The position numbers and the translations under genes are program-made. A stretch of 64,000 bases of DNA, taken from assembly GCA_025594325.1 (NCBI GenBank), contig JANHCV010000012.1, positions 1,178,001-1,242,000 on the forward strand. The letters run 5' to 3'. The notes beneath the pieces were generated by a model. The model was given only the letters and a program-made list of their open reading frames with translations, was not told the DNA's origin and made no database searches. Shown here piece by piece: positions 1 through 64,000 of this stretch. Positions within the stretch are counted from its first letter, which is position 1. Each line of letters opens with the position of its first letter. The DNA is from Blastocladiella emersonii ATCC 22665. Its lineage: Eukaryota > Fungi > Blastocladiomycota.

Positions 1-1
1 A

Positions 2-519
2 GGCGGCGCGAGACACGGGGCGGCGGAGGCGGCGACGGCGGCCTTTACGGCGAGGAACGCCTGCTTGCACTCGTTGGTCCACACGTTGCGGACGTCGAGG
101 TCAATGCGCTTGAGGTTGCGCAGCGCGTCAAGCGGGTGCATGAGGACCGCGGCGAGCGGGATGTAGGCGCGCAGGTAGTTGACAAGGCTGAGGAACTTCT
201 GGACCTGGTTGCCGGACGTTGGACGCGGCCAGTCGCGGATCGAGACGACCTTGGCCTCGGCGGGCTGCACGCCCTCGGCCGAGACGACGTGGCCGAGCAG
301 GTGCACGCGTGCGCAGTAGAAGAAGCACTTGGCGGGGTTGAGGCGGGGGTTCCACCGCGTGAGACGGTAGACGACAAGGACGAGGTGCTGCGTGTGCTCC
401 TTGACTGAGGCCAAGAAGATGACGAGATTGTCAATGAAGACGCGCACGAATGGCATGTCGTGGAAGATGTTGGACATGACAGCCTGGAACTGCGCCGAGA
501 GGGTCTTGATGCCAAACGG
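2..519 (-). pseudogene. Reverse transcriptase fragment (Ty3/Gypsy)
   Basis: Minus-strand translation PFGIKTLSAQFQAVMSNIFHDMPFVRVFIDNLVIF...KCFF...LLGHVVSAEGVQP...DWPRP...VQKFLSLVNY. The YxDD motif has decayed to FIDN. Confidence 0.85.
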
Positions 520-522
520 GCC

Positions 523-838
523 GCGCGAAGACGACATCGGGCTGGATAGAGCTGGAATGATGTTGTCAAGGAACAGGTCTGCACGCACGGTCAGGAACGC
601 CGGGTAGCACTGAGAAGGCTCGCCGCGAACGGGCGTGCGGTTCGCCGCAGCCAAACAAGCGCGCGAAGACGACATCGGGCTGGATAGAGCCGGAATGATG
701 TCGTCGAGGAACAGGTCTGCACGCACAGTCAGGAACGCCGGGTAGCACCGAGAAGGCTCGCTGCGAACGGGCGTGCGGTTCGCTGCAGCCAAACAAGCGC
801 GCAAAGACGACATCGGGCTGGATAGAGCCGGAATGATG
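523..838. repeat. 138-bp tandem repeat, about 2.3 copies
   Basis: Units start at 523, 661 and 799 (gcgcgaagacgacatcgggctggatagag...). Copies 1 and 2 differ at 7 positions, all at CpG. Confidence 0.95.
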
Positions 839-1257
839 AGGTCAGAGATATTATTATTGTGAGCGACAAGCGCCACGTACAGGTCGCAGATGGACGCGCG
901 TGCCCAGGTCACAAAAATGCGGGCGTGCCCAGCCAGTTGGGGTCGACCGCACTGGCGCCGTCGTGCTCACGGCGCGCACCAGAGCGGGCGGGGGTGGCGA
1001 AATGCGCGACGGGACCAAGGCGGCCGCAAAGGGGATCGTCGTGGGTGACGGTGGCGGCGCGGGCCGAGGTGGGGCCGAGGCGGGAGCCAACGATGATGTG
1101 GTAGAACTTGTTGAGCAGGTGCGCGAACAGGCTGGTGGCGGACGCCGGCAGGAGGGCGAGGACACGGAGGTGGTGGGCGAGCAGGGGCTGGGAGCGGGGA
1201 ATGCAGTCGACCGCGCGGGCAGGCGAGGAGACGAACTTGGAGCGGGAGCGCTCGAGG

Positions 1258-2620
1258 TCATCCGCCAAACTTGGTCTCGAGACCCGCGGGCCAGATGGGC
1301 GCCATGGCCGCGTGGTAGTTGCGCGGGGCGCGCTTGCGCACAGTGGAGCGGGAGCGCGAGCGGGACCGGGGACGCGAGCGGGACCGGGAACGCGAGCGCT
1401 GACGCTTGTCGCTGCCGCCACGATCACGATCGTGGCGGTCGTTGGGCACGGCGAGAAGCGCGCGTGGGGCGTCGCGGGACGCGCAGTTGTCTCGGCTGGC
1501 CTTGCCCTTGTCGTAGTGGCCGTTCTTGTCGTGGGCGCTGCCGCCGCGGTGGTTGTTGTAGTTGTAGTTGTTCTTGTTCTTGTCCTTGTCCTTGTTGCCC
1601 GACTTGGTGCGCGCGGCCGGCACGGCGGACGAGGCGTCGCCAGCGTCGCCGGTGGGCGCCTTGCTGCGCGAGGCGATCTGGACGTAGCCGTGGGGGCCAA
1701 TGAGGTCAACGAGCGTGAGCGGGGTGCGCTTGGAGGTGGCGGTGCCGAGCGTGTGGCAGAGGGCGTTGTAGACGTCGTCCTCAATGCCCTTGACTGAGTT
1801 GAGGAACGAGGAGAGGAGCGCGGGAGGCAGGTGGCCAGTGGCCGGTGGGATCCAGGCAACCCCCCTCGCAGAGACGCCGGACAAACACAACGCGGTGGCG
1901 CTAGAGGGTGAGGCCCGGAGTGGCGGGGAATGAGAGGTCGAGGTAGTGGAGGATGGCGGCGCGCTCCATGTGGTCAAAGAAGTGGGCGATCAGCTGGTGC
2001 TCCTTGAGACCGGCGCCCTCGCAGACCATCGACTTGTACACAACCTGGGCGTCGTGGCTGACGGTGGTGGTGGCAGCGTTGAGCAGCTTGTACAGGTTGT
2101 GCAGCGGGTAGAGGTCGCGGAGGTTGCGGAGGAAGGTGGCTGGGTCTCGGCAGTTGCTGCGGGTTGGGTGGCGGTAGTTGATGTGGGTGCTCTCGATGTC
2201 GGCGCGCAGCTGCTTGTCAACGCTGGTGGTCGACGCAGCGGGAGCGGCTGGCAAGGCGGCGGCCGGCGCGGCCAGGGGCGCCTCGGCGGGCAGCATGTTG
2301 ACAGCGAGGTTGATGATGTTGTTGTAGCGCGAGTGCGCGGCGATGAGCGCGTCCAGCGCCTTGGCGGCCTGGGCCTGCAGCTTGGGCGGGTGGGTGGCCG
2401 ACGTGCCGTTGCCCTGGGACGGCGCGGGTTGCGCGGCGGCGTCGATGGCGGCCAAGCAGGCAGCGAATTGCTCACCGAGTAGCTGGCGCAGCTCGGCGGC
2501 GCGCGCGCGTGCGGCGGGCACGGCCTGGGGGTCCTTGGCTGCGGTGCTGCAGGTGCCGGGGAGCGCAGAGATGTCGCTGCAGAGCGCCGGCGAGATGGTG
2601 AAGGTGGGGCTTGAGGCCAT
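1258..2620 (-). pseudogene. gag-like region of the retrotransposon, split between frames
   Basis: ATG at 2620 just inside the LTR/PBS. ORFs 1901-2716 and 1258-1977 overlap in different frames and include a basic RS-rich tract. No strong motif. Confidence 0.5.
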
Positions 2621-2642
2621 GCGGAAAACTACTTGAAAAAAA

Positions 2643-2858
2643 TGTTGATGCTGACAGAAGGAGGCGGGAGACAAGTAGTCAGGGATGTCTATTCCTGCCT
2701 TTGGCCCCGAACCCAAGACGGGGAGAGGGGAGAATGGATAACAAAGCAGGGCGCGCTGCAGCGGGGTGCAGCGGCGCGGGAGCGAGGGATTGCGGGCGGC
2801 TCACGCGAGATCAGATAATTGATCACCGCGGTCGTGGCCACATGAACGACACGCAACA
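2643..2858 (-). repeat. 5' LTR (216 bp)
   Basis: On the minus strand it begins TGTTG and ends CAACA. It starts exactly where the lectin reading frame (NGQRLQL) breaks off. Confidence 0.75.
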
Positions 2859-3703
2859 GTTGCAAGCGCTGTCCGTTGCGATCGCCGCTAGAATCTGATG
2901 CGAGGCCATGCGTTAGTGCCAACGGGTTGTGGATAACGACACTAAAGAGAGCGTACCGCCAACGGGATCAAGGCAGAGACTTGGCTCGAGGGCCAAAGCG
3001 AAGCGGTAATTTCTTTTGTCCCACTGCTGAGCTGGAGTGCCGTTGCTGAGCAGGGCACGAATCAAGTACAGCGTGTGAGTGGAGGGGCGGATGGTCGCGT
3101 GAGGTTGGCGTTGAAGTACACGTACCGCTTCCACCATTGAACCTCAGCACCTTCAAACGCCTTGCCCTCGGCCACGTCAAGGCAGTAATTGACGCCGTTG
3201 TACTTGTGCATAATGCTGGCATGCGGTATAGGGTCGATCCAAAGGTTAGTTCGTCGCTGACTTGAGTCAGTTGGATAGAAGCCGTACGTTTGAGAACCGT
3301 GATTGCTGTAAATCTGGTGATTATGCGGGGAGTCTGCAAACCCTGGGTCGTTAAAGTAGCCCCACTGGTTTACGCACGCCCACATCTGCGCCTTGGCGGA
3401 CTGGCCATCTAACGCAAGCGTTGAGCGTCAGCAGTCTGCTCAGCCGCACCGGTAATGCGAGCGATCGAAAACGTACTCGCAGTGGCCTCTGAGAAGTCAA
3501 GGCAGCGGCCCGCGTTGTGCCGCCAGTCCTCAACGTGCGCCATTCCAAAGTTGTAGATCTGCCAACTAGCAAACGCAGCGGCGGTTCGTGAGCGAGGAGC
3601 ACACGAAACAGATGCCGCGCGGCGGAGCAGGCCCGTACGCGGTCGCGATCTGGGCGCCAAGGGCAAGGACCGCCACGAGGGCGAGGACAGGGTGTCGATA
3701 CAT
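2859..3703 (-). pseudogene. Secreted ricin-B lectin-like gene, multi-exon, cut off by the LTR
   Basis: Signal peptide MYRHPVLALVAVLALGAQIATA. Motifs GRCLDFSEATAS, AKAQMWAC, YCLDVAEGKAFEGAEVQWWK and NGQRLQL are shared with the paralogues at 52-57 kb. TATAAA lies about 80 nt upstream. Confidence 0.75.
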
Positions 3704-4043
3704 GGTCATGGTTGCGTCTGCTTCGAGGCGACGAGCGAGCGGACGGGCGGGAGCGAGGGTCGTGGGTGGGGGGCGATGCCAACTTTATACTCTCGCTCGT
3801 GGGCGTCGGGAGACGCCACCAACGAGAGCAGCTTGTGCGCTTTATGCAGAGACCCACATGGGCGCTCTATTCGTGCGCGTGCGCGCATGCAGGACTGAAG
3901 CACAAGGGCAAGGGCAAGCGCGCTGAGCCACGCACGTGCTGCTGACCGCGGGCGACGCCAAACGCGCTCAGCCAATCGCTGTCGTCTGCGCTCGGAACGC
4001 TCACGCTCTTCGCGCGCGCTATGAATCGCGTGAAACACTCCCC

Positions 4044-5095
4044 ATGAAGCAACCGGACTTGATGCAATCACTTTATGTGCTCCCTGAAACTGTCCTCGAG
4101 CGCGCGGTTGCGCTTGCGCGGGCGAGGTCGGCCATTGCGGTCGCGTGCAGCACGACGCGCGATGCCGCTCGCTCGCCTACTGTCCTGCGCGTCTGGGCGC
4201 ACCATGTCGCTCATAGCGTCACGTTCGAAGATTACGACGAAGGTCGAGACGCGCGCCTTGGCGTTCGACTTGACGACGAGTTTCCTGCTGCACGTCAGCT
4301 GCAGATGCCGTTCGTCTGGTACCTTAAGATGCGGCTCAAGGATGCTAAGCGAGGCGGTCTGCGTGTCCTGAACGACAGCAACGACTTGAGTGTCGAGCGG
4401 ACTCGCGTGCTGCACCCGTTCTCGCCGTCAGTCCTCGCGCACATTTACCGCCGCGCGCAGTCGCGACCCGCATCGCTTCTTGAAGCGTTTCGCCCTTTTG
4501 CCTATGCGATTCCAGGCACGCTTCACTCGTCGTGTGCGCTCCGCGCGGTGCCAGAGGGACTCTCGCTTCCTCACCTTTTCCTGCACGCCGGCAACGTCAA
4601 CGGCATGATTGCGTGTCTTGACTATCACGCAGCGCTGTTCCCCGGCTCGTTTCGCACCGAGCGTGCCTGTATCACCAACGTGTGGTCGAGGTTGTGATTG
4701 AGCGAGGATTTCTCGACACGCGCTGCTCTAGCATCAATATCGGCAGATCTTGTCAAGCAGGCTTGCGTTACGTACTCCATGGCGCTCGCGCTAGCGGCAA
4801 TGACCCTGTGGAATCTCGCCGCCGTCAAACGCATCCTCGACAGCGAGTATGGCGTTGACCGCAGCGACCTCATGGCCTTCTTCTCTCGGCCGCACGTCTC
4901 GAATGTCTTCCTTGACACAATGCAGTCTCATCCCCTTGCCACCGACGTTGTGCCCAACGCGATTGCGTGGCTACAGCAACAGGGCTGGCTGTACAGCAAC
5001 ATTGGCGTGCGCCTCTGCGGGTTTGCGACGCACAACCACAACCTTGCTCTCGCGCTACTGGACCGGTTCGACATGTCTACTATTCGCGCCATGAC
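4044..5095 (+). pseudogene. Host gene of unknown function (weak F-box-like N-terminus), 5' part, interrupted by the PLV
   Basis: One frame from ATG 4044 with an in-frame TGA at 4695-4697. It reads ...STIRAMT up to the TSD and resumes in frame after 21137. Confidence 0.65.
5091..5095. repeat. Left 5-bp target-site duplication ATGAC
   Basis: Identical ATGAC at 21138-21142, immediately outside the TG...CA termini. Confidence 0.9.
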
Positions 5096-5121
5096 TGCCG
5101 TATCCCTTAAGGGATACGGCA
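5096..5121. other. Perfect 26-bp terminal palindrome, left
   Basis: tgccgtatcccttaagggatacggca equals its own reverse complement. Confidence 0.98.
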
Positions 5122-5567
5122 TGGGCTGACCCACCACCACCCGGGCTGACCAATTGCTTACCCCAAGCGGTCGGCGGCAGTCACTCGGGCTAACCACATG
5201 ATTGGCAATGCGTTACCCCAAGTAATATATTGAGATTTGCCGAATGCCCCAGGGATACGGCATGGGGGCGGGTGGCAGGTGGGTCACGTGGATCATGTGC
5301 AGATGAACGGCGCGTGGGCACGGCTGCGAGTCGATCTGTGAGACAAGTCCAAGAGCAGATCCCTGAGCCCGTCCCTGACCAACCGCTCGGGCTGACCGTT
5401 GCTTACCCCGAGCGGTCGGCGGCGGCTGGCAAGCGCAGCGAGACGAAGAGCAGCGCAGCTGTGGCTACCCACTGACAGAGTTCCATGGTCTGGTCCCTGA
5501 CCTGACCCCCAAGCCCATCCCCAACCACCTGCCGCAAGCGGCTGCTATGAAGCCACTCACCGTAAAG

Positions 5568-5637
5568 GTTCCACTTTCATGGCATATTACGACAGAGTAT
5601 ATATATACACTACCCTTTTTTGCCATGAAAGTGGAAC
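5568..5637. promoter_or_regulatory. Candidate replication origin: 17-bp inverted repeats around a 36-bp spacer with a TATATATATA core
   Basis: gttccactttcatggca (5568-5584) and tgccatgaaagtggaac (5621-5637). Mirrored in the right TIR at about 20596-20665. The function is inferred. Confidence 0.45.
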
Positions 5638-5795
5638 TTTCAAAGACAAGAGGTCAGGGTATGGGGGGGAAGGTTGAGGACAAGGGAGCGTCTTAGCAGC
5701 ATCAATGTATTGGGCAGGACAGGGTCAGGCAAGGAGTGTCTTAGCAGGCAGCGTCTTAGCAGACAGGAAGGCAGCGTGGCAGGTCGTGGAGTGTC

Positions 5796-8700
5796 TTAGA
5801 GCTCGTTGTTGTCCTCGTTGTTGTCCTCGTCCTCGTCCATCTCCAGGACAAACGGGGCTGGATTGGCCAGGGGTGGGGTCCAGGTCTCGTACATGACAAA
5901 GTACAGAATGTCGTCTGTCCACTTCAGGTTACTGTACTTCTTGCCGCGTACTGAGACCCGGGGTTCGTCCTTGTCTGGCACAGCAAGGCACTTGTTAAAG
6001 TAAGTGCTGAGAAGTCTGTTTAGGACTGTTGCTGTGTCACACTTGTAATACCCAAGCTTCTTGAAGTACTTGTGGATGACTTCTTCAAACTTGGCGGGGA
6101 TGGTGGCCTGGATGTTGAACTCCTTGGACGTGTGGAGGTCCATGTTGTTGTGTTCCAGGAGCTTGTGCAGGACGTGGCCCTTGTCCTTGGTGTAAAAGTG
6201 CTGGATACGCTCCATGAAGCTCTCCGCGTTGTTGTCCCAGATGATCTTCATGTTGTCCATGCTCAGACCATTGAACTTGCGGATGAAGAAGGCCTTGCGG
6301 ACGGAGAGGGAGATGGTCCAGTCCGGGTCCTTGATGGTACCTTTGCAGTAGGCGCGCATGATCTCCTTGGACGGTAGCTGGACATTTGCCCATTCAAAAG
6401 ACCAGCCCAACATCATGACATCCTTAATCTCAGGGTGCGCCTTGTAGTAGTACTCGGGGGAGTCGTCCATGACAATGTTGGCGACCTTGCGGAAGGCGTC
6501 AAAGACCTTGAGGCAGAAGGTCACAGCGGCCATCTCGTTCTCAAGATCCGTGTTCTTGACAATAGCCCGGTGAAGTTTGCCAACCGAGTCCGAGTCAATG
6601 ACCTGTAACTTGTTCATGTACGCGCTGCGGCAACCATGGCTGATCATGAACACAATCTCGTTGTCAATGGGGTAGCGCTCGCGGTAGATTGCCTGGAAGA
6701 AGTTGCGGGCAGGGACCCAGGACTCGTAGCGCGCGTACACCTTGTGGAAGACGTATGGCTTCGAAAAGTTGACCCCCACAGTGATCTTGAGGTTGGCGAT
6801 GACTATACGGACCGTATCGTCGCCCCACACAGAGTCAGGGTCAATGAGTTCCTTGTCCTTGTGGTTGGGGCGGTCGCTGTGGTAGAGCTTGATCTGCTTG
6901 CCAATCTTCCACTTCTCCTTGGCAAAGACCAGCTCGAGGTACTTGCCAAAGGTCTGCACCGGCCACTTGGTTGACTTCTTGAATGGTCGTGGGATGAAGA
7001 GGTAGAGCTTCTTGTTGGCCTTGAGGTCGGCAATGATGTTGCTCTCCATGATGTCTTCGGCGGACTTCTCCTTGTCCTTGTTGTCGGTGATGAGGCTCAT
7101 CTTGCGCGGCTCAAACTTCTTGCCGAGCGTGTTCGTGATCACCTTGATCTTACCATGGAGTATGGTCTTGATGTTGTGCTCAACAGTAAAGGAGCGGAGG
7201 ACGTCCATGGTCAGGTTCGTGACAAACGCGTCCATGAAGATACCCTTGCTGCCCTTGTGCTCGCACAGCGTCTTGAAGGCCTTGAGGTTGGCCTCGAGGT
7301 TGTTGCGAATGGTGGTTGTGTGCAACTTGGCGTCCTGGAACATCTTGAGGACCGTCTTGGACTCGTCCACCACAACAATGTCGTAGGGCTCGGTCAAGTA
7401 GTGCAGCGAGCACGGCGAGACAATGAGTCGCTTGTGATCCCCCAGTGTCTTCTTGTCCTTGATGCTGCGGTAGTTGACAAAGCCAAGCTTCTGTTTGCGG
7501 GCTTGACCCTCAGTGTTGTGGGCCAGGGTGATGCGAGGTGTGATCCAGACCACTCGCGCGTCTGGGTACTTGGCAATGTAGTTGCAAACAGCGCCCGTCT
7601 TGTTGGAGCCCATGCCCATGGCCAGCACGTTGAACTTGGCCAGGGTAATGTCATCGCAGGACAGGAACTGGTTGGGGCTGGTCACGTCCACCAGTACCTC
7701 AAGCGACTGCTCAAACTTGGCCATGGCCTTGGACTTGAACGCGGCTGGGAACCGCTTGTAGAAGATGGCCTTGACAAACGTGTCCAGCACCTGGTAGTTG
7801 TTGTTGCTGGCAATCTTGTTCCATCGGCCCCAGTGCTTTTGCATGCGCTGAGCCGAGTTGTCCTGCTGCGACGTCCATGCCCAGAACTGGTCAAATGTGA
7901 CCCCTTTGCGCATGGCCCATGTCATGATCCGCCAGATCACGTTGTTGTGGAACGCGTTCTCGGGGCTGATGGGGATGTTGTGGAGGATCTCAAGTGGCGT
8001 GGCGTCGTAGTAGAAGAAGTCGGGGTCGATCTGCACGTCCTTGAACTCAGGGATGTCAAGGTCGTAGTCAAGGCGACCCGCGTGGCGCTTGGTCCGCGCT
8101 TCCTTGGCCTTGGCAGTCACAAACTCTTCAAAGGACAGGTCCGAGACCGACGCGCAGTTGGGGTCAAAGTCGCACTGGATCAAGTGCTTGGACAGGCGGT
8201 CCTTGTTACCCGAGATCCACACGCTGGGCGTCTTCTTGGGCTTGGACTGGTTGATGCACTTCATGAAGCAGTGCTTGCTGTACACGCTGGAGTCAAAGCC
8301 AAGCTTGACATGGTCGGGGTGGCTGCAGAACAGCTTCAGGAACGGCATGTCCTTGAGCGTGGCCGTGTAGTTGCTGAGGACAATGTGCCATGACTTTTTG
8401 AGGTCCGTCTCGTAGCTGCAGACCTGGAGGTTGGCGCCGGGGAACTGGGCCAGGATGACCTTCTTGATGACGTCCAGGGTCACGTCCTTGCGGTTGCCCG
8501 GGCAGTCAATGTCAAAGTAGACTTTGGACAGGCGCTCGGGGTGGACCATCTCCTGGATGCAGCGGTTCTTGTCGAGGAGCCCGGCCAGGTCAGCTGTCTT
8601 GACCTTGGCAAAGTAGTGCGCCGCCTTGGGTTGGCCGTGGTTGTTGACGCCCTTGTCAACAAGGCGCTTGATGACCGTCTTGTTGTCTTGCAGCTCGGAC

Positions 8701-8807
8701 AAGAGCGTGCGCTGAGGGCCCATGTTGCTGTTGCCACCATCCTTGCCATGGAACCACTTGAGACCAAAGGCGGTGCCATGTTTACTGGGAACCTGATTGC
8801 AGACCAT
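5796..8807 (-). CDS. AEP primase(-polymerase) / PriCT-like / UL9-like SF2 helicase fusion, about 1003 aa
   Basis: AEP motifs KVYFDID, KSWHIVL and FDSSVYS. Trp-rich PriCT-like segment. Helicase motifs AMGMGSNKT, WITPRITLA, VVVDES, FMDAF, ITVGVNF and FQAIYR. ATG 8807 chosen because the upstream part of the tracked ORF translates tandem repeats. Confidence 0.85.
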   Translation of the reverse strand: MVCNQVPSKHGTAFGLKWFHGKDGGNSNMGPQRTLLSELQDNKTVIKRLVDKGVNNHGQPKAAHYFAKVKTADLAGLLDKNRCIQEMVHPERLSKVYFDIDCPGNRKDVTLDVIKKVILAQFPGANLQVCSYETDLKKSWHIVLSNYTATLKDMPFLKLFCSHPDHVKLGFDSSVYSKHCFMKCINQSKPKKTPSVWISGNKDRLSKHLIQCDFDPNCASVSDLSFEEFVTAKAKEARTKRHAGRLDYDLDIPEFKDVQIDPDFFYYDATPLEILHNIPISPENAFHNNVIWRIMTWAMRKGVTFDQFWAWTSQQDNSAQRMQKHWGRWNKIASNNNYQVLDTFVKAIFYKRFPAAFKSKAMAKFEQSLEVLVDVTSPNQFLSCDDITLAKFNVLAMGMGSNKTGAVCNYIAKYPDARVVWITPRITLAHNTEGQARKQKLGFVNYRSIKDKKTLGDHKRLIVSPCSLHYLTEPYDIVVVDESKTVLKMFQDAKLHTTTIRNNLEANLKAFKTLCEHKGSKGIFMDAFVTNLTMDVLRSFTVEHNIKTILHGKIKVITNTLGKKFEPRKMSLITDNKDKEKSAEDIMESNIIADLKANKKLYLFIPRPFKKSTKWPVQTFGKYLELVFAKEKWKIGKQIKLYHSDRPNHKDKELIDPDSVWGDDTVRIVIANLKITVGVNFSKPYVFHKVYARYESWVPARNFFQAIYRERYPIDNEIVFMISHGCRSAYMNKLQVIDSDSVGKLHRAIVKNTDLENEMAAVTFCLKVFDAFRKVANIVMDDSPEYYYKAHPEIKDVMMLGWSFEWANVQLPSKEIMRAYCKGTIKDPDWTISLSVRKAFFIRKFNGLSMDNMKIIWDNNAESFMERIQHFYTKDKGHVLHKLLEHNNMDLHTSKEFNIQATIPAKFEEVIHKYFKKLGYYKCDTATVLNRLLSTYFNKCLAVPDKDEPRVSVRGKKYSNLKWTDDILYFVMYETWTPPLANPAPFVLEMDEDEDNNEDNNEL

Positions 8808-8906
8808 GTTGTTATGATGAGGTAACAGAAAGGGTGACAGGACAGGTGCGTTTAAACGCGCAGGATTTAGCGTTAATGACTGTGCCCTGGGAGCCCTTGT
8901 TGGCAT

Positions 8907-9044
8907 GGCCTGTCCTGTGCATTGTGTCGTTGGCCTGTCCTGTGCATTGTGTCGTTGTCCCGTCCTGGTTGGCCTGCCCTGTGCATCGTGTCCTTGTCCC
9001 GTCCTGTGCATCGTGTCCTTGTCCCGTCCTGTGCATCGTGTCCT
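8907..9044. repeat. About 25-bp tandem repeats upstream of the helicase gene
   Basis: About 5 copies of (ggcct/gtccc)gtcctgtgcat(t/c)gtgtc(g/c)tt. Confidence 0.85.
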
Positions 9045-9061
9045 GTGCAAGCTGGTCAAAG

Positions 9062-9379
9062 TCAATTGAGGGAGCACCCTTCTTCAAGGGGATGTCTGGC
9101 AGGAGCCGCTTCATTGACGTGCTGTTGTACAGCTGCTGTCTTCACAGGCGCCCCTTGGACGTGCTGCAACACTGCAAGACGGGCAATAACAACACGCAGC
9201 GTCTTCATGGCCTCTGCCAGAGACTTGTCATTGCCCAGCCATGCCTTGCGTGCAGCGTCCATGGTCAAGGCCTTCACCTTGTCAAAGTCAACCACCTTGC
9301 CTCTGCAGTAAGCAATGCTAAGCAGGAACTCATCAAGGGGGTTGGGGACATGGCTGTCGCTGTCACTGTCGTAGTACAT
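9062..9379 (-). CDS. Small hypothetical PLV protein, 105 aa
   Basis: ATG start and codon usage like the neighbouring viral genes. No motif. Confidence 0.55.
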   Translation of the reverse strand: MYYDSDSDSHVPNPLDEFLLSIAYCRGKVVDFDKVKALTMDAARKAWLGNDKSLAEAMKTLRVVIARLAVLQHVQGAPVKTAAVQQHVNEAAPARHPLEEGCSLN

Positions 9380-9467
9380 GGTGTCCTACCATTGACGCAC
9401 AATATATTTAACGATACCGCCAAACGCACTTGAGCAGTGACGCCTTCTTTTCTGGGGCTACCGTAAG

Positions 9468-10628
9468 ATGTCTCTCGAAGCACTCGTGTCCCAGGTGTCC
9501 AAGGTTGTTGCTCAGCATGTTGCCGCCAACGTAGTGCACCAAGTGCTTGATGGTATCAAGCCGCTGCTGGCGTCCTTTGATGAGCGGCTCAAGGGAGTCG
9601 AGACCAGCCTCGCCGCGCTGGCTGCAGTGTCACGTGACTGCAATCACAGTTCCAATCACACCCCCGCCAACGAGTCTGGCAAGCCCATGGACACTGATCC
9701 CCAGGTCAAGTACGCGCAGATGACCAAGGAATCCATCAAGGCGTGTGCCAGCGAGCCTGTGGTGAACAAGTACGGCCAAGTGTCCCAGCTCAGTGCCGAT
9801 GACCAGTCCAAGCTGTGTCACGTGCTGACTGCGTTCTGCAAGTCGGGGCTGGCCATTGAGGACGTCAACAGTGTGACAAAGGCTGTGGAGACGTACCGTG
9901 CAACCAAGGGCACAGACAAGGCACAGGGTCTGCAGGTTGAGACGCTCAAGGCGCTGGCCAAGTACTGCAAGTGGAATGGCAACAACGACCTTGCTGCACA
10001 GTACACGCAGGCCAAGAAGCAGGACGCTGAAGCTCACCTTGACGCGCGCAAGGCTGTGGAGACTGGTGCACTCCCAAGCCGTGAAGACTTGCTGGCTGCT
10101 GTTGTTGCTGCCAAGAACTGGGACACATACCAGGTGTCTGGCACAATGCGTGCTCTGCGTCTGTACCTCCAAGTCGTCTGTGCAAACTGCAGTGACCTTG
10201 CGTTCCTGACCACCAAGCCCAGTGACAAGTACCCAAGCTACAACCCCGAGACCAAGACGCTGGCCAGCCCTGTGTGCGTCAAGACAGATGGCCGTGGCTA
10301 CGGGTTCTCGCATGTCATTGCTGACCCCAAGGTTGCTGCTGCCCTTGAGCGCGTTATTGCCAAGCGTCTTGCTGATGGCCATGACCTGGTCTTCTACAAC
10401 CACAGCCTGGACAACGTCTGTGATGCTCTGGTCAACGCCAAGGTCCGCAAAGACTGGTCCAAGACCATTGCGCTGGCAGCACAGGACGTTGGCTTCAAGG
10501 GGTGCGGTGTCCAGCAGATCCGCCGCATCAGCACCAGTGAGAACAAGGACGCGTACGAGGCCGTGGCCAAGCATGCTGCTGAGATGGGTCACAGCGTACC
10601 TGTCGCCGTGGCCCACTACCTTGTCTGA
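9468..10628 (+). CDS. Tyrosine recombinase family protein, 386 aa
   Basis: C-terminal VKT ... QQIRRI ... AEMGHS ... HY fits the K, HxxR, H/W and Y catalytic positions. The first catalytic Arg is not evident (ANCSDL). Confidence 0.75.
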   Translation: MSLEALVSQVSKVVAQHVAANVVHQVLDGIKPLLASFDERLKGVETSLAALAAVSRDCNHSSNHTPANESGKPMDTDPQVKYAQMTKESIKACASEPVVNKYGQVSQLSADDQSKLCHVLTAFCKSGLAIEDVNSVTKAVETYRATKGTDKAQGLQVETLKALAKYCKWNGNNDLAAQYTQAKKQDAEAHLDARKAVETGALPSREDLLAAVVAAKNWDTYQVSGTMRALRLYLQVVCANCSDLAFLTTKPSDKYPSYNPETKTLASPVCVKTDGRGYGFSHVIADPKVAAALERVIAKRLADGHDLVFYNHSLDNVCDALVNAKVRKDWSKTIALAAQDVGFKGCGVQQIRRISTSENKDAYEAVAKHAAEMGHSVPVAVAHYLV

Positions 10629-10651
10629 CCTTGTTTTGTTGCCGTAATGTA

Positions 10652-11734
10652 ATGTATCCACACAAAGCACCACTCACAGACGCACAGCAAACGTTCCTCA
10701 GTGACCTGTACTACAAGCGCAGCCACGTAGGTGTTGGTATCTGTCGGCTCTTTGACATTGTGTCCAGAGAGAACACTGGTGACTGCGTGTACCGCGCACA
10801 GCTGGAGAGGTGGCTCAATGAGCAGTCGGTGTGGCAGTAGTACAAGCGTGCACCACAGAAGCGGCGCGACATCCGAAGCATCAACTCAACAAGCCCCAGT
10901 TGCAACTGGCAGCTGGACCTCATAGACATGGGCAAGAAAGGTACCTTCAACGGGTTCAGGTACATTCTTACCTGTGTAGACTTGGCAACTCGACGCGTGT
11001 TCCTGCGTCCAGTCAAGACCAAGGACCTGACACGGCAGGCATGGGACGACGTTGTCTCCAAGCATAACCTGACACCAGCAACCATCCAGACAGACAATGG
11101 CACAGAGTTCAATGGCATTGAAGCGGGGACAGGCGCAAAGCACATCAAAGGCAAGGCAGGTGTGCCATACAGTCAAGGTGTTGTTGAGCGTATGAACGGG
11201 ACCATTCGCAGGATGCTGACACCGTGGCTGTCCATTGAAGGCAACAACAACTGGCCAAAGTACCTTGAGACCATAGAGTCCGTGATCAACAGCAGCAAGT
11301 CCAGAGCTACAGGCAAGGCGCCCAATGACTTCCATGACATGCTGCGAGACGCTGCCAAGGACACACTCAAGGCCATCTGTGCTGCCAAGGGCAAGCCAGA
11401 GGGTGACCCACTCAGTGCGCTGCTCAAAGTTGGAACACAGGTACGTGTCCGTGAGCCGTACAAGACAGCCATGGAAGCAAAGGGAAAGCCAGTATGGACG
11501 TCCACAGTGCACCAAGTCACAGCTGTCCGCAAGGGCTCTGGTGTGAGCAACCCGTTGTACAAGGTTGGTGACTTGAAGGGCTTCTATCCACGCAGCGACG
11601 TCCAGCCAGTCACAGCGACCCAGGACCCGCCAAAAAGGCAGCGCGTAGGTCCAAGTCTTCCAAGGCTCCCTGCTGCGCGCACCCCAGTCACGCCAAGGGA
11701 GCCCTTGACCCGGGTCAGGCGCGTCCCAGTCTGA
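10652..11734 (+). pseudogene. Retroviral-type (rve) DDE integrase with an in-frame TAG at 10838-10840
   Basis: The frame is continuous across the stop: LSDLYY...WLNEQSVWQ*YKR...WQLDLIDM...IQTDNGTEF...QGVVERMNGTIR, then an SH3-like KVGTQVRV...W...YKV tail typical of Polinton/virophage integrases. Confidence 0.9.
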
Positions 11735-11760
11735 GTCCAAGAAAAGTGGGACCGCGGGCT

Positions 11761-13701
11761 TTAGAGCAGGGTCCAGTGGCTTTGAATGATGACCTGGCAG
11801 TCGTTGGCAACTGCGACTGACGGGATCCAGATGAAAGAGTAGCTCTTGGCCGCATCAAGGTACTCAATGCTCGAGAACTGAAGGAACTGGATGTTGCCTT
11901 CAGCGCGGCACCCGGTGACAAGCAACACTGCAATCATGCCCATCATATTGTACAACGCAAAGTTCACAGTGTGGGCTCCAGGGAGCGTGCCGTTTGCGTA
12001 ATAGCCCTTTGCATGGACGAGGTAGTAGCCACTGACAGGGGGTTTGACGCATCCATTGATCACAGACGTGAACGCGCCCGCCGTGGACTGGAATGCAAAG
12101 GTGGCCGGGCCCGTTGATGCTGTGCCGCCAATGATCTTGCCGCCTGTGGTCACTCCGTTTGTAGAGCGGTGCTTGGCCTGAGCGACATACCGGGTCGTGC
12201 CAGACCGCGAGTCAACGTACGCCTTGTTTGCCGCGTCGGTGCCTGCCACTGGAGCGAGGTCAAGGGTGAGCTGCCCTGTGAAGCGACCAGTGCCATTGAC
12301 GCGGAACCTTTCTGTGCCAAGCGTTGCCGAGCCCACGACCACATTGCTGCCACCTGCCACAAGGGAGACCCCGCCCGTGGTCGCAGACGCAATCTCAATG
12401 TTACCCGCTGCTGTGCATGCCAGGTTGCTTCGCAGTACGCCTGCCTGCTTAAAGTCGACGTACGTCAATGTATTGGCAGCCGAGTCAAAGACAAGGTTCG
12501 CGCTTGTGGCATTCCGGACCAGGACGTTGGGCACAGTGAGCTGCTTGCCCACACCAAGGCCACCTGCCACAGTGACTGCCCCAGTGGACGTCAATGTGCT
12601 GTCCACAGTACTGGCAAATGTAAAGACACTGCCAAGTCCAAGGGTGGACTGGGGGAGCGTCCCAGTGACAATGGCTCCGTTGACACTTGACACCTTGCTG
12701 GACATGTCAGGCAGTTGTGCAAGGTCAATGGTCCCAGACAACTTGGCAGCGTCTATCCCAGTGGCCAGCTTGGCATTGGTCAGTGAACCGTCTGCAATGC
12801 GTGCAGGGTCAAGCGTCCCTGTCAGCTTGGTGGCAGACACATCTGTGACCTTGGCGTTGGTGACTGACCCTGCTGCAAGGTGTGCTGTTCCCACGGATGA
12901 CACGTTGAGCTTTGCACCGTCTATACCAATGGCCAGCTTGGCGTTGGTGACAGCAGCGTCTGCAAGGGCAGCTGTGCTGACAGTCCCTGGAACCAGCTTG
13001 GACCTGGACACTGAGGCAACCTTGACATCTGTTATTGCAGTGTCTGCAAGTGCTGCTGTGCTGACAGTCCCTGGAACCAGCTTGGACCCGGACACTGAGG
13101 CAACCTTGGCGTCTGTCACTGAGGCGTCTGCAAGAGCAGGTGTTGAGACACTTCCTGCAACCAGCTTGGACCCAGACACTGAGACAACCTTGGCGTCTGT
13201 CACGGAGGTGTCTGCAAGAGCTGCTGTGTTGACAGTCCCCAGAACCAGCTTGGACCCGGACACTGAGGCAACCTTGGCGTCTGTCACAGAGCCATCTGCA
13301 ATGGACGTTGTCCCAAGCACAGGAAGGCTGGATGCACTGAGCACACCAGTGACCTTGGATGCTGACACAGTGTCCAGCTGTGCATCAACAAGCTTACCTG
13401 TGACCTGTGCAGCTGTGACACTCACAACCTTGTCTGCAGTGATGCTGGCTGGCAGGAGCTGGGCCATACTGATTGACTTGACATAGAGACTGCTTGGACC
13501 AACACCCAGTGTCTGGTCATCGACCTTGGCAGAGACAGTTGTCCCTGACACACTGAGTCCAGGCCCAGCGACAGGTGCACCAACTGTGGCATAGACAGCA
13601 CTGATGGCAGCATCAACATATGCCTTGGACACGCCTGAGACACCTGTGGCCGACACTGTTGGTGACACGTTGGTAGACACGTTGAATATATTCTTGACCA
13701 T
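11761..13701 (-). CDS. Fibre/spike-like virion protein with 28-aa repeats, about 646 aa
   Basis: Two KAYVD motifs and repeats of VSGSKLVxGTVSTAALADxSVTDAKVAS (84-bp period at about 12990-13300), with a beta-rich C-terminal domain. ATG 13701 has the shared upstream motif. Confidence 0.7.
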   Translation of the reverse strand: MVKNIFNVSTNVSPTVSATGVSGVSKAYVDAAISAVYATVGAPVAGPGLSVSGTTVSAKVDDQTLGVGPSSLYVKSISMAQLLPASITADKVVSVTAAQVTGKLVDAQLDTVSASKVTGVLSASSLPVLGTTSIADGSVTDAKVASVSGSKLVLGTVNTAALADTSVTDAKVVSVSGSKLVAGSVSTPALADASVTDAKVASVSGSKLVPGTVSTAALADTAITDVKVASVSRSKLVPGTVSTAALADAAVTNAKLAIGIDGAKLNVSSVGTAHLAAGSVTNAKVTDVSATKLTGTLDPARIADGSLTNAKLATGIDAAKLSGTIDLAQLPDMSSKVSSVNGAIVTGTLPQSTLGLGSVFTFASTVDSTLTSTGAVTVAGGLGVGKQLTVPNVLVRNATSANLVFDSAANTLTYVDFKQAGVLRSNLACTAAGNIEIASATTGGVSLVAGGSNVVVGSATLGTERFRVNGTGRFTGQLTLDLAPVAGTDAANKAYVDSRSGTTRYVAQAKHRSTNGVTTGGKIIGGTASTGPATFAFQSTAGAFTSVINGCVKPPVSGYYLVHAKGYYANGTLPGAHTVNFALYNMMGMIAVLLVTGCRAEGNIQFLQFSSIEYLDAAKSYSFIWIPSVAVANDCQVIIQSHWTLL

Positions 13702-13744
13702 GTTTAACTTAGTGCAAGAAACGAATTGCTCAGAGTACCAGGAC

Positions 13745-14017
13745 ATGTCCCTTGATGAGTGGCATGAACACCTTGCAGGGACCTTCCCTGTGCCATCCAA
13801 CTGGTACAACAAGAGCAACAAGGACAAGGCCAAGTGGCTACAGAAGAGAGACCGCAAGGCCAGTCGCTTTGTCCACGTTGACAGTGAGGCAGCATGGGCA
13901 GAGCGCGTCAAGATCCGCATCTACAAGGCACTCAACGCCAAGCGCAATGCACAACGTACAAAGTGTACCCTTGACGGTACAAAGTGTACCACAGACAGGT
14001 GCAAAGTGTACCCTTGA
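13745..14017 (+). CDS. Small basic hypothetical protein, about 90 aa
   Basis: MSLDEWHEHLAGTF..., divergent from the fibre gene. Its tail runs into a repeat array. Confidence 0.5.
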   Translation: MSLDEWHEHLAGTFPVPSNWYNKSNKDKAKWLQKRDRKASRFVHVDSEAAWAERVKIRIYKALNAKRNAQRTKCTLDGTKCTTDRCKVYP

Positions 14018-14054
14018 CGGTACAAAGTGTACCACGGACAGGTGCAAAGTGTAC
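13956..14054. repeat. Five phased copies of the dyad GT(A/G)CA-AAG-TGTAC
   Basis: Starts at 13956, 13977, 13999, 14020 and 14042, spaced 21, 22, 21 and 22 bp. Confidence 0.9.
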
Positions 14055-14093
14055 CTTGCCCGGGGTTTATTTTCGCTTCATACAGTAACCACC

Positions 14094-14702
14094 ATGACAC
14101 AAAGACCCATCACCAAGCAACTGGAAGACGTTGCAGCCAAGACAAACAGTCGTATCACTGCAGAGCGCATGCCTGGCCAGAGGATCAAGGCCACCATTGA
14201 TGGACGCGTGTACACTTTCCCCACAGCCAAGGAGTTCCTCACTGTGTGGGTCCTGTACATCCTTGCCTTTGACTACGCTGTCACACCAGAGAGCTATGCA
14301 GACGACTTTGAGGGCAAGCAATCAGGGATGCTGTTCCTGAGACACAATGGAGAGATCATGGGGCAAGACTCAGAGAGCGTCATGCAGCACATCTATGACA
14401 CCATCAAACAAGCAAGCACAAGCGTTAGCAGTGGCATCCAACGTGTTCCTGTTGCACAGGAAGGCACACCAGACTCTGACACAGGCGCAGACACACCAGA
14501 CGTCCCAAGCACACAAGACTCTGGCATAGGCTCACAGAGGCCACAGGACACCTTGGACAAACTTGCTGAGATGCTGGGAGAGCAGGGCAGCGTGTGCCTG
14601 ACCATCTCTTGCCCGTACCTGTCCGCCCAGTTGTCCCTGAAGAGTACCCTGTGGACGCTGGTGACTACGTTGGCCAGGACATCCCAGAGTACGCTGGCAT
14701 GA
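14094..14702 (+). CDS. Hypothetical PLV protein; possibly the 5' part of a frameshifted gene running to 15811
   Basis: ATG 14094 has the shared upstream motif. Its TGA overlaps the next ATG (ATGA, 14699-14702). Confidence 0.6.
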   Translation: MTQRPITKQLEDVAAKTNSRITAERMPGQRIKATIDGRVYTFPTAKEFLTVWVLYILAFDYAVTPESYADDFEGKQSGMLFLRHNGEIMGQDSESVMQHIYDTIKQASTSVSSGIQRVPVAQEGTPDSDTGADTPDVPSTQDSGIGSQRPQDTLDKLAEMLGEQGSVCLTISCPYLSAQLSLKSTLWTLVTTLARTSQSTLA

Positions 14703-15811
14703 TCCCTGGACGTTACTTGATCCAGAATGACAACAATGGCGGCAATGACCTTCCACCCCGGCTCGACGACGGCACACGCGACCTGGTTGTTGTCCCTCCC
14801 AGCTATGGACAGGACCTTCCACAGCGCGGCTCTGTGTACAATGACACACACGTACATCCCACCATGGACAAGTCTCGGATGATTGAAGGCTCCAAAGACA
14901 TCCAGGTCTGCAACCCAGAGCGGGCACTGACCACGACAGATGACATGGAGGTTGACATTGTCCAGAACTTTCAGCAGTTCAATCAATACGTGTACAGCAG
15001 CTTCCAGCAGGACAACACGCAGAACTACGACATGCGGCAGTTCATCACCCAGTACAAGAACAACTACTACGAGCAGAACGTGGACATGCAGCAGCAGATC
15101 CTGGTGCAGTACAACAGCGACCCCAACGTGATGGCTGCGCTGGACATCATTGCTGGCCAGTTCGCAAACAGTCAGGTCATGCAGTACCAGGCGTACATGG
15201 CCCTGATTAAGCAGTCCAAGAACGCCCAAGGACTGGCACTTGAGACCTTTGCCAACCTTGCAGCTAACATTGTGGACACACTGCGTGCAGAGCGCAACGC
15301 CTTTGTGTGACAGATTGATGCAGGGAACCGTGCACTGGTGTCTGAGATTGCAAGCGGCATGTCAACTGCCCTGACCAACCAGCAGGGACTCATTGGACAG
15401 CTTGCAACAGGTGTCCAGAGCGCCATCCAGGGACAGACAGAGTCCAATGCTGCTGTGAACAAGACACTCCAGGACCTGGGCAGCAAGCTGGACACAATGC
15501 AGCCGCCAGCACAGCCACAGGTCCTGGACACCAGCAACCTGGAGCAGCTCATCCGACAGCTTGCAGACGCGCCCAAGAACAATTCCGAGGGTAGTAGTAA
15601 GAAGACAGAGATGTTACTCGAACAGATCCTCAAGCGACTGGGCTACAAGAAGCCCCTGGACGCGAAGCTGTTCACAGAGAAGACGTCGGCCGGCAGTGGC
15701 CTGACAGCACCCCAGATCAAGCGTCACCAGAAGCTCCCTGAGCGACCAGTCAAGCAAGTGCGCAAAGTCCCCAAGCGCAGTGGCATTGTCACTGACCTTG
15801 GATGGGCGTGA
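14594..15811 (+). pseudogene. Q/N-rich hypothetical PLV protein with an in-frame TGA at 15308-15310
   Basis: ORFs 14594-15310 and 15338-15811 share a frame and read on (ERNAFV*QIDAGNRALVSE). A CGA>TGA change would explain the stop. Confidence 0.65.
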
Positions 15812-15836
15812 ACCTTTTGTCTTGGGTTACAGTAAG

Positions 15837-16637
15837 ATGTACGACATTGTGGCCATTGACAACGGCTTCACCAGGAACAACAACAACCAGCCTTTGCCCA
15901 TCCCCAAGCACCCCTTCACCATGAACGTCATTGGCGCCAAGGGTCAGGGCAAGTCAACACTGATCGCCAACCTTGTGTGCTTCCCGCAGTTCTACAAGGG
16001 ACGCTTTGACAACATCTGGGTCTTCAACCCCACCTTCCACGCTGACGACAAGTACGAGTACATTGCCTCACAGGCGATCCTGCAACCACCCAAGAAGCAG
16101 CACAATGTACTTGATCCACAGGAGCACAACCCAAACCGGCTCAAGGTGAAGCCATCGTGCATTGTCACGGACCCAGAGCTGTTCATCCCCACGCTGCTCA
16201 AGATGCGCAAAGACCTGACCAAGACCTTTGAAGACCAGGGCAAGAAGGCACTGCAGGACCAGCTGCTGATCATTGACGACGTGCTGGGCCTCAAGCTGCT
16301 GTCCCACAAGACGCTGACCAACTTCCTGTGCAACTCGCGACACCTCAAGAACAGCTGCATCATTGGCGTGCAGCGCTGGTGTGCTCTGCCCAAGACACTG
16401 CGCATCAACTGCAGCTACAGCGTTGTGCACCCCATCTACAACAAGACAGAGGTCAAGACACTGCACAAGGAGATTGGGTCGCAGTTTTCGCTCAAGGAGT
16501 TTGAGGTGATCATTGAACAGCTCTTTGACACCCGCTCAGAGGGCAACACCAAGCGACGCTTCCTTGGTGTCAACAACCAGAACAGTCCCAAGTACAGGCT
16601 GGTAGACAGCTTCAGCGAGTGGATCATCAAGGACTAA
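15837..16637 (+). CDS. A32/FtsK-HerA-type DNA packaging ATPase, 266 aa
   Basis: Walker A GAKGQGKST, Walker B LLIIDD, then NSRH and IIGVQ motifs. Directly upstream of the capsid gene. Confidence 0.92.
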   Translation: MYDIVAIDNGFTRNNNNQPLPIPKHPFTMNVIGAKGQGKSTLIANLVCFPQFYKGRFDNIWVFNPTFHADDKYEYIASQAILQPPKKQHNVLDPQEHNPNRLKVKPSCIVTDPELFIPTLLKMRKDLTKTFEDQGKKALQDQLLIIDDVLGLKLLSHKTLTNFLCNSRHLKNSCIIGVQRWCALPKTLRINCSYSVVHPIYNKTEVKTLHKEIGSQFSLKEFEVIIEQLFDTRSEGNTKRRFLGVNNQNSPKYRLVDSFSEWIIKD

Positions 16638-16680
16638 GCAACGCAGCGATTTTTTTTCTTGTGCTTCAGTAACACACGCC

Positions 16681-17901
16681 ATGTCTTCCACCAATGCCCA
16701 GTTCTCCCAGGTCCTGTCAAAGACTCTGCCACCAGAGATGACGTTTAACCTGCCCAAGGAGTCTGTGTACGCCGAGCGTCAGACTGTCCAGTTCACTGCA
16801 CAGGGCGGCCCCGAGTTTGCACCTGGCAACACTATCAGTGTCCTCCTGCCCCCGCACAACAACATGATGGACACCCACTGCACGTTCCTGCAGTTCAGTG
16901 CCAAGACTGCAGACGCCAACGTCACCTTCTGTGATGGCATCTTCAGCATCATTGACTGTGTGCGAGTCTACAGCGCGGGTGGAGCCCTGCTGGAAGAGCT
17001 TCCCTACTACAACCTGCATCAGCGCATTGAGGCTGACGTGACTGTCCCGCAGCACCTCAAGGACTCATGCCTCGGCGTGGCCCAGGGTTACTTTGCCACT
17101 GGGGCTGACCGCTTTGCTGTGTCATCTGGACTTCACCGGTACATGCTGCCCATCAAGTCTGCACTGCTGTCCAACCAGAAGCATCTGCCCATGAAGTACC
17201 TTGGTGGTATCCGCGTCGAGTTCACCCTGGCTCCTGGTGCAGATGCCTGTGTGGTCAAGAACAATGCCATCCCAAGCTACAGTGTCAAGGACGTGTGCAT
17301 TGTGTCTGACCTGATCAAGCTCAATGACCAGCAGATCGCCGTCATGGACGCTGCCTTCAAGAAGCAGGGTCTCAAGCTCTACGGCACAACGTACAACCAC
17401 CACTTCCTCAACTACTTGGTGCCCAACTCTACGCTCAACGTCTCTGACCGCAGTGCGTCACAAAAGGACGTGCTGGTGTCGTTCTGCAACAACGCAGTCC
17501 TCAATGACAATGCCAAGGACTTGTTCCTCCGTGCCAAGACCATTGCAACGTACCAGTTCAGCATTAGTGGCCGTCTCTTCCCCCAGAAGCCTGTCCGCTG
17601 TGACGACTACGCTTCAGAGGTCTTTGTAGAGCTGTCCAACGCCTTCCATGGCCATGTCATTGGTGCAGGCATGTCAGTGGACAAGTACAATGCGCCAGCT
17701 GAGGGGACCTTCTGCATTGGCCGCAACCTTGAGTCATCCCATACCATTGTCAGCGGCGACAAGTCTTGCAAGAGCCAGGCCGTGGACATGCAGATCATCC
17801 TCACCTCAAACACTGTCCCAAACCAGCGTGTTGACGCCTTTGTTGGTGTTGACATTGTGTACAAGTTCCTCCCAACTGGCAAGGTCAACCTCTACAAGTA
17901 A
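16681..17901 (+). CDS. Major capsid protein (double jelly-roll, PLV type), 406 aa
   Basis: Beta-rich pattern EFAPGNTISVLLP...D...FLQF...GIFSIIDCVRV...GGALLEELPYYNL and YQFSISGRLFPQKPV. Size and position between the ATPase and minor capsid fit. Confidence 0.85.
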   Translation: MSSTNAQFSQVLSKTLPPEMTFNLPKESVYAERQTVQFTAQGGPEFAPGNTISVLLPPHNNMMDTHCTFLQFSAKTADANVTFCDGIFSIIDCVRVYSAGGALLEELPYYNLHQRIEADVTVPQHLKDSCLGVAQGYFATGADRFAVSSGLHRYMLPIKSALLSNQKHLPMKYLGGIRVEFTLAPGADACVVKNNAIPSYSVKDVCIVSDLIKLNDQQIAVMDAAFKKQGLKLYGTTYNHHFLNYLVPNSTLNVSDRSASQKDVLVSFCNNAVLNDNAKDLFLRAKTIATYQFSISGRLFPQKPVRCDDYASEVFVELSNAFHGHVIGAGMSVDKYNAPAEGTFCIGRNLESSHTIVSGDKSCKSQAVDMQIILTSNTVPNQRVDAFVGVDIVYKFLPTGKVNLYK

Positions 17902-17940
17902 GCCCCGCGTGCATTCTTTTCTTGCGTACAGTTAAACGCA

Positions 17941-18207
17941 ATGATCTTCAGGAACCTGTGGACCAACTTCAGCAACGTGCTTGGCCAGGTAGGCGGCTTC
18001 GTGAACAAGCATCTCCCCACCGTGCTCAAGGGAGTCAAGACCGTGTCCAAGTTCTTTGAGCGCTCGCACAACCCTGCCGTGTCGTCTGTGGCACAGCTTG
18101 TGTCCAAGGGCGCTGACCTGGCCCAGGACATCCACACATGGTACAACCAGCCAACAAGCGAGATCTTTGAGACAGACAACAACGACACAGGCAGGGCAGT
18201 GCAATAA
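17941..18207 (+). CDS. Small protein with an N-terminal amphipathic helix (adenovirus protein VI-like candidate), 88 aa
   Basis: MIFRNLWTNFSNVLGQVGGFVNKHLPTVLKGVKTVSKFF, lying between the capsid genes. Confidence 0.65.
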   Translation: MIFRNLWTNFSNVLGQVGGFVNKHLPTVLKGVKTVSKFFERSHNPAVSSVAQLVSKGADLAQDIHTWYNQPTSEIFETDNNDTGRAVQ

Positions 18208-18228
18208 TATCTTCTAAGCCTTACTTAA

Positions 18229-18975
18229 ATGACTGGCTCCTACAAGACACTGACCATCTGCAGCCGCGACCTCAAGAACAGTGTGCTGTACCTCCTGCGG
18301 GCCGTGTCTGTGAGCGGCATCAAGGTCAACTCGGCGTACCTATGCAACAGCTGGCACACGGTCAACTCCAAGGCCAACAAGGTGTACCTGACACAGAGCC
18401 GTGGCAGTGTGACCTTCCCAGGGACCATCACTGTCCCTGATGGCAACTACACAGTTGAGACGTTCACGTCAACGCTCAAGAGCCTGCTCAACAACGCGCC
18501 GTCAAGTCTTCTGTGGCAGGGCACATGGGACGTGCAGGTTGACTCCACCACACAGAAGATGCGCATTGCCAATGACACCTGCGACTTCACTGTTGGGACA
18601 GGGGCCGCTGCGCTGAACACGCACATGGGCTTTGTTGGCAGCTACGGCTACAGCAAGGTCCAGTACGGGACGTCTCTGGTGAACATCTCTCCCATCAACC
18701 TGCTGCATGTGTACTCGCGCAACCTGGGCAGCCGCCTTGCGGACAACATGTTCTCGGCGTACCTGCAGGACAATGGTGTGCTGTGCAGCATCCATGTCAC
18801 ACAGCCGTTTGGGAGCTGGTTCGAGCACCGTCCACACATGAGCAACTACTTTCGCTTTGACGCACGAGGCACACCGCAGCTGATAGACTCCATTGACGTT
18901 GACGTGGTGGACAAGAACCTGCGCTCTGTTGACTTCCTGGGGCAACCCTTCTACATTGAGCTCGCGTTCATCTGA
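18229..18975 (+). CDS. Minor capsid (penton-like, single jelly-roll) protein, 248 aa
   Basis: LTICSRD...SAYLCNSWHTVNS...ITVPDGNYT...LKSLLN and a C-terminal IDSIDVDVVDKNLRSVDFLG...IELAF match the PLV minor capsid pattern. Confidence 0.8.
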   Translation: MTGSYKTLTICSRDLKNSVLYLLRAVSVSGIKVNSAYLCNSWHTVNSKANKVYLTQSRGSVTFPGTITVPDGNYTVETFTSTLKSLLNNAPSSLLWQGTWDVQVDSTTQKMRIANDTCDFTVGTGAAALNTHMGFVGSYGYSKVQYGTSLVNISPINLLHVYSRNLGSRLADNMFSAYLQDNGVLCSIHVTQPFGSWFEHRPHMSNYFRFDARGTPQLIDSIDVDVVDKNLRSVDFLGQPFYIELAFI

Positions 18976-19005
18976 GCTGCGACTTTTTTGCTGTGTACAT
19001 GTAAG

Positions 19006-19116
19006 ATGATCCTTGAGACACTTGTCCTTGCAGCCAACGTGGTCATCCTCGTGGCCAACCTTGCCATCATCAGGTACACCTCCAGCGCGCTCAAAGATAT
19101 TTGCGTTGTAGACTAA
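19006..19116 (+). CDS. 36-aa hydrophobic peptide with a single TM helix
   Basis: MILETLVLAANVVILVANLAIIRYTSSALKDICVVD, preceded by the tttt-N11-gtaagATG motif. Too short for the ORF track. Confidence 0.55.
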   Translation: MILETLVLAANVVILVANLAIIRYTSSALKDICVVD

Positions 19117-19172
19117 GCAACGCGTCAGCACAATGTGTTTATTTTCCCAACAACGTAGTAAGAGACAACACC

Positions 19173-19319
19173 ATGAACCAGGCTACTGGCTGCACTTTGT
19201 CACCACCCCATACACCTTCTCCAACCACACCAGGGCCAAAGTCCCTGAGCCAGTACACGGCCATCCGAGACGCAAGTCCACCCGGCGTCAAAGTTGTGTA
19301 CACCGTGCGCTTTGAGTAA
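19173..19319 (+). CDS. 48-aa Pro/Thr-rich peptide
   Basis: ATG preceded by the shared motif (tttt-N12-gtaag). No homology recognised. Confidence 0.4.
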   Translation: MNQATGCTLSPPHTPSPTTPGPKSLSQYTAIRDASPPGVKVVYTVRFE

Positions 19320-19794
19320 GCGCCCCTTCAAGTTAACAGTGAATGCTACCTTGAAGACTGAAGACCAAAGACTTAGTAGTTGTTACGGTGGTAAGTGTAC
19401 GTGTGATGACAGCATGAGTAAACTACCGTGGCCAGCAGGAGCCGGTTGTCATAGACCCACCAAGGTGGCTCCAAGTGGTTGCATGGCAGTTGAGGCAGGG
19501 GAGTGATGTCAAGGATGCAGCCGCGCATGGGTTACTGAAGGCTCAGAGAAGAAGCCAAAGACTTGTGCGTTGAACGCGCTTCCATCATCACCACCAAACA
19601 GTCCATGGCAACTGGTCACGTGACCACAGCCCCCCGCAATGACATAACGTAGCAATGGGTGCTCCGCCCCCATCCAGGAGCTGCTGGCCAGGCAGCCCCC
19701 AGACTGCCCCACACTGGAGTCTCCTTTCATGGTGGCCAACCACTAATCGGAGTTCCAGTGTGGAGCAGGGCATCATTGCCAAGTACTCATCAAC

Positions 19795-19978
19795 CACACA
19801 GTACACCGGCACAGACCAAAGCTCATCGACCACACAGTACACCGGCACACCAGGACACCAGGACACCAGGACACCAGGACACCAACACACCAGGACACCA
19901 GGACACCAACACACCAGGACACCAGGACACCAACACACCAGGACACCAGCACAGACCAAAGCTCATTGACCACACAGC
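19795..19978. repeat. 8-bp (caggacac/caacacac)n array flanked by about 28-bp direct repeats
   Basis: cacagaccaaagctcat(c/t)gaccacacag on both sides of the array. Confidence 0.9.
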
Positions 19979-20418
19979 GCCAACAGGATAAAGGAAGAAA
20001 GGTCCATGGTGCAACTGCACGGGTAGCAAGTCTGCGCAGCGCTCCATGTCCTGACACAAGCAACCGAGTCTATTGCCGTGCACAGCAGATAGCCCTGTAC
20101 GTCTTGTGCCGTACACTTTGACCACCCACAACGTTGGCCATGACACCCATACCAAAGGTCCTGTGAGTGCGTTGGGCTCATTGCAGCAAGATGGCCTATA
20201 CGCGCTCCAGCAGGGGCTTGAGGCAGTGAATCTGTGTCATGGCTTCCGTTGTGGGTGGTGGAGAGCAGGTCTGGGGAGGGGGGCGGTGGGGGGTTCTTAT
20301 AGGGCAAGGGATAGCGCTAATTCCCCAGCCACACGGTTGGTCAGTTCACCAGCCACGCGGCTCACTGGGCAAGCTGGACAACCACCCCGCAGCAGTCCCC
20401 AACCTTTGTCCTCGAGCT

Positions 20419-21137
20419 GGACAACGACGAGCTCTAAGACACTCCACGACCTGCCACGCTGCCTTCCTGTCTGCTAAGACGCTGCCTGCTAAGACGCTCC
20501 TTGCCTGACCCTGTCCTGCCCAATACATTGATGCTGCTAAGACGCTCCCTTGTCCTCGACCTTCCCCCCCGTACCCTGACCTCTTGTCTTTGAAAGTTCC
20601 ACTTTCATGGCAAAAAAGGGTAGTGTATATATATACTCTGTCATAATATGCCATGAAAGTGGAACCTTTACGGTGAGTGGCTTCATAGCAGCCGCTTGCG
20701 GCAGGTGGTTGGGGATGGGCTTGGGGGTCAGGTCAGGGACCAGACCATGGAACTCTGTCAGTGGGTAGCCGCAGCTGCGCTGCTCTTCGTCTCGCTGCGC
20801 TTGCCAGCCGCCGCCGACCGCTCGGGGTAAGCAATGGTCAGCCCGAGCGGTTGGTCAGGGACGGGCTCAGGGATCTGCTCTTGGACTTGTCTCGCAGATT
20901 GACTCGCAGCCGTGCCCACGCGCCATTCATCTGCACATGATCCATGTGACCCACCTGCCACCCGCCCCTGTGCCGTATCCCTGGGGCATTCGGCAAATCT
21001 CAATATATTACTTGGGGTAACGCATTGCCGATCACGTGGTTAGCCCGAGTGACTGCCGCTGACCGCTTGGGGTAAGCAATTGGTCAGCCCGGGTGGTGGT
21101 GGGTCAGCCCATGCCGTATCCCTTAAGGGATACGGCA
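20419..21137 (-). repeat. Right terminal inverted repeat (719 bp), ending in the 26-bp palindrome at 21112-21137
   Basis: Reverse complement of 5096-5814. Confidence 0.97.
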
Positions 21138-22297
21138 ATGACGGACTGTGAACGCTACAGTTTTGCCTTCCATGCTGCCACGTGTGTCGAGACGGGCGGC
21201 TTTGTGGTGATTCGGCGGTTCGCCAAGCTCAGACTCCTTCACAACAAGGTGTGGGCTTTGATCATCTCGGAATTGTTGCGCTACCCGCACGCGCCCGAGT
21301 ACGTTGTGGAACTGGTTCGGACCTTTATTGTGCCGGACGTCTTTCCGGCCATCTTCTTGGCTGGCACGACTCCTCGCTCTCATCAATGTTCTGTCAGGGC
21401 AACTAACTTGTGCCGCTAGTTCTCGCTGAGTTGCGCGGCCGATTCCCGCCAGTCACGGTTCTTGGTTTCGTTCGGATCTGCACAGCGGTAGGCGTCTGCC
21501 GTGAGGACTTTGTCGAGTATCCGCCCGTCGCCGTCAAGGCAATCGACGGGTTGGCCAAGCTCGTCGCGACCATGGAGGTGGACGCGGAACGCGACCCGCT
21601 TGATGCACTCAACCGCACTCTGTTTCTTGCTCAGTTCCCGGACGACACCAATCCCGGTCTAGCCGCGCTCACTTCTGTGTGTATCAATCTTGCGACGCGC
21701 GCGTCGTCACCCTTGAGCGTAGCGGAGACTCTCAATCACATCGATCAAACGCTCGGTCAGCCCTCAACGCGCCATCTCGGCGTGGTCGCAATGCTTCTCT
21801 GCTCTCATGGTCCTGCAGCTGCAATCGAGGCCGGTACCACTGCCTTCTTCGAGCTTCTCCTTGAGCAATACGCTCACGAGAGCAACTCGAACAGAGTCCT
21901 AGAACTCTCTCGCGACAATACGCACCGCCTCACGTTCGAGCAGCTTGCCGCGACCAGCAGCAACTCCCCTGGACTCGGCGCCGCCGTCGCGACCCTCATC
22001 GCGCGCGCTCCCATGTTCGCGTTCCACGTACTCGAGCCCCGGGCGGCGCTGGTCCCGTGGGTGCTCCAACTGCTCGCTAGCTCGCCGGACATCGACCAAG
22101 CAATCCTTGCCAAGCGCATCGCGCCGCATTTGGACCAGGTCATCCGCAAAGCCACCTTGCGCGGGGACCTGGAGCATGCTCGTATGGTATTCCGTGTGCG
22201 AACGCCGTCCGTGGCGCTGTTCAAGGAAATCCGCGAGATGATTCGGGCGGGTGAGTCGGCAAAGTCGCTTTTCAGTCTCAACGCGGAGCTCGAGTGA
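21138..22297 (+). pseudogene. 3' part of the interrupted host gene; begins with the right TSD ATGAC
   Basis: MTDCERYSFAF... continues the 4044-5095 frame. A probable short intron (ctaac branch point, tag at about 21419) leads into ORF 21410-22297. Confidence 0.65.
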
Positions 22298-23017
22298 GAG
22301 CCGTACGTGCGACTCTCTCGCCGAATGTTCCATACACGCGATATCTTTCTCGAGGTACTCAACGCATACCACTTGCACAGGTCGCCGTGACAAAGCTCTC
22401 ACCATATGGCGTCTCGGCCGTTCCGCGGCGAACGCTGTCCCGCACAGGAAAGCTATCCGCGGCCTTGACCGTTGACTTACATGTTCATCCCGCGGCTGTC
22501 CCATCACTCCGATGCATCTTAAGCAAGGTCATGTACGAGGCTCACGTTCATTTGATCACATCGTCCGCGTTGCGGGAGCGAGGACTCGGTGCGAGGTCCC
22601 GTTGGCCGTTTGAAGCACAGCGGCTGACGTTCGCGCCCGTCCCCCTTCACGGTCGATGAGACTGGACTCCACATGGAAGATAAATGTATTCTACTTGCTG
22701 CAACGCGACTATTGAGCAAAATGAACGCGGAAACCGCCTCGATCTCGTGCGCACCGCTCGGTTGGACTAGTCGCGGCCGCGACCGTTCAGAGTCGGGACG
22801 GCGGTGGCTGCAATCTTGGTCGCCAACTCAAACCCGACAACCGCCTCGCACTCGCACGTACACAGGTCCCCCTCGTAGTTCCAGTCGTGCGGGTACTGGT
22901 CGGGGTCGAGCGCCGAGACGCACACGTCGGCGCCCTCGATCCCGTCGGGGTGTCTCGCACCGCTCCGCCCACATCACACCTAGCAAACCGCGTATATTCC
23001 GCGCCGCGCACGCGTCG

Positions 23018-24211
23018 TCATGGCGACGCGGGCTCTAGAATGACCGTGTCCGTCTGCTGATCACCCCCTCCGCCGCCAGTCGTCGTTCCGCCGCCTCCGC
23101 CGCTGTAGCTCCCACTCACGCTGCTGCTGCTCGCAGACGCGTACGACGTGGCTCGGACCGCGGCCGACGTGATAACCCCCGGCGGCACCCCTCGTCCAGC
23201 TCCACCGCTGCCGCCGCGCGAGCCGGGTGGAGGTGGGGACGGCGACTTGGGGTCGGCAGCGGCGTCGATAGCGCCCTTGATCGACGGCCGCGTGACGTTG
23301 ATTCTTGGGTTACCGGGTCCGACGGTGATCTCATTCGTAGTCGCAGCGTCGACGCTGTTGGATCGTGACGAGGATCGGGTCGAGACAGGCATCGTGGTGG
23401 TCGCCGCGGTCCCGCGATCCTTCTGGCTCGCGCGGGACCGCGAGGACGCGGCGCGGGCCTGGCGCAGGGTCAGCGACCGCTGCGAAATGAGGAAATTGTT
23501 GGTGACGAGCGAGGAGAGCGACATCCAGACGAGCATGATGGTGAACCAGATACTTTTCCAGTCTTGCCACTCCGCGTACAGCGAATCCAGGTGAATGAAG
23601 ATGACCCAGCAGCACAGCAGGCACGTCGAGATGGTCGTTGCGCGGAACAGGCGCGCGACGGCGGCCATGGCCATGAAGTTGGTCTTGCTGGTGAGCAGGT
23701 ACAGGTTCATGGCGAGCGAGGTCCCGAAGCTGGCGCAGGTCAGGACGGTGAGCGGGACGACGTCGGCCTCGTACAGCGCGCAGAACCCGAGCTTGTTGGT
23801 GAACGCCGACATGACGCCGAGGTACTGCGCGAGGTTGGCGAGGTTGATGGCCTGCGTGACGCCGTGCAGGCCGCGGTGGAGCACGCGCCGCCACTGGCCC
23901 GCGGCATTCTTGACGGCAAGCTTGTAGAAGAGCTCGGTCTGGTAGTAGAGGTTCAACGAAAAAATCGCAAACAGCGAGACGGTCGACCTCAGCAGGATCC
24001 ACGTGTAGCACGCGGCGGGGTTGCTGGACTCGAGGCGGATCGACGAGAGCAAGCGCAGCGCGACGAAGAAGACAATGACGGCCTGCATCTTGGCGATCCT
24101 CGTGCGCATGTAGATGTCCCGGTTCAGGTACAGCCACGCCATGCACGCGAGGGCCGCGCCCAGCAGCACGCCGTGCGCGATGTCGGTGATGTCCTGGATG
24201 GTGCGCGGCAT
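23018..24211 (-). CDS. Multi-pass (about 7 TM) GPCR-like membrane protein
   Basis: Single 397-aa ORF with about 7 hydrophobic segments and an S/T/G-rich tail. Confidence 0.7.
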   Translation of the reverse strand: MPRTIQDITDIAHGVLLGAALACMAWLYLNRDIYMRTRIAKMQAVIVFFVALRLLSSIRLESSNPAACYTWILLRSTVSLFAIFSLNLYYQTELFYKLAVKNAAGQWRRVLHRGLHGVTQAINLANLAQYLGVMSAFTNKLGFCALYEADVVPLTVLTCASFGTSLAMNLYLLTSKTNFMAMAAVARLFRATTISTCLLCCWVIFIHLDSLYAEWQDWKSIWFTIMLVWMSLSSLVTNNFLISQRSLTLRQARAASSRSRASQKDRGTAATTTMPVSTRSSSRSNSVDAATTNEITVGPGNPRINVTRPSIKGAIDAAADPKSPSPPPPGSRGGSGGAGRGVPPGVITSAAVRATSYASASSSSVSGSYSGGGGGTTTGGGGGDQQTDTVILEPASP

Positions 24212-24413
24212 CGTGGTTGCATCGAGTTATTTACATGGAGGCCGGGTGATTCATTATGCGTGCGCGCGGTGAGCCGAGCATAGCAGGGAACGGGAGGAGC
24301 GTGAGCACGCGGTGCGGGTGCGAGACGCGCTGCGATGCGTGTGGGTGGGAGACACTTCCCTCTCGCGTTTTCTCCTCGCCTACGAACAGTGGATCCCCGT
24401 CTATTTATTCACT

Positions 24414-25248
24414 CTACCGCTTCCCGAGCGCCGTCCCAGCGTGCCGCACGAGCGCGCGGTCGGCGCGCGACACTCCCCCGAAATCGAGGTGGCGGAGGCG
24501 CGGGCACGCGCGCAGGATGGTGGCCTTGTAGTCCTTGTGGTCGGCGAGCGGGTTGCCGTGCAGGGTCAGGGTGGCGAGCTGCTCGGCGTACGGGAGGCGG
24601 GCGAGCGCGCGCGCCACGGCCGTCAGGTTCTCCATGCGGTTCGCGTGCAGGTACAGGTGGCTGAGCGCGGAGCACGCCGCGAGGCCCTATTTGACGTGAA
24701 TGGTGAGTGGGCGGTCGTGCGAGAGGACGAGAGGGGAAACGCGTACCTCGTCGATGCCCGTGAGGCAGTTGAAGCTGAGATCGAGCCACCGCAGGTTGGC
24801 AAACGACACGCCGAGGCGCGACAGCAGGCCGTCGAGGTGGTCGACCTTGGCGAGCTGGTTGTTGCACAGCTTGACGGCGTGCACGACGAGCACCTGCTTG
24901 GGCCGCTCGACGGGCGCGTTGCCCGACAGCGCGCCGAGCACCACGGGCTGCACCTCGCCCGCCTTGGCCGTGTTGGCCGCCTGCTTGGCCGCCTCGGCGG
25001 CTTCGGCCGCGGCGCGCGCGAGCTCGGCTTCCTCGTCGAGCTCGGCAAAGAAGTCTACGCTCTCAAGAGTCAGCCGCTGTGTGGCGCGCGAGGGAGGGTG
25101 GGAACCCACCAGTTACGTTCGTGGCATCGCGGAAGCTGAGGTCGAGCGGCTCGGCCGGGACCGACGCCCACTCCTGGCTGACAATCGACTCGACGCCGCT
25201 CCCGTCGGCGCCGGCCATCCCGGACGCGCGCTTGACTGCAGTCGGCAT
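24414..25248 (-). CDS. LRRC51: LRRC51-like leucine-rich repeat protein, spliced
   Basis: PLDLSF, VKLCNNQL, WLDLSFNCLTGID, LYLHAN and LTLHGNP...DYKATIL...LDFGGVSRADR follow the LRRC51 motif order. Confidence 0.75.
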
Positions 25249-26142
25249 TGTGTTACATGTGATACTGATACTCTAGCGAGAGCAGGAGAAGTCGCGCTCG
25301 AACGCGTTCCCCGCGACGCGTCTCTGAACCGCACGTGAGCGGGCGCACGCTTATCCATGCCATCGGGCCGGGTCGCCGCCGACCCGCCTCTACTCCGCCG
25401 CCGGAACCGATCATAGCCGCCCATGCAGCAATGGAGAGCGGGGACTTGGTGCAACGGCTTGCGCCGGGTCGTCCGTTTCAGATAATCTCAGCAGCGCATC
25501 GAATTCGCCGACACCCGACGACCGACCTTCCCGTTGCGACCACGGCGGCTGGGCAAACGCCGACCTAGCGCTCTCCCTGCCCAATTCCCTTTGCCCTGCC
25601 CTTTGGCCCTGCCCAATCACACGCCCGCCCGCACCCGCCCGCACGCCGGAGCGGCGCGTCCACCGGATGCAGATCGTCATGCGCGGTGATCGGCTCCGGC
25701 AAGTCGCGCGCGATTCATGCCTTGTTCTCGCGTTTGCCGCGCACCCGACGGCGTGCGCCGCTTGCGTCACCGTGATCGTGGGCCGCAATCCGTTGCGATT
25801 GGCAGCAGCCCCAACACGGAGGGCCCGTTCATGCGCACGCGCACACTCGCGCGCCCCCGCGCGTACACGTTCACCCGCCCAGCGCCGACGGCGCCGGGGG
25901 CGGCATGATTGCGAATCCCTGCCATCGTTGTGAGAGGTCGCCGCCGCTGGCCATCGATCTGCATTGTTCCCATCTCGCCCATCCCGCCCGTCGGGCCACT
26001 CGCGCGCGCGCGTGTGCGCTGTGAGCCCTATTTGATCGGCGCAGGCCCCGCCGTGGTCGGTCGCCGCTCTCTCTGTGCGCCGCCCGCCCGCCCGTCGATC
26101 ATCTTTCCCCATTACCCCTGTATCCGCCTATCCCTCGCCACC

Positions 26143-27718
26143 ATGCTCGACGCCCCGTCCGCCCGCCGCCTCGACCTCGCCCTGATCGCCGCCGCGTGGT
26201 ACGCCGTCGGCCTGCTGGTCCTGGCCGCGTCCGTGTGGGCCATGGTGCACCGCATCCGCCTGCCCGCGTCGCTGCGGCGCGTCTCGGTCGCGCAGTGGGC
26301 GCTCATTGCGTTCGGGTTCGTCAGCAACACGGTCCAGCTGCTGTACCAGGCGTTCCCCGACCAGGACAACGGCGGCGCGACGCCGTCGCCCGCGTGGGTC
26401 GTCGCGGATGTCCTCGATTACGCGAGTTACGCGGCGCTCGTCAACCTCGTACGTTTTCCTTGGGTGGGGACTTGATCGGGGGCGGAACTGACTCGCGTGC
26501 ACACGATCGTAGTACATTTTCCTCGCGCTCAAACGCACGCAGGCCGCCCTTCCACCCGCCTGGGCGCACGCGACGAACGCGTGGGCGACGCTGGTCGCGA
26601 TCACCGCCATCACGGTGGCACTCGTCCTCGCCGTGACCGCGCACTACGCGCCGTCGGTCCTGTGCGCCTCCTCGACCGACGCGACGGGCCGCATCAAGTG
26701 CGCGCTCAAGTACCTCGCGGGCGCGCAGGCCGTGTACCTGGTGTGCGACCTGCTGTTCGCGGTCTCGTACATTGCGTGCTGGCGCCGGTACACGGTGCTG
26801 CTGCGGCTGCCGTCGCCGCACTTCGGGCTCCGCGCGCGGCTCGTCGTCTGCGCGTTCCTCGTGTCGGCGGGCATCCAGGGGTTCCTCATGGCCAACGCGT
26901 TCGTCGTCGAGTTCCCGTTCCCCGCGCCGCGTATCCTGTGGCTCGCGCATAATATTCTGGTCGTGGCGACCACGGCCAAGCTCACGTACCAGCTCTCACT
27001 CACGCTCGAGGCCAAGCGCGCCACGATGCCCGTCATGGTCACGGCCGTCGACCGGTCGTCCAGCTGCGCCGAGGAGGAGGAGGATATCGCGGCCTTCTAC
27101 GACGACTACTTTGACGTCGCGCACCCGGACACCACGTCCGTCGTCGCCGCGTACCCGGCTTCGTCAGCTGCGTCGTCCGTCACCTCCCTCGAGCTCGACA
27201 ACGCGGGCGACGACGCCCACCTGCTTCTCCGCTACCACCACGCGAACCGGTACCACGCCAAGGCCGCGGCCGCGGCCGCCGCCGTACACCCGCTCCCCCT
27301 GCCGCGCCGGTCCACCGACACCCACGTCGCCGCGCGCGACAGCCCCGTCCTTGCGGCGCCCGCCGCCTTGTCTCTGTCGCTGCCCCTGTCCCCAACGTCG
27401 TCCATGTTCCCGCCGCACCCGATCGCCCCGTCCCCGTCCCCGTCGCTGCACGCCGCCGACCCGCACGAGCCTGGGCGCACGCTGTACCTCCCCTCCTCCC
27501 CTCGCGACCACGCGAGTGCGGCCATGATCGCGCCGCCGGTGCTGCCCGTGTTCCGGATCCCGCCGCCGCCGTCGCCCGTGGTCGCACGGCGGCAAGAGGA
27601 TGGTGGTGCGGGCGGGCGCCGCGCGTCGGTCGCGTCGGTGGCGCTGTACATTGAGCCCGACGCGCTCGACGAGAAGGGGAACGGGGCCGGGAGCAGGGTC
27701 GGGACGCGGCTGCCGTGA
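26143..27718 (+). CDS. Multi-pass GPCR-like membrane protein, spliced
   Basis: Hydrophobic helices across ORFs 25909-26475 and 26615-27718, a gtacgt intron donor at about 26450, and a Pro/Ser-rich tail. Confidence 0.65.
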
Positions 27719-28037
27719 GGCGACTAGACGGACGGACGGATACCCTCCCTCCCAGCGTGTGTGATTGATAACCAATAATACCATGTGTTCTTGTGCTCCC
27801 CGCTCGTATCCGTGTCAGTGGCCGCGATGGTCGTTGTCTGAAAGCTGCTCGGCCGACATCGCGACCGTGGCCATCGCGACCATGGCCATCGCGACCACGG
27901 CGCCGACCCTTCACGCGTCGCGCAACCTCAACTTCACCCTCAAGACAAGTCAGTTCAACAAACCGTGCATCTCTTTGCTCGGCAACACCGTCGTCGAGCC
28001 CGATCGGATCAAAACGTAAGACAAAATCCCGCCAGCT

Positions 28038-30792
28038 TCACTCCTCGGCGTCGCCCGCCGCGACCTCAGCGGCGGTCGCCTCGCCACCGGTCCCGGCGCC
28101 CGACGCGGCCTTCTTCTCGCCCGAACCCGCGCCCAACGGCGCCGACACCGGCGCCGCGGTGCCCGCCACGCCGTGCTTGTGCGGCGGGACAATCGGGATC
28201 GCCTTGCTCGGCGCGGGCGGGCGCATGCCGATCTCGCGTGCCGACGGCTCGTTGACCGCCGCCGCGGTGCTGGCGCCGGTCGAGCCCGCGCGGCGCGACG
28301 ACGACTGGGTGACGGGCGGCGACCGCGCAATCTCGCCGGGCTCGAGCGGCGACGACGACGACGTGTCCCAGTGCACGCTGGCCGCGGTGCCCGACTCGTC
28401 CCCGCCGCCGCTGTTCGTCGCGGCCGACGACGACGGCGCGAGGCCGAGCGCACTGCCGCCGCCACCACCACCACGCGAAGTCGACGAGTTCGGGGGCGGG
28501 ACCGCGGGGTACGCCGACCCGGGCCCCGAGTTCCCGCCGCCGCCGTTACCCGACGACGACGACGCCGCGGCCGCGTGGGCAGCAGCCGCCGCCGCAGCCG
28601 CCGCGGCCGCGTAGTACGCGTACGCGTTGGGCGCGGTCGGCGGGGGCAGGTACCCCATCGCGGCAGCGGCCGCGGCCATGATGGCCGGGTCAAACTGGGC
28701 AAAGTCGGGCTGCGGCGACGCGAGCCCGCTGCCGGGGAGGTGCGGCGCGAGCGGCGACGCGGGGACCGACCCACCACCGGCGCCGCCGCCGCCGTACGAA
28801 AAGTACGCGGCCGTCGGCGTCACGGGCTGCGTCGGGCCGCCACCACTACTACTGGTCGCCGTGGACCCGCGCGTGTGCGAGTGCTGCTGCTGCGGAGACC
28901 CGGCGCCACCGAGGCCAGGCGGCGCGGTTGGCGGCGGCGGGTAGCCCGGGAACCCGCGCGGCGGGTGCGGGCCGACCGGCGGAGCGCCGCCGTACGCCGC
29001 GCCGAACGGCATGGTGCCGGGCGGGCCGGGCGGCATCGGCGGGAGCATGCCGCCGAACGCCGCGTACAGGGTGGCCGGGTTGAAGCCGGCCGCGATCGCC
29101 GACGGGCTGTTGGGCGCGAACGGCGGCATCGGCGGGTTCTGGTGCGGGTGCGGCGGCGAGGTGCCCGCGCCGGAGCCCGAGCCCGAGGGGCCCGACGACA
29201 CCGGACCGCCCGCGGGCTCGGCCGGCGGCGCGTGGTACCCGTGGAACTGCAGCGGCGGCGGCGGCGGGTGCTGCTCGGCGCCGGCCGACGGCGCGCCCGA
29301 GGCCGTCGACCGACGCGAGTGCTGGTGCTGGTGCTGGTGCTGCTGCTGGTGCGGGCCTCGCGGCGACGAGGGTCCCGAGACGGGCGGCGACCCGGCGGGC
29401 GTGGTGTTGGCCGTCGACGTGGCCGACGACAGCGGGCCGCGGTGCAGCGGGCGGTCGCGTGTCGACCCGCCGCCCGCGCCGCCCTGCAGCGGCTTGCGCG
29501 GGGCGCGCGCGTCGGGGGTCTCGCGGAACTGGACGCGCAGCGTCGCCGACTGGAACTCGCGGCCGTTCTCGCCGTCGATGGCCGCCTGCGCGCTCTCCTC
29601 GTCCTCGAAGCGCAGGAATGCAAAGGCTGTGGTCGGGCGGGTGGGCACGAGGGTCAGCCACTAGTCCGATCACACACGCGTCGCACACAAAAGAAGGAAA
29701 GCGTACCCTCGCCCGTGGTGTTGAAGAGGTGGATACTCTCGATGGCGCCGTACTGGCCGAACCGGTGCTGGAGCGCCGCCTCGGACACCTGGCGCGGGTT
29801 GAGCGAGCCGACAAAGACCGAGTGGCGGTCCGTGTCGGGCTTGTGCTTCTCAATGTTGGCGGCCCACTCGACGGCCCACTTGGCCTGCTGGCGGATGTGC
29901 AGGTACGCGCGGATCGCGTCCTCGCGGTACCGGAATTTCGCGAAGCAGCAGCCCTTGGACTTGTTGGTGGCCGGGTTGGTGAGCAGCGTCACGTCCTCGA
30001 CCTTGCCCCACTTCTCGAGGTACCGCTGCATCGCCTCCTCGGTCATGGTCTTGGGCAGCTTGGCCAGGAACAGCGTGCGGTTCACGCGCGCCTGCTCGAC
30101 GCGCACGTGCCGCCCGTCCACGATCGTGTCGTGCGACTCGTCGAGCGCGCGCAGCGCGTCGTCGGTCGTCTGGTTGGTTCGGGGGATGGTGGTGAGTGAT
30201 CCGGCCGAGGGCGAGGTCGGGAGCAGAGAGAAGAAGCAACGTACGCCGTACTGCACAAACGCGTAGGGCCGGTTCATCCAGTCCTTCATGACCTTGACGT
30301 TGAGCAGGCGGCCCCACTGCGCGAAATGGCGCGTGACGCTCTCGGTGAGCTGCTCGTCGGTGCGCTGCGCGTTGAGGCTGTTCGGGCGAGCGCGAGCGAG
30401 TGTGGGGAGAGATCAGTCGGCGCATCACCACCGCCCACGCGCGTGTGAGAAACGCGCACCTCGCGACGAACAGGCACGCGTCGGGCTCGCCCTTGACGGG
30501 CCGATCTACACGTCCCGGGCGCACGCGAGAGATCAGTCTCGACATCACTCGGCCGTCGCGCGCGCGCGAGAGGGGAAGACGTACCGTACGACGACGACCC
30601 GGCGTCGCGCATCGACATCTGCTCGGTGGCGCGCGCGAGCTGCTCGTCGGCGGCACCGCCGCCCTCGTCCGCGTCGCGCGGCGACGTCGGCGACGGGTAC
30701 TCGGTGGTGGCCGCGGCGGCCTGCTTGCCGCGCGGCGTGTGCGGCGGCGGCGCCGAGGCGAAATGCTGCTGGGCGTGCGAGCGCGACGACAT
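28038..30792 (-). CDS. RIM4: Rim4-like meiotic RRM RNA-binding protein with a long low-complexity C-terminus, spliced
   Basis: ACLFVA...VKVMKDWMNRPYAFVQY...ARVNRTLFL matches yeast Rim4 RRM1. Two further RRMs follow (KGCCFAKF; VFVGSL...FAFLRF). Confidence 0.7.
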
Positions 30793-31347
30793 GGTGCTGG
30801 TGCTGGTGGTGCGGGTTTGATGGGGTTGGTGATTGCGATGAGGGAGGGAGGGTGCAGCGACGACGGCGGGCCGCGCGCGTGTGGGACGGTGTGTGTGTGT
30901 GCTTGTGCGTGTGCAGGTGCAGATGGGGGCAGAGCGCCGTGGTGGGGGTTCAGATGCGTGCAGGTGCAGGTGCGACAAGTAGAGGGAGGGGCGAGGCGAG
31001 GGGAGAGAGCGGACGGGCACCAGGCGCGGCCGGTGGTGAGGGGAGGGGGAGCGAGAACGGGCCGCGGGGAGCGATCGCGCTGTGAGGGGAGGGAGAGCGA
31101 GGGCAGCCGTGTGGGAGCGGCGGTCGGGCCAGGTCGGCGGCCGGCCGTGATGAGCGCGAGACGCGTCGGTCACCCCGCCCGCGTGTCTCGCCCTCGCCGG
31201 CCGTGTCCGCGCTCCCACCGCTCCGCCGCCCCGATCGGGCAGGCGCGCGAGACACGCTTCGGCCTCGTGAGACTCGTTATTGAGTGTGCAAGATAACGAG
31301 GGGAGAGTATATTGCAACGGGACACACGCGTCGTCGACGCGGCTCGC

Positions 31348-32926
31348 TCACATGCCCAGCATCGGCACGCCCGCGACGGGCACCTCGAGAAAGTCGTCGT
31401 CGCTCGACTCATCACCGTCTTCACCGTCGGACCCGTCACTGCTGCCCGAGTCGGACTCGCTCGACGACGTGCCGCTGAGATGCACGATCTCTCGGGCGCC
31501 GTCGTGGCTGGTCGTGGTCCACGCCGACGCGCGCTTTCGCCGGCGGCCCGCCTCCTCCTCATCGTCGCGCGCGCGCTTCTTGCCCTTGCCGCCGCCGTCG
31601 CCGAGGTGGCTCGACGACGTGACCGACGACACCTGGCTCAGGTAGTCCTGGTAATCTAGACGTGGCACGAGTGTCAGTCCGCGCCCTCGCGAGCGTGAGC
31701 TCAGCGCAACGTACACTTGTTATCCTCGTCGCCATCACTCCCGTCGGCCTCGCGCGCGAGCTCCGTGTCCTCGGCCTCGTCGTGCTCGGGGACAATGGGT
31801 TCGCCCGTGACGGTGCTGACGCGGTGCCAGACGGGGAGCCGGTTCTCGGCGCGCTTTTCGCGGGCGGCCTGGGCGCGGCGGCGCGCGGACTCGGCGTCCT
31901 CGGTGAACTCGACCGTGATCGTGGTCATGGCGTCGGCCGCGAGTGCCGCCGCCGCCGCCGCCGCGTCCGCCGCGGATTTGCTGGATGGGTTGGCCGGGTC
32001 GCCCTTGGCGTTGACGGCGGCGTCGCGCGAGGGGCGGTACTCGGCGGGGTCGTCCTGCAGGCGCTTGCGGTACTCCTCGAGGGTGAAGTCGGGGAGGGGC
32101 ACCTCGCGGCACCGGGCGAGGAGGTCCATGAGCGGCTTGATCTGCTGGTTCAACTTGACGATCTCGGGCGACTTGGACTTGGCGACCGACTCGTCCTCGA
32201 CGAGCTCGACGGTCGGGTGGACCGTGCACACCATGAGGAAGCTGGTGGCGCCCATGTGGCCCATCATCATCGAGTTGGAGATGGCCTCGAGGCTCGAGTA
32301 CCGCTTGTGGCACGTCGGGCACATGTAGACCACGTTGTCGACCTCGCGGTTGATGCGCGTCTCGGTGCGCTCCGTCAGCGTCTTGAGCATCCAGCTCATC
32401 ACGTCGCAGAACCGCCGGTAGTCGAGCACGTAGATGTCCGACTTGGACGCCTTGGCATTCGCCGCGTTCGCGTTCATGTGCGACGGCGGCGGGATCCCGT
32501 CGGGGCGGTTCGACTCCTTGCGCACCTGCTCGCTATACACGCCCGAGTGTCAGCGGTCGCGCTCCATCGCTCGTGCGATGCGATGCGACGGGAACGTACC
32601 GGCGAAGCAGCCGCTGCCGCGTGAGCCGCGCACACACCTTGGCCGAGTCCTTTTCGGACGTGAGCCCGAGGATCATCTTGAGCTTGGCCGCCGACGCGCT
32701 ACACTCACCGACCGTGTCTCAGCACTCGCACCCCCACCCATCACCCCGCTCCGACGAAAGCGTACGCAGGAAACGTCGGAAACTTGAGCCCGTTGAGGTA
32801 GTCGAGCACGACGACCTCGCCGCCCGTGAAGAAGAGGCGCGCCGTCATGCGCACGAGCTCGCGGTGCGCCGCCAGGTCGACGGCCTCGAGCTTCTGCTCG
32901 TACGTGAGCTCCATGGAGGACGCCAT
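31348..32926 (-). CDS. TFA1: General transcription factor TFIIE alpha subunit, spliced
   Basis: N-terminal winged-helix-like region, YVLDYRRFCDV, zinc ribbon YMCPTCHKRYSSLEA, LPVWH..STV and an acidic tail. Confidence 0.85.
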
Positions 32927-33046
32927 CGTAACGTTGCGCCTAGTTGGAGCGGCGGAGATGCATGGACTCCCGCGGTCAAGACCGGGTTGTGGAGAGCGAG
33001 CGGGTGCGGCGGCCGCGGCGGCGCTTTCTTCGGCTCGCGTCTGTCC

Positions 33047-34002
33047 ATGGTCGCTGCCGACGGCGTTCCTGTTCCTTCTCTCGACCAACTCGCTGCTATG
33101 GATGCACATGAATCGATCCGCGTCACTTGCAGCTGGACACTTGCTTCGGAGAACCCGGCCGACGCGCTGACGGCGCTCGTCCAGGCTTCAGACGACCCGC
33201 TATCGTCGAAGCCCGCTGCGCTCGAGTTCCTTCGCCCACCCCCCTCCGAGGACGAGGAAGACCCGACGACCCGCTCGCCGACCATCTGGCTGACCTCGAC
33301 CCGGCCCGACGTGCAACTCGCCGACTCCGTCGCGGTGCTGACGAACGCGCGCCGCATCGAGGTCGGCGTGCGCGACCGGCACGCGGCGGCGGGCGCCGCG
33401 TACGAGTACCGCGAGACGGTCACGGGCGAGCCGATCGAGCCCGGGTGCTTCCTGATCGAGGTCGGCGTCGAGGGGTGTGCGGACGTGCAGCTCAAGGTGC
33501 GGCTCGCCGTGTCGTTGAGGGCTACGGGTGTCGTTAACGCGAAGGTGTGTAGTTTGTCACGCTGCCGCGCGGCGAAAAAGACGTGCTCCGGCTGCTCCTG
33601 CTGCACGTCGAGGTCGAGGCGTGCGCGGTGACGGCGCCGCTGACGCCCGAAGCGGCGGCAGGCGGGTTCCCCGGGAACATGGGCGCGATCATGGCCGCGC
33701 TCATGGGGATCCCGGCCATGCCCGCAGCGTTCTCGTCCTCCATGGCGACGGGCGGCCCGTCGACGTCGCCGCCACCAGAACCCGAACCCGAACCCGAACC
33801 TCAACCGCGCGCCGCAGTCGACGCGCCGTCCGCGGCGCCCGTCTCGGACACGGACCGCCTCCTCGCGCGGCTCGACCAGCTCGAGTCCCGCCTCGGCGCG
33901 CGCCTCGACACGCTGTCCTCCGCGGTGCACCGCCTCGAGGGCCGCATGGACCGCGTCGAGGGCATGGCGCGCGGCCTCGGCCTGTTCGGCAGCAACCAAT
34001 AG
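33047..34002 (+). CDS. Hypothetical protein, weakly C10orf88/PAAT-like, with a C-terminal coiled coil
   Basis: Two exons (ORFs 32573-33631 and 33583-34002). TNARRIEV...EYRETVTG resembles the PAAT N-terminal motif. Confidence 0.45.
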
Positions 34003-34032
34003 ACGCAATATATCCCCTCCCACATCCCGCTA

Positions 34033-35524
34033 CTACTCCCCGCCACGCTCCTTCTGCTGCTGCTGCTGCTGCTGCCGCTCCATCGCGCGCTTAACGAGCC
34101 GCGCGTCGTTGCCCACACGCCGCGCCTTGTTGCTCCCCCCACCCCCACCACCGCCCGGCCGCTCGGCGGTGAACACGCCCTTGGTCGCGAGCTCGTGGGT
34201 GACCCGGTCGCGCAGGGTCGCGAGGAGGGCGTGGTCGTCCTGTTCGTCTTGTTCGTCGAACACGTAGTCGGCGAACCAGGCGGAGCCGCCCATGTCGTCG
34301 AGGTCCAGGTCGTTCATGTCCGTGTCGTCGAACAGGCGCTTGCGCGCGGACGAGGTCGAGGAGGAGGGTTTGGTGGGGCGGGTGGACGAGGCGGCGAGGA
34401 CCGCGCGGACGGACTCGGTCAGCGTCGTGGGCTTCGGCGCGGGCGCTGAGGGGAGCGCGCCGTCTTCGTCCTCGTCCATGGGCTCGTCGTGAGGATGCTA
34501 TACGAGCGGGAGTCAGTGTGCGATGCCGCGCGGGCTCGCGAAACGAGGAGGCGTACCGCTTTGGCCGACGGCGGCGGCGGGAGCAGGTCGAGGTCGTAGT
34601 CGCCGCCCGCGTCGCCGAATATATCCTCGTCATCGTCGTCAGCCTCGTCGACCGCCATGGCCGTCGGCGGGGTCTGCACCACGGGCTTCTCGTCCACCTC
34701 CACCACCGCCTTCTCCTCCTTCACCTTTCGCTTCGCCCCACCCCTCTTCTCCTCGCGGAACTCGCGCATCATCTCAACCACCACATCCACGACCGCGCGC
34801 TGATCCGCGTCATGCACCGGCGGCGGCAGGGCGCGCGAGTTGACGACGACCGCGGGCCGCGCATCCAGCTCCTTGGACTGCAGGTCGAACGCGTACACGG
34901 TCTTGCCCGGGTAGAACGCGGTACACGGACCCGCCGGCGGCGCGGGGCGTTTGAGCGCGGCCTCGAGCACGCGTTTCGCGAACGCGGACGTCTTCGAGGA
35001 CTGTTGAGGGGGATCGGGCTCGGGGGTCGCGACGCGCGGTTCGGGCTCCACCGCCGCGACGGGTTCCGCCTCAGACGACGTCCCCGCCTCGCTCGTCCCG
35101 CGGAGCATCGCGACGAGCTTGGCGGTCGCATCGATCCCCGCGTCCGCCCCACCCTCGCCGTCGGCGATGCGCCGCTCGGCCGCGCGGTTGCGGTACGTGG
35201 CGCCCGACGCGCCGACGAGCGTCAGGGGTTCGGCGGCGATGCCGTCGCCGCGGACGGGTTTCGCGCGGCGCCCGCCCGCGCCCGCGGAGGCGGAGGGCGG
35301 GGGAGGCGCGGCGGCGGCGCGCGCGGCGATGAGGTTGCGGAAGTCGGCTTGGGTTAGTCTACACGCCGTCGAAGGGGAGTGGGGGTGTCAGGGTCTCGCG
35401 TCGCGGCGACCGTGGTCGTGGTCGGCGTGGTCGGTGTGCGCGACGTCGTCGTACCCTACACATCATCATCATCCCCATCCGCGCCGTCGTCGTCGTCGTC
35501 TTCATGAGCATCCGTCCGTTCCAT
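34033..35524 (-). CDS. RED/IK-like spliceosome-associated protein, spliced
   Basis: LTQADFRNLI, YRNRAAERR, YAFDL and DDEDIFGDAGGDY follow the RED N-terminal domain motifs. Confidence 0.7.
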
Positions 35525-35599
35525 TGCACCAAGTCCCTCGCGCCAACTTACCCTGCTTCGCCATGATCCAAAACCACCAAGTATATTCCTCCCTCCGTC

Positions 35600-38500
35600 T
35601 CACCGTCCCGTCGCAAAACACGCCATACACTTCCGGCTCGCCGCCTTGACGCCCGGCGGCGCGGGCGGCAAGTTCTCCGGCACCGCCCCCAACGGCGCGC
35701 CGCCCGCGAGCCCGTTGGCCGCGTCGCGCGTCTGCCACGCGGGCCACCACAGCGCGGACGTCGGGGCGTCGCACGCGGCGCACCGCGGCGGGCGCGGCGG
35801 CGGGGCCGGCGCGGTCAGCTTGAGCTTGATGCGGAACCCGCCGCCCGTACCCTGCAAGGGGAGCGACGCGGTCGATGAACTTGCACTAGCGCCGCCGAGC
35901 CGCGGGGTACTCGCGGTCGTCGACGCGGGCGATTCCGCGAACGGGAACCGGAAGTCGCGCAGGCTGCGGAGCGGCGGCTCGCCTGCCTTGGCCGCGGCGT
36001 TGCTCCGTGTCCCCGCCGAATGCGCGGGCGGGGCGACGGGCGCGTACGTCGCGAGGAACGCGGGGGTCAGGACGACGGGCGTCTTGCGCACGCCGTTCTT
36101 CCCACCACCGCCCGCGGGGTGCGGGACGGGCGCGACCTTGTGCGCGACCGCAAACTCGATGGCGCGGTGCACGCTGGCCTGCGCGATAAACTTGACGACG
36201 TCGCCGCCGCGTTTCGCCGAGGCGCGGAGCTCGGTGACGGGCGGGACCCATGCGCCGGTCGGCGTGGCCACGGTGCCGGTTGGGATCGACGCGGGGAGCG
36301 TGGTGCGGCGCGCGCCCTTGCGTTTCCCCGTGGACGCGGCCTCGGCGGCAGCGGTCGCCGCGGCCACGGCGGTCGCGGCGAGCGCGCCGATCGCGAGCGT
36401 GCCGGACGTCCGCGACGCGGGGTCGAGGTGCGCGTCGGGCGCGAGGTGGTGCCGGCACCAGATGGCGGGGGTCCCGCCGGTACTGGCGGAGGCGGACGCG
36501 GACCGGCTGCGCGCGGTTTTGCTCCCAGAAGCCGACGCGGGCGCGGGCGCCGCGTCCTCGAGCACACCAAAGAAATTGCCCGCGCGGTGCGCGCACGCGA
36601 CGTGGAACGCGGCGCCGCACGCTGCGTCCGCGCACTTGACCGTCGCCCCGCCCTTGCCGTGACACACGGCGCACGGCTCGCACGTCCGCGCGGGTGGCAG
36701 GGCATCGATCCCATGCACCGTCTCGAACCCACCCGCGCCGACCCCCGCAAACCGCGTCTCGGGGACGTACAGCGCGCACAGCGTGTGGACCCAGTTATGC
36801 ATCGCGGTCCGCGTGAGCGGGGCCGCGGGCACGTGCGGGTGCGTGCGCGGGCACAGGAGGCAGTGGTAGTCGATGGCGTCGGCGGGCGCGCGCGCGTTGG
36901 TGCAGGGCGCGCACCGCCACTTGTACCCGTTCGCGTCAGTGGCGGGCGCTGAGGTGCGGAGACACGACGCGTGCACGTGCATGACGCAATCGGCGCACTC
37001 GAGCAGCGGCTCCGGGTCCGCGTGCTCCAGGCACATGGCGCACCGCGGCAGCGGCGGCGGCGGCGGGACGGGCGTCGCGGATGACGAGGCGGCGGCGGCG
37101 ATGGCGGACGGTTTGGCGGGGGCATCGGCGCGCCGGCGCGGGCGTTTCGCCGCGGGCGCCGCGGCCGCGATCAGGTCGTCAGCGTCCGAGAGCTCGTCGA
37201 CGTCGGGCAGTTCGTCGTCGTCGTCGTAGAACCCGAGCCGGTGTGCGCTGCTATCGCCGCTCGACGTGCGCGCGCGGCCGGCCCCACCAGACCCCGAAAG
37301 CGACTTGCGCTTCTTGCCGGGCACCAACCCGTCCTCGTCGCCATCCTCCCCCACCGACACGGGCGCAGCGCCAGGCCGGAGCGCGCCGTACCGCATCCAG
37401 TACTTTCCGCACACGTCGCACAGGACGTGGCAGGTGCCGGGGGTCGCGGCGCCGTGGACGAGGTCCTGGCCCGTGACCGTCTTGGGTTCCGGGTCATGCG
37501 CGGTCAGGGCGCGTGACGACGTGCGCAGGCTCAGGTTGGTCAGAATGTACCGGTGCGTCGCCGACGTCTGCCGGCACAGCGTGCACGCGTCGGCGTCGAT
37601 CTCCTCGGGCTCCGAGTCGGACGACTCGGCCGTGTGGGTGCCCGAGTCGGGCCCGCCGCTGCCGCTACCGTCGGCGGGGGGCGACCGCGAGCGAGACCGC
37701 GACCGCGCGCGGAGCGACACTGAGCTGCCCGAGACGCCGGTGCGCGCCAGCAGGCCGTAGTGGTGGCCGTGATGATCCGCGGCGCTGCTGGCGGGAGCAG
37801 GCGCGCCGCCGGGCGGCGGGAGCAGCATATCGTGCTCGCCGAGAAACTGGTGGAGCGCGGCCTGGACCTGCGGCGTCTTCTTGGCCTGGTACAGGTGCGT
37901 TACGAGGGCGGCGTGCGGGAGGTGCGGGAGCATCTTGCCGATCGGGTGGAGGTCGAACCCGTGCTGGCGCACGCCGTCGAGGAACGTGGCGAGGTCGGCG
38001 TCGGACCACGGCACGTCGCCGCGCGCGTGCAGGGCTTCCCCACCCACACCGTCCGGGTACGTCCCGCGCGCCACATTGTCGGGGGTCAGCGACGCGAGGA
38101 CCTCGGCGGTGCGCGCCGCGTCGTACCCGGCGCGGTGCAGCTCGAAGACGGCGCGGTCGAGCAGGCTCGTCTTGGACGCGGGGACGGGGAGCGCCTTGGC
38201 CTCGGCGAGCGTGGTGGCGAGCTGGTCGACGGCGGCGTGGTGCGCGGGGTCGCGCGGGCCGAAGATCAGGCACGCGTCGTCGCCGCGCGCGGGCGTGCTG
38301 GCGAGGTACTCGGCGAGCGACGTGGACGCGGGCACGCCCATGTGCTTGAGCGAGATGTGGTGCGCCAGGGCGGCGGTCTCGGCCGCTGCGGAAGTCCCGC
38401 CGCGCTTGCGCCGCGAGTGGCTGCCGTTGCTGCTCGCGGCAGAGGCGGCGGCGGCCTTGCCGTCGGCGGCCGACTCGACGAGCTTTGGGATGGTGGCCTG

Positions 38501-39619
38501 GTACCGCGAGGCGATGCGCGAGGCGAGCTTCGGGTACAGCGGGTGCTGCAGGTCGATCTCGGACGCGTCCGAGTTGGAGCAGTGGATGCCAAAGTACGTG
38601 TAGGGGAAGGGCGAGGCGGCGGCGCTCGGCTTGTTGCTCTCGGCCATGGTCACGTCGGCGGCGGTGGGCTCGGCGGAGATGGCGGCGGCGGCCGAGGACG
38701 CGGTCCCGCTGACATCGACGGACGTGTCGGCAGTGGCCGGCTTGGGCGGTTCGGGCGGCGGGAGCCCGACGGCGCAAAAGTGGCACTGCCAGCGGTAGCC
38801 GGCCTTGGGCTTGCGGACGGCGGTGAGGCATGCTGCGTGGTAGACGCAGGCGCACGTCACGCACTCGAGGGCGTCGTCGCGCGGGACCCACTGGCCGCAC
38901 AGGCGGCACTCCTGGTACGACCCGCGCAGCTCCTTGTCGCGGCCCTCCTCGACCAGCACGAACTTGAAGACGCGCAGGCGGTCGAGGACGGCGGGCGGGC
39001 GGTTGGTGATCGAGGCCGTGGGGATCACGTCGTAGACGCGCTTGGTGAAGCGGTCGAACAGCTGGCGGTAGAAGAAGGTGCGGTCGCGGGCGAGGTAGGC
39101 GTCGAGGTCGGCGACCTCCGACTCGTGGCGCACCTCGCACCGGTCGACGATGCTGCGCACCGGGTTCACGTCCGAGTGCATCGAGGCGACGAGCAGGCGC
39201 GCCGGGTACGCCTTGGTGCGGCTCAGCACGTCGTGCGGCCGGTAGAACCACGCCAGCCGCACGTGCTTGTCGCCGACAAACTCCATGATGCGGCCCAGGA
39301 AGTACGGCTCGCCCAGCGTCTCGGAGCGCAGCATGACAAAGTCTGGGTGAGAGGGGGAGAGTGTGAGGTCGGGACGGGTTCGACATCGACAAGAAGCACG
39401 CGTACCGTCGACCTTGTACTGCACAACGGGCTTTGCGGGTGCCGCGGGCTTGGCGGGGGCCGCGTCCGCGGTCGTCGCGGCAGCGGATCCGGGGCGACGA
39501 CGGCCGTTCGCGGTGGTCACGGTCGCGGCCGCGGGTGCGCTGGCCGGCGCGGTTGCCGCAGGTGGAGCGGCGGCGGGCGCCGTGGCGGCCCCGGCAGCGA
39601 TCCGGGTGCTACGGCGCAT
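35600..39619 (-). CDS. SNT2: Snt2-like chromatin protein (BAH, PHD, ELM2/SANT, GATA-like, PHD, ePHD)
   Basis: BAH EPYFLGRIMEF...WFYRP...LLVASMHSD, several C4HC3 PHD fingers, ASRIASRYQA (ELM2), SANT-like PWSDAD and LCDVCGKYWMRYG. Confidence 0.85.
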   Translation of the reverse strand: MRRSTRIAAGAATAPAAAPPAATAPASAPAAATVTTANGRRRPGSAAATTADAAPAKPAAPAKPVVQYKVDGTRASCRCRTRPDLTLSPSHPDFVMLRSETLGEPYFLGRIMEFVGDKHVRLAWFYRPHDVLSRTKAYPARLLVASMHSDVNPVRSIVDRCEVRHESEVADLDAYLARDRTFFYRQLFDRFTKRVYDVIPTASITNRPPAVLDRLRVFKFVLVEEGRDKELRGSYQECRLCGQWVPRDDALECVTCACVYHAACLTAVRKPKAGYRWQCHFCAVGLPPPEPPKPATADTSVDVSGTASSAAAAISAEPTAADVTMAESNKPSAAASPFPYTYFGIHCSNSDASEIDLQHPLYPKLASRIASRYQATIPKLVESAADGKAAAASAASSNGSHSRRKRGGTSAAAETAALAHHISLKHMGVPASTSLAEYLASTPARGDDACLIFGPRDPAHHAAVDQLATTLAEAKALPVPASKTSLLDRAVFELHRAGYDAARTAEVLASLTPDNVARGTYPDGVGGEALHARGDVPWSDADLATFLDGVRQHGFDLHPIGKMLPHLPHAALVTHLYQAKKTPQVQAALHQFLGEHDMLLPPPGGAPAPASSAADHHGHHYGLLARTGVSGSSVSLRARSRSRSRSPPADGSGSGGPDSGTHTAESSDSEPEEIDADACTLCRQTSATHRYILTNLSLRTSSRALTAHDPEPKTVTGQDLVHGAATPGTCHVLCDVCGKYWMRYGALRPGAAPVSVGEDGDEDGLVPGKKRKSLSGSGGAGRARTSSGDSSAHRLGFYDDDDELPDVDELSDADDLIAAAAPAAKRPRRRADAPAKPSAIAAAASSSATPVPPPPPLPRCAMCLEHADPEPLLECADCVMHVHASCLRTSAPATDANGYKWRCAPCTNARAPADAIDYHCLLCPRTHPHVPAAPLTRTAMHNWVHTLCALYVPETRFAGVGAGGFETVHGIDALPPARTCEPCAVCHGKGGATVKCADAACGAAFHVACAHRAGNFFGVLEDAAPAPASASGSKTARSRSASASASTGGTPAIWCRHHLAPDAHLDPASRTSGTLAIGALAATAVAAATAAAEAASTGKRKGARRTTLPASIPTGTVATPTGAWVPPVTELRASAKRGGDVVKFIAQASVHRAIEFAVAHKVAPVPHPAGGGGKNGVRKTPVVLTPAFLATYAPVAPPAHSAGTRSNAAAKAGEPPLRSLRDFRFPFAESPASTTASTPRLGGASASSSTASLPLQGTGGGFRIKLKLTAPAPPPRPPRCAACDAPTSALWWPAWQTRDAANGLAGGAPLGAVPENLPPAPPGVKAASRKCMACFATGR

Positions 39620-40062
39620 GGTGGTGCGGGACGGGAGCGATCTCAGTCGGGCCCGAGGCGGTGGAGAGATGACGGTCGCGTCGTCGTCGTCGGCAAGGGC
39701 GGTTACGGCGAGAGCATGCGCGTGCCGGCGACGTGGGCCGAGCAGCGATCGGGTCGGGGTCGGTCGGGGTCGGATAGGGGCCGAGGAGGAGAGCGGAAGG
39801 TACGCGCGCACACACACTCGCGACCAGGCGACTTCTGGGGGAGGGGGTTGTTGCAACGCAAAACACGAGCGGAAGCGGAACGAAAAGCGCAAAGGCGGCC
39901 GACCGTGTGAAGCCGGTGCGATCCCGCGTCACGTGGGGTCAGGGCTGCCGTTGACCCGAAGCGCTGATTGGCCCACGCGTCCCGGCTCGAGCCGACTTCG
40001 ACTCGACGGCTATCCTCCCTCCCCATCGCAACGCTCCCTGAATTCGCGATGGATGACAGCTC

Positions 40063-40500
40063 TTACTTGTTGCACCGCGAGAAGTGTCGGTGCCCACGGT
40101 CTGTGCCGTCAGCGGCCCCCACCGTGTTGCTTGCGTGATCCTCGCCCTGCTGCTGCATCAACAGCGGCGCGTGCACGGCGCTCTGCTTGGACGTGTAGTC
40201 GTCGGCGATAGGGAGGAGAACGATGATGTGGCGCAACATCTGGTTGGCCATCTCGACCATGACCGCGGCGAGTAACGCGGACCTCGTCGTACGCCAACTG
40301 GTGTCCGATCGGCGCAGCCGCGGTATCGAGAGAGACTTGACCAGCCTGTCGAACAGTTGCTGGCGATGCCGGTGCGCGAGGTACCTGACGCGTTCAAGAA
40401 CCGGGTGCTGCACCTCGGCGACCTTCCCCTCCTTGGCCGCCACGTTGGCGCGGATCTTGTCGATGTGCGGTCAGGCGGGCTGCGCGACCGCAGCGCGGTC
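40063..40500 (-). pseudogene. Decayed second copy of the Fanzor C-terminal region
   Basis: DKIRANVAAKE...RQQLFDRLVK...ADDYTSKQSAV aligns with DKIRANVAAEE...RQKMFDGLAK...AEGYTSKRCAV. The zinc-finger cysteines are lost. Confidence 0.75.
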
Positions 40501-40820
40501 CTGGTAGTGCGCGCCTAGCCCACGCTGTCCGCGCCTAGGCCATGCTGTGCGCGCGACTGGCGCACATAAGTTGCGACTTGAGGCGGAACCCGAACTCGTG
40601 GTGGACCTCAGACTCTCGCTGAGATGCCGTCCAACCAGCGCTCAGGGCTTTCTTCCTATGCGAGAGCGACAGCGACCAGAGTCCGCACCGCGGGTCGAGA
40701 GTTTTGCCGAGAGCGACTTCAGTCAGTACCAGTAGCCGTGACGTCCTAGTACATCGGCGACACCTCAGCTCGATCTGTTCCAAATCATGGACGTCCTTGC
40801 GGCCCATCAACGGGTCGTCG

Positions 40821-41063
40821 CCGCTCCCCACCCGCCATCACCAACTTGACCCACGAAATCCTGCCTGTCTCGCCATTTGTGTAGAACACCCTACGAATAC
40901 CATGTATCCATGACAGACAACCCTCGTCGCCGATCACGCTACAACTTCAATCGCACTATTTACGCCGTCAAGGCTGCCGCAGCCCCTTGCCGGCCATACT
41001 GGGGCGCCCCTCGCGAGGCAAACGTGCCCTCGGGCACGCCGAGAAACTCAACCCCAGCGCAGG
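40821..41063 (-). ncRNA. Candidate Fanzor omegaRNA / element right end
   Basis: Directly 3' of the Fanzor stop, with several hairpins (40972-40984, 41009-41018, 41023-41038). The distal part is conserved in a second copy at about 44589-44790. Confidence 0.4.
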
Positions 41064-43170
41064 TTACACGGCGGGCGCAAACTCGAGCCGCGGCGCGTGT
41101 ACGAGAAGAATGTTGAACGCCGCGTTGTGGTCGCGGCTGAAGGTGAAGTGGCACCGCGGGCAGTGCTTGGTGGTCCACGGCGTGCGAGGCCGAACGACGA
41201 GGTCGCACGCGCCATCCGTGCGCTGCTGCGGCGTCGACAGCGCCGTGCACACGGCGCACCGCTTGGACGTGTACCCCTCGGCGACGCGGAAGATGTCGAC
41301 GCCGCGGCGCACCAGCTGGTCCACGATACCGACGACGGGACCGCGGTAAGGAACACGGACCCGGCCGTACGTGAACTGGTGGCCGATGCGCACGACCGCG
41401 TCGTTGAGCGGCTTGGCCAGCCCGTCGAACATCTTCTGGCGCTGCTGGTACGTGAAGAAGTTAAGGCGCCCGAGCGCCGCGCGCCCCGCCTCGGCGAGCG
41501 TCTCCTCCTCGGCCGCCACGTTGGCGCGGATCTTGTCGACGAGCGGGTAGGCGGGGTGCGCGGCTGCAGCACGGGCGCGGTCGTGCTCGTCGAGGTGGTA
41601 CCGCTTGCGCGACTTGCGCGAGCGGCGCGACTTGATGTGCGAGCCGGTCTTGTGGTGGAACTCGGTCGCCGAAATGCCGTCGAACCGGTGCTCGAGGCCC
41701 TCCTTGGTGAGGGCGACGTCGAGCAGGGTCTCGCCCAGCGGCTCGAGGGCCGCGGCCAGCGCATCGTCGTCGAGCGCGGGGTTGGCGTGCAGCGCGGCGG
41801 CCTCGGCGACGACGTCATCCTTGAGGTGGTGGAGGAGCGGGAGCGACACCGAAATGGCATCGATGGGCGAGTTGGCGCCGGGGTCAATCGAGACGCTCTT
41901 GGTCTTGCCGGCACGCACCGGGATTGGGCCCTGGTGCAGGTTCATGCCGGCGCCGCGGCGACGGGCGACCCGATGCTGCGGCGGCGGCGAGAAGACGAGC
42001 GGCGGGTCACCCGGCTCGACGTCGGGCTCGACGAGCGGGCCGGCGAGGGCACGGTTCACGAGCTCGGGGTCGCCCAGCTTGGCGACGTGCGAGGTTGACG
42101 GCGCATGGTCGTGCGGGCGCATCCCGTCGCGGTACATGAGGACCCGCACCGAGTGGCCGTCTGTCACGATCGAACCGAAGAACTGGTTAATGGGCTGGGC
42201 GCCGCGCCGAAGCCGCCAGCACAGGTCGTGCTTGATGAAGCGGGAGCAGTGGGCGAGGACGTGATCCCAGTAGGTACACCTTGGCGAGGCGCGCCTCCTC
42301 GAGCTCGTACTCGGCGATGCGCTCCAGCGCGCCGGCCCACTCCATGCCGTCCGCGTTGGGGTTCTCGAGGACTGTGTAGTCGGCCTTCGGCCAGGCGGCG
42401 AACGTGTCGCGGGTGATGGGCGAGTCCAGGTGCTCGAGATTCGCGGCCGTCAGGAGGGTCTCGAACGGCATGTTGAAGAAGCGGCCGCGGACCTTGAGCT
42501 TCGGCACAATGCGCGGGGCCGGGGTCGACGCCGGGACGGGCCCGCGGCGGACGTAGTCGTCGCGGAGCTGGTGCAGGCGCAGCAGGCGCGGGAGCCACTT
42601 GATGCCGCAGACGTCGATGCCCGCGTCGCCGCGGACGAGGTGCTTGGTGCCGCGGACCATGGCGTCGCGCGTCGCCCGCGGGACGCGGAGGTGGCGCGGC
42701 AGCTCCATCGGCAGTAGGGCGGGGCCCGCGCCTGGACCCGGCAGCCGGGCCTGGTGCGCCTCCGCGGCCGCCGCCCGCCTCTGCCAGAACTGCTCGGCGT
42801 CCCGCCGGCGACGGGCGGCGCGACGAGCACGAGGGCCGGGATGGGGACGGCGGCGGCGGCGGCCGTGGTGCTCGTGCTGCGCGACGGGCTGACGCGGCTG
42901 CGGCGGCGGGGCGGGCGCGGGCGCGGGCGGGTGGTCACGACGAGCACGGTGGGCTTGGGCGCGGAGCAGCTCGCGCTTGACCTTGGCGGGACGGCGGCGT
43001 GCGGGGGGCGGGGGCGGGTCGTCGAGGTACGCGTAGATCTCGGCCGCGTCGTCGGGATGCCGCTCGATCCACCAGTCGAGCCGGTACTGGGCGCGGCGCG
43101 CCGCCTTGAGCGACTTGATCTCCTGGTCGACGAGCGGCTCGGCCAGCTTGGTGATGTCGGCGGCGTCACG
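41064..43170 (-). pseudogene. Fanzor (eukaryotic TnpB-like RNA-guided nuclease), frameshifted at about 42275; 5' end unresolved (may extend to about 44135)
   Basis: FFGSIVTDGHSVRV (Fanzor1-type TDG), RuvC-I SIDPG, RuvC-II AEGYTSKRCAVC, and CPRC...SRDHNAAFNIL (RuvC-III plus zinc finger). Confidence 0.85.
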
Positions 43171-44413
43171 ATGAGCGGGAGCGGCGCGGCGGGTGGTGCA
43201 GCAGGTGGTGCGGGTGGCCGCGGGCCGCGGTTGGCGAGCACGAGGCCGGCGTCGGCGGCGAGATCGAGCGCGATGTGGCGCGCCGAGACGCGGCCGGGGC
43301 GGAAGGCGTACGGCGGGATCACCTGATGACACGCCGTGTGAGCAACGCGGTCCGCCCGAGATGTTCGGCCATGTGTGGAAATCACGTACCGCATGCTTAC
43401 CGCGTCCTTGCGTCGGGATGAAGGCCGAGCCCGCGTCGTACAGCGAACCCGGCGGGTACGACGGTGCGGCCATGGTCGACGCGGCGCTGATGCCAGTGCT
43501 GATGCTGGTCCGATCGGCGACACGGACGAGAGCGGCAAGGACGGCGAAGAGCGCCGCGGCGGCGGAGGCAGGGGCGAGCGTCGCGAAGCGCATGCCGTCG
43601 CGACGGGAGAGAGAGGGAGGGAGGAGCGAGAGCGCGGCGACGGCGACGGCAGGTGGTGGTCGCGCTGAGTGGTCGCGCTGAGCGATGCGGCGGTAGTGGT
43701 GGTGTGGTGGTGTGGTGGTGTGGCGGTGTGGCGGGGCGCAGCAGCAGGGGCGGGAGGGAGCAGGGGGCATCGGCGGGGGAGGCCGGCCTTCTTATACGGC
43801 GGCGGCGGGGCGGCGGGACAGCGGGACAGCGGGCGCGGCGCGCAGCACGGGGTCGCGTTCATCACTCGGCGGGGAGTGACGCACCAGCTCGCCCCCGCCA
43901 ACGCGGTTTCGGTCGGCCGACCGACCGCTCGCTCGACTTCTCCCCGCGACCACTCCTCGCGGAGCACTGCACCCGCACACCCTGCAACGGCTGCAGCAAC
44001 ACGCACACCATGGCACTCGGCCGACTGCACGGGGTGCGCGGCGGGCTGCTGCACGGGGCCCGCGGCGACAGGGTCCGCGGCGACAGGGTCAACGGCGGGC
44101 TGCTGCGCGGGGTCCGCGGCCAGGCGCGCGGCCATCTTCTGCAGTCGCTTGTTCTTCTGACGCCGATCGGCCCTTCTCGAGGGATCGGCGCTGGTCGACG
44201 TTCTGCAGGCCGCGGGCCGCGGGCCCCGAGTCAGCGCGCCGCGCCTCGCTGCGCAACGCGCTGCGCGTTGCTCACCCGGGGGCTGTGGCGCCGCCACCTC
44301 TCGTGGCGCCGGGCAGCCGAGCCGATCGGCCCGAATTTTCTCTTCTCATCGTCCGAAGCTGCTCAGCACAGCTTGCTGCATCGTGTTGCGGTCGGTTGCA
44401 TCGGGTTGTGCGA

Positions 44414-44790
44414 GCGTGTTCTCCACGGGGGGCGAGACGGACAAGACTTTGTTGGTGACGTTGCCCGCCCGCATGTCTCGCAGGTCCCGCACCGCGCAAG
44501 TGTGGCGCAGTGCTGGGAGTGACAGGCGTGCGTGGCGGATCGGCTGGCGGCTGCGCCTCCCCTGCCCGCGCGCCCGCCCGCCGCGCTCCCGCTCCCCACC
44601 CCGTCATCACCAACTTGACCCACGAAATCCTGTCCGTCTCGCCCCCTGTGGAGAACACGCCAGAAAACATGAAGTACTTGGATCTGCGCCCACGAACGCC
44701 GCCAGACCACCCGACCCATGTATCGCCACTCGCCGACGACGTCGCTACGTCGCACACGCTACGCACCACCACGACACTCGCCGTCACGAT
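44414..44790. repeat. Extra copies of the Fanzor end sequence: inverted at 44414-44460, direct at 44589-44790
   Basis: ccgctccccaccc(c)g(c/t)catcaccaacttgacccacgaaatcctg is shared with 40821-40862. tccgtctcgcccc..gtggagaacacgc is present in both orientations. Confidence 0.8.
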
Positions 44791-45284
44791 CGCCGTGCGC
44801 CCCGCGCTGGCTCGAAAACCGCCGTCACGCTGCCGGTCGGAACGCTGGCCATCTGCGCCGGTTTCCGTGGCGAAACGCTGCCCGACCGCCGCGGATGGTT
44901 TTGCGTGACGACCCGTGCCGAAACGCCGTCCGACCGCCTCGCTCGCCGTTTCCACGACGAATTTCTGCTCGTCCGCACCGACCGCTACTCGTTTCCCCGT
45001 GAAACTATCGTCAAATGCTGCGTGGTGAACCGCTCGCTGCGGTGTGACGGCGGACCGCCAGTCGCATGCTGACGATGCGGCCGGTCGGTTCCGTGACGCC
45101 CGCTGGAACGCTCGGCGGACGACCGACTATTCGTGGTTTCATGCGGATCGGCTCTGTGGTGGTGCTCTGCGTGTGTGTGCTGCGTGACGGCCGTCGGTGG
45201 TCCGATTGACGCTTGCTGGGCGAGTGGTCTGGTGTGCGAGCCGTCCGACGGAACCTCTGGTCGCTAACCGTGTCATCTGTGCAG

Positions 45285-45738
45285 GACCGAACTCTGCTCG
45301 TTCTCCGGCTTCAAGATCTACCCCGGCCACGGCAAGCTGTTCGTGCGCGGCGACTCGAAGACGTTCCGCTTCGTGTCGTCCAAGTGCGAGTCGTACTTCC
45401 ACCAGCGCCTGAACCCCCGCAAGATCTCGTGGACCACGCTGTACCGCCGCATGCACCGCAAGGGCATCACCGAGGAGTCGGCCAAGAAGCGCACCCGCCG
45501 CGCCGTCAAGGCCCAGCGCGCCATTGTCGGTGCCTCGCTCGAGCTCATCCGCGCCAAGCGCAACCAGACCACCGAGGTCCGCGCCGCGGCCCGCGCCGAG
45601 GCCATCAAGGCCGCCAAGGCCAAGAAGGAGGAGGCCAACAAGAACAAGGTCAAGGCCCCCAAGGCTGCCCAGCAGCCCAAGGCCTCGAAGCAGCAGCTCA
45701 AGGGCGCCGCCCCCAAGGTCAAGGCCACCTCCCGCTAA
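45285..45738 (+). CDS. RPL24: 60S ribosomal protein L24 (main exon; tiny first exon not resolved)
   Basis: [29 protein letters not shown]...[18 protein letters not shown]...[19 protein letters not shown] after a ctaac...cag acceptor. Confidence 0.97.
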
Positions 45739-46711
45739 GCCGCTTTCGTGATTGATCGGGCGGGGGCGTGTGATGGTTGGGTTGGAGGATTCTCTCTGCC
45801 GACAACATGCTCGTGTTTTCTTGAACGAATCTTGGTCGCGTCTGTGTGTGATGCGAGTTGAATGAAGTCGGTGCGAACGGAACACGGTGGTGCCCATGCG
45901 GGTCCGCCTACTGCAGTGCACTCAAGTGGAATCTCGGCGGCCGTGTGATGCGATCCATCGATGCTTGCAAGCGGCCCGCTCGCTGGAGAGAACACGTTTT
46001 CCGTCTCCCGACCGCGTGGTTGTGGTCGCCCGGAGAGCGCTCGTGTTGACCACGGCGGGAGACGCGACGGCGACGTTGATGGCGGCCAAGTCGCTGTGAT
46101 CGCGTCGCGTACGCACGCGCTGCGCCACGGCATGCCGTTCGCGAGCCGCCAAGAAGGCACGAGCCACGCCCGCCGCGGCACGGCGTTGAAGGGCGGGCAA
46201 TGGCTCTCGACGGGGCGGCCCCCACTGTACCGACCGTGTCTCCCTGCCCTCGCAACCTGCCTCCTCCTCCATCCCTCATCGAGGTGCAGGTGCTGGATCC
46301 GAGCCCGCACGGCAACTATCGATTGACGGACCAGGCGCGCGGGATCATCCGGGTCCCCTCCTCCTGCATGTGCGCCACGCCGCGCCGCGCCGCAGCCCGC
46401 CTGCCGAATCGCTCGCCATCAGTCGCTGCTTGCTGTCGCTTGCCCTTCGCCCTCGCCCTCGCCCGTCCTCTCTCTCCCTGCAACTCAACTGCACTGCGCC
46501 GACCCGGCCCTTCCATGCATCTTCGCTGCCGTGACCGCCGCTAACGCCGCCGCCGCCTTCCAGCCGACCGCTGCTGAGACCGCCTTCTTCGTCGTCGAAG
46601 TCCGCACTCGGTGACCGACCTCTCCCCTTCCCTTCCCTTCCCTCGCAACACATACCCGCTCTGTCGCCCATCAAGGCCGCCATCATCCACACCCAGCCCA
46701 CCATACCCACC

Positions 46712-49700
46712 ATGGCGCCACCAACAACACCGCGGCGCCCGCGCGGGCTCGCGCGCTTCATGTCGCGGCTCGGCCACGGCGTGTCCAAGGCGTCGCTCGC
46801 CTCGACCGCGACCCGCACCGTGTACTTTGGCGCGCCGCCGCCCGCGTCCGTCGCCGCCGCCCTCCCGCCGTACTGCTCGAACGGCATCCAGACGGCAAAG
46901 TACAACAAGTGGACGTTCCTGCCGCGCAACCTGGCCGAGCAGTTCTCGCGCGTTGCCAACCTCTACTTCCTCATGATCGTGGTCCTGCAGATGTTCCCCG
47001 CCATCCGGTCCACGCACCCGGCGATTGCCGCTATGCCCATCTCCATCATCGTCGCCGTGACCGCCGTCAAGGACGCGGTCGAGGACTACAAGCGCGCGCA
47101 GGCCGACCGCGAGCTCAACGACGCGCCGACGCGGGTACTGGCGGGCGTCGGGTGGTGGAACCCGAATCACCCGCCCCGGCCCTCGCTGCTCCAGCGCTGG
47201 GTGCCGTGGCTGTTCCCGCCGCCCGCCCGCGACCCGCACTCGGCCTCGGTCGCGTCGACGCCCCACACGTCCGTGCCGGGCACCCCGCCGCACCGCAGCA
47301 TGTCCCGGCCATCCTCGGTCCACGCCTCGCCCATCACCCCGCACGACTCGCTCAGCCCGACGGGCTCGATCCCGTACGCGCTCCCGCACTCGACCGACCC
47401 GCTCAACGCGCCGTCGGAGCCGCCACCGACCGCGTCGATGCCGGGCACGCCCGCGCGGCACCCCGTCTCGTCGGCGTTCCCCATGTCGCCCATGTCGCGC
47501 CAGAAATCGTTCAGCGTGACGCCGATCGCGACGGCCGCGTGGTACCCGACGACGTGGGCGTCGCTGCGGGTCGGCGACCTGGTGCGCATCGAGCAGGACG
47601 AGCCGATCCCTGCGGACGTGGTGCTGCTGTGCGCGTCGGGGCCCAACTCGACGGCCTACGTCGAGACCAAGTCGCTCGACGGCGAGACCAACCTCAAGCT
47701 GCGGCACGGCGTGCCCGAGTTTGCGCACGCCGACACGCCCGACCGGTGCGAGCAGCTGCGGTTCGTGCTCGAGAGCGAGCCGCCCAACCCGAAGCTGTAC
47801 ACGTACCGCGGCACGCTGCACGTGCACGTCGAGTCCGATGATCCCGAGGGGGACGAGGTGGCGTCGGTCCCCGTCGTCGCCGACAACCTGCTCCTGCGCG
47901 GGTGCATCCTGCGCAACACGGCGTGGGCGATCGGCGCCGTCGTGTACACGGGCGACGAGTCCAAGATCGTGCTCAACTCGGGCGAGACGCCGTCCAAGCG
48001 GTCCAAGATCGACCGCGACATGAACCCGCAGGTCCTGCTCAACTTTGGCGTGCTGTTCCTGCTGTGCCTGACGTGCGCCGTGCTCAACACCACGTGGGCA
48101 AGGTCGCCGGGCATCTTCGGGTACACAGACCCGCGCGCGTTCCGCCAGTTCGAGTCGGGCCGGTCCCGCGCCGACGACGGCGTGTTTACCTTCTTTTCTG
48201 CGCTGGTCCTTCTTCAAAATGTCGTTCCTATTTCGCTGTACGTGACGATCGAGTTTACCAAGACTTTCCAGGTACGATGCGGCGGCGGGGTGGAGGAGGT
48301 CGCCGGCGACCCGGGGTGGCGCAGCGCGGCCCCGAACTCTGACTCACCCCCTTTTTCTCTCCACCCCTCCTCTCCCACCTCCATCACCCCACTCATATCA
48401 TGTAGGCCTTCTTCATCTACGCCGACGCCGACCTCGCCCACAACGGCAAGCCGTGCGTGGCGCGGACGTGGAACATCTCGGACGACCTGGGCCAGGTCGA
48501 GTTCGTCTTCTCAGACAAGACGGGCACGCTGACGCAGAACATCATGGAGTTCAAGCGGTGCGCCATCGCCGGCCACGTGTACGGCGGGGACATTTCCGAG
48601 TTCCTCGTCGCGCAGCGCACGCTCCTCCCGCCGAACCCGTACGTCGCGCACCAGCCGACGTTCGGCGACGCCGAGCTCGTCCGCCACCTCGCGCACCCGC
48701 CGTCACCCGCGTGGCACGACACCGCGCACCACTTCTTCACGCTTCTCGCGACGTGCCACACGGTGCTCGCGGACCGGTCCGACGCGTCGCGCGTCGAGTA
48801 CAAGGCGCAGTCGCCCGACGAGGCCGCGCTGGTCGCCGCCGCGCGCGATGTCGGGTTCGCGTTCCTCGCGCGCGACGGGAACCGCATCTCGCTGCACGTT
48901 TTGGGCAGTGCGTCGCGGGCCGTCGAGCTGCTGCACGTCATCGAGTTCAACTCGACGCGGAAGCGCATGAGCGTCGTCATCCGCGACCCCGCGGCGGGCA
49001 AGGTGTTCGTGTACACCAAGGGCGCGGACAGCGCCCTCTTCCCGTTCCGCCTGCGCGTCGGCCAGGAGCCGATGATCGCGTCGACGACGGCCGCGCTCGA
49101 GACGTTTGCGACCGAGGGCCTGCGCACCCTGGTGCTCGCGTTCCGCGAGGTCGGCGACGCCGAGTACACCGCGTGGGCCGCGCGGTACCACACGGCGTCG
49201 GTCCAAATGGACGACGGGCGCGACGCTGCGATGGAGGCGCTCGCGGACGAGCTCGAGCGCGGGCTCACGCTGCTCGGGGCGACCGCCATCGAGGACAAGC
49301 TGCAGGTCGGCGTCCCCGAGGCCATCGCCACGCTGTCGGCGGCCGGCGTCCACGTCTGGGTCCTCACCGGCGACAAGACCGAGACCGCGATCAACGTCGG
49401 GTACGCGTGTAACCTCATCACGCCCGAGATGCCGCTCGTCCTCGTGCACGGCGCCGGTAGTGGGACAAACGGTGGGTCGGTCCAGGCGCAGCTCGATACC
49501 GCCCTTGCGCTCGTGTCGAGCGGCGCGCCCGCCGCGCACTACGCGGTGCTCGTGATCGACGGCGACGCGTTAACGGAGACGCTCGACGAGAAGTCGCCCG
49601 CGGTCCGCCGCCAGTTCCTCGAGCTCGCGCTCCGGTGCCGCCACGTCATCTGCTGCCGCGTCAGCCCGCTCCAGAAGGCCCAGGTCGTCGCGCTCGTCCG

Positions 49701-51408
49701 CCGCGAGCTCAAGGTCGTCACGCTCGCGATCGGGGATGGCGCGGTACGTTTTTTCTTGCGCGCGTGTGGGTCTTTGCGGGTGCTGACACTTGAGTGGGCG
49801 ACTGTAGAACGACGTGTCCATGATCCAGGAGGCCGACGTCGGCGTCGGGATCTCGGGCGAGGAGGGCCTGCAGGCGGTCATGGCCAGCGACTACGCGGTG
49901 GGCCAGTTCCGGTTCCTCGTCAAGCTGATGCTGGTGCACGGGCGGTGGTCCAACGTGCGCATCGCCAACATGATCAACTGCTTCCTGTACAAGAACGCAA
50001 CGTGGACGTTAGCGTCGTTCTGGATGCAGTTCTTTGCCGGGTACGTGTTTCCGGGATCGTTCGCTCGTCGGGTGTGGCGCTAACGCTTGGAACGAACAGG
50101 TTCTCGGCCGAGATCATGCACGACTACCTGATCATGATCATGTTCAACACCATCTTCACGCTGGCGCCGGCCATGGTGCTGGGCGTCTTCGAGCAGGACC
50201 TGCCGCAGCAGGTGCTCCTGCGGTACCCGCAGCTGTACGCGAGCGCGCGCGCGCAGTTCACGCGGCCGCGGTTCTGGTGGTTCATGGTCGACGCGCTGTA
50301 CCAGTCCATGGTGTGCTTCTTCGTGCCCTTCTTCGTCTACTACGACACGTCGACGGTGCACCCGCACGGGTTCGGGTCGTCCAAGCTCGACACGTCCATG
50401 CCCGTTGCCATGGCCATCGTCTTTGCCGTCAACCTGTTCGTCGCACTCAACATGCGCAGCATCAACGCGCTCGCCGCGCTCGGCATCCTCGCGTCTGCCG
50501 TCTCGCTGCCCATCTTTGCGCCCGTCTACTCCCTGATCCCCGGCCCGTTCCACGGCGTCGCCGCCCACCTCGCCGCGTCCCCCGCGATCCCGCTCACCGT
50601 CGTCCTCGCCGTCATCATGTGCCTCCTCCCGCGCTGGCTCATCCGGTTCGCCATCGACGCGTTCCACCCGGACGACGCCCAGATCATGCGCGAGGTCCAG
50701 GTCGCGGGGCTACCCTGGCCCAAGGGGTCGCTCGCGTCGCACGGCGTCTTCTCGCCGTCCATGTTCCGCCCGTCGGGTACCTCGCCGACCCCCGGCGCCG
50801 CTGCAACGGGCGCGACCGCGGAGGTCGGCGGGATCGGCGGCAAGTCGACCGCGATGCCCGACCCCGCGAGCCCGAAACGCCGCTCGCTCCTGTACGACGC
50901 CGAGACCCGCACGACCATCGGCCGCACGGGGTTCGCCTTCGCGCAGTCCGCGGGCGCCGCCGAGACGGTCGTTTCGCCAACCGAGTCGCAGGTCGGCGGT
51001 AACGCGGGCCCGCCCCGCCGCCGCGCATCCCTCACGCCCAGCGTCCGATCGTCCGCGTCCAGCCTCCACTTCCACACGCCCGCGGCTACAGGGCACCGCC
51101 GGATCAACAGTGTCGGCGGGACGCCGTCCGCTCCGGCCAACGCGTCCGCGCACGCATCGCGCACGGTCCTCAGCAGTATGGGCCGGTTCGGCAGTCTCCC
51201 CGCGGTCGTCGACGATATCGACGCGGCGATCCCGACGGGGCCAACACCAACGACGCGCGCGCACGGGCATGCGCGGGGAGCATCGCTCGGCGGCGGCGGT
51301 GCGGGTGGGAATGCGTCAGTCCTCGAGACCATCGTGTCGTCGGCCATCGTCCTGCCGGACCCCGACATGGTCGAGGGCGCGAGCGAGGATGAGGATAGCG
51401 ATGTGTAG
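46712..51408 (+). CDS. P4-type phospholipid flippase ATPase (Dnf1/Dnf2-like), 3 introns
   Basis: [59 protein letters not shown] and AIGDG. Introns at about 48272-48406, 49743-49808 and 50040-50100. Confidence 0.95.
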
Positions 51409-51509
51409 GAGGTGTGTGTATGCATACAGAATAATACCGAAGCCATTTGCACACAACTGTTCGTGACCGTCAGGCTGGCGCCGAGTTCTGCATGGCCGGC
51501 GGAGCGCAA

Positions 51510-51900
51510 GTGGGAAGGGCGGGCGCAAGGCGCGCGTCATGGGCGGCGAAGGCTGAGCGCGGATCGGCGACAGCTGAGCGCGGGTCGGGAGAGTGTAACG
51601 CGCACATCAAGGGCGGCGACAGCCGAGCGCGAGTCAAAAGAGTGTAAAACGCGTGCATTAAGGGCGGCGACGGCCGAGCGCGGATTGGCGACGGCGGAGT
51701 GTGGGTCGCGAGAAAGTAACACGTGCGTCAAGGGCGGCGACGGCCAATCGCAAGTCGGAAGGGCGCAAGACGCGGGTCAAGGGCGGCGAAGGCCGAGCGC
51801 GGATCGGGAGAGTGTAACGCGTGCGTCAAGGGCGGCAACGGCCAAGCACGGGTCGGATGAGTGCGAGGCGCGCGTCAAGGGCGGCAGCGACCTGGGCGGG
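51510..51900. repeat. Degenerate minisatellite of about 50 bp
   Basis: About 6-7 copies of cgcgtgcgtcaagggcggcgacggccgagcgcg with variable linkers. Confidence 0.75.
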
Positions 51901-52132
51901 CGGTTCATGTGGGCGTGAGCGACGCGTGAGTGGCTCAGCTCCGACCTTGAGCGTGCACGCGCGCATGAGTTTCCGTCGCCGCTCGCGCCCCACATGGGGC
52001 CGACAGTCGCCGCGGCCGCCACCGCCACCGACGCCCAACCAACGCCCACCACGACGGCGAGTATAAAGCCGGCGGCACCTCGAGCTCGCCCTCGCGCTCT
52101 CTTGCTCGCTCGCCATCCGCGCGACAGTCACC

Positions 52133-53484
52133 ATGCGCTTCATGTTCCTGCTCGTTCTCGCGGCCATGCTGGCCATCGGCGGCCAGCTCGCCTCGGCTAG
52201 TGACTATCCGTCCGTGATCGACAGCCGACAGCCCTGCCCTTCAAACATCACCACTCACTTGCAGGATCGCCCACGACGGCCACCTGCAGGACCAAGATCT
52301 CGCTTGGCGGCATGGCGCACATCCAGGACCGGCGTTTCCACAACACGGGCCGGTGCATCGACTTTTCCGAAGCTACAGCGAGTGCGTACTCTACCCTGTG
52401 TCGGCTGCGTCCGGCCATGTAATCGCTCATCGCCTGATCGCGTTTGTAGACGGCCAGTCGGCCAAGGCACAGTTGTGGGCGTGCACCAACTATCGGAACT
52501 TGGAGATGGGCTACCGGGGGCCAGACACGTCGCCGCACGTCCATGAGGTGCGCGAGGTCCGCAATCGGCACTATTACGCGCGCCAGTACGTTTAGCAAGT
52601 CGGCGCCTTCTCACAAATGTGCTGTATCAGTCGCTGACTCGGGCTCAATGTCGATTAGGATCGTCCACATCCACAACGGCGTCGAATACTGCCTCGACAT
52701 AGCCGAGGGCAGCGCGCATCCAGGCGCAGGTGTCCGCTGGTGGAAGTGGTACGGCCCCGTTGCTCAGCGCGACGCACGCATCAGCTTACGCAAACGCTCC
52801 CCATGCAACCAGCAACGGGACCCCGGCGCAGGACTGGTCGTTCCCTCCTTATGACTTCACCCCCATTCGCTCGGTGGCGAACCCAGCCCTCTGCCTCGAT
52901 CCAGAGCACGGTACGCTGGTTGAGCGCTGGATCGACACCAAACCCTCGTCACTAACAGCAACGATGGCAACGGCACACCGCTAGGCTTCAACGACGACCG
53001 CAACGGCCAGCGGCTGCAGCTGTGGCACTGCCACGGCGGCAATGAGCAGCTTTTCTACACGGGCAACCCAACCAAGGAGTTCACCAACGGCCTGTACGAC
53101 ATGCAGCGCGAGTGCCGCGCCCAGGGCTCGTCGCGCGAGCCGTGCACCTTCACGTGCGCGTACCGCAAAGACTGGAAGCACTTCTGGTACGACGGCGTCG
53201 AGTTCTCGTGCGGGTACCCGGACGGGCGCAACGGGGCACTCATCTGCACCTCGCCGCTCGACCAATACACCTACCAGCACGACTGGTACATCGAGCCGGA
53301 GCCGCTGTGCTGGTGCGAGTGCAGCTCGTGGGGCGGCGGCGAGGAGAAGGTCGGCGCGCACCGTAACCGCACTCGCAAGTTCGCGCTCAAGGGGACCCTC
53401 GGTCGCGCCACGATCCAGGCGACCAAGTCGGCGACGGCGGTGGCCTCCGCTGCGCCGACCCTCAACGTCCGCGGCCGCCAGTAG
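52133..53484 (+). CDS. Secreted ricin-B lectin-like protein with a Cys-rich C-terminal domain, paralogue A, multi-exon
   Basis: Signal peptide, CIDFSEA/AQLWAC, CLDIAEG/VRWWK, CLDP/LQLWHC and CTFTCAYR...WYDGV..SCGYPDG...LCWCEC. TATAAA at 52062. Confidence 0.8.
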
Positions 53485-54329
53485 GTAGCCTGACTCGCGC
53501 ATCGGCCTGCCCGACTCGCGCTCCATCCTTTGTGTCCTCATAACTTTGTGTTGCAGCAAGTAAAATGCATGGTTTATCCATGTGTAGTCCATCACGGTTG
53601 ACTTGAGGTGAGAGCGCGGACCTGAAGTCGCCGCCTAGCCCCGCGAAGCATCCTCGCTCTCTCACTCCCGCCCGATGATATCCCATGAATATAAGCCCCT
53701 ACGCGATCAAACCTTCCCCAAAGATGAGAGCGATGATCAACTGGAGCAGCCGTCAGCCGGACAGACACGGCCGTGGAGCGTATGGCTTCGGAAGCGGCGC
53801 TCGTCTCGACGTGAGAGCAGGCCGAAGCGCGAGAAGGTGTGGCTGTGACGCTGGACGTGCGACGCACCATGACATTGGAAGACACGCACGTACTGCTTGG
53901 TCGAGGCCCGCGCCGCCCTTGCGGAAGCCGTGCGCGTCAGGTCGCCGATCCTCGCCTCGCGTCCCCCGCGTGCGTCAGAACGCGGTTTGACGCCCGCGCT
54001 CGCGTCGCAGTAGTCGTACGTGCCAGATCGCCGATTCTCGCTTCGCGCCAGTCGCGTGCATCGATCGGTCTGCAGCACGATTCCCCTTGCACCCGGTACC
54101 TCGTAAGCGAACAGATCGCGAGTGTATGATCATGCCGATGGAGCGGACCGTGCGCAGTGGTCTCACGCCGCTGGTGGTGCTCCGTCGACCGCTGCAACTG
54201 AGCTGGCGAGCGCCTTTCTTGTTGTTCGTGAAAATCTTCCCGCTTTGACCTTTTCGAAGTGGTGCACGGAGAGCTGCAGCGGGTAGCGGTTGCACCCGCA
54301 AGATCGTGTGCGCCCTCTAGGCTCCCGCA

Positions 54330-55608
54330 CAGATCAACATAGCGATCAGTGTCCAGCCGGTCGACACCCCGTACTCGTACGCGCTCGACGGCCAGTCCCG
54401 GATCCTTCCTTTCGTCCGTTGCTCACTCGCGTGGCCTTTTCCAGGGCCAAGATCTTGCTCGGCGGCATATTGCACATTCAGGACAGCCGGTTCCACAACA
54501 CGGGCCGGTGTATCGACTTTTCCGAGGCGACGGCGAGTGCGTACACCATGCCGAGTCGGTGAGGCCATCCGATCCAATCTCCCACTGCCTGGATTGCGTT
54601 GCTAGACGGTCAGTCGGCCAAGGCGCAGCTGTGGGCGTGCAGCAATCGCTACGACGGCAAAAACTCGCCCCACAACCACCTCGTACACGAAGGCGAGGAA
54701 AAGTACTTCATGGATCCGCGCCAGTACGTAATGTGGGCAAGTACGCGCGGTGTACGTGCTGTGGGTCGCTGACTCGGACTTCACGTCGATTAGGATCGTT
54801 CACGTTCACAAGGGCGTCAATTACTGTCTCGACGTGGCCGAGGGCAAGGCCTTCGCTGGTGCCGAAGTTCGCTGGTGGAAGTGGTGCGTGTGATCCCCCT
54901 ACGTCCGGATGTTCGCTTTCTTTTTCGCTAACGCGACACGCGACTGGCAACGGAACCCCGACGCAGGACTGGAGGTTCTACCCTCGCGACAGCTGCTCCA
55001 TTCAGTCGATTCTCAACGAAGGTCTCTGCCTCGACCTGCTAACGGTACGCTTTTTGGTGCTCACGCTGACCAGTAGCCGCTTGAACGTGCACTGACGGCG
55101 GCGTAACGACTTTCACTAGGCATCAATAACGACTGGAACGGGCAGCGGCTGCAGCTCTGGTACTGCCACGGCGGCATGGAGCAGCGCTTCATGACGGGCA
55201 GCAAGGACAACACCAACGGCCTGTACGACATGCGGAACGAGTGCCACACGGGGAGCACGTCGCGCGCCGTGCACCTTCACGTGCGCGTACCGCGAGGACT
55301 GGAAGATTTGCCGGTACGACGGCGTCGACTACTCGTGCGAGTACCCGGACGGGCCCAACCGGCCGCTCGTGTGCGCGTCGGCACTCGACCCGCGCAAGTT
55401 CTGGCACGATTGGTCGCCCGAGCCGGAACCGCTGTGCTGGTGCGAGTGCAGCTCGTGGGGCGGCGGCGAGGAGAAGTTCGGCGCAAGTCGCAACCGTACT
55501 CGCAAGTTTGCGCTCAAGGGGAGCGCTGGTCGCGCTACGGTCCAGGCGACCAAGTCGGCGACGGTCGCTGCCGCCGCGCCAACGCTCGCGGTCCGCGGCC
55601 GCCAGTAG
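54330..55608 (+). CDS. Ricin-B lectin-like paralogue B (5' end or signal peptide not found)
   Basis: Same exon and motif order as paralogue A, with a near-identical tail (RNRTRKFALKG...RGRQ). Confidence 0.7.
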
Positions 55609-55990
55609 CAGCGCGTGTTGCAGCGTGCCCTTTGCACATCCTTGTCCTTGATTTCTATTTGCATATACTTTCGTTTGGTTTCGTTACGGCATCTCGGTTC
55701 GCGCTCGTAGTTCCGGCGGAGGTGACCGAGAAGTGTGGCGCAACGCGTGCACCCGCGCTTGACGTCACTGGGCGCCGCCCACGTGTGTGGCTCAGCTGCC
55801 GACTTGCCTCTTCCATCCTTTGCGCGCGCGCGACTGCCCACGGCGCCCATGTGGGCCTCGAACAACGGCCTGTGCCGCCCGAGTTTGCATAGGCGTTGCG
55901 AGTCGCCCCGGCGTATAAAGGTGGCACTCGCCCCCGCTGCAGTTCCGCTCTCACTCGTGTTGTTAACGGATCATAGCACTCAAAGCAACC

Positions 55991-57314
55991 ATGCACATCA
56001 GCCGACTGCTCGTCGCTGTTGCCCTCCTGGCGTTCGTCGCCAAGACGTGCGATGCTATCGTCATCCCGTTTCCCCCGATCTGGTATGCTCTGTGTGAAGG
56101 TCGCTGGCTCTGGTGCATCCGCTCACATCGCACCGCTCTGCTCAGGGGATTTCTGTCGGTTGTGGGCATGAGGCACACCGAGTACTGGATGGAGAACACG
56201 GGCCGCTGCGTCGACTTCTCGGAGGCCACGGCGAGTACGTGTAGCTCGCCCGCTCAGCGCACGTTGCCTCCCGCGACTGTTGCGTGTCAACTCACCGCAT
56301 TCGCACCGATCCTCGCTAGACGGAGTCTCCGCCAAGGCGCAGCTGTGGGCGTGCAGCCAGGTGTGGGGGAAGGACTCTGCCGACACACCGCACGCGCACA
56401 AGTTTCTGGATCCCAACAAAGACATGACGTACGTGAACCTCCTCACTCGGCACAATCGTGGCGTGGTCGCTCACGCACACGTTCCCGTCCATGTCACGTT
56501 TAGGGTCGTGCACGAGTACGGCGGCGTCGAGTACTGCCTCGACGTGGCCGAGGGCAAGGCGTTCGCTGGCGCGGACGTGCGCTGGTGGAAGTGGTACGTG
56601 GACTTGAACGTCAAGCTCACAAAGTCGCTCGCTCACCGTCCTTGCAATCGCAACGTGGCAGCAACGGCACACCCGCTCAGAAGTGGAACAAGTGGGACGG
56701 GCACGTCCGCTCCAAGCTCAACAATAACCTGTGCCTCGATCCCGATCAGGGTGCGCGCCGGCCGCTGAACAGTCGCGAGGACCAGGACGACTAACGACGA
56801 CGAACCGCTAGGCTTCAACAACGACTGGAACGGGCAGCGGCTGCAGCTGTGGCACTGCCACGGCGGCGGCGAGCAGGTTTTCGGCATCGACCCCAAGGTC
56901 TACACCAACGGCATGTTCGACATGCGCCGCGAGTGCAAGGCGCAGCGCGGCTACAAGCAGACCTGCACCTTCACGTGCGCGTACCGCGAGCAGTGGAAGC
57001 GCTTCTGGTACGACGGCGTCACCTACTCGTGCGGGTACCCGGACGGCCGCGAGGACCCCGTGTGCCTGTCGCAGCTCGACTCGACAGTGTACCCACACGA
57101 CTCGAGCCCCGAGGACGGCGATCTGTGCTGGTGCGAGTGTCGGACGATCGGCGCCCCGACCGAGTCCGTCGGCGCGCCGCGGAACCGCACGGCCCCAACC
57201 TCGCCCGCCGTGACTCGAGTCAGCCTGCCGTCGGCGAAGCGGGCGACCAAGACGGCGGCGGGTGTCTCGGCAGCGACTGCCGTTCCGACTCTCGGCGCGC
57301 ACGGTCGCCAGTAG
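55991..57314 (+). CDS. Secreted ricin-B lectin-like paralogue C, multi-exon
   Basis: Signal peptide MHISRLLVAVALLAFVA and the same motifs as paralogue A. TATAAA at 55914. Confidence 0.8.
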
Positions 57315-60300
57315 TTGGACTCGCTGACGTGCTTCAATCGAGCCGTGTTCCATCATCTGTTCCTTCTCATTTTGTGTTTCGGCAAGTAAAATGCATGTAT
57401 CTTTCATGTGCAGTCCATCGTCGTCAACGGTCAAGGGAGAGCGAGCGCGACCTTCGCCACTCCGCTTCAGCCGGTTCCTCGACCTGCGGCTGCTCGACCA
57501 CGCGCAGCGTTCTCTCACTGTCCTTCAGGCTGGACTCATGAACATGTCCCTTCAGTTGCTGGACGGCCGCGATGCCAACCACGTTGAGAAGCTTCACACG
57601 CGCGCCCTGTGCAGCTTCACGGCCTTGACCATGAACACAGGACTAGCCGTGCTGGAGTACACCGTACTCAACCAGCGCGGTGACGGAGCAGAGACTAAAG
57701 AAAACAAGGCTCGCGCCGCAGCGAGAGTGCCGGAGCCGCCGTGATCGCGAAGAGCGCAGCAGAGTGCAATCGTGGCCACGCTCCTGTAGCGACCAAGGAT
57801 GCAAGCAGACCACTCAGAAAGCTGGCCAAGTGCGGCAAAGTGCGCCCGTACCGACAACAGATCGACGCTGCCGTGCGAATCCACCTCATTGTACGCGATT
57901 TGAGCAGTACAGGGAAGCTCACCGAGCGGCTCGACGAACGAGGCAAGAATGGCCTTCCAGACGTCAGAGCGAACCTGCGCTGACGTCGTCGGGGCACTCA
58001 AGAAACGCGACGAGCGAGATGCGAGCCCGCGCGAGAACACCGCGGCCAGGGCCGGCACCGTGTGCTCAAGACTTGGGTAAGGTGAGTTAGGAGCGCGACC
58101 AGGCCGTGATCTTGCCACGGTCGTGTGCGGATCGAGTCCAGGAGTAGCAGAAACAGGGAAGCGAACGTGGCTTCGAGGCCACCGGCGTGCGTACCGGGGG
58201 TACGGCATGGAAGCGCGGCAAGCGGTGCTACGAGTGAGTGGGTGCCCGGCGAGAAGTCGATCGCAGCGACGGGAGGGTAGGGCGGATCGCGCTGTCAAGG
58301 CGAAGTCGAGCGATCGAGGCTGAGCGGAAAGGACTACTCGAAGCGGACCGAGCCAGCAGGCGGTGGATGCGGCCACAACGGACGACGGATTGAACGCAGA
58401 GTGCCCGGTGCCCAGAAAGCGCAGATCGAGGACGAGCACCTGCAAGTGAAGCGCAAGTCTCATTGCAGCAGGTCGCGGTCAAGTCCGGAAAGCAATCAGC
58501 GGCGGCGTCGTTGGCAGCGAACGCCCGACGCAGCAGAGCGAGCGACTGCTGCGTGCGGCGAGACAACGCGGGCCGAACGGCAGCTCGAGCGCCTCATTCA
58601 TGGGACGGCAATCATCTTGCATGAGCTTCGTGGGTACTTTGCATCAGCTGGAGGTCCCCAAGAGGGCCGTTCAAGAGAGAGAGGGAGCATGGGCACCCGC
58701 TGCGCCCGCGACCACGGAGTGCAGGGGCTCGGCCGTGGAGCCACGCAATACTCACACGTGTGGGTTGGAGAGCAGCTGCTCTCCGAAGAAGCCGGCCGTG
58801 AACGGGATCGGCGCCTGAGAGCGCGGCAGGGGGCATCGCGGGCTTCGCGACGTAACAGTAGCGTAGGCGTGCGATCAGCCATGCTTGCGAGACGGGCGTG
58901 CATCGACAGGACTATTAGCATGTCCGAGCTGCCCGCAGTCGGCCAAGGTCGCGGAGATCGAGCCGGTCCGGAGCTCGAGGCGAGGCTCGCGGCGGAGCTC
59001 GAAGGGCGACCAGCTTGGTCGTCAGGAGCACTATCAAGCAGGTCCCGACGAGAGTCCGGCGAGGACCGTGAGAGAGCTCCGCCAAGTCAATCAGCCCATT
59101 GTCCGTCGAGGTGCGCAAGCGGGGGTGGAGACGACCGGGACGCGCGATCACGTCGAGGCCGGCGGCCGGGCCGGCCAACGGAGCCGGCTCGTTTGCAAGC
59201 CGCGATGTGGCGCATCGCGTGGGCCAGCAACGGCAGGCGGGCCGTGTGCGCGAACACGGCGCGTTCCCATGGGAGCGGAAGCGCGAATTGCGAGGCGCGC
59301 GGCGCGAGGAGACGTGCGAGGGGCGACTGCGTGGTGGGAACGCGGCCCCCCGAACTCCAAACAACGGCGCGGGCAACACAACTCGAGGCCAAGCGGTAGC
59401 CGCCGTTCCGGTTTGCGGCGCCGCTCGTCCGTCCTCTCTTTCTGTCCGCTGAGGTCCCCGATCCGAGAAGCCATGGAGCAAAATGTGAGAGTCGGCTCGG
59501 GGACGTGCGTGCGCGCTGCACCGACGTTGGAAGCTTCGGCAGACGCGTTGTACGGGATGGGCCGACGGTGGAGGAGGAAGGGCGGATGGATCGAGCGGCT
59601 GTGGCATGGAGAAGGAAGTTTGGTCGAGAAGCGCCGGACTGGGCAAGGTCAAGTCCCGAGGCCGATCCGCTGTACGCGCGCCGGGGAGCGGTTTCCTCCG
59701 TGTCCGAGGTCGTGTCCATCAACGGATCGGGCTCGGATGCCCTTGGGCCAAAGTACCGGAGGACCTTCTCCAGGTGTCCGAGCACACGGACGGCCAGCTC
59801 CGGAGCGCGGTGAACGGTCGGGTTCGATGCCGAGCGCCCACCGCGCGAACCAAGGTCGCGTTTGGGTCGGCCGACATGAGCGACGCTGGTGCATGTAGTC
59901 GATGACCAGTAGCGCATACATGATAGCTCCATACGAGACGGTCACGGCGACACGCGTGGAGTACGTGTCGTGGGAGACAATCTTGAGTGGAACCGGCGGG
60001 ACGTCCTGCCAAACTTGATGGTGTGACGCAGGGTGTGACGCGCCAGCCCCGTAGCGGCAGGGACGCCTCAATCGGGGCCGGGTGCCTCAGCGCGCTACCG
60101 CGGGCATGGACCCTCGAAGGCGTCATGGTCACGGGGGATCAGGCACATGAGAATTGTCTCTCAAGTGGCGCGGCGCGGAAGGCAGCTGGAGGGAGACGGC
60201 GGCGCGGCGCAACGCGTCACGGGCAAGCTTGTTCATCACCAACGCGTCGAGCTTCCCCTCTCTCTCTCCGCGATATTGCAACGCTATCCCGATCCTCCGT

Positions 60301-60839
60301 ACAACATCTCCGACTCATTGCAACCGCAGGCTAGACGACCGGGCAGCACTACCACGCATCGCTTGGCGCAGTGACGGACGCGCAGGTACATGTGGGCTGG
60401 GTCGCCGCCGTCATACGCTCACGGTACGCGTCCGGATCCGTGTAGATACATCGCGTAGCACACGACGCAAGGGCTGCTGCAAGACGATCGGTGCGCAGTC
60501 AAGAGCTACTCGGGCGCATCAAGGTCAAGAGACGCACAAGCGGTGACGACGTCGCGCGTCCAGCTGCTGCTCATGGGGGCTATGCGCAACGAGATCAAGA
60601 TGGAGAAGGCCGACAAGCCCAAGGTCAGGATCAAGACGCCCCGCCGCCCGCACACGTTCTCGACAACGGACAACGCCGGCGACGCTCAAGTTCTCAAATC
60701 AAATCTCGACACTCACGCCAACGCGCCTCGCCGCCTCGCCGCCTCGCCGACTCCCTCGCGTTCCACATCCCGCCCGCGTTCCCGCGTTCCCGCGCGTCGT
60801 CGTTGTCCAGCTCCAGCTCGCCAACAAGACCAACGAGTT

Positions 60840-61350
60840 CGAGTTCTTCGAGTTCTTCGAGTTCAAGCTCAAGCTCAAGCTCAAGCTCAAGCTCAAGTTC
60901 AAGCTCGTGGTCGTCGTTTGACGTGTTCCTCTCTGTTCCTCGCGTTCCTCGACTCAACGTGCTCCCGTTCCTCATGTTCAAGACTTGACGTGCTCCTGTT
61001 CCTCATGTTCAAGACTTGACGTGCTCGCGCTCCTTGACTTGACGTGCTCCCGTTCCTCAAGTTCAAGCTCGCGTTCCTTGACTTGACGTGCTCCCGCTCC
61101 CTCAAGATGATGATCCTCGACTACTACCCCGGTACTCGCTCGCTCCCACCCGCCCGCGCCGCGCGCTCGTCTCTCAACTCTCCAACGCGCGTCCATCACC
61201 AACCACAGCACGCAGCAGCACGCAGCAGCACGCAGCAGCACGCAGCAGCACGCAGCAGCAGCAGCACATCGACCTTGACTCGACCGACCTCTTCTCCTTC
61301 CTCATCGACTTCATCGACTTCATCGACTTCATCGACCTCATCGACCTCAT
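60840..61350. repeat. Cluster of simple and short tandem repeats
   Basis: (tcaagc)n, gacttgacgtgctcc..ttcctc units, (gcacgcagca)n and (catcgactt)n. Confidence 0.85.
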
Positions 61351-61527
61351 GCACGGGTACGCGCATCACCTCCACCTCGCTCATGGTGGCTTGTGGTGCT
61401 CCGTGGTTGCAGAGTGTGCTCACCGCCTCACCTCGCCTAGTTCCGCTCCCGTGGGCAGCGCGCGGCTCGCGCACGCGCAGCGCACCTCACTGCCGCGCCG
61501 CGCCGCGCGCCCGCCCGCGTCCGAATA

Positions 61528-61824
61528 GAGACCTTGCGAAAAGTCGGGGCCAACTTTTGAGCGGAGGCCGCGGTGGCTTGCTTCACGCGCGCGCGGGCCA
61601 CGTTGGCTGCAAGGCTTTTCAGCGAGACCTAGCGAGACCCTCCCCGCTCGACCGCTCCCTGATCTGGCACCTCGAGCGCTTGCGCAGGGCCGACCCCGAG
61701 AAAAGTCGGGGGCCCCGAGAAAAGTCGGGCCTGGCGCTCGAGCGGGCCTGTGCATTACGCCACACCGCGTGGCTGAAAGCGTGGGGCCAGGACGAAAGTC
61801 GGCCCCGACTTTTCGCAAGGTCTC
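61528..61824. mobile_element. 297-bp MITE with 30-bp TIRs and a TA target duplication
   Basis: gagaccttgcgaaaagtcggggcc(a/g)acttt at both ends (one CpG mismatch), flanked by TA at 61526-61527 and 61825-61826. Non-coding. Confidence 0.8.
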
Positions 61825-62929
61825 TAATCGCGACTGACGCCCGTCCGTCACTCTTTCACCTCACTGCCTCACCCCGCGCACCCCCTCCACCCTTAACTTA
61901 GCCTAACTCTATGCAACGGACTCTATGTGTTGACTGCAAGCCCCATCCGAGCCGGATATGCCAACCTCGGCTCTGGTCGTGTTTTTTCTCGCGCCCCGCA
62001 CGGCGTTCCTTGCTTCACCTGACCGCTCTTGTGTTCCGTCTTTGTTCTTCCGGGTGTCCTTGCAATTTCCTAGACTCGTGCGTTTCACACTTGTCAGAAA
62101 TCTCTGCTTGTCCAGCCCGTTGTTTGCTCCCGACTACAAGGTGGACCTCGCAGAGCGTTGTCTTGTGCTCGGACTTGGTGTTTTCACTCATTGGCCTGAT
62201 CGCTGAGACCCCGGCTCCGACACCGCACATGGCGCGGATCGCGGAGCCGCACATGACCGCCGCGCATGCGCTGGCTGGCGCGCAGATCTCGTGCCATTAT
62301 GTAGTGGACAAGCACGGGGAGTTGCTTGACCTCAGTGTCGCCGCGCTTGATATCATTGTTTGTCAGCAAACGTGCTCGACGACGCGGCGCTGCTCGTATT
62401 TGAGCCCTTGAAGGTATCGGGCGAGCTGCTCCTGCTGCACGAGCTGCACATGGACAGCCACCAGTGTGACTCTGCCGTCTGCTTGAACGGGTCAAGCGCG
62501 AGGCGGCTCCACTGAGCTTTCTGCTGCAAACTGACCAGTGTCCTCCTTGGCCGTTCTGGCCAGGTTGGTGTTGTTGACAAGTTGTGGGAGCCACGCCGAA
62601 TCTGAGTCAACCTTGAGCAGCTGCTGACTAAGCTCAAGCAGCAGAGCAGGCACGGGCGCGTTCGCGTTCGAGTTCGAGAGCAGTAAATATTGATCTAATG
62701 ACATGAAGAGCATCGCCGCGTGCTGGTCGTCCTGAGGTGATGGACAAGGTTTTGTGCAGGAACGCGTCGTTGCCGTGAGCTACTTGCGCGATGCCAACGG
62801 GCACGATCTCGCCGTCAGTTTCGTCGTCGTTACCCACGCCAGTACCGTCGGCCCGTTGAAGGTCGACCTACTTGGGCGTCGCCTGTTGTCGGCCTCGGAA
62901 TTGGCAATCAGCTTGCCAGGCGATGCGTT

Positions 62930-64000
62930 CACGTAACGCGTACGACAGGCTCGCCAAGATCAAGGAGCAGCTCAAGTCGTCGCGCGCGTCGTCCAAGGGC
63001 AAGAGGTTTCTCTCGCCCAAGGATGCCCTCGCCAACTACTTCCTTGTCGGGTCCTTCAAGGTGCTTGACTCGCTGTCCGTGTTCGAGTGGCTCGCCATCG
63101 CGCTCACCTACGTCTTGAGCCTCATCTCGGTCGTCTTGGGCGGTGCTGGCCAGGCGCTGCAGTCGTACTCCCTGCTTTGGGACGGCTCCAAGGGCCCGAT
63201 CTTTGACGGCGCGCTGCCCAACGTCGCAAACCTGCGTGCCTGTGATGCTGCATACGTTGCTTTTGCAAGGTCCATCTCCCGTACTACAGCTCACTGACTC
63301 GCGCTGTATTGCAGGCCGCGCCACCAAGCGCAGTGCACCCGCCGCTCCCAAGCCCGCAAACAAGCGCCTCCACAACGAGTTGCACACGCGCAAGCACACG
63401 ACCAAAAGTTTCCTGTCTTTACATTCATAAATCCTACAGTACCGAAGTATCTATCTGTTCATCCCAAGTGCGTGTTGCAGCGAGTCGCTGCCGGCGAGAG
63501 GGCGCCTTGGCCAGAGCCCCGCACAGTGGTCACCCGACAGTGCTGGGTGGGTGTACTGGCAATTCACCCCGTGGTCTACGTCTTCGTACTTGGGTACAGC
63601 CCCAACAAGTGCACACAATTCTTTATGAAGAGCAACTGCATAGTATTCCCGCAGAACACGCAGGACATCCTCGAGGCCATGTTGCCGCACGCCGAGTCCG
63701 ACATGGCCAACACCGTTCACGTCGTGCTCGTTGGCTCCAACGTGTCGCTCACGCCCGAGATGAAGAAGATGCTCACGGTTCGCCGTCACGTCGTTCTCGC
63801 TGCTCTCCGGTGGCTCAAGGAGCACAACCCGTACTACGCTGACATTATCATCGACATGGACCGCATCAACGCGCTCCCCGAGGACGGCATGCTGCCCAGC
63901 ATGGAGTCGCGCGCCACGCGCGTCGACAACGCCGAGTTCGAGGCGAGCGAGCGCAGCGGGGTGCACGACGACAACCTGCAGGCCAAGGACTCGGCGAGTG
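62930..64000 (+). mobile_element. Helitron-like Rep/helicase N-terminal (DUF6570-like) fragments running off the window
   Basis: PKDALANYF..G...LDSLSVFEWLAIA, and in a frame open to the edge FMKSNCIVFPQN...LP...VHVVLVG...LTVRRHVVLAALRWLKEHNPYYADIIID...LPEDG. Confidence 0.7.

Follow-up and report, generated by a model that had tools for sequence, protein, structure and literature searches.

A probable eroded, integrated member of a multi-copy Polinton-like virus family, likely of Blastocladiella emersonii

The 16-kb element within the window (the whole 64-kb stretch of DNA analysed) is read from its sequence, with a probability of roughly 0.8, as an integrated Polinton-like virus (PLV), worn by mutation and belonging to a multi-copy family. 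Its rve integrase likely inserted it, and CpG methylation by the host likely keeps it silent. The first-pass annotation had called the element structurally complete, and its layout is; the term nevertheless overstates the case since this copy is damaged. It is probably not working, given a TAG in the integrase gene, an Arg to Cys replacement in the putative tyrosine recombinase (YR) and the broken 14094-15811 region.

Insertion site and gene content

As originally annotated, the element has TG...CA ends and a target-site duplication (TSD), which is the 5-bp ATGAC, and an 888-nt short-read contig (runs X1, X3), in which an end resembling the left flank joins the right flank with a single ATGAC between them, is an insertion-free homologue of the locus, with 43 differing letters over 320 aligned bases. 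Both element-flank junctions were also found in short-read contigs, with only 29-30 letters extending into the element, just below the 31 letters of the bridging rule for junction contigs. When the empty site was restored, 197 codons were open across the interrupted host ORF. The long terminal inverted repeats (TIRs) were confirmed (Table 1), GC content was 0.558 in the element versus 0.685 in the main host stretch, and among named homologues the nearest, with identities of up to 96%, were Blastocladiella emersonii gene models, in agreement with the zoosporic-fungus host proposed earlier. Insertion into a giant-virus region, an idea prompted by the lower GC of the flanks, was rejected on their host-like CpG content and lack of any Pfam match.

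Table 1. Coordinates of the element, its genes and its sequence features in the window
Feature	Position	Strand	Remarks
Host ORF interrupted by insertion	4779..5095	+	resumes in frame past right TSD, to 21419
Left TSD, ATGAC	5091..5095		one copy in insertion-free homologue
PLV element, integrated copy	5096..21137		16,042 bp
Left TIR	5096..5814	+	719 bp; 16 mismatches to right TIR, all transitions
Left terminal palindrome	5096..5121		perfect, 26 bp; 11-bp half-site recurs at 5252
Origin-like palindrome	5565..5640		76 bp; long arms, (AT)n centre; fold z -8.0 against shuffles
AEP-type primase and UL9-like SF2 origin-binding helicase fusion	5796..8807	-	about 1003 aa
105-aa ORF	9062..9379	-	no family in Pfam/PHROGs scans
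Probable YR	9468..10628	+	386 aa; Cys241 (TGC at 10188) in place of the first catalytic Arg
rve integrase	10652..11734	+	360 codons with the DDE triad; TAG stop in frame at 10838-10840
Fibre-like protein	11761..13701	-	about 646 aa; 28-aa repeats; open frame up to 13920
Three ORFs (202, 203, 150 aa)	14094..15811	+	frame change near 14577; TGA at 15308
A32-like packaging ATPase	15837..16637	+	266 aa; Pox_A32 E 1e-11
Double jelly-roll major capsid protein (MCP)	16681..17901	+	406 aa; structure prediction, structure search
88-aa protein	17941..18207	+	amphipathic N-terminal helix; conserved in sibling gene models
Minor capsid protein (penton)	18229..18975	+	248 aa; profile evidence, not folded
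36-aa hydrophobic ORF	19006..19116	+	shared gene-start motif
8-bp tandem repeat	19811..19977		in apparently non-coding 1.3-kb stretch
Right TIR	20419..21137	-	719 bp; 16 mismatches to left TIR
Origin-like palindrome, second copy	20593..20668		fold z -6.7 against shuffles
Right terminal palindrome	21112..21137		perfect, 26 bp; half-site recurs at 20971
Right TSD, ATGAC	21138..21142		one copy in insertion-free homologue

Each member of the morphogenetic module claimed for the element (MCP, minor capsid, ATPase and fibre) was backed by fold, profile or repeat and tail-fibre evidence, although neither MCP, penton nor YR was directly recognized by Pfam or PHROGs. The MCP was predicted to fold as the expected double jelly-roll (pLDDT 93.3, pTM 0.90; a single-sequence AF2 fold at pLDDT 36 was not informative), with a Foldseek match to PBCV-1 at E 1e-17 and structural Z scores of 28.9 for PBCV-1, 19.8 for Sputnik and 18.6 for mavirus, so that the modelled structure is nearer to NCLDV-type capsids than to those of mavirus or Sputnik. 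The penton profile matched genes adjoining the MCP in eight IMG/VR PLV loci (prob 96%), and the joint profile matched PBCV-1 P1v1 (E 1.7e-7) and adenovirus penton (E 0.039). The fibre-like protein matched tail fibres (E 1.7e-8). Adjacent 406/303-aa gene-model pairs considered as a second MCP proved to be the 88-aa ORF and penton joined by a predicted intron. The 88-aa product is possibly a membrane-penetrating virion protein.

The annotation had also proposed two integration genes, for which the evidence is unequal. The rve integrase was matched by Pfam (E 3e-7, slightly short of the curated cut-off) and by PDB structures of Ty3 and foamy-virus integrases. For the YR, no Pfam YR match was obtained in eight family members and no PDB match was found; a profile match was weak (prob 12%, E 0.0024), and the nearest ESM neighbours (0.94-0.95) fall in clusters of ordinary Preplasmiviricota proteins. 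Siblings carry R-K-(H)xxR-H/W-Y, which we take to be the catalytic motif set of the class, and keep the catalytic Arg in all six copies that cover it. Motifs and embedding neighbours together make a tyrosine recombinase the probable assignment. At position 10838 all aligned contig depth reads C and the T of the element occurs in no contig, so a single-site assembly error is possible there. Since TAG terminates none of the element genes, an alternative code with TAG as Gln was considered, and it was rejected as other copies read CAG at that codon in the contigs. Contigs of other copies likewise hold an extra base at 14577 and one base fewer at 15094, and the three ORFs of 14094-15811 are probably one broken gene judging from their frames and these copies. 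No Rfam match was obtained.

Relatives and a possible helper virus

The element has a double jelly-roll MCP, a penton (by profile), an A32 ATPase and a genome within 14-40 kb with TIRs and an integrase, as in PLVs (Aquintoviricetes in the broad sense; PMC7805220, bioRxiv 10.64898/2026.06.19.733378), which it also resembles in size, in the lack of a protease, in a helicase-primase replacing pPolB and in a variable integrase. Absence of pPolB and cysteine protease, as first annotated, held for 12 main ORFs and 19 leftover or antisense frames, the protease result being one of profile matching, so that a very divergent protease could still lie among the unassigned ORFs. PLVs usually carry an SF1 or SF3 helicase, whereas that of the element is SF2 (UL9-like), a type forming the minor eight-member cluster PC_0360, and the element differs further in having both rve and a probable YR. 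Maverick/Polintons (Polintoviricetes) share rve (interrupted here), TIRs, TSD and capsid module, but the element lacks pPolB and protease and has a 5-bp TSD. With respect to virophages (Virophaviricetes), the maturation protease was not found, virophage MCPs rank well below PBCV-1 in Z and no virophage Pfam match was obtained for the MCP; the modelled fold leans against a virophage-type MCP.

In a quick tree of 53 of the available rows the MCP grouped, among the proteins compared, only with unnamed metagenomic proteins, and its two best BFVD matches were also without name. Of the earlier claim of a distinct fungal lineage, an endogenous PLV whose MCP is a double jelly-roll and whose host is a zoosporic fungus is supported, but the novelty was overstated, since PLVs of fungi have been published before (PMC7805220; bioRxiv 10.64898/2026.06.19.733378), including those of Spizellomyces and Allomyces, and rve plus YR without pPolB is the layout of mid-GC EMALE virophages. 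PLVs are likewise integrated in Spizellomyces punctatus and Allomyces macrogynus (PMC7805220); in the available part of that source the A. macrogynus element carries genes for an MCP, an ATPase and a helicase, that of S. punctatus differs from ours in having pPolB and 154-bp TIRs, and neither multi-copy expansion nor CpG erosion is described for fungal PLVs. No Spizellomyces or Allomyces MCP was among the close MCP matches. No report of this Blastocladiella family was found in the literature searched, and it adds moderate novelty, dual rve and YR and terminal palindromes each having a precedent.

A tentative reading, at a little under even odds, is that the family acts as a virophage-like defence with a Mycodnaviridae-type helper, waking on infection, with rve serving entry into host chromosomes and YR into the giant-virus genome. 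The element encodes no polymerase, and upstream of most of its genes stands a T-tract-TAA motif that resembles viral late promoters, although it could just as well be a splice acceptor or host-type signal. Mid-GC EMALEs of Cafeteria (PMC8547959) share rve, YR, a long primase/helicase, TIRs, short TSDs and the lack of pPolB, but carry a virophage MCP and protease where the element has an NCLDV-nearer MCP and no protease was found. Giant viruses infect Blastocladiomycota, with 30 of 58 Allomyces isolates capsid-positive (PMC13533422), although Blastocladiella is absent from that study, and the closest helicases lie in Allomyces arbusculus (15.0-kb contig) and A. javanicus (14.6-kb contig). Against a helper, a TSV-group PLV is a nuclear lytic virus.

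Replication gene, termini and proposed life cycle

The only long replication ORF of the element encodes an OBP-type helicase. Sibling primase-helicases matched Pfam Herpes_ori_bp (E down to 3.5e-16), the profile matched herpes OBP structures (E 8e-18), and the primase part carries DxD and SxH motifs, which we take as marks of the AEP type. The open frame extends up to 9011. An A. macrogynus helicase shares 45% identity with that of the element. Among 28 environmental helicase loci, eight distinct contigs carried MCP (E below 1e-49), ATPase and penton, and this helicase type therefore accompanies the MCP superfamily in environmental PLVs as well; no integrase match was obtained in any of the 28 loci, which are partial. 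A fungal helicase alignment recovered one 2.2-kb locus only from metagenomes.

The two terminal 26-bp palindromes are the longest perfect palindromes of the window (next longest 18 bp) and have a TA-rich core of 6 bp. Each may represent an opened hairpin end, and the AT-centred palindrome in each TIR is a candidate replication origin. In the proposed cycle an intact family member would be copied out of the chromosome, and the primase-helicase would open the AT-centred palindromes and prime synthesis. As the element encodes no polymerase, one would be supplied by the host nucleus or by a helper giant virus. The free genome may be linear with hairpin ends, a proposal we put just short of an even chance. 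The A32 ATPase would then pack it into an icosahedral capsid that bears fibres and matures without a protease, and rve would mediate re-entry into a chromosome.

A precedent for terminal palindromes that go with RVE and a replication type other than pPolB comes from the endogenous virophages of Halocafeteria and from PLV subtype 4 (bioRxiv 10.64898/2026.07.28.741278), where palindromes lie at TIR ends beside the TSD and a hairpin model like that suggested here was proposed; rve plus YR was reported there in virophages 'but not PLVs', whereas the element combines them with a PLV-type capsid in a fungus. Some family copies end ...GACA or ...AACA, and the hairpin model needs the inner palindrome arm to co-vary with these variants. 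No strand-switching joint at the element terminus was present in the short-read contigs, which lose rare forms. The palindrome core occurred in three IMG/VR contigs without capsid, penton or YR match, taken as chance. AT-rich environmental PLVs also show palindromes and were excluded from the argument.

It is unlikely that the YR is a telomere resolvase cutting the 6-bp core in replicated junctions to form hairpin ends, with rve cutting 13 bp past the axis for integration. Protelomerases do cut 6 bp apart within a palindrome (PMC3558466), such a site apparently serves a eukaryotic giant virus (PMC13236599), and ResT/TelK are among the nearest named ESM clusters of the YR (0.93), but Phage_integrase ranks equally high and the nearest clusters overall are the ordinary ones noted above. 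Cutting integrated palindromes would moreover break the chromosome unless host ends were rejoined, and Halocafeteria palindromes follow RVE and replication type, not YR (bioRxiv 10.64898/2026.07.28.741278).

Copy family, CpG-type decay and implications

At least 18 MCP-bearing copies were counted, namely the element copy and 17 MCP gene accessions named Blastocladiella emersonii on nine scaffolds, with 11 of one cluster's 26 members outside the matches listed. They fall into three subfamilies with 79-87% identity between them. Contigs at the terminus show other flanks, with a terminal depth tens of times flank depth, a summed depth that does not equal copy number. Most MCP frames have kept their full length, and all three subfamilies retain MCP, penton and ATPase, which argues against spread solely as an intranuclear transposon with capsid genes as passengers; many chromosomal copies would suit such a reading, as would the lack of a close IMG/VR relative for MCP, ATPase and YR, but it appears improbable. 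Two close metagenomic MCPs used as IMG/VR queries gave no match, and metagenome scans with P0177 gave no match.

Of the TIR mismatches 14 lie in a CpG, versus 23% of C/G sites held by CpG, and the other two are a TG/CA pair. The CpG observed/expected ratio was 0.60 in the element versus 1.17-1.30 in host DNA, and 107 of 128 non-diagnostic MCP differences were of CpG-decay type (15 scored copies, P0006 left out), with 14 in the element copy and two in the cleanest; one sibling differs from the majority at two places only. It is quite improbable that the element copy is intact and owes part of its apparent damage to misassembly of a repeat family: several element letters, including 10838, are absent from aligned contigs, but the element-wide CpG depletion far exceeds a few errors, siblings differ widely in decay load and X1 contigs share the transition bias (417 of 605 places). 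In the favoured reading, of a mutation-worn PLV copy, the host would methylate the copies and deamination would then kill them one by one. In Allomyces, one giant-virus insert lacked CpG methylation and another was methylated in part (PMC13533422), a pattern that counts against this step. On these data the element copy is likely unable to integrate or recombine by itself, and less-worn siblings could complement it in trans.

To our knowledge almost no double jelly-roll DNA viruses were known in fungi before. Fungi were omitted from protist-wide PLV surveys (PMC10120064). The combination of these copies in a culturable model fungus and active giant viruses in a neighbouring genus offers one test system, in which virophage-like defence in a fungus, terminal palindromes of pPolB-less PLVs as hairpin ends (proposed in bioRxiv 10.64898/2026.07.28.741278) and CpG methylation silencing and eroding PLVs are testable. 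Graded decay among the copies provides a built-in clock of viral endogenisation. The fullest version, a fungal virophage-like element with hairpin ends, a YR acting as resolvase, a herpes-like origin and dozens of methylated copies woken by Mycodnaviridae, is a long shot; if true, the virophage-like hairpin reading would mean an inducible fungal antiviral system and a new mode of PLV replication.

Integration site, copies and neighbouring features

The 16,042 bp element begins with TG and ends with CA, is flanked on either side by ATGAC and carries terminal inverted repeats (TIRs) of 719 bp with 16 mismatches between them, confirming the target site duplication, TG...CA ends and long TIRs called in the first-pass annotation. 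Read across the empty site, the host ORF that starts at 4779 remains open over 197 codons. Both element/host junctions were present in contigs from four public short-read runs (X1–X4), as was an 888-nt contig, ~87% alike, in which a left-flank-like end is joined via a single ATGAC to the right flank; these runs represent one sample from one study and are possibly the source of the window, so the contig evidence is not independent. The depth of this insertion-free contig equals that of the occupied site, and the second version of the host gene that it represents is either a paralogue or a divergent haplotype. The interrupted gene itself was without a Pfam match.

No other pieces of the element were found within the 64-kb window, and contigs with other flanks were also seen at the element terminus. 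Besides this copy there are at least 17 accessions bearing the major capsid protein (MCP), on nine scaffolds, a lower bound given that one 26-member cluster has 11 members beyond those listed. These copies sort into three subfamilies. The close homologues that carry a name are without exception Blastocladiella emersonii gene models at NCBI, and this species belongs to the Blastocladiomycota. Short tandem repeats occupy three intergenic or gene-start positions, and at one of them repeat length differs among copies.

Elsewhere in the window there are retrotransposon remains with gag-like frames upstream, a DUF6570 ORF extending past the window end (DUF6570 is Helitron-associated) and several related short genes resembling a tandem host family, among them one that matches ricin-B-lectin weakly (E 0.015).

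Features of the element and the surrounding window
Feature	Position (nt)	Strand	Match
Retrotransposon remains	1-2800	minus	RVT_1, E 5e-8
Related short genes	3062-3385, 52000-57500		
Interrupted host gene	4044-5095 + 21143-22297		
Host ORF across empty site (start)	4779		
Element	5096-21137		
Helicase	5796-8807	minus	
Tandem repeats	8881-9058, 13956-14041, 19811-19977		
Repeat length variation (near)	8970-9044		
Tyrosine recombinase (probable)	9468-10628		
rve integrase	10652-11734		
Fibre	11761-13701	minus	
Packaging ATPase	15837-16637		Pox_A32
MCP	16681-17901		
Penton	18229-18975		
T-tract-TAA motif sites	9423-9467, 14049-14093, 15792-15836, 16636-16680, 17896-17940, 18961-19005		
Variable right end	21130-21137		
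DUF6570 ORF	63298-64000		E 5e-23

The capsid module and its relatives

For the 406-aa MCP, a profile search collected 1,558 proteins at E up to 0.001; modelling with 129 relatives drawn from it gave a predicted double jelly-roll fold at pLDDT 93.3, the structural check proposed for this protein. Its best structural matches were the capsids of PBCV-1, faustovirus and ASFV (Z 28.9-26.3), ahead of the virophage capsids of Sputnik (Z 19.8) and mavirus (Z 18.6). ESM Atlas placed the protein with DJR-like and Capsid_N clusters, weakly and under its threshold for recognition. The minor capsid assignment also held: over its whole length, the 248-aa ORF can be aligned with MCP-adjoining genes in eight IMG/VR loci, and a joint profile of these sequences matches PBCV-1 P1v1 and an adenovirus penton. 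A Pox_A32 match bears out the packaging ATPase, and repeats together with tail-fibre matches support the fibre. These data identify a genuine endogenous Polinton-like virus (PLV), as originally called.

A quick tree built from 53 MCPs, none of them from a named PLV, placed representatives of the three subfamilies on one branch (SH-aLRT 100) inside a 12-member group (SH-aLRT 99). The other nine members are unnamed proteins, eight of which were looked up and came from Logan, ENA or JGI/IMG. Outside the family, the helicase is closest to sequences from Allomyces arbusculus, A. javanicus and A. macrogynus (44-50%), and Borealophlyctis gave a partial match; no Allomyces MCP was among the close MCP matches. 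Two Allomyces helicase homologues, P0186 and P0187, lie on contigs of 14,956 bp and 14,600 bp, the size of a whole PLV. Among 28 IMG/VR helicase loci, eight distinct contigs have a strong MCP-profile match plus ATPase and penton, their MCPs falling on a different branch of the quick tree from that of the element.

The novelty initially claimed was too generous, as PMC7805220 already describes a PLV that is complete in Spizellomyces punctatus and, from A. macrogynus, genes for MCP, ATPase and helicase. Chytrid PLV ATPases are mentioned at two places in bioRxiv 10.64898/2026.06.19.733378, fungi are left out of PMC10120064, and the passages of PMC13533422 on Allomyces giant viruses do not name Blastocladiella. 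Literature searches, with subscription journals outside their coverage, returned no report of Blastocladiella with a Polinton or with endogenous viral and capsid terms, and the family in this host is apparently unreported.

Replication, integration and gene-start signals

The element combines modules in an uncommon mix. The 1003-aa ORF has DxD and SxH motifs at its N-terminus, which we take to be those of an AEP, plus an SF2 helicase. Herpes_ori_bp was matched by 7 of the 12 homologues scanned, and the helicase profile matches herpes origin-binding protein structures. Each TIR contains a palindrome of 76 bp centred on (AT)n, a layout reminiscent of herpes oriS, and this palindrome is a candidate replication origin. 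Neither a DNA polymerase B of the protein-primed type (pPolB) nor a protease was found in searches of the element ORFs and frames, in agreement with the first-pass annotation. In contrast, the S. punctatus PLV has pPolB according to PMC7805220, where a PrimPol-OBP cluster is also catalogued.

The two termini of the element each form a perfect palindrome of 26 bp, and no longer perfect palindrome occurs in the 64-kb window; such termini would fit hairpin ends that were opened at 13 nt from the tip. Halocafeteria elements likewise have terminal palindromes with non-pPolB replication and RVE, and hairpin priming has been proposed for them (bioRxiv 10.64898/2026.07.28.741278). The right end reads ...GGCA here and ...GACA or ...AACA in other copies. 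The 18-bp core of the terminal palindrome was also seen, in a context common to all, in three IMG/VR contigs (L029:454, L030:10001 and L031:7635), which gave no capsid, penton or tyrosine recombinase (YR) match.

An rve integrase and a YR had both been assigned. The former stands, its 360-codon gene encoding a DDE triad, although it is interrupted by TAG at codon 63. The YR is probable: for the 386-aa ORF, motifs of YR type are present in siblings (the other copies) and the neighbours by embedding are Preplasmiviricota proteins, with a weak profile match. By analogy with Cafeteria virophage elements (EMALEs), for which PMC8547959 reports such a proposal, the YR may be a second integrase targeting giant-virus DNA. 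That it makes the hairpin ends is unlikely.

A T-rich tract, about 10 nt and then TAA directly ahead of ATG was defined post hoc as a pattern with six matches, all at predicted starts, against a background of 0.11 per element and one match across 48 kb of host DNA. Less strict versions of it stand before the genes for helicase, integrase, fibre and penton. The motif may be a viral promoter or, because CAG precedes TAA in four cases, a splice acceptor.

Decay of this copy

The element had been described as structurally complete, which overstates its condition given the integrase stop, replacement of YR Arg241 by Cys (codon at 10188) through a single CpG change, and a CpG observed/expected ratio of 0.60 (depleted) versus 1.17-1.30 (not depleted) in host DNA. 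The 16 TIR mismatches are transitions without exception: 14 fall within CpG and two form a TG/CA pair, with CpG making up 23% of C/G sites. Single CpG changes account for 16 of 36 differences from sibling majorities in the MCP and, for the helicase, 16 of 26, the remainder being largely between subfamilies. With 14 differences (range 2-16 across 15 scored copies), this copy ranks with the more heavily worn. A C-to-T change outside CpG, at 10838, accounts for the integrase stop; all contig depth there is C, indicating that siblings are open at this position and leaving the letter of this copy unconfirmed by short reads. The pattern of substitutions suggests host CpG methylation followed by deamination as the likely cause of decay.

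The element is of interest mainly because its family lets virophage-like defence, the proposed hairpin ends and silencing through methylation be tested in a culturable fungus.

Follow-up and report, generated by a model that had tools for sequence, protein, structure and literature searches.

Identical terminal palindromes in a Polinton-like provirus without detected pPolB: possible opened-out hairpin ends

The provirus and its genes

Here, we describe a Polinton-like provirus of 16,042 bp in the window, by which we mean the whole stretch of 64,000 nucleotides that was analysed. Its boundaries can be read directly: terminal inverted repeats (TIRs) of 719 bp with TG...CA ends are enclosed by a 5-bp target-site duplication (TSD), and a host ORF of 197 codons, split by the insertion, reopens once the element and one TSD are taken out. 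The features are, in order of position:

5091 to 5095, no strand: left target-site duplication, ATGAC
5096 to 5814, forward strand: left TIR, 719 bp, 16 mismatches against the right TIR
5096 to 5121, no strand: left terminal perfect palindrome, 26 bp, 13-bp arms, centre TT/AA, begins TG
5251 to 5262, forward strand: internal 12-bp copy of the inner palindrome arm, AGGGATACGGCA, one per TIR
5565 to 5640 and 20593 to 20668, no strand: second, imperfect palindrome with an AT-rich core, one per TIR
5796 to 9011, reverse strand: replication protein, a UL9-like (Herpes_ori_bp) SF2 helicase of 1,071 aa, with PriCT-2 look-alikes
9468 to 10628, forward strand: tyrosine recombinase (YR), open frame
10652 to 11734, forward strand: rve (DDE) integrase, one in-frame stop at codon 63
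11761 to 13920, reverse strand: fibre-like repeat protein (Phage_Tail_Tip, E 4e-5)
15837 to 16637, forward strand: A32-like packaging ATPase (Pox_A32, E 1e-11)
16681 to 17901, forward strand: putative major capsid protein, from its size, position and family size
18229 to 18975, forward strand: putative minor capsid protein, from its position only, no family match
20419 to 21137, reverse strand: right TIR, holding the arm copy at 20971-20981 and the AT-cored palindrome at 20593-20668
21112 to 21137, no strand: right terminal perfect palindrome, 26 bp, ends CA
21138 to 21142, no strand: right target-site duplication, ATGAC

Polinton-like viruses (PLVs) have been defined as elements of 14-40 kb with TIRs of hundreds of bp, an integration gene and a short TSD (PMC12220804; this and the other sources given by number are cited from the available part of their text). 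The size, TIRs, rve integrase and TSD of the present element fall within this definition, and it encodes the A32-like packaging ATPase of such viruses. The putative major capsid protein, which has no Pfam or PHROG name, belongs with 1,409 relatives at E<=0.001, likewise unnamed. For capsid and YR alike, the closest relatives are proteins annotated in Blastocladiella emersonii; one capsid cluster has 26 members, and the capsid clusters together hold about 38 sequences. With canonical Polintons/Mavericks the element shares long TIRs, the rve integrase, a short TSD, the A32-like ATPase and the putative capsid genes, while differing in its TG...CA ends with a terminal palindrome, its extra YR, and the lack of a detected protein-primed polymerase (pPolB). 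The absence of pPolB had been claimed in the initial annotation of this DNA and agrees with our scan, which covered 15 of the 49 listed ORFs and gave no match to a PolB family.

The UL9-like helicase is encoded by the one long ORF for replication in the element. Its look-alikes come mostly from Preplasmiviricota; in the top cluster 70% of the members carry Herpes_ori_bp (Atlas score 0.99), and PriCT_2 is present too. The protein itself gave no informative Pfam match, and AEP primase motifs, read by eye, make it a putative primase.

The present copy is probably inactive, because the integrase has its stop at codon 63 and the YR has a Cys in place of the first catalytic Arg. The integrase residues D89, D148 and E179 lie in the open 3' part, after the stop. 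Within 10916-11190 the second Asp and the Glu are 31 residues apart, the usual spacing in such integrases being 35, and a 4-aa gap relative to P0017 is common to two sister proteins. All 16 mismatches between the TIRs are transitions of the CpG-decay type: 14 fall within a CpG that has survived, and the remaining pair represents both decay products of a single CpG. The ratio of observed to expected CpG is 0.6 in the element (5096-21137) as opposed to 1.2-1.3 in the flanks, which suggests that its low CpG content is likely the result of methylation-driven decay after insertion. We also noted tandem arrays of 8-bp units at 19811-19977, near the right TIR, and of 25-bp units at 8881-9058, upstream of the helicase.

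Terminal palindromes and sister copies

As the initial annotation had stated, both ends of the element carry the same perfect 26-bp palindrome, TGCCGTATCCCTTAAGGGATACGGCA, at 5096-5121 and 21112-21137, with zero mismatches between the two. Every other perfect palindrome in the window has 18 bp or less, and about 0.001 palindromes of the 26-bp kind are expected by chance per 64 kb; as both terminal palindromes belong to one TIR pair, they count as a single observation. The core, CTTAAG, is 6 bp long and perfectly symmetric. The perfection of the palindrome does not point to selection: given the rate at which CpGs decay in the TIR, its four CpGs would all stay intact with p about 0.49. An assembly artefact at the junction was ruled out: a run contig spans the left junction without difference, and the right flank is also present.

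The recurrence of the 11-bp arm inside the TIR at 5252-5262, likewise claimed before, is exact and has a mirror copy at 20971-20981, so that together with both arms at each end the window holds six exact matches. With up to one mismatch there are 7 matches against 0.77 expected, a number reached in 0 of 100 shuffles. The internal copy is a single arm and not a palindrome, and may be a protein-binding repeat. No solo palindrome, that is, one outside the element ends, occurs within the 64-kb window, the exact palindrome is absent from IMG/VR, and an Rfam search gave no match. At the boundary between palindrome and TIR body (5118-5125; mirror 21108-21115) both strands read CA/TG, and thus the TIR body has canonical integrase TG...CA ends of its own.

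The second palindrome consists of two arms of ~18-21 bp around a TATATATATA core, with a predicted fold of -19.4 kcal/mol, and sister variants at 5587-5592 (in contigs of the run X4) sit in its loop. We consider the 5565-5640 copy a candidate replication origin; its position beside a UL9-like helicase is reminiscent of the herpesvirus oriS.

Sister ends were read through contigs of four sequencing runs from one sample, and since this sample is possibly the window's own source, the contigs are not independent. In run X1, 24 contigs lie on 5076-5165, and three of the 8 listed have foreign flanks joined at the outer arm; run X4 adds a fourth foreign flank, along with the present element's own right flank. 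The initial annotation had raised the possibility that sister copies lack the outer arm, which is not so: all four other flanks are directly seen to join it, at 5090, 5095 and 5099 (X1) and 5100 (X4). Two of the four have TGT for TGC at the tip of the outer arm, their inner arms lying outside the readable sequence. Summed contig depth steps up by ~2,350-2,690 at 5096, as compared with 143-183 for single-copy contigs, and this suggests ~13-19 ends in the sample (a dozen or more identical), an estimate from summed contig depth and not a copy number.

Strand-switch (fold-back) joints were absent from the X1 and X4 contigs, data hardly able to show one, and no compensatory change was readable in X1 or found at 5096-5121 among the 40 shown of 122 differences in X4. 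Copies without the palindrome, expected as loose ends at 5122, were not listed in X1, where short junction contigs may be missed. A loose end at 6367 in X4 has letters resembling a loxP adaptor and is probably a library artefact. Viral and metagenome scans by major capsid protein, ATPase or YR yielded no related loci. The integrase scan yielded 37 distant loci, none of which shares the helicase, YR, ATPase or capsid genes (tblastn); nor does a palindrome extend to the outermost bases of any of them, a lack that is uninformative because most of these loci hold at most one contig end.

Tyrosine recombinase and junction geometry

The R-K-R-H-Y catalytic residues of tyrosine recombinases are complete in six of six YR relatives, at 53-96% identity, and the present copy has lost the first Arg (Cys241) and kept K272, R352, H375 and Y384. 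The Arg-His spacing is 23 in 7/7 YRs, equal to that of Cre, versus 28-33 in 5/5 phage protelomerases (28 in TelA), a range that is a trait of the set compared rather than a proven protelomerase requirement. The Arg-Lys and Lys-Arg spacings, 31 and 80, equal those of TelA (residue numbers from PMC3558466).

Two AlphaFold models of the YR are poor (mean pLDDT 50 and 57), and Foldseek returned only non-significant rows for them (E>0.03), with Cre, TelA and Xer among these. In a wide structural search (VIA) an archaeal Xer came out on top (Z 9.7, rmsd 16.9, 164 aa), and none of the best 50 rows, obtained with these weak models, is a protelomerase. The predicted N-terminal domain matched the core-binding domains of XerD (Z 7.5, rmsd 2.8, 81 aa) and lambda Int (Z 7.2, rmsd 2.9, 89 aa), scores in a range that may be common for helical proteins. 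Profile comparison with hhalign gave probabilities of 0.2% against protelomerases and 0.3% against a Cre-like set, so that neither control set was matched, and there was no informative Pfam, PHROG, PDB-sequence or phage match. The protelomerase role that had been suggested for the YR is unsupported, given an N-terminal model, albeit weak, that best fits Xer and lambda Int and the Arg-His spacing. From its sequence and models, the YR looks Xer/lambda-like rather than protelomerase-like, and it could still work like a protelomerase. It is the only encoded candidate for an enzyme that would regenerate hairpins, a role we regard as possible but less likely than not. The minimal TelA site is 26 bp, a figure that we keep out of the argument.

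How might an integrase have produced the observed junction? The initial annotation had proposed a nick at GGCA/TGGG as the source of the palindrome and TSD, and by computation a hairpin with tip TT/AA nicked there, 13 nt from the tip, does reproduce the junction exactly. The route is not unique, however, as an identical junction results if a replicated head-to-head junction (same strand) is cut at its far CA, and again from a nick at CCCA/TGCC with subsequent unfolding and fill-in to a blunt end. Both of these routes use the TIR as donor, as is usual for DDE integrases. In addition, HIV-1 integrase is reported to cut inside a palindrome formed by two joined ends (PMC1905944). For these two reasons we favour integration of an opened duplex over that of a nicked closed hairpin, the sequence being compatible with all three routes.

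Proposed hairpin ends and alternative readings

We propose, with about even confidence for and against, that the palindromes are the opened-out hairpin ends of the free genome, integrated as an opened duplex. The end would fold back at TT/AA into a 13-bp hairpin. The viral primase-helicase and a borrowed polymerase would then replicate from an internal origin (the candidate at 5565-5640) through the hairpin, the product being either a head-to-head junction or, if a nick at CCCA/TGCC and fill-in follow, a blunt full palindrome. Finally, the rve integrase would use the far CA of the opened duplex, with the TIR as donor, and leave the 5-bp TSD. Hairpin ends would likely let the free genome copy its tips without a protein primer.

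Several observations support this reading. At each end the palindrome forms the very tip of the element, and it is far beyond chance; the outer arm is joined to four further flanks, with a step up in depth at 5096; and a UL9-like helicase stands in for pPolB among the ORFs scanned. The pairing of a TSD-adjacent palindrome with a non-pPolB replicase is also reported in five Halocafeteria subtypes (bioRxiv 10.64898/2026.07.28.741278), the core has the perfect symmetry of replicated telomeres, whereas recombinase sites need an asymmetric core (PMC12270096), internal cutting of a palindromic junction is on record for HIV-1 integrase (PMC1905944), and all three computed routes reproduce the junction. 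On the other side, one ancestral accident could explain all copies, as they come from one sample and share descent, and the element has its own (putative) primase and so need not use a hairpin as primer. The contigs show no strand-switch joint, no readable compensatory change and TGT in two of the four flanks, and the viral and metagenome scans gave no relative with readable ends. The earlier suggestion of hairpin ends with the tip at TT/AA holds as the best reading, while the fold-back joints and compensatory changes that it called for were not seen in the contigs.

The ends can also be explained without any hairpin role, the palindrome being a doubled binding site of the integrase or helicase, or an ancestral fold-back accident copied ever since. 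This we judge unlikely. The arm does recur inside the TIR, as binding sites do, and the perfection of the palindrome is expected without selection; accidental annealing is itself offered as an alternative in the Halocafeteria preprint (bioRxiv 10.64898/2026.07.28.741278). Against it, the internal copy is only one arm, and terminal palindromes recur in unrelated hosts, preferentially in elements without pPolB (bioRxiv 10.64898/2026.07.28.741278).

Two further readings give the YR the leading part. It could be a telomere resolvase that makes closed hairpins and might release the provirus in a single step, the integrase nicking the closed hairpin 13 nt from its tip, a reading that we think distinctly unlikely. 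The computed geometry is exact, and since the rve integrase accounts for the TSD, no integration task remains for the YR, although the six relatives have retained one with its motif complete. Nevertheless, the nicked closed hairpin makes the 13-bp stem the donor and the genome the flank, the reverse of the usual DDE geometry. The Arg-His spacing of 23 and the best structural matches (Xer, the XerD core-binding domain and lambda Int) also speak against a resolvase, whereas the TelA-like Arg-Lys and Lys-Arg spacings and the presence of TelA among the non-significant Foldseek rows speak for one. Literature sources add to its favour: protelomerases make a staggered cut of 6 bp, which fits the symmetric core CTTAAG of that length (PMC3558466), a handful of mutations is enough to convert TelA from one activity to the other, resolvase or recombinase (PMC12270096), YRs go with AEP/PolA replicases (10.64898/2026.10.13.758929), and free-standing rve plus YR is rare, being found in 12 of 8,300 elements of a cryptophyte survey and always via retrotransposon insertions (PMC12220804). 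A variant in which an Xer-type YR turned telomere resolvase would free a hairpin-ended linear genome from both palindromes, for the DDE integrase to reinsert at the CA beside the hairpin, seems to us rather unlikely. Alternatively, the palindrome could be a conventional YR recombination site, crossing of the ends excising a circle with one palindrome and leaving another between the TSDs. The Xer/lambda-like architecture and Cre-like C-terminal spacing of the YR would fit, and YR-bearing PLVs are thought to circularise (10.64898/2026.10.13.758929, PMC12220804), but such recombinases take their direction from an asymmetric spacer (PMC12270096), which is lacking here, the arms of the site are only 10 bp if the core is 6 bp, and the window has no solo palindrome; we consider this improbable to much the same degree as closed-hairpin nicking. 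With its symmetry, the core is a better fit for hairpin formation than for recombination with a direction (PMC12270096).

Returning to opened-out hairpin ends, the general idea is already in a preprint of July 2026, which proposes hairpin priming or accident for TSD-adjacent palindromes found in five Halocafeteria subtypes, preferentially without pPolB (bioRxiv 10.64898/2026.07.28.741278), and the present element is a new, likely fungal, case of the kind described there. As in the virophages (subtypes 1, 2, 5 and 6) and PLV subtype 4 of the protist Halocafeteria seosinensis, a palindrome at the TIR tip adjoins the TSD and goes together with a non-pPolB replication gene and an rve integrase. 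The differences are a host that is likely an aquatic fungus, a UL9-like helicase and a palindrome of 26 bp compared with 52 nt in subtype 5. In the available text of that preprint, rve and YR occur together in some virophages and not in PLVs, and telomere resolution is not proposed. The 13-bp arm lies below its 20-bp screen, and as this is the one paper found, such ends may be commoner than reported.

Protelomerase systems (N15 TelN, phiKO2 TelK, Agrobacterium TelA, Borrelia ResT) share with the present element a symmetric palindrome with a 6-bp core, here CTTAAG (compare PMC3558466, PMC12270096), and YR catalytic residues encoded nearby. The present case differs in the Xer/lambda-like features of its YR, its Arg-His spacing of 23 and integration by a DDE enzyme. 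The end modules of entomopoxvirus-associated PLVs have a primase-helicase between inverted repeat and YR, in the same order as here, and dimer resolution by the YR at poxvirus hairpin ends has been suggested; no terminal palindrome or rve integrase is described in the available text (PMC11296320). Elsewhere, the link of YRs to AEP/PolA replicases is called elusive in its reason (10.64898/2026.10.13.758929), PLV ATPases are noted in chytrids with no mention of palindromes in the available text (10.64898/2026.06.19.733378), and the available parts of PMC13533422 and 10.1101/2025.10.09.676808 add little. In the literature searched, whose coverage stops short of most subscription journals, we found no paper on Blastocladiella Polintons or on a protelomerase together with Polintons, and on terminal palindromes with Polintons only bioRxiv 10.64898/2026.07.28.741278; the term 'telomere resolvase' was absent among the matches listed.

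The finding bears on how Polinton-like viruses without pPolB copy their ends and leave the host chromosome, and the family of the element combines ends that are short and exact with numerous sister copies in a single fungal genome and with sister YRs whose active site is intact. If the YR did act as a resolvase alongside the integrase, this would explain both the excision of such viruses and the role of the YR that travels with AEP replicases.

Elsewhere in the window, 36-bp inverted repeats 237 bp apart at 61522-61830 are MITE-like, and three tandem copies of a ~2-kb gene lie at 52278-57190, with an inverted relative at 3016-3887, near the window start.
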